Notes under the pieces: model-generated
Told to the model about the DNA's origin: nothing
Database searches by the model: none
What the model saw: only the letters and a program-made list of their open reading frames with translations
Source: an uncultured virus (IMG/VR IMGVR_UViG_3300046472_000138)
Lineage: Duplodnaviria > Heunggongvirae > Uroviricota > Caudoviricetes
IMG/VR virus record: IMGVR_UViG_3300046472_000138
Reading direction: 5' to 3' (one strand)
DNA length: 24,288 nucleotides
Program-made: the position numbers and the translations under genes
Part shown: one piece after another, positions 1 through 24,288 of the stretch
Layout: the number at the start of each line of letters is the position of its first letter
Numbering within the stretch: the stretch's first letter is position 1

Positions 1-198
1 CAAGACTGCGTGATTTCGGTTGATGTGGGCGGGAACGGCAGCGGATTACCAGGAACGGATAGCAACATAATGCTCTATCTCGGACTCGGACTTGCTGCTT
101 TGTTGCTTCTCAGTTTCGCAGGGGGAAGGGCAAGCAAGAAGACTTCATCAGGATCAAGATTAGTCAGTAGAACAACTACAAGATCATTGTTTGCTTAG
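1..198 (+). CDS. C-terminal part of a membrane-anchored protein (5'-partial)
   Basis: Frame is open from base 1. Gly-rich linker, hydrophobic IMLYLGLGLAALLLLSFAG, then a basic tail. Confidence 0.7.
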   Translation, partial: QDCVISVDVGGNGSGLPGTDSNIMLYLGLGLAALLLLSFAGGRASKKTSSGSRLVSRTTTRSLFA

Positions 199-206
199 GT
201 GGACTT

Positions 207-461
207 ATGCTTAAAGATTGGGTTTCGCCAGGAATGACAAGCGTTCGGCCATGTCAGGGACAGTTCTATCAGCACTCTTCAGGCGCGAATGTATTTTATG
301 ACAACTTCGGCTACTGTACGCCGCAATATGAAGGGATTCCGTATTATGGACCTGTCACTACTACTGTTTCCAGTACATTTGATTGGACAACGATAATCTT
401 GTATGGCGCATTGGCTTTCGGGGCATATTATCTTTGGACGCATAGGAAGACGTTATTTTAA
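207..461 (+). CDS. Small protein with a C-terminal transmembrane helix
   Basis: AGGTGG before the ATG. Thr-rich linker, WTTIILYGALAFGAYYLW, basic tail. Confidence 0.75.
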   Translation: MLKDWVSPGMTSVRPCQGQFYQHSSGANVFYDNFGYCTPQYEGIPYYGPVTTTVSSTFDWTTIILYGALAFGAYYLWTHRKTLF

Positions 462-655
462 TGAAAGAAAGATGGTCTGATTATTGTAGCGACCTATGTG
501 CTTATTGTGATGAGCCGATGAGAGTTTTTGCAGATACCTATGAATTCAATCTTCATTTTGTAGATTGTCCACATTGCTATAAATTAAATCAAAGCGGATT
601 CGTTAATAATCAATTTGTCTGGATAAAAGTAGCGAATGAACCAAGTCAACCCTGA
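461..655 (+). CDS. Small zinc-ribbon protein
   Basis: CAYC and CPHC pairs. TAATG overlap with the upstream gene. Confidence 0.65.
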   Translation: MKERWSDYCSDLCAYCDEPMRVFADTYEFNLHFVDCPHCYKLNQSGFVNNQFVWIKVANEPSQP

Positions 656-926
656 AGTGATTGTCAATTACATGACGGACAAGATTAAGACTCTGAGGAA
701 ACCAGGAACAGTCTTTCCATTAATGCACCTCTCGCAGACATTGAGCCTTCAGCCACAGATAGTCGAACAGATGCTAGAAAGTCTCCAGAATCAAAATAAG
801 GTCCATCGAGTAGGCCGAGAGAATTGGGGTTTAGGTGGGAATCCTTGGGCCGGACAACGAAGGCAGAAGATTTATAATTGCCAGCATTGCGGTAAACCGA
901 ATACCGTGGATATTACGGGGGATTGA
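636..926 (+). CDS. Hypothetical protein, possible winged-helix region plus a CxxC knuckle
   Basis: LMHLSQTLSLQPQIVEQMLESLQNQNKV resembles a wHTH. CQHC near the C-terminus. Overlaps both neighbours. Confidence 0.6.
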   Translation: MNQVNPEVIVNYMTDKIKTLRKPGTVFPLMHLSQTLSLQPQIVEQMLESLQNQNKVHRVGRENWGLGGNPWAGQRRQKIYNCQHCGKPNTVDITGD

Positions 927-1144
927 TGGATATTGTCGTGGATTGTGAATTTAATTCAATTTGCAAAGTCAATGTCTATCATCATGGAGAACAGAACGCA
1001 CTTGAAATCATATTTGAAGAACATTCCGGTATCGCTGGTGACAAGGTAACACTTTTTCTTAATCCAGAAACATTAAATGAAATTAGGCATAGACTACTAA
1101 ATAATGATTTTCATTTTGGAAATGGTTTGACATATGGCCGGTAA
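923..1144 (+). CDS. Hypothetical protein
   Basis: Fills the gap between coupled genes. GGGGG upstream of the start. Confidence 0.6.
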   Translation: MMDIVVDCEFNSICKVNVYHHGEQNALEIIFEEHSGIAGDKVTLFLNPETLNEIRHRLLNNDFHFGNGLTYGR

Positions 1145-2033
1145 ATGGGGCAAGGCTGAAAACAGGGGATGGGGAAAGATGAAGGACAAGGAAGGTCTTT
1201 TTGAAGACCGGCTGAATCAACGGCTTTGCACGGATAAGTATTACACCTATCCATTCTACCCGATCAAACTCTTCCATTCTCAATTGAGAAGAATCTATTC
1301 AGAAGCAACGATGAGGGTAAAAATCTGGAATGGTGATTACCTTGTCTATGCTTGCCGCCGATCCTCTCGCCTGTTGGCCCTTTGGGAAAAGATGGTTGGT
1401 CCTAAGATGGCCTATTGTAACCGAATGCGGGAATTAATCGAGGTTCATTCTATCCTGCCTCCCCATCTCAGTACATTCAATGGCGCGGAAGCAAATCCAA
1501 AACTAGAAGAAGCCATGAAAGGCTATTCTCACTTTCATGGAGCCTCACCGGATAAGATTTCAACCGATTCATATGATTGGCCTCCACCTCTCGAACTAGA
1601 AGACGAGTTTGGTCCTTTTGATCCGCAAGCACCGATTGACCTAATTGGACTCGGAGAATTGCTTGGATTGGGTTATGAGCCGGTTGATTCAGAGCCATTA
1701 GAAAGGGAAGTCATTAAATTCAAGCGGCCTTATCCACTCCTAGCAAGTGATTACATCAATTACCCTGAAGGCGAAGAGGAATTGTTTGTTGTCGGCGGGC
1801 ATTACAAAGAGAAACCGGAAGAGGATTATGTTTGCGGAAATTTGCGATGGGTGACTTATCTCACTGTGAAATCATTCGATGATATGAAGCCGATCGAATA
1901 TACCCATGAATTCAATGAACCTTACCCGCAACTCTGCACCAATAAGAAAGGGACGCAGTATTACATTTTCAGGGGCGACAGTGAATTCTCCATCGGGCGA
2001 GGGCATCCGGTTAGCGCGGGGATTGAGGGATGA
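1134..2033 (+). CDS. Hypothetical protein with an internally duplicated C-terminal domain
   Basis: 299 aa ORF. Repeated FxxPYPxL...G...(L/Y)xxxG motif and an FHG motif. Confidence 0.8.
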   Translation: MAGKWGKAENRGWGKMKDKEGLFEDRLNQRLCTDKYYTYPFYPIKLFHSQLRRIYSEATMRVKIWNGDYLVYACRRSSRLLALWEKMVGPKMAYCNRMRELIEVHSILPPHLSTFNGAEANPKLEEAMKGYSHFHGASPDKISTDSYDWPPPLELEDEFGPFDPQAPIDLIGLGELLGLGYEPVDSEPLEREVIKFKRPYPLLASDYINYPEGEEELFVVGGHYKEKPEEDYVCGNLRWVTYLTVKSFDDMKPIEYTHEFNEPYPQLCTNKKGTQYYIFRGDSEFSIGRGHPVSAGIEG

Positions 2034-2356
2034 TTTTAGAATGGATTCTGTTTATAGTAATTGCACATTTCATTTTCACTATCTTTTCAGGACGAACACT
2101 CAAGCAAAATGAATATCTACTCAACAAAATCATAAGGAGATTAGAAGACATGGTAAGCAAAGCAGATTTAGACAATGCAATTGCAGCACTGACACAGGCC
2201 ATTAGCGACGAAGCGACGAAACTCCAGGCTGCTATTAACGCACTTCAGGCGCAAATCAATGCGGGTGGAGATTTCACGGCAGAAGTACAAGCATTGCAAG
2301 ATGCTCAAACTAGGATCGCAGCATTGCCAACAACGGCGACTCCTCCAACTCCGTAA
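2030..2356 (+). CDS. N-terminal TM plus coiled-coil protein, with a possible internal start at 2150
   Basis: ATGA overlap. Hydrophobic N-terminus, Ala/Gln/Leu heptads, Pro/Thr tail. TAAGGAG at 2133-2139 precedes an in-frame ATG at 2150. Confidence 0.75.
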   Translation: MILEWILFIVIAHFIFTIFSGRTLKQNEYLLNKIIRRLEDMVSKADLDNAIAALTQAISDEATKLQAAINALQAQINAGGDFTAEVQALQDAQTRIAALPTTATPPTP

Positions 2357-2358
2357 AC

Positions 2359-2565
2359 ATGATTCGAGTCGGAGTGCGGCGTACTCACCCAATCGAAGAT
2401 AAATGTGAGGTTACTTTCCAAGCCGACTCGAAAGCATTGATCACTCTTTTAAAAGAATTGCAGGTTGCACAGAAATGGGGATACGCAACAGAAGTCAGTG
2501 CAGTAGATATTTTCGTAGCATTGGCGCAGTTGGACAAGGAATCAAACAAGGTGAGAAAGTGGTAG
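2359..2565 (+). CDS. Hypothetical protein
   Basis: 68 aa ORF starting 2 nt after the upstream stop. Confidence 0.55.
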   Translation: MIRVGVRRTHPIEDKCEVTFQADSKALITLLKELQVAQKWGYATEVSAVDIFVALAQLDKESNKVRKW

Positions 2566-2756
2566 TGAGTAGGCGCATTGATCCCCTTTGCGCCGAGGGT
2601 GGGTTGTGGGCTACTATGATTTCCGAAGGTGAACAATCTACCTGGCTAGGGTCGGCCATGCGGCCTCTGCCGGGACCAAAAGCAAGCAAGGAGTAGCTAA
2701 CTAAAGGGCTCCAGATTGTCACCACATGGATTTATTGTTTGAATTGATTAGGAACT

Positions 2757-2984
2757 ATGATAAAAAGCGTGAACATAGGGGACAACGGAAAAGGACTTAC
2801 GACGATTCATATTGATTGTGATCTTGCACAAACGGGAATCGAGTCAATAGATGTGGTTTGCGAACCAGGCAAGGCGCAACAGGCTCAGGACTTCGTTTTA
2901 AAGATCATGCAGATTATGTCATTGCCTGATAAGGTCACAAGAGCGGCCGGAGGAATAGGAGAATTGTTTAAGGCGAAGAGATGA
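2757..2984 (+). CDS. Hypothetical protein
   Basis: 75 aa ORF with AGGA upstream. Coupled to the next ORF by ATGA. Confidence 0.65.
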   Translation: MIKSVNIGDNGKGLTTIHIDCDLAQTGIESIDVVCEPGKAQQAQDFVLKIMQIMSLPDKVTRAAGGIGELFKAKR

Positions 2985-3127
2985 AAAATTATCCACCTAC
3001 CTATACCGGCCAAATTCAATGCGCTGTCTGTGCAAAGAAAATTAAGTTTTGGATTAAAATAATCGGGATTGAAATATATTGCCAAGATTGCTGTGATTGG
3101 GTAATTGATTTTTTGAAGTCGCACTAA
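2981..3127 (+). CDS. 48 aa zinc-finger-like protein (not in the ORF track)
   Basis: Manual translation MKNYPPTYTGQIQCAVCAKKIKFWIKIIGIEIYCQDCCDWVIDFLKSH has two CxxC motifs. ATGA overlap. Confidence 0.6.
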   Translation: MKNYPPTYTGQIQCAVCAKKIKFWIKIIGIEIYCQDCCDWVIDFLKSH

Positions 3128-3184
3128 CAAAATTTATTCGGTTTATTCCGAGCTGCGCGGCCCGGGATAGCCCAAAAGCAGTAC

Positions 3185-3233
3185 AGAAAAAGCCTCTTTC
3201 CTTGATCAAGGGGGAAGGGGCTTTTTCTATTTT
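3185..3233 (+). terminator. Intrinsic terminator-like hairpin, possibly bidirectional
   Basis: AGAAAAAGCCTCTTTCC...GGGAAGGGGCTTTTTCT inverted repeat with G-U pairs, followed by ATTTT. Confidence 0.75.
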
Positions 3234-3247
3234 GGGAGTAAATAAAT

Positions 3248-4480
3248 ATGTGGCAACCAGTCAGAGTCGTGAATCCGTACAATCCGAGAAGTAGAAAACA
3301 TTTTTGGACATTTGAGGGTAAGCCTGGATACCGACCTAAGCACGTTAGTTATGTAACTGGAAAAAGAGCTCCTGCTTGGTCTTTTGGTCAGAGTCCAGCC
3401 GCAAAATCATTGAGGAGGCATAAAAAGAAACTCAGAAAAAGTGGGAGTCTTTTCAATCCCACTCGTCGTCGCAATCAAGACATTGTGACCGGCGCAATTG
3501 CAAGCAAGATAGCGGATCAGGTGGCAGGAAAACTCGGCGGGATGTTTGGGAAGCCAAGGAAGAAGAAGGCGGCAACAAAGCGCAGACCACGGCGCAATCC
3601 AGCTTTAGCAGTGATCGGACTGAATCCTAGCAAACCTAAAAGGAGAGTCAAAATGGCAACTAGGCGAAGGAGAAAACGAAATCTCCCAAGGCGTAATGCT
3701 AAGGGTCGGTTCGTTAAGAAGGCTTCAACAACACGCAGGCGAAGAAAATCAAATCCAGTTCATCGACGCAGACGAAGACGCGTCGCTAATCCCATTAAGC
3801 ATCGCCGTAGGCGGCATGTCCGAACTACGCGACGGCGCAGACGTACTAATCCGGTTCGGGCAATCCGCAGACGAAGGAGATCACCTGTTATGGCACATCG
3901 AAGACGCAGGCGGAAAGCAAACCCCGTGCGACATCATCGTCGTCGTCGGCGGGCTGCTGCCGCTGTAGTGAATCGGCATCACAGAAGGCGAAGAGCATCA
4001 AATCCACGGAGTTATAGTCGAAGTCGGCGTGGCCGTCGGCGTAATGCAATGCTCGGCGGGACGTTTTCAAGAATCGATTGGAAGTCAGTGCTTTTTGTTA
4101 GTGGCGGGGTCTTCTTGGGAGACAAACTCACCGGCCTTGTCAGTGACAAGATTATGAGCATGACAACCATGATTCCTAGCACAGCAGGGCCGTGGGTTAA
4201 ATTGGCTGTCGGAGTATTGGCGGCTGGCTTGGCCTGGAAATACCAGCCCGCGTTTGGCTTAGGCATAGCAGTCGGAGCAACCAATTCCTTGATGAACCAA
4301 TATGTCTTTGGTCCGGCATGGGGCTATGTTGCACCATCAATCGGGATGTCTGGCTTGGCTGACTACCAGAATCGGGCATTCAAACAAGATAACTGGATCG
4401 GGCAAAGTTCAGGCGGACCAGGGGCAGCGGGAACGATGTCTGGATTCGGGATGAATCCTTTGCTTCAAAATACGCTGTAA
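3248..4480 (+). CDS. Arg-rich, protamine-like putative genome-condensing/core protein with NP motifs and a hydrophobic C-terminal domain
   Basis: GGGAG RBS. Poly-Arg tracts separated by NP. C-terminal hydrophobic segments such as WVKLAVGVLAAGLAW and FGLGIAVGA. Confidence 0.8.
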   Translation: MWQPVRVVNPYNPRSRKHFWTFEGKPGYRPKHVSYVTGKRAPAWSFGQSPAAKSLRRHKKKLRKSGSLFNPTRRRNQDIVTGAIASKIADQVAGKLGGMFGKPRKKKAATKRRPRRNPALAVIGLNPSKPKRRVKMATRRRRKRNLPRRNAKGRFVKKASTTRRRRKSNPVHRRRRRRVANPIKHRRRRHVRTTRRRRRTNPVRAIRRRRRSPVMAHRRRRRKANPVRHHRRRRRAAAAVVNRHHRRRRASNPRSYSRSRRGRRRNAMLGGTFSRIDWKSVLFVSGGVFLGDKLTGLVSDKIMSMTTMIPSTAGPWVKLAVGVLAAGLAWKYQPAFGLGIAVGATNSLMNQYVFGPAWGYVAPSIGMSGLADYQNRAFKQDNWIGQSSGGPGAAGTMSGFGMNPLLQNTL

Positions 4481-4492
4481 AAATCCGAGAAG

Positions 4493-4580
4493 GAATTATC
4501 AGGGGCTTAAACGGAAGGGATCGAAAGGTTCTCAGCTTTGGGGAGAAGTCCTCTTTGCAAATTTAAGCCTCTGGCAATTC
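4493..4580 (+). promoter_or_regulatory. Structured intergenic RNA element upstream of the putative major capsid gene
   Basis: 4493-4511 pairs with 4562-4580 at 18 of 19 positions (2 G-U). The stem encloses a GAAA-tetraloop hairpin. Confidence 0.6.
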
Positions 4581-4607
4581 TCTCTTTAAAAATGAGAGGA
4601 GATTTAA

Positions 4608-5345
4608 ATGCAAATCATCAGGAAATTCAGAAACATCATTGAAGATGTCTTAGGCGTGCGTTTCAACGCTCGGCTGACAGACCTCGAATACCGAAAACAC
4701 GGGAAACCAATTTCACATTTCGATTCATTGGCCGGGGAAGGGCAAGTCACTTTCCATGACGCAATGGACATGGGCAAGACAAACCCAACCTATACCGGCG
4801 TAGTTGAAGCGATTGACCGGCCTTTGTTCGATACCACGTTTATCGTATCAGGCACAACCACCGGGCAATTGCTTTTCACGGCTCCGCAAGGCACAAACAG
4901 CAAATCACAGCTTGACACTAATCTGACTCAATCCAGGTCTTTGCCTTCGCCTGAGAGTTTCACAATCAAGCGAATTGGCTACCAGATCCAGACAACCTCC
5001 CTGATTGACATGGGGAAGATTCAAAATCTGATCCTTCAGAGTTTCTTTGCGAACCAGAAACTCTACAGCCAGGCTCCATTGGTCTACTACCCTGTAGGCT
5101 TCGGGGTTTACGGTTGCACGACTGAATCAAACATTTCAGCAATCACAAGCGGTATCCCAGGAGAAAATGGGGTTCGTAGCTTAGTCTATGACATTCCTTT
5201 GAATCCTCTCGATCCGTTCTATGCTCAACTCGATGTATACGGCGGCGGCTCATCGGCGGCCCATACCATCTCAACCTTGACTTTGACCACAACCACGACT
5301 CAAATCGTGGTCTATTTGCAGGGTCCGTACCAGAGAGCAATCTAG
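4608..5345 (+). CDS. Putative major capsid protein (single jelly-roll-like)
   Basis: Strong GAGGAG RBS. Beta-strand pattern (PLFDT...TN...LPSPESFTIKRI...VVYLQG). Followed by a stable hairpin, as often seen after highly expressed capsid genes. The fold is inferred. Confidence 0.55.
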   Translation: MQIIRKFRNIIEDVLGVRFNARLTDLEYRKHGKPISHFDSLAGEGQVTFHDAMDMGKTNPTYTGVVEAIDRPLFDTTFIVSGTTTGQLLFTAPQGTNSKSQLDTNLTQSRSLPSPESFTIKRIGYQIQTTSLIDMGKIQNLILQSFFANQKLYSQAPLVYYPVGFGVYGCTTESNISAITSGIPGENGVRSLVYDIPLNPLDPFYAQLDVYGGGSSAAHTISTLTLTTTTTQIVVYLQGPYQRAI

Positions 5346-5369
5346 TTCTTTGGTTGTTTCGTTTTATTT

Positions 5370-5397
5370 GGGGGAGTTTCGGCTCCCCCTTCATTTC
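5370..5397 (+). terminator. UUCG hairpin with a weak U-tract (leaky terminator or mRNA stabiliser)
   Basis: GGGGGAGT-TTCG-GCTCCCCC followed by TTCATTT. Confidence 0.65.
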
Positions 5398-5420
5398 ACG
5401 TTTTCATTTGAGGTGTAACC

Positions 5421-5834
5421 GTGTTAGCAAACGATCTTGTAGGTCAAAAAGGTTTATTCAACTTCGTCGGCACGATCACCTTAGCCGGAAATGCATTCGG
5501 AAACGTGATCATGCAGGTCAATCAAGGGTTGGATTACAAAGTAGTTTGTATCCAGACAGTGCAAACCGGAGTGTGGAAAGTTATCTGGGGAACAAATACG
5601 ATCAATTTCATGGCAAGCGGTCAGCAAAATGCCACGACTCCCCCTTATTGCACTTACACCAATGTGTTTGGAACTGCTATACTTCCGCATCGGTATGTTG
5701 GTCCTGGATATGACTATGCACCAATCTTCCCGCGTGGATCAAACATGGTTTTCAATTGTCAGGATACAAGCGGCTCTACCAATACGATTGAGATTGTAGT
5801 TGAAGGCATTTACGATAACTGGCTAGGTCAATAA
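5421..5834 (+). CDS. Putative small jelly-roll capsid protein
   Basis: GAGGTG RBS with a GTG start. All-beta pattern ending IEIVVEG. Confidence 0.55.
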   Translation: MLANDLVGQKGLFNFVGTITLAGNAFGNVIMQVNQGLDYKVVCIQTVQTGVWKVIWGTNTINFMASGQQNATTPPYCTYTNVFGTAILPHRYVGPGYDYAPIFPRGSNMVFNCQDTSGSTNTIEIVVEGIYDNWLGQ

Positions 5835-5836
5835 TT

Positions 5837-6928
5837 ATGATCGGTGCAGATAGAGCAGCGCGGGGGATTACTTCTCTTCAATCCTCGCATATTTTTCATA
5901 TCCCATTCAATTTTGCCACTATCACGACAGGGACAGAGCAGACCTTTCGCGTGGCTGTCAATCAAGGGGATATGCTTGTCTTTGGTTTAGCTATCTGGGA
6001 TTCAGATTCCACGACTCAACAACTCGGCGCACAGAATACGAGCCAGTATTGGGTGAAGATTACCAATCGAGAATACAATCAAAGCCTGATGTCCACTTGG
6101 GTTGCTGGTCTTGGGATTCTTGAGACAGACGCACAGAGCGGAGGATTTCGGTTTCCTTCACCTTGGTTTGTCAGGAATGGAACATATCTTGATGTAACCG
6201 TGAGATGTCCAGGCCAAAACGAGTTAAAGAATACTTCTGCGACTTATACGATTACTGCGCTAGAAATCGTTTTACTCGCCCAAGTCTTCCCGCGAGGCTA
6301 TGAAAAGGAATTCGGCAGGAAAGCACCAATCAAGCAGCCATTCTTTCTCTCCTACATGGCTCCAATCGGTTTCCAGGCCGATTCGACTTCAGGGAATAAT
6401 ATTGTCACTACGACAGGCTCACAGCAATTGTATCCAGCCTTTCAAGCCTCTTGGCCTCCGCTGATGTGGGATTTTGAATTGACAAGCATTTCGATGGATT
6501 CATCAACTCTTCAGACAACGAATCCGGCAGGGTCAGGGACAGGCTACCCGGCCAACCTGCATATGCTTCAGGTGATCGAACGAAAATCAAAAAGAATGGC
6601 TTTCCGTGGTCCTTGCACTCAAGCCAATGTTGCAGGGAGCCGGATACAAGATGCCTGTGATGCTTATGCCTTGAGTGCTGTTCCAACTGGACTCAACCCA
6701 ACGGATGCCTACACGCACAATTTGGCCGTTCCGTTCTATTGTAAGAAGGGCAGTCAATTAACAGCCAAGGCAAGTTTCAATTGGGTTTATATCAATGATG
6801 CTGGAATCAGCTTTCAACCATCGAATGTGAATCAAGTAGTGAATGTAGTCTTAATGGGGAACAAGTTCGAGAATCCCGATCGGTTTCCAGGGACAGGCCC
6901 ATTTAGTCAACCTCCGACTTATGCTTAG
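5837..6928 (+). CDS. Putative capsid/vertex protein with two tandem jelly-roll-like domains
   Basis: The two halves share motifs: PWFVRNGTYLDV...LEIVLLA and PFYCKKGSQLTA...VNVVLMG. Confidence 0.5.
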   Translation: MIGADRAARGITSLQSSHIFHIPFNFATITTGTEQTFRVAVNQGDMLVFGLAIWDSDSTTQQLGAQNTSQYWVKITNREYNQSLMSTWVAGLGILETDAQSGGFRFPSPWFVRNGTYLDVTVRCPGQNELKNTSATYTITALEIVLLAQVFPRGYEKEFGRKAPIKQPFFLSYMAPIGFQADSTSGNNIVTTTGSQQLYPAFQASWPPLMWDFELTSISMDSSTLQTTNPAGSGTGYPANLHMLQVIERKSKRMAFRGPCTQANVAGSRIQDACDAYALSAVPTGLNPTDAYTHNLAVPFYCKKGSQLTAKASFNWVYINDAGISFQPSNVNQVVNVVLMGNKFENPDRFPGTGPFSQPPTYA

Positions 6929-7592
6929 ACAAGATACACAAGCAGTAGCCTCAGACAGAGAAATGATTGCAATGCCGCTTGACTCGATCATTCAGGCGAT
7001 TCAAGGCGTGAACAATTTTCTCTGCTGTGTAAGGACTCCAAACCTCGTTGAGAATGCGATTCCTTACAATGCAATGCCGTTTTGGTTTTCAGGGGAGCTG
7101 TTTCAATTTAGTACCCATTTTACAATCTTTCCGGTCTTCAATGTTCCGTTCGGCCAAACCGCAGTCATTACAGGAATTGGTTTAGGAGAGCATCAACCTG
7201 GACTCGCAGCAGGATTCCGAGTTTCGTTGTTAATCAATAGTGAAACTACTCCGGCCTTCCCACGTATTTCTGGCTTGCTTGGGCTTGGAACAGGGATGCC
7301 ACTTCAGACCTGGATTCCGGTCCCTGAATCGGCTCAAGTTGCTCTTGCGCTCGATTGCCCTTGGATCATCAACACCTTCGCTGAAACGCCTTTAGAATTC
7401 GGGGTGCAATGGTCCTTGAGAGGCTACTATATGGACAAAGAGTTTTTCGTTCCAAGTTATGATAATTCTGCTGTACCTCAAGGGATGACTCCAGGGACGG
7501 ACAGTTACCCGAATATCAATTACCTAACTTACCAGATCCCTGAAGCAGACACAGCAACTACAACGCCTGACAATTTGATGCCAACAACTTAA
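6921..7592 (+). CDS. Putative jelly-roll minor capsid/penton-like protein
   Basis: Beta-rich core (VPFGQTAVITGIG...WIPVPESAQVAL...WSLRGYY) with a Thr/Pro tail. Confidence 0.5.
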   Translation: MLRQDTQAVASDREMIAMPLDSIIQAIQGVNNFLCCVRTPNLVENAIPYNAMPFWFSGELFQFSTHFTIFPVFNVPFGQTAVITGIGLGEHQPGLAAGFRVSLLINSETTPAFPRISGLLGLGTGMPLQTWIPVPESAQVALALDCPWIINTFAETPLEFGVQWSLRGYYMDKEFFVPSYDNSAVPQGMTPGTDSYPNINYLTYQIPEADTATTTPDNLMPTT

Positions 7593-7593
7593 T

Positions 7594-8034
7594 ATGGGTA
7601 CTGAATTAGCTAATTTCGGACAACAAAACTACGATCCCCCTTCAGTGCTGGCAATCCCGCCACGCAATTTTGTTTGCGGGACGTTATCAATGTCCACAGG
7701 GGCGCAATCCACGCTATTTGGATTCGATCTTTGGGTAATCCCGCGGGGTGGAGCGGCAACCGGATTAGGTAGTTCAATTGCCTCAGGACCGGCAGCGGGA
7801 TTAAATCTTTTATTGAGTGTAAACTGCAATCAGTCTGGAGTGACCTTTGTTCCGCAGGTTCAATTCGGGGATGGAGTATTCATTACGATGGTTCCTGGTG
7901 GAGTAATATTCCCAAGTGGGTTTTCTCAATATGAGTTAAAGGTTAATGGCGCATTCTTTAAAGGACTTGTGACTAGGGTTGCTTCGTCAACTACTGTGAT
8001 TACTTTCCACGCTTCGATGTTAGGGGATAATTAA
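7594..8034 (+). CDS. Putative virion structural protein (beta-rich)
   Basis: 146 aa, Gly/Ser/Thr rich, low charge, within the structural operon. Confidence 0.6.
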   Translation: MGTELANFGQQNYDPPSVLAIPPRNFVCGTLSMSTGAQSTLFGFDLWVIPRGGAATGLGSSIASGPAAGLNLLLSVNCNQSGVTFVPQVQFGDGVFITMVPGGVIFPSGFSQYELKVNGAFFKGLVTRVASSTTVITFHASMLGDN

Positions 8035-8801
8035 TGGCTGGAAATTATTTCTTAGATTATATCCGTTGCAAATTCGGAAAAGGTCAGACGGGCCGGACTG
8101 ATGATCCGATCATTTCAGTTGGTGGAATGAATGTTAGTGGGTCTTATGTTGGATTATCATTTGATGCTGCTGGATTTTTACTTGTTTCAGGTTCAGGTGG
8201 CGGCGGAGTACCTGTCACGATCACCGGAACACAAAGCACAAGAGTATTTGATAGTTCTGGAAACCCAGTCCTTGCCACTAATACCAACCCAATCGGGACA
8301 GAGCAAGGCTGGATCACACGTATTGCAGCAGCACAGGCTTTACAAGGTGGAACGGTTCAAGATAGCCCTGTGCTTGTCGGAGGTGAAGCTAGAACAACTG
8401 ATGGAACGACCTCCGCCAGTGCAACCCAACGCAGAATAATACTCGATTCACTTGGAAAGCTAGTTACTCTTCCAGGGGCGATTAATGATTTGCATCTTGA
8501 TGGGGCTGTATCGCAGGCTGGAGTCATCGCCACAGCTCTTATTGCCAATCAAGGCTCAGGAAAGCGCATTGCAATGCAATCCTTGCTTGTGACTTGCTCT
8601 GGCTCGGCAACGGTTCAAGTCATCATCAGTGGAGGGCCAAACAACCGCACGTTTGGATTTGCTGCTCCTGGCGGTGGATTTGCTCTCAATGCTGGTGGTG
8701 CACCTCTCTATATCACTTCTGCCTCAACTGCGTTATCCGTTGCAGGAGATGTGACCTCAACAATGGATATTTTCGCCTCTGGCTACTCTCTTGGTAACTA
8801 A
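8034..8801 (+). CDS. Putative spike/vertex structural protein
   Basis: Gly/Ser/Thr/Ala rich, with a GSGGGG linker and a beta-rich C-terminal domain. TAATG overlaps at both ends. Confidence 0.65.
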   Translation: MAGNYFLDYIRCKFGKGQTGRTDDPIISVGGMNVSGSYVGLSFDAAGFLLVSGSGGGGVPVTITGTQSTRVFDSSGNPVLATNTNPIGTEQGWITRIAAAQALQGGTVQDSPVLVGGEARTTDGTTSASATQRRIILDSLGKLVTLPGAINDLHLDGAVSQAGVIATALIANQGSGKRIAMQSLLVTCSGSATVQVIISGGPNNRTFGFAAPGGGFALNAGGAPLYITSASTALSVAGDVTSTMDIFASGYSLGN

Positions 8802-9847
8802 TGCCGATCTATCTTGCTCCATATGTCGGGACTGGAAAATTTAGAGTCGATCCTTTTAGACCTTATGGATACGATGAGCCTGGATGGTCTTCTTTTGATT
8901 TAAGAAAAGATTGCACCAAACTAGGCAAATGTCTAGTCGAATACCAATTCCCAAACAACAATTACAGACTAACCAAAATTGCCGAACATGGCTCTGAGTT
9001 AGAGCCTTGGGTTAAGACTCTCGGCTTTGATGATTTCCATCTAGGGAATTGGTCTTGGCATCGGAATCCTCATCAAGAAGAATTTATTTACGAAGTCGTC
9101 GCCCGCGATTTCTTAAAAAGAAAGAATCTTAGGCCGAGATTAATTGCTGCTCTAGGTTCTGCCTTGATTGCTTCTATTCTTGCTTCTTCAGGTTTGCTGG
9201 ATTGGAAGGAAATACTGCTTCTTCTTCCACCTTTCTTAACTCTTCCTGCAACAGATAATTTTTCTGGTTCTGCTGCTGACCTTATCGATCCGCCTTGGAA
9301 ACCTGTTAGATCAGGAATTAATTTTCTTATGAAAAGAAATGGCAGCAGTCAAGCTACTCCTGATACGGTTGGGGGGTCATTCGATGCCTTTGCTTATTGG
9401 GATAGTGACACTTTTAATAATAATCAATATTCTCAATCAGTCTTTAAAGGGGCAGTGGCAGGAAGTGCTTACGTTTACATTATTTGCAGGGCAACTGGTC
9501 AGGATGCAACACAGACATATTACTGGTGCTGGACTGATGGGTCAGGGGGAGATAATCATTTATTTAAAACAGTCAATAATGCTGGAACGGATTTGCAAAA
9601 TATTGGTGCAACATATGCTGTAAATGATTTATTTTATATAGAAGCGAGTGGAACAACGATCAAAGTTGAAAAGAATGGGGTTCAGACTGGAACTAATCAA
9701 ACCGATAGCTCAATTTCTTCTGGAGCTGCCGGTATTGGTGGGCTTTTGAATGTCACAAGCCTACAAACCAATTGGGAAGGTGGGAATATAGCTTCCTCAA
9801 CAGGGAAGAAATTCTCAAATCTGGCTTTGTTAGGGGTTGGGAATTAG
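8801..9847 (+). CDS. Putative spike-associated protein with a central hydrophobic segment and a C-terminal lectin-like beta-sandwich
   Basis: Central LIAALGSALIASILAS. C-terminal ...IEASGTTIKVEKNG...DSSISSGAAGIG pattern. Ends LALLGVGN. Confidence 0.6.
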   Translation: MPIYLAPYVGTGKFRVDPFRPYGYDEPGWSSFDLRKDCTKLGKCLVEYQFPNNNYRLTKIAEHGSELEPWVKTLGFDDFHLGNWSWHRNPHQEEFIYEVVARDFLKRKNLRPRLIAALGSALIASILASSGLLDWKEILLLLPPFLTLPATDNFSGSAADLIDPPWKPVRSGINFLMKRNGSSQATPDTVGGSFDAFAYWDSDTFNNNQYSQSVFKGAVAGSAYVYIICRATGQDATQTYYWCWTDGSGGDNHLFKTVNNAGTDLQNIGATYAVNDLFYIEASGTTIKVEKNGVQTGTNQTDSSISSGAAGIGGLLNVTSLQTNWEGGNIASSTGKKFSNLALLGVGN

Positions 9848-9850
9848 GTT

Positions 9851-11545
9851 ATGGCCCTCTCCGCGAATACAATCTGGGAAATCCAAACTGGTGGTAGTGA
9901 TACCACTAATGGCGGCGGTTTCGATCCTTCCCAAACTGCCGGGATGTTTACAGATGGAGCGGCAACCCTGGCGACAAGTGCTGCTCCAGTCTTCACCTCT
10001 GCAAGTTATAACTTTGTTGCTGGTGATGTGGGCGCATGGGTCTATATTGCTAGTGGAACAAACTGGACTCCTGGATGGTACAAGATTGCTTCGGTTGCTG
10101 CGAATGCTGCGACACTCAATGCAACAATCGGATCAGCCAATTTAAAGCCTGCGGCTTCTTGTGGACCTACTCCTACAACTGCGACAGGATGTGCAACTGT
10201 TGCTTCCCCAACTGGAGCAACCTGGACCATTGATTACTCTCAAGGGACCAGTCCAATTTTCACCTATACCGATCTTGCATCGGTTGGTGCTGGATTAACA
10301 GTCACCTCAGCGGCTCATCCTTTCGGAAAACAGCAAGTCGGGAATGCAATCATCATTACAGGTGGAACTAATTTCACGGCAGGGGTTTATGTCATTGCCT
10401 CTGTTGCTGTTGTCACGGCGACTGTCGTAGGTCCAGGGAATATCACTTCAGGTGTTGGGGCTTCCGGTACTGGCAGTTTAGGAGGTTGCTTTGCAAGTCC
10501 TGGCTTTGCTGGATCGGTTGGGGTAGGTGGAAATCAGTACATGATTAAGTCCGGCACGTTCACGATCACTTCAGCCACTCAGAATATTGCCGCTGGCTGC
10601 TTTAAGCCGACAGGTGGGAATACAGGAGCAATGACTTACACAGAGGGTTATCAAACTGTTCGAGGAGATAGAGGGACAAGGCCAACCTTAATTTTAAATA
10701 CTGGTGTTTCGACTACTAAAATCGTCGATCTAACTTCAGCAACTTATCAACGATGTATCAACCTGATCATTGATGGTCATTCTGAAACCTCTTCTCAGGG
10801 ACTTTTAAGTGGAACCTTCACTTATATTGAATTGATCAAAGCCCAGAACTGCACGAATAGCGGAATTAGTCTGCCTGCCGGAGTAGCTGTAAGATGTGAA
10901 ACTACTGGATGCTCTACCCAACCAGCATTTTTAGCGAGTGTTGCTAGTGCCACAAACAATCTTCTATACGCTTGCGAATCTCATGGAAACACGGTTACTG
11001 GATTTTCGGCTGTAGGTAATCAGCTTGTAAACTGTATTTCTTATGCGAATTCAGGGGCTTCATCGGACGGTTTTTATACTGGAACAGCTAGGGGAGTTTT
11101 TATTAATTGTTCTTCATATAATAATGGGAGAGACGGGTTTAGAAATGATTCCGGGAATCCAGCGGCTTTTATTAATTGTATAGCTGAAGCCAATGTAGTC
11201 GGATTCAATAGTGACAATACAGCCGGAAACAATCCTTTCTTAATCAATTGTGCAGGATTCAATAATTCCGGTGGGAATTTCACCACAGCTAACTATGGTA
11301 ATGGGCAGGTGTTTGGATTTCTGGCTTTGACAGCGTCCCCATTTACAAGTCCAGGAACTGGAAATTTCGCGCTCAACAATACAGCAGGTGGAGGAGCGTC
11401 TGTTAAAGCGGTTGGTTCTCCTACGGTTTTCCCTTCAGGGACAACCAACAACTTCCTTGATCTTGGGGCAGCACAAGCAGCATGTAGTGCGGTCCTTGCT
11501 GTTGCTTCGGGTTTATTAAGACTTATTGGAGTTGGTCGATGGTAA
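9851..11545 (+). CDS. Putative spike/receptor-binding protein with a right-handed beta-helix
   Basis: Repeated NC(I/S/A)xxxN...GF units. Gly/Thr/Ala rich. Ends LRLIGVGRW. Confidence 0.75.
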   Translation: MALSANTIWEIQTGGSDTTNGGGFDPSQTAGMFTDGAATLATSAAPVFTSASYNFVAGDVGAWVYIASGTNWTPGWYKIASVAANAATLNATIGSANLKPAASCGPTPTTATGCATVASPTGATWTIDYSQGTSPIFTYTDLASVGAGLTVTSAAHPFGKQQVGNAIIITGGTNFTAGVYVIASVAVVTATVVGPGNITSGVGASGTGSLGGCFASPGFAGSVGVGGNQYMIKSGTFTITSATQNIAAGCFKPTGGNTGAMTYTEGYQTVRGDRGTRPTLILNTGVSTTKIVDLTSATYQRCINLIIDGHSETSSQGLLSGTFTYIELIKAQNCTNSGISLPAGVAVRCETTGCSTQPAFLASVASATNNLLYACESHGNTVTGFSAVGNQLVNCISYANSGASSDGFYTGTARGVFINCSSYNNGRDGFRNDSGNPAAFINCIAEANVVGFNSDNTAGNNPFLINCAGFNNSGGNFTTANYGNGQVFGFLALTASPFTSPGTGNFALNNTAGGGASVKAVGSPTVFPSGTTNNFLDLGAAQAACSAVLAVASGLLRLIGVGRW

Positions 11546-12888
11546 AATCTCTCTATTCTAGTATCATCATTATCTTCTTTTCACTTTCAATTCAGGCTAC
11601 TCCTATAGACGTTTCTCAACTTTCGACATCTGGGAATGGCAGCCAATCTTCCTGCTGGCAGGGTTGGGATACAGCAATCACATGGGTTGGAGAGCAGGAA
11701 TATTACTTTCCTGGTGGAGTCTATTGTTATTCCACTTCTCCAAATTTCCTGAAAACCGGGATTGCTTTGAGAGGCGAGGCGGGAACGATCCTCAAACATA
11801 CCGGCTCTGGGAATGCGGTCATCTTTGATGATCCTGGGGGCCTAACTCCTATTCAAGCCAATTGGGTTGCAAATGTCCGAATGGAAAATTTCATTATTCA
11901 GGGCAATACAGCTACAACCAATGGCTTATTTCTTCGCGGGGTTAGAAACGGAATTTTTAAACATATTTCCGTTAGAAACGTATCGAATGCTGGTCTTTGG
12001 TCTGAAGCCTGTGTAACCAATATCCTTGAGAACTTCAGGGTATCACATTGGGAAAATAATGCTGGTGGAATATGGAACGTCACTCCTGCCTATGGGATTG
12101 TCTTAGCCTCAAGAGGAATTGATGCAACGACGACCTGGACGATTGAAAATCCAGTGATTGAGGGCGTGTCGGGAATAGGGATATGGATACAAGTAGGCTG
12201 CTTCAGCAATACTCTCATTAATGGGACAGCAGAAGGAAACCCTGGCAAGGGTATTGTAATTCAATCCTATCGAAACACGATTATTAACACGGACTTTGAG
12301 GCGAATGTCGGAAATGATATTGAGATATCTGGGGATCGGAACGCTCTGATTAATGTCAGCAGTTCAAATAACCTCATTGTTTCTGCTGGAGCCGGAACTA
12401 AATTAATTGGTGGAAGTTTCCACAATATTTCCCTTAATGGACCGCACCAGTCTATTGTCATGGGAATCGATTATACTGGAACGTTCATCGATACAGACGA
12501 TCAATTCTCAACGATTAAAATGGCAAATGTCGGCCCAAGTTCAGATGGATATGTCCGCTATGATACGACGATTCGGAATCCAATTTCTCGCATGATTGCA
12601 CTAAATTCAAGTGGCAACGTAGTCAATTCGGATTGCCGGTTGGCATCTAGTTTCTATACAGCCGTTTATGCGAATTTCCTGTTGAGCAATCCCACTAATC
12701 CTACGAACGGGCAACGATTGACGTGGAGAATCCAGCAAGGCGGAGCAGGCGGGAATCAGATTATGTTTGGAAGCAAGTTTAGACCTAAAGCAGGTCAGCC
12801 ATTTCCAGTTCTTTCCACTCCGCTAAATTCTAATGATTATATTTCAGCCATCTACAATTCAACTTGGGACATATGGGATATCCAATAA
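11539..12888 (+). CDS. Pectin-lyase-like beta-helix protein with an N-terminal signal peptide
   Basis: YFPGGVY...IALRGEAGTILK start typical of pectate-lyase-3-like helices. Asn/Ile ladders. Hydrophobic N-terminus ending IQA. Confidence 0.75.
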   Translation: MVKSLYSSIIIIFFSLSIQATPIDVSQLSTSGNGSQSSCWQGWDTAITWVGEQEYYFPGGVYCYSTSPNFLKTGIALRGEAGTILKHTGSGNAVIFDDPGGLTPIQANWVANVRMENFIIQGNTATTNGLFLRGVRNGIFKHISVRNVSNAGLWSEACVTNILENFRVSHWENNAGGIWNVTPAYGIVLASRGIDATTTWTIENPVIEGVSGIGIWIQVGCFSNTLINGTAEGNPGKGIVIQSYRNTIINTDFEANVGNDIEISGDRNALINVSSSNNLIVSAGAGTKLIGGSFHNISLNGPHQSIVMGIDYTGTFIDTDDQFSTIKMANVGPSSDGYVRYDTTIRNPISRMIALNSSGNVVNSDCRLASSFYTAVYANFLLSNPTNPTNGQRLTWRIQQGGAGGNQIMFGSKFRPKAGQPFPVLSTPLNSNDYISAIYNSTWDIWDIQ

Positions 12889-14297
12889 AGAAGGTTAGCA
12901 TCATCACGGTTTGCCATAATCAGCTCGCACATACAAAGCGGTTTATCAAGAGCCTCATTCGATACACGCCGCAAGAGCCGATTGAGTGGGAGTTGATTTG
13001 CATTGATTCAGGATGCACTGATGAAACGGCTAAATATTTAATGGAACTACATAACGCTAATTCAACCCTGATTCCAAGCATTATTGGAGAGGGTGAAAAT
13101 ATTGGATGGATAAAGGGGATCAATCACGGATTGAAATTTGTTTCTGAAGATTCAGATATCGTTATCTTCTCCAATAACGATGTGGTCCTTGAAAAGACCG
13201 GGTGGTTGGAAACTCTCTGCAAGCACTTTACTGAATCAGTGGGAGCGGTTGGACCGACTTCAAATTATGTCATGGGAAGACAACAAGTCGAAAATAATGT
13301 GCCTGGAGTGACTGAGGAGGAAACAAGATTCTTAATTGGTTTCTTTATGGCAGTTCGGAAGGATGTTATCGACGAAATTGGACCTCTTGAAGAGAATCTA
13401 GCCGATTGGATGCCCGATGCTGATGAAGAGACAAAGCAGAAATTAGCCTTGGGTGGGGCTGATGACCTGGATTATTCAATCAGAATGCGGATTGCTGGTT
13501 ATCGGATGATGATTGCGCGGGATGTCTTTGTATGGCATTCAGGAAGTAAGACTTTCTTTGATGTTGTTGGGAAAGATGGCTATAACAACCAATGGAGGAC
13601 GGCAGATCAAGCACTATTGAATAAGTGGGGGCCGGAAGAACTCAATGAGTTATATGCTGCGCCTCTCAAGCTAGCTTTCGGAATTCCACTCCGAGGTTGG
13701 CATGTTCACTGGAAATTTGCTTCCAGCTTGAACCAAATGATTAAGCCTCCAAACTGGATGCAGATTGAAGCACCTCGCACAGTAGTTGACCATGCCAGGA
13801 ATCTAATCGTCCTGCAAGCCCAGAAAGACAATGCTAGTTATATTCTCTTTGTTGACGATGACCAGATTTTCCCGCGGGACTTGTTCTTTAGACTATTAGG
13901 GCATGGAAAGGAAGTGGTAGCGGCTCTCGCCTTTGGGCGGGTTGCTCCATACCGGCCTTGTGTCTATTCTTGGGAAACTTCGAGAGAAAACGGAAATCTG
14001 ATGGTTAGGGATCGGCCGGACCTGATTAGGACAGGATTACAGAAGGTGGATGCCGTCGGGATGGGTGCGATGCTCATTAGAATGGATGTTTTTAAGCGTT
14101 TGGGGCCGCAGCCTTGGTTTAAGTTTGATGAGGTGGGCGAAGACCTCACCTTCTGCGATAAATGCGCACAGAAGGGAATTCCGGTCTATTGCGACACCGA
14201 TCTAATCTTGCCTCACATCACCGATGAAGGGGTAGAGATTACGGATTATCATTTTGTTGAGTACCATAAATTTCAGAACCAACCAAAAGCAGTATGA
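12873..14297 (+). CDS. Tandem family 2 (GT-A) glycosyltransferase
   Basis: Domain 1: VSIITVCHN, IDSG, FSNND, DDLDY, VWH. Domain 2: LFVDDD, GMGAMLI, GEDLTFC. ATG at 12873 preferred over TTG at 12864. Confidence 0.9.
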   Translation: MGYPIKKVSIITVCHNQLAHTKRFIKSLIRYTPQEPIEWELICIDSGCTDETAKYLMELHNANSTLIPSIIGEGENIGWIKGINHGLKFVSEDSDIVIFSNNDVVLEKTGWLETLCKHFTESVGAVGPTSNYVMGRQQVENNVPGVTEEETRFLIGFFMAVRKDVIDEIGPLEENLADWMPDADEETKQKLALGGADDLDYSIRMRIAGYRMMIARDVFVWHSGSKTFFDVVGKDGYNNQWRTADQALLNKWGPEELNELYAAPLKLAFGIPLRGWHVHWKFASSLNQMIKPPNWMQIEAPRTVVDHARNLIVLQAQKDNASYILFVDDDQIFPRDLFFRLLGHGKEVVAALAFGRVAPYRPCVYSWETSRENGNLMVRDRPDLIRTGLQKVDAVGMGAMLIRMDVFKRLGPQPWFKFDEVGEDLTFCDKCAQKGIPVYCDTDLILPHITDEGVEITDYHFVEYHKFQNQPKAV

Positions 14298-14300
14298 TTC

Positions 14301-15323
14301 ATGCACTTCAAGTTGCTCACAATTATAATATTCGTCCTGCTCTTGCTAGGGGGTTACTTTGGCAATCTTGCCGATGCTCAAACTATAACTGTAGCCAAAG
14401 GGACCGCAGTTGATACAATTGCCAAGGGGATCAGCCTACTCACTCCTGGCGGGACATTAATTGTTAATTCTGGCTCTTATGCTGAAATCATTGGGAACAT
14501 CCCTTCTGGTTCTTCTGATTCTCTCAGGACAACGGTTCAAGCCAATGGTGCAGTCGTCTGTAATGGGATCGATGTTTATAGCCGGAATTACATCACGGTC
14601 AGGGGATTCACATTTAATGGGTATACAAACCGAATAGGCCGATCAAGTGAAAGCAACGTACCTAGCACCTACATCACATTTGAGAATTGTATTGCTCAGA
14701 ATTGGGGCGGCGGCGGATCTGGCGGCGGTGGGTTTATGCCAGGCTTCCGACAATATGGAGTTTCTTGTTTCATCAAGCTAATTAATTGCTCGGCGCATAA
14801 TAATGGCTCAACAAGTCTCGATCATGGGGTTTATGTCTCAGGTCGGGACATTACAGTTCAAGGCGGCAGCTATTACGGGAATTCAGGGCATGGAATCCAG
14901 GTTTTTTCATCTTCTGGGGCTGGCTCAACAAATAATAGCTTAGTTCAAGGAGTTGAATCTCACGATAATGGATCATTTGGGATTGGGCTTTATTCAGGCG
15001 TAAACCTTCGGGCAATTGGGAATAAGGTCTATAACAATGGGAAGATTATCTCCGGTTCAGGTCAACTCAGAATCGACTATGGAGCTATTTCGGCAGTGGT
15101 TCAAAACAATGATATTTGCGGGACAAATCCTATTGTGGACAATGGAACAAATACTCAGAAATCTAACAACACTTGTGGGGGTGTAGTGATTCCAAGTCCA
15201 CCAGTGACAACAGTTCCTCCACCATCAAATTTAAATACTCCTCCTGCGGCTAGTTCTGGAATCTCTCCGATGGTTTTGGCTGCTGGAGCAGGGGTCTTGT
15301 TATTGATTATGTCAGGCGAGTAA
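14301..15323 (+). CDS. Type I membrane beta-helix protein (signal peptide, beta-helix, Pro-rich linker, C-terminal TM)
   Basis: Signal peptide ending ADA. DHGVY, GHGIQ and SFGIG rungs. PSPPVTTVPPP linker. MVLAAGAGVLLLIM anchor. Confidence 0.8.
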   Translation: MHFKLLTIIIFVLLLLGGYFGNLADAQTITVAKGTAVDTIAKGISLLTPGGTLIVNSGSYAEIIGNIPSGSSDSLRTTVQANGAVVCNGIDVYSRNYITVRGFTFNGYTNRIGRSSESNVPSTYITFENCIAQNWGGGGSGGGGFMPGFRQYGVSCFIKLINCSAHNNGSTSLDHGVYVSGRDITVQGGSYYGNSGHGIQVFSSSGAGSTNNSLVQGVESHDNGSFGIGLYSGVNLRAIGNKVYNNGKIISGSGQLRIDYGAISAVVQNNDICGTNPIVDNGTNTQKSNNTCGGVVIPSPPVTTVPPPSNLNTPPAASSGISPMVLAAGAGVLLLIMSGE

Positions 15324-15502
15324 TGTTTAAGGATTCAACCAATCAGGAAGTCTTAGGCACATGTGATGTATGCCACAAACAGAAAATGGTGTCTTATTGT
15401 CCATTATGCAAGGCGTGGCTGTGTGATCAATGTCAACGAGATTGGGCAGGTAGGGGGTTAGCTGCCCTAAAAAGATTTTTGGATTATGGCCGAGCAATTT
15501 AA
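15323..15502 (+). CDS. 59 aa Cys-rich, B-box-like zinc-binding protein (not in the ORF track)
   Basis: Manual translation contains CDVC-x8-CPLC-x4-CDQC. TAATG overlap with the upstream stop. Confidence 0.65.
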   Translation: MFKDSTNQEVLGTCDVCHKQKMVSYCPLCKAWLCDQCQRDWAGRGLAALKRFLDYGRAI

Positions 15503-15836
15503 ACATACCGTTTCCCTCAAAAAATACATGCGCGGCCACCAAAAAGAGACAGAACTCAGGTGGAAAGCGCATAGAAGAGAACATGAATTGATGGAAAAGG
15601 CTTTAGGCAAGGCAGAAGAGGCGATGGGTACAAGGCTAGCTGCCATGAATGAATTTAGAGCCGCATTAGAGAATCGGGAGAACGCTTTTGCCACTAAAGA
15701 AACTTTGCAGGTAGCAAGTGATCGGGTGGATGATCTGGAGAAGTTCAGAGACCGATTTATAGGGGTTATTTTCGGAATAACTGCCTTAAATGCTTTTGTT
15801 TCCTATCTAATCATTAAGCTTCTTGGATTAAAGTAA
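15486..15836 (+). CDS. Coiled-coil protein with a C-terminal TM (holin-like or membrane virion protein)
   Basis: Charged helical body and FIGVIFGITALNAFVSYLII anchor. Directly upstream of the muramidase. Confidence 0.7.
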   Translation: MAEQFKHTVSLKKYMRGHQKETELRWKAHRREHELMEKALGKAEEAMGTRLAAMNEFRAALENRENAFATKETLQVASDRVDDLEKFRDRFIGVIFGITALNAFVSYLIIKLLGLK

Positions 15837-15837
15837 G

Positions 15838-16416
15838 ATGCCAAGCCTTAGCGACATTCAAAATCTGATCATACAAGATGCGACTCAGCAAGGGTTAAAT
15901 CCTGCCTTGGCCTTGGCGGTTGCTGAGGCTGAGAGCGCATTTAATCCAGGCGCGGTTAGTCCGGTTGGCGCGGTTGGGGTGTTTCAATTGATGCCTGCGA
16001 CGGCTGGGGATTTAGGGGTTGATCCTTACGATTGGCAACAAAACATCGACGGAGGGACAAGATACCTTTCCAGCCTATCAAGTCATTACCCTGGGCGACC
16101 TGATTTGATCCTAGCGGCTTATAATTGGGGGCTTGGGAATGTCAATCGGATGATTTGGGGAAGTACAGGATTTCCACCAGGGCAAACGATACAAGCGTTC
16201 TCGACCTCGCAGGTCATGGGAAGCGTACCGGCCGAAACTTCAGCCTATATCAATCGTGTTACTTCCCTGATGGTCAAATGGTCAAATGATCCGATCTTGA
16301 TTGGTGTGCCAGGAACAGATAATGGTGGCGGGGTTGACATCACAAATGGGGATCAGTTAGTTATCATCGGGGTTGTTGTGGGGGTGATGTTGCTTTGGGT
16401 GATGCTAAAGAGGTAA
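15838..16416 (+). CDS. Lytic transglycosylase (SLT family) with a C-terminal membrane anchor
   Basis: AES catalytic Glu motif, GVFQLMP, AAYNWG, ETSAYI. C-terminal LVIIGVVVGVMLLWVMLKR. Confidence 0.92.
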   Translation: MPSLSDIQNLIIQDATQQGLNPALALAVAEAESAFNPGAVSPVGAVGVFQLMPATAGDLGVDPYDWQQNIDGGTRYLSSLSSHYPGRPDLILAAYNWGLGNVNRMIWGSTGFPPGQTIQAFSTSQVMGSVPAETSAYINRVTSLMVKWSNDPILIGVPGTDNGGGVDITNGDQLVIIGVVVGVMLLWVMLKR

Positions 16417-16626
16417 TTTCCATTCCATGTCTTCTTCCTTGCAGCCTGTATAAACAATCTTTTCTCCATCATATACGGTAGCCCTGGGATCAATAAATAT
16501 AGTCTGTTTCCCATCATCAATAAATGGATTGCTTATTTTTTGACCTTTAAACGGAGGAAGCAAAGAAAGATTTCCAGTTACATTAAGCTCCTTTCCGCTC
16601 GGATAGATGATGTGGTAATTTCTCAT
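16405..16626 (-). CDS. Hypothetical protein
   Basis: ATGA coupling and GGAG upstream. The 3' end overlaps the convergent SLT gene. Confidence 0.6.
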   Translation of the reverse strand: MRNYHIIYPSGKELNVTGNLSLLPPFKGQKISNPFIDDGKQTIFIDPRATVYDGEKIVYTGCKEEDMEWKLPL

Positions 16627-16877
16627 TCCTTCTCCTCCTCAACCTCAACCTTGTAAGTGCCATTCTGCATGGCATTCCTTAGCTCAACCATTGACAGCCT
16701 AGCCTCTTTCTCTGAGTCGTATTCGCGGCTGATGATGTCTGAGCGGTCAAGGTCTAGGATGTTCACAACATAGAATCCGGCATCATTCTTGGCTATCCTA
16801 ATAAAGTGCGTGACAGGTTGATGACCAAGAGGAGTAATAAGTTCTTTTTGTTTATGTTTGAATTTGAAGAGGCTCAT
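16623..16877 (-). CDS. Hypothetical protein
   Basis: Start at 16877 (MSLFKF) preferred because of GGAGGGG and ATGA coupling. Confidence 0.65.
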   Translation of the reverse strand: MSLFKFKHKQKELITPLGHQPVTHFIRIAKNDAGFYVVNILDLDRSDIISREYDSEKEARLSMVELRNAMQNGTYKVEVEEEKE

Positions 16878-17107
16878 TTCCCCTCCGGTACCCATTCATA
16901 ACAATAATCGTCAGTAGCAACCCACGGCCAACAGGTTGCATAAGCCTCTCCATCCTGCATCATGCCTTCCATTTGACAATGCGGGGCCTTCCGGTGACAA
17001 GTCCCGCCATTTTCATCTTCTGGAACAAAAGCACCGCAATTCCCGCAAGACTGATCTTTTGATTTAGCCATTTTCCCCCCTCTTTTTATTTTGACTGTGT
17101 TGGACAT
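16874..17107 (-). CDS. Small Cys-rich phage protein
   Basis: CGNC...GTCHRKAP...WPWV...DYCYEW pattern. May start at 17071. Confidence 0.7.
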   Translation of the reverse strand: MSNTVKIKRGGKMAKSKDQSCGNCGAFVPEDENGGTCHRKAPHCQMEGMMQDGEAYATCWPWVATDDYCYEWVPEGK

Positions 17108-17295
17108 TAATGACCTTTTCCCATAACTTCTTCCACTATTCCTTTAAAGTAATCTTTTAACGCCTGCTCAGTAAGTTCATCGAAGATTTCGTGTTTTATG
17201 CTTTCTGGCCTTTTATCCCACATTTCAGAAAGAAGATCATCAACACCAAACAAGCCGCTTTCCGAAGCGATTTGAAGAAAGCGTTGCTTCGTCAT
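17107..17295 (-). CDS. Hypothetical protein
   Basis: Coupled ORF with a GGAG/GGA RBS. Confidence 0.6.
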   Translation of the reverse strand: MTKQRFLQIASESGLFGVDDLLSEMWDKRPESIKHEIFDELTEQALKDYFKGIVEEVMGKGH

Positions 17296-17510
17296 TTCTT
17301 TTCCTTCTCCAATTCGGCAAGGAGGGCATCGGCAAGAGAAACTGTGTTAGTAACTAATCTATTTTGCAATTCATTGGTAATCGGAAGCGCACCACTAGCC
17401 CTAATAATTTCTAGCAGAATATCCTTTGCTAGATTGAAGCGGCGATCACTTGTGGTTCTTGGGATTACTCCGCAACCTTCTGACATTCCCTCAGTCTTTT
17501 CATTGCTCAT
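17292..17510 (-). CDS. Hypothetical phage protein
   Basis: Coupled ORF ending in the common phage motif ADALLAELEK. Confidence 0.7.
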   Translation of the reverse strand: MSNEKTEGMSEGCGVIPRTTSDRRFNLAKDILLEIIRASGALPITNELQNRLVTNTVSLADALLAELEKEKK

Positions 17511-18064
17511 AAACTCACCCTCGCCTTGTAACGGTAAAATGTGGCAATTGAGATATTAGTCAGTTTACAAATATCTTCTGGTTTATTGGTTGGGTCTTTT
17601 GCAAGGCTGGTAAACATTTCAAGGGTTTTTCCTTTGAGTGACTTGGGCCTTCCTCCGGTCCTACCTCTTAATCTTGCTGCTGCCAGTCCTGCCATTACTC
17701 TTTCTTGGGTTGTTGATCTTACAAATTCAGCTAAAGCGGCAAATACATGAAAAACCAATCTGCCGGTGGCGGTATTCGTATCCATTGATTCAGTTAAGCT
17801 AACAAATTCAATTCCGTTTTTTCTCAAACTCTCAACAGTAGACACTAAATGAACCAATGACCTTCCAAGCCGATCAAGTTTCCAAACAACCAATGAATCT
17901 CCAGATTTTAAAGAATTGAGGCAATCTTTCAATCCAGGCCTTTCATTATCTCCACCGCTTAAATGATCACTGAAGACCTGATCACACTTAAATTTGTAAA
18001 GTGCATCAAGCTGGAGATTTAAATTTTGATATTCGGTTGAAACTCTGGCATATCCGATCTTCAT
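17507..18064 (-). CDS. Small serine recombinase (resolvase/invertase family) with a C-terminal HTH
   Basis: MKIGYARVST, LVVWKLDRLGRS, GRTGGRP, ISIATFYRY. Start at 18064 has GGAG upstream, and the longer track start is unlikely. Confidence 0.95.
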   Translation of the reverse strand: MKIGYARVSTEYQNLNLQLDALYKFKCDQVFSDHLSGGDNERPGLKDCLNSLKSGDSLVVWKLDRLGRSLVHLVSTVESLRKNGIEFVSLTESMDTNTATGRLVFHVFAALAEFVRSTTQERVMAGLAAARLRGRTGGRPKSLKGKTLEMFTSLAKDPTNKPEDICKLTNISIATFYRYKARVSL

Positions 18065-18065
18065 T

Positions 18066-18188
18066 TTATCAAAACTCCACTTCCCATTTTGTTTTTGATT
18101 ATGAGGTAATGAGAAATCTTTTTGATAGTCTGAAGAATAGCACAAAATGGTTTCATGTCAAAAATACTATATCCACCTGTTTTTGAGA
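18066..18188. promoter_or_regulatory. res/hix-like recombinase binding sites
   Basis: TTATCAAAAC (18066), GTTTTTGATT (18091), CTTTTTGATA (18118), TGTCAAAAAT (18156), GTTTTTGAGA (18179). These resemble hix half-sites. Confidence 0.65.
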
Positions 18189-18193
18189 ATGGT

Positions 18194-18460
18194 CTAATCA
18201 GACGCTTCCGATAAGCAATCTGTGCAGCACTCCATTTTCCCATAGGAGAGAAAGTACCGCTTGCACTCTCGGCAGCAATCAATCTTCTTTTTCTCATCAT
18301 CTGGGAGTTGAGCCAAGACTTTATTCAGTTGGTCCTTGACGGAAACAACAGAATCCATACTTTCTTGAATTTCTTTAACCTTGTTGAGCAGCATAACGCA
18401 TCGCTCAACGTCTATTCTAAGGCGATTCATTTCAGCGACGGCGGTTGAAAGTTTTGGCAT
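18194..18460 (-). CDS. Coiled-coil protein with a C-terminal Cys cluster
   Basis: AAGGA RBS. CCREC...CCTDC. Confidence 0.7.
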   Translation of the reverse strand: MPKLSTAVAEMNRLRIDVERCVMLLNKVKEIQESMDSVVSVKDQLNKVLAQLPDDEKKKIDCCRECKRYFLSYGKMECCTDCLSEASD

Positions 18461-18550
18461 ATTATTCCTTTACACTCGTTTTTGCGCTCGGTGTGCCCCG
18501 CTAGTGCCCATTAGGTAGATTGGTTGGAAGCACAGGGCATCACCTGCCTT

Positions 18551-18646
18551 TTAACTAGACCTGATCAGAGAAACAAGAACACCGATGATAAGGATCAGAA
18601 ACACTACTCCAATCGCGGCAACAGCAAAATCAAAGTTGGTTGGCAT
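18551..18646 (-). CDS. 31 aa single-TM peptide
   Basis: MPTNFDFAVAAIGVVFLILIIGVLVSLIRSS, abutting the upstream stop. Confidence 0.5.
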   Translation of the reverse strand: MPTNFDFAVAAIGVVFLILIIGVLVSLIRSS

Positions 18647-18877
18647 TCACCTGAACAGATGCGTGCCTGACAATCCGAGCAAAAGGTTAATCAGGAAGAT
18701 CACAATAACTACAATCAAGATGACCTTTAGGACTTTGTTAAAAGGCTCTGGTGTTCCACAAGCGTCGATTGCCCACATCAAAACCCAGAAAATCAGACCG
18801 GCGATTACCAGGGTAATGAAGACGCTTAACAGATCACCCAAAGCGATAGTTCCAAGCAGAGACAGTGTTGCGATCAT
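18647..18877 (-). CDS. Small two-TM membrane protein
   Basis: AAGGAG RBS. Two hydrophobic helices around PEPFNKV. Confidence 0.8.
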   Translation of the reverse strand: MIATLSLLGTIALGDLLSVFITLVIAGLIFWVLMWAIDACGTPEPFNKVLKVILIVVIVIFLINLLLGLSGTHLFR

Positions 18878-18898
18878 TTTAATGCTCCTTTTTTAGAT

Positions 18899-19000
18899 TT
18901 AATCCGGTGGATGAATAATATCATCCCAATCAACATAGAAAACAATGGCAACTAACAGGACGACGAATATTCCAAAGTAAATCCAGAATCTAGTTTCCAT
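18899..19000 (-). CDS. 33 aa single-TM peptide
   Basis: METRFWIYFGIFVVLLVAIVFYVDWDDIIHPPD, abutting the upstream stop. Confidence 0.5.
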   Translation of the reverse strand: METRFWIYFGIFVVLLVAIVFYVDWDDIIHPPD

Positions 19001-19180
19001 TTAACTTTGTTCTAAATAAACAACGTCATATTCATCTGGGTGATCATAATGTGAAGTGATAACAACACTTTTAACTTCTGCTTTCCCATCAGAGTAATCA
19101 AGATTTTCAGTGAATACCCTTAAATCTTTCTTCTCTTCTGAGAGGCATTGGAGTACGGAAATCAATTCTCTGGCTGTCAT
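19001..19180 (-). CDS. 59 aa hypothetical phage protein
   Basis: MTARELISVLQCLSEEKKDLRV..., a phage-like MTxxELIxxL start. Abuts both neighbours. Confidence 0.6.
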   Translation of the reverse strand: MTARELISVLQCLSEEKKDLRVFTENLDYSDGKAEVKSVVITSHYDHPDEYDVVYLEQS

Positions 19181-19369
19181 CTAGTTTCCATCATCTTCCA
19201 TCCAAGGTTCGATTAGGGCATCCCAAACGAGGTTTGAGATGATTGCTGCGGCGAATCCGAAGAACAGGGAAATTATACCTGTCCAAAACATAGACAGTCC
19301 GATAGACAGAATGAATACGCTCGGCACTGTGACTAAGCAGCAAAAGGCAAAGGTGAAGAGAGATTTCAT
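19181..19369 (-). CDS. Small two-TM membrane protein
   Basis: Two hydrophobic stretches and an acidic tail. Confidence 0.6.
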   Translation of the reverse strand: MKSLFTFAFCCLVTVPSVFILSIGLSMFWTGIISLFFGFAAAIISNLVWDALIEPWMEDDGN

Positions 19370-19376
19370 ATATCGA

Positions 19377-19607
19377 TCATTCTGACTTATCCATCATATT
19401 TATTAAGGCCGTTTCTAATCTCAACTGCTCCTCTTCTAGCATGGAGATACGTAATTCTCTTCGCACCAGAATGGCGGTTGCTTCAGTCTGAAACTTTTTC
19501 AACCGCTTAATTTCAGCATCTTGATGGCTCAGGCCAGCAGCGTATCCTTGTTCCCATGCTTCAACATTAGTTGTCTTGACACCGTAAATATCATAAGGAT
19601 TCTTCAT
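19377..19607 (-). CDS. Coiled-coil phage protein
   Basis: AWEQGYAAG and DAEIKRLKK motifs. Confidence 0.65.
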   Translation of the reverse strand: MKNPYDIYGVKTTNVEAWEQGYAAGLSHQDAEIKRLKKFQTEATAILVRRELRISMLEEEQLRLETALINMMDKSE

Positions 19608-19744
19608 TGCCCTACTCTCTTAGACTTCCAAATCTTCCTTACATCTTGAATCTTGCCTTGCTCACGCAGCATCTTGGCGAGTCGCGGACCTCCCATGATG
19701 GTCTTGGCATCTTCGTTCCAGCACCTGTCTTTTCTGAGTTTCAT
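19604..19744 (-). CDS. Small basic protein (MKLRKDRCW...)
   Basis: GGAGG RBS and ATGA coupling suggest a start at 19744 within the track ORF 19604-19867. Confidence 0.5.
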   Translation of the reverse strand: MKLRKDRCWNEDAKTIMGGPRLAKMLREQGKIQDVRKIWKSKRVGQ

Positions 19745-20061
19745 ACATCCTCCATTTTTAGAATTTTGAATTTGCCAACTTTCTTCCGATGGGCTATTTC
19801 GCATTTGACATGGAAAGGGAAATTCCCTCTTCTGAGATTGATTTTCTTCTTCCCGCAATACCGGCAAATATCCTTGATATGCTCTTCTGTTTTTTCATCT
19901 GCTACAAATTTAAGATCAAAAAGAACGCATATTTCCTGAAGTCCTGAAATCGCTTTCTGCCGGTCATACTGCTTGAACTCAACAAACTTTTTAATCTCGG
20001 CAAAGGTTTCTGAAACAGTATAGAGCAGGAATTTTCTCACTTCAGGATCGAGGTTGTTCAT
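19741..20061 (-). CDS. Hypothetical protein with a CxxC...HxxC motif
   Basis: CRYC...HVKC. Coupled ORF. Confidence 0.65.
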   Translation of the reverse strand: MNNLDPEVRKFLLYTVSETFAEIKKFVEFKQYDRQKAISGLQEICVLFDLKFVADEKTEEHIKDICRYCGKKKINLRRGNFPFHVKCEIAHRKKVGKFKILKMEDV

Positions 20062-20132
20062 CGTTCTGCCAACTTCACAAGAATGTAGACAATGGAAAAA
20101 ACGATAGCGATTGCGAAAATAAGATCAATCAT
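20058..20132 (-). CDS. 24 aa single-TM peptide
   Basis: MIDLIFAIAIVFSIVYILVKLAER, with ATGA overlap to the next gene. Confidence 0.45.
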   Translation of the reverse strand: MIDLIFAIAIVFSIVYILVKLAER

Positions 20133-20146
20133 ATGATTTCAATGAA

Positions 20147-20465
20147 TCCAGTGGAAGTCTCAGACCTGCCGACCAAGGTTAGCCTGAGACTAGGCAAGCC
20201 GCCTTCTATCCACTGGAACTGATTCCCCGCTTGGCTTCCTCTTAGCTGTATATCCAAGCTAGCCGTCAACCCTAATGGGCTGTCCCGTCCAACAGGAGCG
20301 GGGAAACTTGATTCCCTCCCTCCGTGAGAGTATCGGATAAGCTCGTCAGCAAACCAGTTGTGCTCTCTCACGCTTCGCAGCCGGAACCGGCGTACTCGGC
20401 CAGCACAGGCAAGGGAGGGAAACTTGATAAGTTATTATTCCACGGCGGGACGCTGAATCCCGCCG
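20147..20465 (-). ncRNA. Candidate structured RNA array: three closed-stem domains with a repeated linker, plus one hairpin
   Basis: Perfect closing stems 20147-55/20209-17, 20223-31/20297-305 and 20312-21/20412-21. Each is followed on + by AC(T)TGA. Strand assumed from the surrounding genes. Confidence 0.55.
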
Positions 20466-20525
20466 CCTTCTTCCGTTAAGAATCACCGTTTCTGGATATT
20501 CAAGACCTCCTTTTATGGGGATTTA

Positions 20526-20999
20526 CTAAATCGTTTCCTTCCCAAAGTTGTCGATAAAGGATTTCGGAAGTTGACCTGATTTCAACCCAGAAATAATCAG
20601 ATTCAAGTCCATGATGGTGTCTTGATCTTGATGGGCGACTTCTTTAAGCCTAGCATTCTCCGCTTCCAACTCTTCAATGCGCTTCAATTCTTCGACAGGT
20701 GCGCTATTGAGTTGAGCAAGGGCTTGACCTAGCTTGGCGTTCTCCGCTTCGAGTTGGGCGATGCGCTGATAGCAATAATCTATTGATATGCCTCGACTCT
20801 TCCATACTACCGTCAGCCGCTCAATCTCTGCTTCGAGGGTGGAGATACGCTGTTTATCCTGGAATATTGGGGCAAGAAGAGCCTTCTTCAGCCGCTCAAT
20901 CTCCGCATCTTTGACTTCAATCAGCATGACTACTTCCGGAGCCCTGCACCACTCCCCAGGAATATGCCTAAAAGTATAGCGATCAATACTCGATTTCAT
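20526..20999 (-). CDS. Coiled-coil phage protein with repeated EAE(I/N)xRL units
   Basis: DAEIERL, EAEIERL, EAENAKL, EAENARL. GAGGA RBS. Confidence 0.75.
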   Translation of the reverse strand: MKSSIDRYTFRHIPGEWCRAPEVVMLIEVKDAEIERLKKALLAPIFQDKQRISTLEAEIERLTVVWKSRGISIDYCYQRIAQLEAENAKLGQALAQLNSAPVEELKRIEELEAENARLKEVAHQDQDTIMDLNLIISGLKSGQLPKSFIDNFGKETI

Positions 21000-21333
21000 C
21001 TAGGGCTTCCTCCTCACAAAGATTCCCTTGCCTGTTTTCATTGACAATGAGTTGATATTCAAATGTTCCAAGGTAGCAGGCTCTTCGTTGTTTATTTACG
21101 GTATGATAACCAAACCTTTTCTTTCTCAAATGCCTCAACTGTGCGCTGATACTGGCTTGTGGATCGCCTGTAATTGTTTCAATCTCTGCCAGAGTGCGCC
21201 ATTCACCATCTTGCATCAGGTCGTAAATACGGAGGATTTGACCTGTCAACCGGGCATCATCTAACTCGCGGTCATAGTCCGAGCCAGTGAAGCGGAATTC
21301 AAGTGGTAGCTGGCGGTTCTCTTCGGTCATCAT
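20983..21333 (-). CDS. Winged-helix DNA-binding phage protein
   Basis: LMQDGEWRTLAEIETITGDPQASISAQLRHLRK. Confidence 0.8.
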   Translation of the reverse strand: MMTEENRQLPLEFRFTGSDYDRELDDARLTGQILRIYDLMQDGEWRTLAEIETITGDPQASISAQLRHLRKKRFGYHTVNKQRRACYLGTFEYQLIVNENRQGNLCEEEALDEIEY

Positions 21334-21481
21334 TTAAAAGTCCATCATCAATCAGGGATTGCCAGAACCAATCATTCAGGCCACGCTCGGCATCCTGCCT
21401 GTCTTTATCGGAAATGTCAGTCCTTTGCAAATAGGCTTGCAGTTGTTTCAATTCTTCTTGTGTCTGGGGCTTCAAAATCAA
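21299..21481 (-). CDS. Hypothetical protein
   Basis: GGAGG RBS before TTG. Overlaps the methyltransferase C-terminus and fills the gap. Confidence 0.45.
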   Translation of the reverse strand: MILKPQTQEELKQLQAYLQRTDISDKDRQDAERGLNDWFWQSLIDDGLLNDDRREPPATT

Positions 21482-22178
21482 GTACCTCCTGCTGCATTCG
21501 TTTGGCAGCTATCTCGCAATAGCGTTCTTCAATCTCGATTCCGATGGCTTTACGGCCCAGGTCTTTGGCGGCTCTGAGGGTTGTTCCGCTACCCATAAAC
21601 AGATCTAGCACAATTTCTTCCGTATCTGAAAACAAGGCCACCAGTTCCTTGATCAACTTAAGCGGCTTCTGCGTTTCATGATAATTGCATAAACCGCCGA
21701 ATTCACCCTTGTTGTGGATAAATACTCCATGCTTCCCACCACCGTTCCATTCCGAGCGGCCCTGAGCATGACACGCTATGAAAGTCTCATAACCCATACC
21801 TGGCCGGTCTCCGCTATATTGTGGCATCCCATCCGGCTTGACCCAAATACAAGTTCTTCGGTAGTTCATCCCACTCGCTTCTAATTGCTCGCGCCACAAC
21901 ATTGCCGCTTCGATCTGGCAGAAAACCAGTGCCCAACCAACACACAGTCTTGATATTTCTCTGGCCGCATCCTGTCTAAGTTCAAAGCTGAGGGGTTCAA
22001 AGCTGAGGGGTTCATTACCTAGGCCATTTCCACGCCTCACCCGTCTTTGCAAAGTATGCGCTTCTGCTTCATAAGGTGGATCAGTCAACACCAAATCTAC
22101 CGGCTCAAGTTGAGGCAGTATCTCCCGGCAATCGGCATGGTAGATGGTAACGGCTGAATCTTGGTAGTAAGGGGTCAT
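21417..22178 (-). CDS. N4-cytosine/N6-adenine DNA methyltransferase (beta class), orphan
   Basis: LTDPPY precedes HETQKP and LDLFMGSGTT, then GIEIEERY. Start at 22178 (MTPYYQD) overlaps the RecT stop. Confidence 0.93.
   Translation of the reverse strand: MTPYYQDSAVTIYHADCREILPQLEPVDLVLTDPPYEAEAHTLQRRVRRGNGLGNEPLSFEPLSFELRQDAAREISRLCVGWALVFCQIEAAMLWREQLEASGMNYRRTCIWVKPDGMPQYSGDRPGMGYETFIACHAQGRSEWNGGGKHGVFIHNKGEFGGLCNYHETQKPLKLIKELVALFSDTEEIVLDLFMGSGTTLRAAKDLGRKAIGIEIEERYCEIAAKRMQQEVLDFEAPDTRRIETTASLFAKD
21980..22014. repeat. 15 bp tandem duplication inside the methyltransferase
   Basis: GTTCAAAGCTGAGGG x2 plus GTTCA, encoding EPLSF-EPLSF. Confidence 0.9.
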
Positions 22179-23305
22179 TTCATCTGCCCCAAAGAATCGG
22201 CAATCTCTCGCATCCAGGCAACGTTCTCGCAGCTTGCCAAATCTTGCACAGTTAAAAACATATGGCCCATGCTGCATTTGCATTTCAGGGAGATGTTTTT
22301 CAGGATCTCTTCCATGATACTCGGATTGTTTGATCGGCTGATAAGAAGGTCTTGAATATCCATTCTCAAGCTGGCAATTTCTTTTTGCTTGGGGTCTTTT
22401 TTGCCTTCTTGTATTCTGTGATTAATGATTTCACTAGAAGGCTCATTTCGTTCGGATTCATTCCCTCCGCTAACAACCTTATTATCTCTTCCGGTTGAGC
22501 TATGATTATTAATTTCATTGTCTTCCTCCTGTATTTTAGGATTTGGCTTAATCAATCTAATTTCCTGTGGACTCGGCAGCACTCCGAAATTGTCTTCTTC
22601 GAGCGGTAAATCAATGTGGTTTTTGTCATCGACTGAATCGAGAGCGATTGACTGTCGTAGTTCTACTGATGCTGGCAGAGACTTGCAGAGTCTTTTCAAA
22701 ACTGTCTTCTTTGCCATCTCAACAAAGTCAGTAACCCAGGGGCCGTCATCTGCCGCTCGGCTTCTCAATCTGACCTTTTCAATCTCTGAAAGGTCCATCA
22801 CTTCAAATTGAGTTTCATCAGAGCGGAGTTTTGCCACAGCGTAAACATAAGTCAACTCTCCACGCTCACCAAGTGCTGGTTTATGCTGCAATCCTTCGTT
22901 TAATCCATACCAATATTCAAAGATATCATTTTCAAGGACTGCCCTTGCGTAGATTGCTTTGATTTCTCCAGACCTTCGGGCGATAGCACACAATCCCTGA
23001 TAGCCTGGAATCATTCGGCAAATGTATTGCCCTGTCTTGTTTTTGAATGGTATCAAGTATGCCTGTCCTAGCACACGTCCTGGCTCTAATCCCAACTGGC
23101 TACATTCCATGAGTGCCCCAAGGAAACTCTCTGCGGTGCATTCATTGAGATGTTTCACGGTTTGGAAATCAGTGAGGGCCATTCGGATGATGCGGGCAGG
23201 GTCAAGATGCTTCGGTAGGACTTTCTGGATTTCAGGTTTCATCTTTTCAAGCAATCCCCTGATAGTGTCTATCTTTGTCAATCCTTGCTGGACTTGTTTG
23301 TTCAT
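22175..23305 (-). CDS. recT: RecT-family single-strand annealing recombinase with a C-terminal extension
   Basis: LPKHL, SQLGLEP, GQAYLIPF, GYQGL, ARRSGEI, GPWVTDFVEMAKKTVLKRLCKSLP. Confidence 0.93.
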   Translation of the reverse strand: MNKQVQQGLTKIDTIRGLLEKMKPEIQKVLPKHLDPARIIRMALTDFQTVKHLNECTAESFLGALMECSQLGLEPGRVLGQAYLIPFKNKTGQYICRMIPGYQGLCAIARRSGEIKAIYARAVLENDIFEYWYGLNEGLQHKPALGERGELTYVYAVAKLRSDETQFEVMDLSEIEKVRLRSRAADDGPWVTDFVEMAKKTVLKRLCKSLPASVELRQSIALDSVDDKNHIDLPLEEDNFGVLPSPQEIRLIKPNPKIQEEDNEINNHSSTGRDNKVVSGGNESERNEPSSEIINHRIQEGKKDPKQKEIASLRMDIQDLLISRSNNPSIMEEILKNISLKCKCSMGHMFLTVQDLASCENVAWMREIADSLGQMK

Positions 23306-23532
23306 TTTGCGCGGCTCCTTTTTGGGTTAAGTGGATTACCTGCTCTGAAAAATCCGCAAACTTTGCTTGTGCAAATATAAGTTGAACTGAATTTATATCT
23401 AAATACTGCAACTTCACTTCCACACTTCGGACATTTAGGCGAGGGAGGCGATTGCTTGCACGCCTCCTGTGGTTGGTCTGCTTGGGATGATTCTTGTGGA
23501 ATGTGGGATTGATTTAAGGGAGAGAGTTTCAT
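23302..23532 (-). CDS. Small zinc-ribbon protein
   Basis: CPKCG...CTSKVCGF. ATGA coupling on both sides. Confidence 0.7.
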   Translation of the reverse strand: MKLSPLNQSHIPQESSQADQPQEACKQSPPSPKCPKCGSEVAVFRYKFSSTYICTSKVCGFFRAGNPLNPKRSRAK

Positions 23533-23951
23533 TTTCCGAGCCTCTGTTTTTTGAATTCTTCATCTACGATTTCATTCATTTTTGTGACCATCTCGGCGGG
23601 ATGTTGATCATCGTAATATTTCCCTTTATCTGGCATGAGTGGAAGTATTCTTTGAATGATTTTAGCTGTCGGACCTTCAGGAATCTGGTCGGCCCATTTT
23701 TTCGTAACAACCTCTTCTGGATCAGGGGCCATTGCCTCAATGAAATCTCCTGGCAAGGGGAATCCTTTTGAAAATTCATTTTTAGATTTTTCCATCAACT
23801 TCCTACAGGCATTCGTAAACTGGTCGGAGTTAAACTTAATCAAACGTTGCCAGTATTGGTCAAGAGCTACCTTGGAAAGGGAGGGGAGTCCCCACATTTC
23901 CCGCATGACATTCATAGCATTTGTAAAGGCTAATATTTCATCACTTTTCAT
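23529..23951 (-). CDS. Putative replicative helicase loader/inhibitor-like protein
   Basis: Directly after the initiator. YW..L...F..AC...FPLPGDF pattern. Start at 23951 (MKSDE) preferred. Confidence 0.55.
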   Translation of the reverse strand: MKSDEILAFTNAMNVMREMWGLPSLSKVALDQYWQRLIKFNSDQFTNACRKLMEKSKNEFSKGFPLPGDFIEAMAPDPEEVVTKKWADQIPEGPTAKIIQRILPLMPDKGKYYDDQHPAEMVTKMNEIVDEEFKKQRLGK

Positions 23952-24288
23952 TGATTTTTGCCTGTTTAAACCCCTCCTCAATCCCGACAGTTGGTTGAGA
24001 ATTAATGTCCGGCTCATCAAGCCAGCGTTTTCGGTTGAGATAGGTTGTTGGGTGGGGAATATAGCCAGCAATCCAGCCGCGGGAAGTCTTTTGCCATTCC
24101 AATGCTTTCAGAATTAGGTCAAGAGCGCCGTTCCCTAGTTTCATCTTGATCCAAGTCTCAAGGCATTTAAGTTTATCGACCTTCTTGGGGTACGAAGTCC
24201 AAAAAACCACAAACTCCGCAGGTGTATTTGTTTCATTTTCTTTAATTATCTTTCTTTTTCTTTTATTGTTAGTGTCCTCTTGCTGCTC
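23941..24288 (-). CDS. Phage replication initiator/replisome organiser, C-terminal part (5'-partial)
   Basis: Frame is open to the window edge. FVVFWTSYPKKVDK...YIPHPTTYLNRKRWLDE motif. Confidence 0.8.
   Translation of the reverse strand, partial: EQQEDTNNKRKRKIIKENETNTPAEFVVFWTSYPKKVDKLKCLETWIKMKLGNGALDLILKALEWQKTSRGWIAGYIPHPTTYLNRKRWLDEPDINSQPTVGIEEGFKQAKINEK

What the first reader, a model, noticed from the sequence alone, without database searches (positions are those of the whole stretch)
3248..4480. Protamine-like polyprotein: poly-Arg blocks punctuated by Asn-Pro and fused to a membrane domain
Seen: 11 NP dipeptides, and 10 of the 15 Asn in the basic region are followed by Pro. They divide it into short Arg-rich units (KSNP-VHRRRRRRVANP-IKHRRRR...RTNP...KANP...ASNP). 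The C-terminal ~140 aa is Gly-rich and hydrophobic, and the gene sits directly before the putative major capsid gene. Known: adenovirus condenses its DNA with proteolytically matured basic core proteins (pVII, mu). Inference: a genome-condensing protein tethered to an internal membrane, with NP as cleavage or turn sites. A nucleoprotein core of this kind would be unusual for a bacterial dsDNA virus.
Basis: partly seen in the sequence, partly recalled or inferred. Interest (0 to 1): 0.8.

Follow-up and report, generated by a model that had tools for sequence, protein, structure and literature searches.

The report
Arginine-rich core protein, soil virus
A real, conserved gene of an uncultured soil bacterial virus encodes a protein with a roughly +100-charged arginine arm studded with Asn-Pro pairs and joined to a greasy, glycine-rich end; it most likely binds and compacts the viral DNA inside the particle, a job not described for cultured bacterial viruses.

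Summary
ORF 3248-4480 (+) encodes 410 aa with 77 Arg and 32 Lys. It has 11 Asn-Pro pairs, and 10 of the 15 Asn in residues 1-270 are followed by Pro (0 of 20,000 shuffles reach this). The other 22 ORFs show 21 of 328. The gene is real. About 30 metagenomic relatives share one architecture: an N-terminal W-x-x-[IV]-R-V-A-N-P motif, an amphipathic helix, a 'RRNP-x-LA-x-IG-x-NP' motif, an invariant internal Met, an Arg arm of +72 to +150, a near-invariant R-R-N junction and a ~140-aa Gly-rich hydrophobic domain. No Pfam, PHROG or PDB family matches it. The next gene folds as a jelly roll, with Sulfolobus polyhedral virus 1 capsid protein as best match at middling scores. The two genes lie between terminator-like hairpins. 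The window holds no terminase, portal or HK97 capsid match and no Walker A motif, but it is incomplete. Best reading (about 0.5): an abundant internal DNA-neutralising protein anchored by its C-domain. The 'membrane domain' is unproven, because its hydrophobic segments are too weak for classical transmembrane helices. Cleavage at Asn-Pro is untested, and a turn or helix-cap role fits as well. No processing protease was found.

The parts
3194..3220 (+). Terminator-like hairpin followed by a T-run, 27 nt before the start codon. It marks the upstream edge of the two-gene unit.
   Evidence: Consensus scan, (10 pairs, 4 G-C); sequence read. A pattern match only.
3248..4480 (+). The gene: 410-aa Arg-rich protein (P0001). 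A GGGAG Shine-Dalgarno-like site lies 9 nt before the ATG.
   Evidence: Conserved in relatives.
3248..3286 (+). N-terminal motif, residues 1-13 (M-W-Q-P-V-R-V-V-N-P-Y-N-P). The family consensus is M-A-W-Q-T-I-R-V-A-N-P.
   Evidence: Alignment A5. The N-termini printed show it in 14 of 17 records. P0037 has it after an upstream extension, and P0056 lacks it.
3290..3460 (+). Variable basic module, residues 15-71 ([FY]-x-T-x-E-G ... K-S-x-x-R-H-x-K-K ... S-G-x-x-x-N-P). Relatives carry 0 to about 5 copies of it.
   Evidence: Sequences; alignment. One contig of run X23 skips 3289->3470 (180 nt, in frame), a weak hint.
3473..3544 (+). Conserved amphipathic segment, residues 76-99 (N-Q-D-I-V-T-G-A-I-A-S-K-I-A-D-Q-V-A-G-K-L...). 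It holds 2 of the 3 acidic residues found in residues 1-266.
   Evidence: Alignment A5, columns about 210-240. Hydrophobic moment 0.60.
3590..3628 (+). Motif R-R-N-P-A-L-A-V-I-G-L-N-P, residues 115-127. The family consensus is R-R-N-P-H-L-A-L-I-G-x-N-P.
   Evidence: Alignment A5. Also present in the 5'-open frame of L001.
3640..3655 (+). AAGGAG (3640-3645) followed by the in-frame ATG of Met136 (3653-3655): a candidate internal start for a nested short form of 275 aa.
   Evidence: The Met is present in 17 of 17 full or near-full-length relatives. L001 has GGAG at the same distance. Caveat: AGG and AGA Arg codons create SD-like strings at 5 places in the gene.
3653..4045 (+). Arg arm proper, residues 136-266: the R-N-A-K-G-R-F-V-K motif, then Arg runs separated by short spacers, 5 of which contain NP.
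4037..4045 (+). R-R-N junction (residues 264-266) directly before the C-domain.
   Evidence: R264 and N266 are columns at 90% or more in the 29-sequence alignment A5. The regex finds R-[RH]-N in 17 of 17 records.
4046..4477 (+). C-terminal Gly-rich hydrophobic domain, residues 267-410. It has three hydrophobic segments (about 280-298, 314-332 and 335-354) and a polar tail (D-Y-x-x-R-x-[WF]-K-x-D-N-W ... N-x-L-L-x-x-x-L). Invariant residues: G287, G291, K293, G322, P334, G339, G343.
4608..5345 (+). Neighbouring 245-aa gene, a jelly-roll and capsid-like protein. AGGAG lies 8 nt before its ATG.
   Evidence: 30 homologues. AlphaFold2 with alignment A2 gave pLDDT 59 with a beta core at residues 64-245. 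Foldseek and VIA both rank SPV1 chain 6oj0_Z first.
5370..5389 (+). G+C-rich terminator-like hairpin just after the 245-aa gene. It marks the downstream edge of the two-gene unit.
   Evidence: A hairpin of the same kind sits at the same place in L001 (1650-1671), although the DNA is only about 70% identical.

Best explanation
P0001 is an abundant late structural protein of an uncultured soil bacterial virus that is probably tailless and has a jelly-roll shell. Its Arg/Lys arm (net +98 over residues 1-266) binds the phosphate backbone of the packaged dsDNA and neutralises and compacts it. The conserved Gly-rich hydrophobic C-domain fixes the arm to an inner layer of the particle. That layer would be a lipid layer if the virus has one; otherwise it is the underside of the shell, or a bundle of C-domains. 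The Asn-Pro pairs act as structural punctuation (Asx-Pro turns or helix caps), breaking the arm into short Arg-rich units that can follow the DNA. The invariant internal Met probably gives a second, nested product consisting of the Arg arm plus the C-domain. Shown here: the gene, its conservation, its architecture, the NP excess, its synteny with a jelly-roll gene, and the flanking hairpins. Inferred: virion location, DNA binding, the anchoring mode, the role of NP, and the nested product.
For: (1) The gene is real and under selection. It is 77% identical in protein and about 70% in DNA to L001. Relatives were found by three searches: 3, 14 with E <= 0.001 among 1.84 billion representatives and 12. 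Longer members sit in the clusters of the short records.
(2) Charge. The arm carries +72 to +150 net in the 17 full or near-full-length members, with only 3 acidic residues in 266 here. This is the size of charge seen in nucleic-acid-binding arms of virus proteins (PMC7096446, abstract in the search listing only).
(3) Position. The gene is first in a two-gene unit with a jelly-roll protein, bracketed by terminator-like hairpins. The downstream hairpin recurs in L001. The order Arg-rich gene, 245-aa, 137-aa, about 350-aa gene is the same in L001.
(4) Capsid-like neighbour. The AlphaFold2 model has a beta-sandwich core. Its only Foldseek PDB match at E <= 0.001 is the Sulfolobus polyhedral virus 1 particle (6oj0_Z, E 3e-4). 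VIA-align ranks the same chain first (Z 7.2, rmsd 4.0, 131 aligned), followed by jelly-roll capsid proteins of SPMV, HHIV-2, FLiP and PRD1.
(5) The window lacks tailed-phage head genes. Of 23 ORFs, 0 hit terminase, portal or HK97-type capsid families in PHROGs or Pfam. No Walker A motif occurs in any of the six frames. tblastn found no match in 50,697 phage records for the C-domain, the 245-aa or the 363-aa protein.
(6) NP is selected. The excess reaches shuffle p <= 0.001 in 16 of 17 members, and 116 of 288 Asn are followed by Pro. NP mostly sits just before an Arg run, and 52 of 112 residues after NP are Arg. That is the position expected for a helix N-cap or an Asx-Pro turn (established helix-capping statistics, recalled).
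(7) There is a precedent for a nucleoprotein core inside a lipid layer and a single-jelly-roll shell: Portogloboviridae (PMC8459092, passages read).
Against: There is no direct evidence that the protein is in virions or binds DNA.
The jelly-roll match is middling. The model has pLDDT 59. No PDB chain reached Z >= 8, and the tool notes that best Z values of 7-8 are typical for models without a true match.
The C-domain's hydrophobic segments are much weaker than the window's own membrane segments, so membrane anchoring is unproven.
The window is only part of the genome, since relatives sit on contigs of 45.5 to 47.5 kb. A packaging ATPase, portal or protease may lie outside it, which leaves 'tailless' provisional.
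One ORF (11539-12888) matches a PHROG annotated 'tail protein' through a beta-helix.
NP is not needed for the arm as such. In the arm-only records of distant members it is not enriched (P0035 p 0.22, P0039 p 0.20, P0047 with no NP).
SD-like strings are frequent in this gene because of AGG and AGA Arg codons, so the internal start rests mainly on the invariant Met.
Confidence: 0.5

Rival explanations
1. Self-processing or protease-processed core polyprotein. The chain is cut at Asn|Pro (and perhaps at the R-R-N junction), releasing free Arg-rich peptides of 12-27 aa that condense DNA like adenovirus mu. The hydrophobic C-domain is released as a separate product.
For: NP pairs fall at module borders. 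Cutting at every N|P in residues 1-270 gives pieces of 9, 3, 58, 47, 9, 43, 12, 20, 24 and 27 aa, each with net charge 0 to +22. The R-R-N junction is near-invariant. Autocleavage of an Asn-Pro bond through attack by the Asn side chain is documented for aquareovirus VP5 and reovirus mu1 (Asn42-Pro43) and for bacterial RsgI (PMC9148132 and PMC10328401, passages read). Adenovirus core precursors are matured by a viral protease (PMC4246237, abstract in the listing only).
Against: The known Asn-Pro autocleavages need a folded catalytic environment, whereas this arm is low-complexity and probably unfolded when alone. No protease family was found among the 23 ORFs. NP positions in the arm are not conserved between subfamilies, and in distant members the spacer starts N-[A/T/V]. 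The residue after the junction Asn varies (A, P, I, F, M). The adenoviral-type [MIL]-x-G-G|x motif (recalled) fits only the window's M-L-G-G-T, not the relatives' A-G-I-G-G or A-G-L-G-G.
Confidence: 0.13
2. DNA-delivery (pilot or ejection) protein. The hydrophobic Gly-rich C-domain inserts into the host envelope to form or line a conduit, and the Arg arm holds the genome end and escorts it into the cell.
For: It combines a DNA-binding arm with a Gly-zipper-like hydrophobic hairpin (G-x-x-x-G spacing, invariant P334 in the turn). It lies in the structural block, and a transglycosylase with a C-terminal membrane anchor lies in the same module (15838-16416).
Against: A charge of +100 and arm lengths varying from 213 to 477 residues suit bulk neutralisation better than a defined pilot role. 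Placement in a terminator-bracketed unit with the capsid-like gene suggests high copy number. No similarity to any known ejection or pilot protein family was found.
Confidence: 0.12
3. Shell-lining cement, tape-measure or lipid-binding protein. The short conserved hydrophobic motifs dock under capsomers, and the Arg runs bind anionic lipid head groups or acidic capsid surfaces rather than DNA.
For: The protein has several short conserved anchor-like motifs separated by basic linkers of variable length, and its length varies from 361 to 619 aa. Extended minor proteins line the inside of jelly-roll capsids in PRD1 and chloroviruses (recalled).
Against: The variable length and variable module number argue against a ruler. 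The charge density far exceeds what I recall for known cement proteins. No membrane or acidic partner was identified here.
Confidence: 0.1
4. A non-structural protein, for example a lysis, host-takeover or nucleoid-disrupting factor, that merely lies beside the structural genes.
For: Arg-rich peptides can damage membranes and compact nucleoids (general knowledge). No virion data exist.
Against: Synteny with the jelly-roll gene is conserved. The gene is co-bracketed by hairpins with that gene. A separate transglycosylase module lies 11 kb downstream. The multi-motif architecture is conserved.
Confidence: 0.05

Closest known systems
Adenovirus core proteins pVII, V and pX/mu, matured by the adenovirus protease (PMC7998265, PMC4246237, PMC5491326; abstracts in the search listing only)
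   Same: They are Arg-rich, histone- or protamine-like proteins packed with a dsDNA genome inside a jelly-roll-shelled icosahedral particle. Small basic peptides are a possible end product.
   Different: There is no sequence relation (no Pfam hit). No adenovirus-type protease was found in the window. The adenoviral proteins have no hydrophobic C-domain. The host here is bacterial (RecT, resolvase, SLT and Shine-Dalgarno sites).
Portogloboviridae (Sulfolobus polyhedral virus 1): VP1 nucleoprotein core inside a lipid layer and a single-jelly-roll shell (PMC8459092, passages read)
   Same: This is the only prokaryotic-virus precedent I found for a nucleoprotein core under a lipid layer and a jelly-roll capsid. 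Its capsid chain is also the best structural match of the neighbouring 245-aa protein.
   Different: It infects an archaeal hyperthermophile and has a 20-kb genome. VP1 was not compared here, so homology is untested. The structural match is middling (TM 0.31/0.40, Z 7.2).
Arg-rich terminal arms of icosahedral capsid proteins (PMC7096446, abstract in the listing only), and the small basic J protein of phiX174-type phages (recalled)
   Same: A positively charged, poorly conserved arm neutralises the packaged nucleic acid and is tethered to the particle through a hydrophobic or folded part.
   Different: In those viruses the arm is part of the coat protein, or is a protein of about 40 aa in small ssDNA or ssRNA viruses. 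Here it is a separate protein of 361-619 aa carrying about +100, in a dsDNA virus of about 45 kb.
Asn-Pro autocleaving proteins: reovirus mu1 and aquareovirus VP5 (Asn42-Pro43), and the bacterial anti-sigma factor RsgI (PMC9148132, PMC10328401; passages read)
   Same: Conserved Asn-Pro dipeptides in a virus structural protein.
   Different: Those proteins have a single site inside a folded domain. Here there are 10 or more sites in a low-complexity arm, and cleavage is untested.
Baculovirus P6.9 and the basic DNA-associated proteins of chloroviruses (PMC5899202, PMC3281028; abstracts in the listings only)
   Same: Protamine-like or basic virion proteins that condense large dsDNA genomes. Chloroviruses also have an internal membrane.
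   Different: They belong to eukaryotic viruses, show no sequence relation and have no fused hydrophobic domain.

Membership tests
Adenovirus-type core proteins (pVII, pX/mu) | Sequence membership in the adenoviral core protein families | tested here: not met
   Pfam-A scans of the whole protein and of both halves gave no such hit, even at E up to 10 for the halves.
Adenovirus-type core proteins (pVII, pX/mu) | Highly basic, Arg-rich chain able to neutralise DNA | tested here: met
   77 Arg, 32 Lys, 8 acidic residues; +98 net over residues 1-266.
Adenovirus-type core proteins (pVII, pX/mu) | Maturation by a cognate virus protease at a conserved consensus site | tested here: inconclusive
   No protease family was found among 23 ORFs, but the window is only part of the genome. 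The recalled [MIL]-x-G-G|x motif fits the window's sequence but not its relatives.
Adenovirus-type core proteins (pVII, pX/mu) | Presence in the virion core, bound to DNA | not testable with these tools
   Needs particles or purified protein.
   The best 19-mers in 6 family members sum to +4.3 to +6.4 (KD 1.17-1.53). Seven clear membrane segments of other window ORFs sum to -1.4 to +2.8. The scale values are recalled and no dedicated predictor was available. Short hairpin or monotopic insertion is not excluded.
Asn-Pro autocleaving proteins (reovirus mu1/VP5, RsgI) | Conserved Asn-Pro at the scissile bond | tested here: inconclusive
   NP is strongly enriched (16 of 17 members). NP positions in the N-terminal motifs are conserved, but those in the arm shift between subfamilies.
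Asn-Pro autocleaving proteins (reovirus mu1/VP5, RsgI) | Folded environment that activates the Asn side chain; observed cleavage products | not testable with these tools
No proteomic data exist.
Jelly-roll capsid proteins of membrane-containing viruses (for the neighbour 4608-5345) | Eight-stranded beta-sandwich matching solved capsid proteins | tested here: inconclusive
   The model has pLDDT 59 and pTM 0.53. The best matches are SPV1 6oj0_Z (Foldseek E 3e-4; VIA Z 7.2) and other capsid jelly rolls at Z 5.5-6.8. No chain reached Z >= 8, and non-viral sandwiches score alike. A profile search of PDB sequences gave nothing below E 0.31.
Tailed phages (Caudoviricetes) | Terminase, portal and HK97-fold capsid genes | tested here: inconclusive
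   0 of 23 ORFs hit such families and the window has no Walker A motif. However, 24.3 kb is only about half of the 45-47 kb contigs of relatives.

The most novel reading that the evidence does not exclude
A lineage of soil bacterial viruses packages dsDNA as a nucleoprotein rather than as naked DNA driven in by a motor. The Arg-rich protein would co-condense with the genome, its Asn-Pro bonds would self-cleave once DNA-bound or assembled to leave mu-like peptides, and the jelly-roll shell (with or without lipid) would form around this core. This would be the bacterial counterpart of adenovirus and portoglobovirus cores.
Probability: 0.12. Interest if true: 0.9.

Novelty: new variant of a known kind. 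Interest (0 to 1): 0.68.

Why it matters
Textbook bacterial dsDNA viruses hold naked DNA, pumped in by a motor and neutralised by small cations. Protein-condensed genomes are known from eukaryotic viruses (adenovirus, baculovirus, chlorovirus) and from a few archaeal viruses. A conserved protein carrying about +100 charge, encoded beside the capsid-like gene of a bacterial virus, would mean that nucleoprotein cores also exist among bacterial viruses. That bears on how such particles assemble, how much DNA they can hold, how the DNA leaves the particle, and how adenovirus-like cores evolved. The family has no Pfam, PHROG or PDB relative. It is absent from the 50,697 deposited phage genomes and from the viral-contig collection searched, so it marks a virus group that current annotation misses. 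The Asn-Pro punctuation gives a simple bench test: look for peptides that end in Asn or begin with Pro.

Tried and rejected
1. Whole-genome context: no genome is held for this window.
2. Related DNA: four scans of viral contigs and two of genome contigs confirmed no relative. The one metagenome scan gave a single 3,266-nt locus, L001. megablast of the whole window against the phage collection found nothing.
3. AlphaFold2 of the 363-aa protein (5837-6925) from a single sequence failed (pLDDT 38). This used one of the two jobs, so P0001 itself was never folded.
4. Complex prediction of the 245-aa protein with the C-domain (residues 262-410): verdict 'no answer', score 0.00 in two runs, controls not run. 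This is no evidence either way.
5. Sequencing runs: no RNA holder is listed, which says nothing about expression. Laid contigs are identical across the gene in three runs, so they give no variation to analyse.
6. Tandem Repeats Finder on 3000-4700 gave 0 rows. The repeats exist only at the protein level.
7. The ESM Atlas gave only unnamed viral clusters: 0.97 for the 245-aa protein, with PM2 P2 and PRD1 P3 capsid families at 0.75-0.77 as leads only, and 0.90-0.92 for the C-domain.
8. BFVD Foldseek gave 4 matches at E <= 0.001, all unnamed or uncharacterised.
9. A Shine-Dalgarno site as proof of the internal start was rejected as insufficient on its own, because AGG and AGA Arg codons create such strings at 5 places in the gene.
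10. The idea that the gene is only 263-275 aa, as in database entries P0002-4, P0035, P0039, P0043, P0044 and P0047, was rejected. L001's frame is open to the contig edge with conserved upstream residues. The clusters of P0003, P0035, P0047 and P0041 also contain members of 381-494 aa from longer contigs.
11. Row dropped: P0045 (4,225 aa, 10 short matched stretches) was left out of all alignments as a probable Gly-rich low-complexity match.
12. Literature: searches found no paper describing this protein family or an Arg-rich core protein in a bacterial virus. Subscription-only papers are not covered.
Full report
THE OBSERVATION

ORF 3248-4480 (+) translates to 410 residues without a stop. It holds 77 Arg, 32 Lys, 7 Asp and 1 Glu. 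It has 11 Asn-Pro dipeptides, at residues 9, 12, 70, 117, 126, 169, 181, 201, 225, 252 and 403. In residues 1-270, 10 of 15 Asn are followed by Pro, and 0 of 20,000 residue shuffles reach that count. The excess is specific to this gene. In the other 22 ORFs of the window only 21 of 328 Asn precede Pro (15.3 expected), against 11 of 21 here (1.4 expected). Residues 271-410 are Gly-rich (22 Gly) and moderately hydrophobic. No DNA tandem repeat underlies the pattern.

THE GENE IS REAL AND LONGER THAN MOST DATABASE ENTRIES SUGGEST

- A word-based search with the C-domain found three close relatives of 263-267 aa. These start at the equivalent of Met136.
- The one related DNA locus I could fetch (L001, 3,266 nt) shows that the frame is open to the contig edge. 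The upstream residues (I-G-L-N-P-S-K-P-K-R-R) are conserved, so that record is cut by the contig end.
- An exhaustive HMMER search of 1.84 billion representatives found 14 proteins at E <= 0.001. A profile search for longer proteins found 12.
- The clusters of four short records also contain members of 381-494 aa.
- Against L001 the protein is 77% identical while the DNA is about 70% identical. The gene order is the same: Arg-rich gene, then genes of 245, 137 and about 350 aa.

FAMILY ARCHITECTURE (29-sequence alignment A5; counts on the 17 full or near-full-length members)

The 12 records cut at the N-terminus and the 4,225-aa P0045 were left out of these counts. The parts, in order, are:

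1. An N-terminal motif M-A-W-Q-T-I-R-V-A-N-P, here M-W-Q-P-V-R-V-V-N-P, seen in 14 of 17.
2. A basic module ([FY]-x-T-x-E-G ... K-S-x-x-R-H-x-K-K ... S-G-x-x-x-N-P), present in 0 to about 5 copies.
3. An amphipathic segment (N-x-L-T-D-x-x-A-G-D-I-A-S-K-V...).
4. The motif R-R-N-P-H-L-A-L-I-G-x-N-P.
5. An internal Met (Met136 here), present in 17 of 17 and followed by R-N-A-K-G-R-F-V-K.
6. The Arg arm. Net charge of everything before the C-domain is +72 to +150.
7. An R-[RH]-N junction in 17 of 17. R264 and N266 are columns at 90% or more in A5.
8. A C-domain of about 140 aa, with invariant G287, G291, K293, G322, P334, G339 and G343 and a polar tail.

No Pfam, PHROG or PDB-sequence family matches any part.

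ASN-PRO ACROSS THE FAMILY

The NP excess reaches shuffle p <= 0.001 in 16 of 17 members; P0056 is the exception (p 0.39). Of 288 Asn, 116 are followed by Pro. The residue after NP is Arg in 52 of 112 cases. After runs of three or more Arg, the commonest next residue is Asn (34 of 96). A typical spacer therefore reads R-run, N, a few small hydrophobic residues, N-P, R-run.

In arm-only records of distant members NP is not enriched (P0035 has 1 NP among 9 Asn, p 0.22; P0039 p 0.20; P0043 p 0.09; P0047 has none). NP positions in the arm also shift between subfamilies. Asn at the end of Arg runs and at the junction is more constant than the Pro.

From general helix-capping and Asx-Pro-turn statistics (recalled, not tested), N-P just before an Arg run is what a helix N-cap or turn would look like.

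THE C-DOMAIN IS NOT A CLEAR MEMBRANE DOMAIN

On a Hessa-type scale (values recalled), the best 19-residue windows of six family members sum to +4.3 to +6.4. The hydrophobic segments of seven other ORFs in the same window sum to -1.4 to +2.8. Kyte-Doolittle means are 1.17-1.53 against 1.05-2.39. The segments are about 12-15 residues long, rich in Gly with G-x-x-x-G spacing, and carry conserved Lys or Asp. A short helical hairpin, a monotopic insertion or a protein-protein bundle all remain possible.

THE SURROUNDINGS

- The 245-aa neighbour has 30 homologues at 45-92% identity, on contigs of up to 42,441 nt.
- AlphaFold2 with that alignment gave pLDDT 59 and pTM 0.53, with an eight-strand beta core over residues 64-245.
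- Its only Foldseek PDB match at E <= 0.001 is a chain of the Sulfolobus polyhedral virus 1 particle (6oj0_Z, E 3e-4, TM 0.31/0.40).
- VIA-align over 48,161 chains ranks the same chain first (Z 7.2, rmsd 4.0, 131 aligned). Next come satellite panicum mosaic virus (6.8), HHIV-2 (6.7), FLiP (6.2), phiCjT23 and PRD1 (5.5). No chain reaches Z 8, non-viral sandwiches score alike, and the tool warns that a best Z of 7-8 is common without true kinship. I therefore call this protein 'capsid-like jelly roll' and nothing stronger.
- P0001 and this gene are bracketed by terminator-like hairpins at 3194-3220 and 5370-5389. The downstream hairpin recurs at the same place in L001. That fits a separately and highly expressed two-gene unit; this is an inference.
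- Among 23 ORFs, none hits terminase, portal or HK97-type capsid families. One beta-helix protein hits a PHROG labelled 'tail protein'. There are also a GT2 glycosyltransferase, an SLT transglycosylase with a C-terminal membrane anchor, a resolvase, RecT and a DNA methyltransferase.
- No Walker A motif occurs in any frame.
- The C-domain, the 245-aa and the 363-aa proteins have no tblastn match in 50,697 phage records. RecT matches 604 records, which places the element in the bacterial-virus gene pool.
- The window has no terminal repeat. At 24.3 kb it is about half the length of the largest contigs of relatives (45,519 to 47,537 nt). Absence of a packaging motor therefore cannot be claimed.
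- The stretch 3248-6928 is held nearly word for word by all 24 listed runs, all labelled soil or rhizosphere metagenomes. Of these, 22 are flagged as possible sources, so at most two are independent.

HOW IT MOST LIKELY WORKS

I commit, at about 0.5, to the following. P0001 is an abundant internal virion protein. Its arm neutralises and compacts the dsDNA, and its C-domain fixes it to an inner layer of the particle.

As an order-of-magnitude inference, a genome of about 46 kb carries about 92,000 phosphate charges. At +98 per chain, about 300 copies would neutralise a third of them. That number is compatible with one or a few chains per capsomer.

The invariant Met136 has an AAGGAG 8 nt upstream here and a GGAG at the same distance in L001. 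This suggests a nested short product (arm plus C-domain) alongside the long form that carries the three N-terminal motifs. The SD-like string alone is weak evidence, because AGG and AGA codons make five such strings in this gene.

The rivals are cleavage at Asn-Pro into mu-like peptides (0.13), a DNA-delivery protein (0.12), a shell-lining or lipid-binding protein (0.10) and a non-structural role (0.05).

Asn-Pro autocleavage has real precedents in aquareovirus VP5, reovirus mu1 and bacterial RsgI (PMC9148132 and PMC10328401, passages read). In each of those it is a single site inside a folded domain.

COMPARISON WITH WHAT IS KNOWN

- Functionally the nearest analogues are the adenovirus core proteins VII, V and mu (PMC7998265, PMC4246237, PMC5491326; listing abstracts only).
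- Among prokaryotic viruses the nearest is the VP1 nucleoprotein core of Portogloboviridae, which lies under a lipid layer and a single-jelly-roll shell (PMC8459092, passages read).
- Arg-rich arms of small icosahedral viruses follow the same charge logic (PMC7096446, listing abstract only).
- P0001 is a sequence member of none of these.
- Five literature searches found no description of this family or of an Arg-rich core protein in a bacterial virus. Subscription journals are not covered.
- This scan's own earlier notes list at least eight similar 'Arg-rich arm plus hydrophobic domain' genes in uncultured tailless viruses of 58-161 kb. Two mention NP motifs and one mentions nested sizes. These are unchecked AI notes. 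A sequence look-up found no look-alike stretch to the present C-domain, so kinship with them is untested. They suggest the theme is recurrent rather than unique to this window.

VERDICT

Novelty: a new variant of a known kind. Virus core or condensing proteins are known, but this family, its architecture and its occurrence in a bacterial virus are not. Interest 0.68.

Noticed in passing
window 5370-5389 and L001 1650-1671: A G+C-rich terminator-like hairpin (GGGGGAG...CTCCCCC plus a T-rich tail) sits right after the 245-aa capsid-like gene. It recurs at the same place in the related locus although the DNA is only about 70% identical. It is probably an attenuator that sets the level of the two upstream genes above the rest of the module.
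   Followed up: partly
window 3289-3470: One contig of run X23 joins 3289 to 3470, skipping 180 nt (60 codons, in frame). That would remove exactly the variable basic module, which is present or absent among relatives. It rests on a single contig with a side of 30 letters, so it is weak. A second joint (3627->4022, 394 nt) is not in frame.
   Followed up: no
window 1-24288: No Walker A motif ([AG]xxxxGK[ST]) occurs in any of the six frames of the 24.3-kb window, and no ORF matches a packaging ATPase, terminase or portal. The window is incomplete, so this is only a flag for whoever obtains the full genome.
   Followed up: partly
window 5421-5834, 5837-6928, 6921-7592, 7594-8034, 8034-8801: Five consecutive genes after the capsid-like gene have no family match. 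The first two are syntenic in L001 (77% and 57% identity). They may be further shell, vertex or sub-shell proteins. The 363-aa one could not be modelled from a single sequence.
   Followed up: partly
window 9851-11545, 11539-12888, 14301-15323: Three Gly/Asn/Thr-rich proteins that look like beta-helices. Pfam Beta_helix and a 'tail protein' PHROG match only the second. The third has a signal-peptide-like N-terminus and a C-terminal hydrophobic anchor. They are candidate host-recognition spikes or depolymerases.
   Followed up: no
window 12864-14297: A 477-aa protein with two GT2-type glycosyltransferase regions (Pfam Glycos_transf_2 at E 3e-20; a GtrB-like PHROG) sits in the middle of the structural block. 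It may be a surface-modifying moron or a virion glycosylation enzyme.
   Followed up: no
window 15838-16416: An SLT lytic transglycosylase (Pfam E 7e-24) carries a strongly hydrophobic C-terminal segment (residues 173-191). A small coiled-coil protein with a C-terminal anchor precedes it (15486-15836). The pair looks like a membrane-tethered entry or lysis enzyme.
   Followed up: no
window 16405-24288, minus strand: A leftward block holds a serine recombinase/resolvase (17507-18145), a DNA methyltransferase (21417-22283), RecT (22175-23305) and many small ORFs. It is the replication, recombination and possibly lysogeny side of the element.
   Followed up: no
window 3248-6928: This stretch is held nearly word for word (share 0.96-1.00) by all 24 listed runs, all labelled soil or rhizosphere metagenomes. 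Of these, 22 are flagged as possible sources.
   Followed up: partly
protein P0045: A 4,225-aa protein matched the Gly-rich hairpin region of the C-domain in 10 short stretches (E 1.8e-11). It is probably low-complexity Gly/Ala-rich repeats. It was not examined and was left out of the alignments.
   Followed up: no

Follow-up and report, generated by a model that had tools for sequence, protein, structure and literature searches.

A statistically solid array of three stem-closed units of no known family between minus-strand genes of an uncultured tailed phage, read tentatively as a modular RNA locus

The DNA analysed here, which we call the window, is a stretch of 24,288 nucleotides from an uncultured virus of the Caudoviricetes (IMG/VR record IMGVR_UViG_3300046472_000138), and the stretch is found near-identical in at least 24 soil and rhizosphere DNA runs, twenty of which are marked as possible sources. 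Tailed-phage genes, among them those for a tail protein, a glycosyltransferase-like protein and a lysozyme/transglycosylase-like protein, run on the plus strand to about 16.4 kb, and all genes from 17507 to the end of the window at 24288 are on the minus strand. The latter encode a small serine recombinase of the resolvase/invertase type (17507-18145), an annealing protein of the RecT family (22175-23305) and a DNA methyltransferase (21417-22283), in addition to several small ORFs. The recombinase gene adjoins the end of the tail and lysis genes (16416-17507), and its product could drive an invertible tail-fibre switch or integration; three 8-bp inverted repeats chained at 17896-18150, inside this gene, are probably a chance occurrence. 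The RecT ORF encodes 376 aa, with the RecT domain at residues 38-221 followed by a long C-terminal extension, and it shares 109 nt (22175-22283) with the start of the methyltransferase ORF. The nearest named phages are only about 49% identical, and since its two distant matches in species genomes are only 39-42% identical, no host was inferred from them. Elsewhere in the window, 890 nt between the 108-aa and 410-aa genes (2357-3247) contain no ORF of at least 90 aa on either strand, and no phage match was found for the 410-aa protein. The most stable plus-strand segment of the window after GC correction is at 3090-3250 (fold z = -4.3). It holds a textbook intrinsic terminator at about 3185-3228, upstream of the 410-aa gene, with a 19-bp stem, an A-run before it and a U-run after it, which is possibly bidirectional, and a second branched structure at 3090-3180.

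The element described in this study sits in a gap of 464 nt (20062-20525) that separates two genes on the minus strand. Upstream is the gene of a 157-aa coiled-coil protein (20526-20999), which gave no family above any curated cut-off and only two matches in a search for relatives, both coiled-coil chance similarities. Downstream is the gene of a 106-aa protein (19741-20061), basic and with a Cys-rich C-terminus. A search of 1.84 billion representatives gave only seven relatives of this protein, the closest of them 62% identical, and relatives of the gene were absent from IMG/VR and from the metagenome contigs. In its family the N-terminal half is helical and conserved, and the C-terminal part is basic with conserved cysteines (C66, C87 and mostly C69). 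The protein may bind zinc and nucleic acid; the best score in a protein atlas search was 0.86, which is a lead only. A 116-aa gene is located at 20983-21333. Searches with PHROGs, Pfam, PADLOC and NCBIfam found no ToxN-type, Cas, reverse-transcriptase or defence family among the neighbours, and a reverse transcriptase was matched by none of 25 ORFs with PHROGs and none of 21 with Pfam.

The gap holds three adjacent units of 71, 83 and 110 nt, each with a perfect closing stem of 9-10 bp, whose folds we describe on the minus strand for reasons given below. Unit 1 (20147-20217, 71 nt) is closed by the inverted repeat TCCAGTGGA/TCCACTGGA (20147-20155 / 20209-20217), and this 9-bp stem is predicted to stack on a hairpin of 8-11 bp, accompanied by a small side hairpin. 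Unit 2 (20223-20305, 83 nt) is closed by the 9-bp inverted repeat TTCCCCGCT/AGCGGGGAA (20223-20231 / 20297-20305) and is predicted to form a four-way junction on the minus strand. Unit 3 (20312-20421, 110 nt) has the 10-bp closing stem TTCCCTCCCT/AGGGAGGGAA (20312-20321 / 20412-20421), a multi-branch interior and an 8-bp sub-stem. Two interior sub-stems, in units 1 and 3, are themselves perfect inverted repeats. The units have in common only the ends of their closing stems (UUCC...GGAA) and the linker, and their interiors differ. Beside unit 3 is a GC-rich hairpin (20443-20450 / 20458-20465) with 8 perfect pairs, or 10 when G-U pairs on the minus strand are counted; it lies 60 nt past the stop of the 157-aa gene.

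The units are joined by very similar short linkers. On the minus strand, the linker between the hairpin and unit 3 (20422-20442) reads AAUAAUAACUUAUCAAGUU, its 3' end being the shared punctuation AUCAAGUU; that between units 3 and 2 (20306-20311) reads UCAAGU, or AAUCAAG|UUUCC with its flanks, and is predicted to be unpaired (0.83); and that between units 2 and 1 (20218-20222) is a shortened copy, UCAGU. As a direct repeat, the linker is present as two copies of the 12-nt GGGAAACTTGAT. The punctuation AUCA(A)GUU precedes each unit on the minus strand, and AAUCA recurs after unit 1. There, the AT-rich tail of the array, which is also the 5' leader of the 106-aa gene (20062-20146), contains a perfect 12-nt palindrome, AATCATATGATT (20127-20138), at the site where strain variants break away from the reference (20131/20132; see below), the recurring AAUCA lying beside it. 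A sequence-only reading of the window had described the 71-, 83- and 110-nt units with their perfect 9-10 bp stems, the unlike interiors with sub-stems, the near-identical junctions and an 8 bp hairpin at 20443-20465, and each of these features was recovered at its place in the sequence. Besides the 12-nt linker, the only direct repeats are three matches of 8-10 nt, and no second copy of the units or stems was found elsewhere in the 24-kb window. The array forms a GC island of 0.53-0.56 (about 55%) against 0.37-0.43 (about 40%) in its flanks, a common feature of structured RNA genes where the genome is richer in AT. That the array is real DNA and not an assembly artefact is shown by a contig from run X21, a run not marked as a possible source, that covers 19700-20854 with zero differences.

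How far such an arrangement departs from chance was judged against shuffled sequences. The window contains 16 perfect inverted repeats of at least 9 bp with arms 20-120 nt apart, compared with 7.1 +/- 2.5 in block shuffles, and as these repeats are common in the shuffles, one such stem alone means little. Three adjacent stems chained as in the array were found in 0 of 300 shuffles, and a chain of two in 3 of 300. Against dinucleotide shuffles, the 351-nt region folds with z = -3.5 on the plus strand and -5.1 on the minus strand, and none of 100 shuffles was as good on either strand. On either strand, the ensemble computed for a 421-nt context gives the closing stems a mean pair probability of 0.91-0.98. 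A candidate fourth unit at 19934-20047 was dropped, as it lies inside the 106-aa gene, which is shown below to be coding.

Several lines of evidence point to the minus strand as the strand of the array RNA. Pairing is better there: the three units and the hairpin form 26, 28, 34 and 10 pairs on the minus strand compared with 25, 24, 32 and 8 on the plus strand, and the per-unit folds contain 13 G-U pairs compared with 4. When folding energy was regressed on GC content over 150-nt windows of the whole stretch, the array accounted for four of the five most stable minus-strand windows and for none of the ten most stable plus-strand windows. The flanking genes are on the minus strand, no consensus promoter was found near the array, and the region 19600-21100 contains no terminator-like site on either strand. 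From these observations we infer, on the basis of modelled folds, that the minus strand is probably the transcribed one, and the array can then be read as part of an early operon transcript in the order hairpin, unit 3, unit 2, unit 1 and 106-aa leader. The call is weakened by the fact that thermodynamics and G-U counts favour any strand richer in G+U. The minus strand is the richer one, and the shuffle means themselves differ by 14 kcal/mol between strands in its favour.

It is conceivable that the array belongs instead to an antisense transcript of the operon, a small RNA of about 330 nt on the plus strand that starts just before unit 1 and ends at the 20443-20465 hairpin. The hairpin would then follow the array, as the sequence-only reading had it, and would have a tail moderately rich in U behind it, CCUUCUUCCGUU; a weak pair resembling a promoter (TTGCGA, 15 nt, TATGAT) is found at 20111-20137, upstream of unit 1; and the plus-strand fold does beat its shuffles (z = -3.5). 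However, with its spacer of 15 the promoter-like pair gives no site in the consensus scan, and the hairpin lacks the U-tract that marks the clear terminator at 3185-3228. As neither strand carries a U-tract there, the hairpin was rejected as a canonical terminator. Since the plus strand also forms fewer pairs and has the array missing from its ten most stable windows, we regard such an antisense RNA as rather unlikely, and the evidence favours a minus-strand order in which the hairpin leads.

The array matched no known RNA family. ARAGORN found no tRNA or tmRNA gene in the whole window, and Rfam 15 gave no match at gathering score. Within 19950-20650, the Rfam tRNA model had no match even at E up to 10, and the only hit at that threshold was PK-repZ, outside the array and at 11.5 bits compared with a gathering score of 44. 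The families covered include C4 antisense RNA, ToxI, 6S, Y RNA and GOLLD/ROOL, so the array finds no support as a known riboswitch, ribozyme, phage antisense RNA, antitoxin RNA or large ornate RNA. A check against Rfam, which had been proposed for each unit, thus placed the array in no known family on either strand. Group I introns and self-cleaving ribozymes were dropped on the same grounds, integron attC sites because the linker does not fit their conserved core, and a CsrA-type sponge because the GGA motifs are in stems and not in loops. The array also has no CRISPR-like repeats or repeat-spacer pattern, which agrees with the earlier statement that it is neither CRISPR nor tRNA. As the units share no sequence beyond the UUCC...GGAA ends and the linker, the array is not built of repeats in the manner of CRISPR or ToxI. 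The closing stem of unit 2 may resemble the stem of a type I-E CRISPR repeat.

Could a protein explain the sequence? An 80-aa ORF with a GTG start (20129-20371, minus strand) overlaps the array, and the sequence-only reading had named coding selection on this ORF as the finding that would speak against a non-coding element. The ORF exists, is on the same strand as its neighbours and fills part of an otherwise long gap. It has no match in Pfam, PADLOC or NCBIfam, and among proteins of 44-140 aa in a collection of 5.8 billion none has three 5-residue words in common with it, despite the presence of the DNA in at least 24 runs. The ORF extends over units 1 and 2 and only half of unit 3, so that the closing stem of unit 3, the linkers and the hairpin cannot be accounted for by it. 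That a real small protein has shaped this sequence is, in our estimation, extremely improbable.

Homologous arrays were sought in several collections. The 464-nt gap had no blastn match in 50,697 phage records. In IMG/VR, the 16-nt linker occurred at 10 loci, none alike past the seed, and two linker-pair patterns occurred at 2 and 5 loci, all coding sequence or tandem repeats; a linker-pair pattern in the metagenome collection gave 9 loci, all unrelated tandem or coding repeats. A search for linker-joined stems in other phages, which had been suggested for this locus, thus found no homologous array by blastn in the phage records or by linker patterns in IMG/VR and the metagenome collection, and each stem of the array is supported by a single sequence. 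Two of the repeat loci, a 38-nt unit repeated 5.8 times (L046:1485-1705) and a 47-nt hairpin unit repeated 8 times (L049:1259-1643), hold the window's linker 12- to 16-mer; they share just 16-27 nt with the window, and the overlap is probably chance. A scan for chains of 8-bp inverted repeats over 189,574 bases of loci was too noisy, with chains of two and three in repeats and coding DNA, and one candidate from it (L007) was dropped as AT-rich coding DNA. The 116-aa gene has 23 relatives in IMG/VR (38-67% identity), and by blastn the array is in none of them; in two (L012 and L013), the sequence downstream of the homologue, as inspected, is unrelated to the array. In L013 (2788-2861) and L025 (2901-2977), a co-oriented tRNA-Arg(TCT) lies immediately upstream of the 116-aa homologue, which provides a precedent for RNA genes within this type of operon. 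In the early region of a related phage, a 226-nt gap between small genes (L015:355-580, plus strand) contains stem-closed units with z = -3.2 and is unlike the window array in sequence and position. A survey of open-access full-text literature for phage RNA arrays or RNA decoys like this one returned nothing comparable.

Further evidence came from strain variation. Contigs from four runs were aligned on 19700-21000, and a second strain is present in two of them, X22 and X24. In the 106-aa gene, the second strain differs at 16 (X22) and 20 (X24) sites, about 8% apart. That 25 of these 36 differences fall at codon position 3, with 4-5 conservative residue changes per strain, indicates that the gene is truly coding. 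Between 20101 and 20477 there are no base differences or indels among the aligned contigs, a region in which unaligned variant contigs cannot show any. Consecutive contigs of X22 overlap by exactly 30 nt, as for graph unitigs, and they break at 20220/1, 20312/3 and 20438/9, that is, within the three linkers or next to them. A variant contig of X22 (526 nt, depth 12.7) aligns to 19867-20131 with 21 differences and rejoins the reference at 20221-20250, carrying about 231 unlike letters in place of the 89 nt, unit 1 with its tail, that are found in the reference branch (384 nt, depth 13.2). The replaced segment is thus bordered by the left break point (20131/20132) and, on the right, by the linker 20218-20222. 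The contig carrying unit 2, at a depth of 24.2, is approximately the sum of the two branches, and unit 2 is unchanged and common to both. The unit-3 contig has a depth of 17.3, between neighbours of 24.2 and 25.1, and a branch of depth 7.7 lies just beyond it, which suggests a third path in X22 that replaces unit 3. The same joint, 20131 to 20220, is found in X24, where the variant past 20220 seems to keep only a common island of about 30 nt. Contig ends and mean contig depths, on which the cassette reading is based in place of variant letters, suggest that co-occurring strains swap whole units with borders at the linkers while the shared units stay identical. Small indels and skips of 75 and 112 nt also set the variant strains apart at the 3' end of the 157-aa gene (20478-20679), so the array is bordered by variable sequence on both sides.

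Break points at the borders of the array are also in line with an element that acts as DNA, its hairpins or cruciforms serving as a priming site, a replication-initiation site or a hot spot for RecT-type recombination with no functional RNA involved. The perfect inverted repeats form on both strands, the array lies within a recombination/replication module (RecT, methylase), and the AT-rich stretch with the 12-nt palindrome adjoins it. On the other hand, there are no iterons and no direct repeats beyond the 12-nt linker, an initiator gene was not identified nearby, and elaborate branched interiors, here with most of their G-U pairs on one strand, are a trait more often met in RNA. We therefore consider a purely DNA-level role improbable.

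If the array is transcribed, it could still act only in cis. REP/BIME hairpins and the RNase III hairpins of T7 early mRNA are cis-acting elements of their transcripts, and an intercistronic element of this sort could block 3' exonucleases, set processing sites or insulate translation. The array lies between co-oriented genes without a promoter or terminator of its own, and its stems are very stable. The search for trans targets points in the same direction. Loop complementarity to viral genes had been suggested as a clue to function, and within the window none stood out above chance, so that an antisense target was not found: counting perfect matches only, there are 14 inverted 10-mers (some overlapping) compared with about 8 expected and 2 inverted 12-mers compared with about 0.5, and none of these is at a ribosome-binding site. 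However, a protective hairpin is far simpler than the three unlike multi-branch domains of 71-110 nt seen here, a simple stabiliser would not be expected to have a repeated linker or to be replaced unit by unit between strains, and the units and stems have no other copy in the window. A cis-acting element is in our view unlikely, but it deserves to be taken seriously; were the array merely a stabiliser in cis, it would be a modest curiosity.

We tentatively favour, at somewhat less than an even chance, the reading that the gap encodes a co-transcribed modular array of non-coding RNA, which is cut at the linkers and swapped between strains as cassettes. The anatomy suits a series of self-contained RNA folds with a repeated single-stranded linker between them, and to that extent it partly bears out the sequence-only proposal of a precursor cut into small RNAs or a multi-domain antitermination element, for which decoy or antitermination roles would be hypothetical. 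The array would be transcribed on the minus strand within an early operon that includes RecT, the methylase and small genes. The leading hairpin would be followed by independently folding multi-helix domains of 110, 83 and 71 nt, each clamped by 9-10 bp, and the short, A/U-rich, single-stranded punctuation AUCA(A)GUU would separate them. A host endonuclease could then cut the punctuation and free the clamped domains as separate stable small RNAs, which may act in trans, most plausibly by binding proteins. The same punctuation would provide the borders for exchange of whole domains between related strains. One candidate for the cutting enzyme is RNase E, for which PMC5222698 gives the core motif RN|WUU as mapped in Salmonella. 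Two minus-strand linkers (AAG|UUU) and the third (CAG|UUC) fit this motif (PMC5222698), which is short, is expected at about 1 in 64 positions by chance and is also partly fitted by the plus strand (AAC|UUG).

The array so read would work most like a polycistronic cluster of tRNAs or small RNAs, yet it belongs to none of the families tested. Phage tRNA clusters, including that of T4 with its two extra stable RNAs, consist of tandem RNAs from a common precursor with variable content. Like them, the array has stem-closed units of 70-110 nt set head to tail with very short spacers in a phage transcription unit, is presumed to be cut from a common precursor and appears to vary in content between related phages. 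Unlike them, its closing stems are of 9-10 bp and not 7, its junctions and loops are not those of a cloverleaf, and its spacers are a repeated motif. The c4 antisense RNA of P1/P7 and the CI RNA of P4 are small stem-closed regulators processed from a longer operon transcript. The array resembles them in offering small stem-closed phage RNA candidates within an operon, and it differs in having no Rfam match, no loop-target complementarity above chance in the window, and three unlike units instead of one. The REP/BIME and BOX elements of bacteria are short imperfect palindromes with many genome copies, conserved short linkers and a variable number of units, and they are transcribed together with the genes beside them. 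The array is likewise an intergenic mosaic of stable units joined by conserved short linkers, but its units are long, branched and unique, and it is found as a single copy in the 24-kb window.

Type III ToxI consists of near-identical repeats of about 36 nt beside a ToxN-type gene, and ToxI-like arrays, RNA anti-CRISPRs and solitary repeat units are phage- or plasmid-borne RNA units that are processed at defined sites and bind proteins. Under the modular RNA reading, the array would share with them tandem RNA units, processing at defined sites and protein binding. Its units differ from one another, however, and no ToxN-type gene is adjacent. The antitoxin-like (type III) role offered by the sequence-only reading is accordingly not borne out, as both near-identical tandem repeats and an adjacent ToxN/AbiQ-type gene are missing. 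A further parallel is offered by the PeSL cassettes of T4-type phages, which are described in PMC2839356 and PMC4122927 as a promoter and stem-loop motifs flanking protein-coding ORFs. In both cases, short conserved motifs border variable modules that are inserted, deleted or replaced between close phages (PMC2839356, PMC4122927). Compared with the cassettes as described there, the array has modules that are non-coding structured units in their own right, with a linker of 8-14 nt as the motif in common.

Turnover of whole units between near-identical strains is the pattern of an accessory or arms-race locus, and by this analogy it supports, but does not show, a role in host interaction. One specific version, which we put forward as speculative and rather improbable, is that the array is a set of RNA cassettes, equivalent at the RNA level to an anti-defence or accessory-gene island of a phage. 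Its unrelated modules would have separate host proteins to bind or decoy, such as a defence nuclease or an RNA-binding regulator; the punctuation would then be both a processing site and a border at which modules are gained, lost and swapped in the arms race.

To our knowledge, nearly all known phage anti-defence and host-takeover factors are proteins, and phage non-coding RNAs are poorly charted. The array is a real, statistically solid structured element of no known family, with an unusual modular build, described from one sequence and indirect strain evidence. If it is expressed and cut as proposed, it would show that one promoter of a phage can serve several structured RNAs, unrelated to each other and exchangeable as modules, and the shared punctuation would serve both processing and shuffling. 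Structural and binding studies would then gain three new RNA folds of 71-110 nt, and the array's build of stem-clamped units, a repeated linker and a GC island in an early operon would provide a template for mining other phage genomes.
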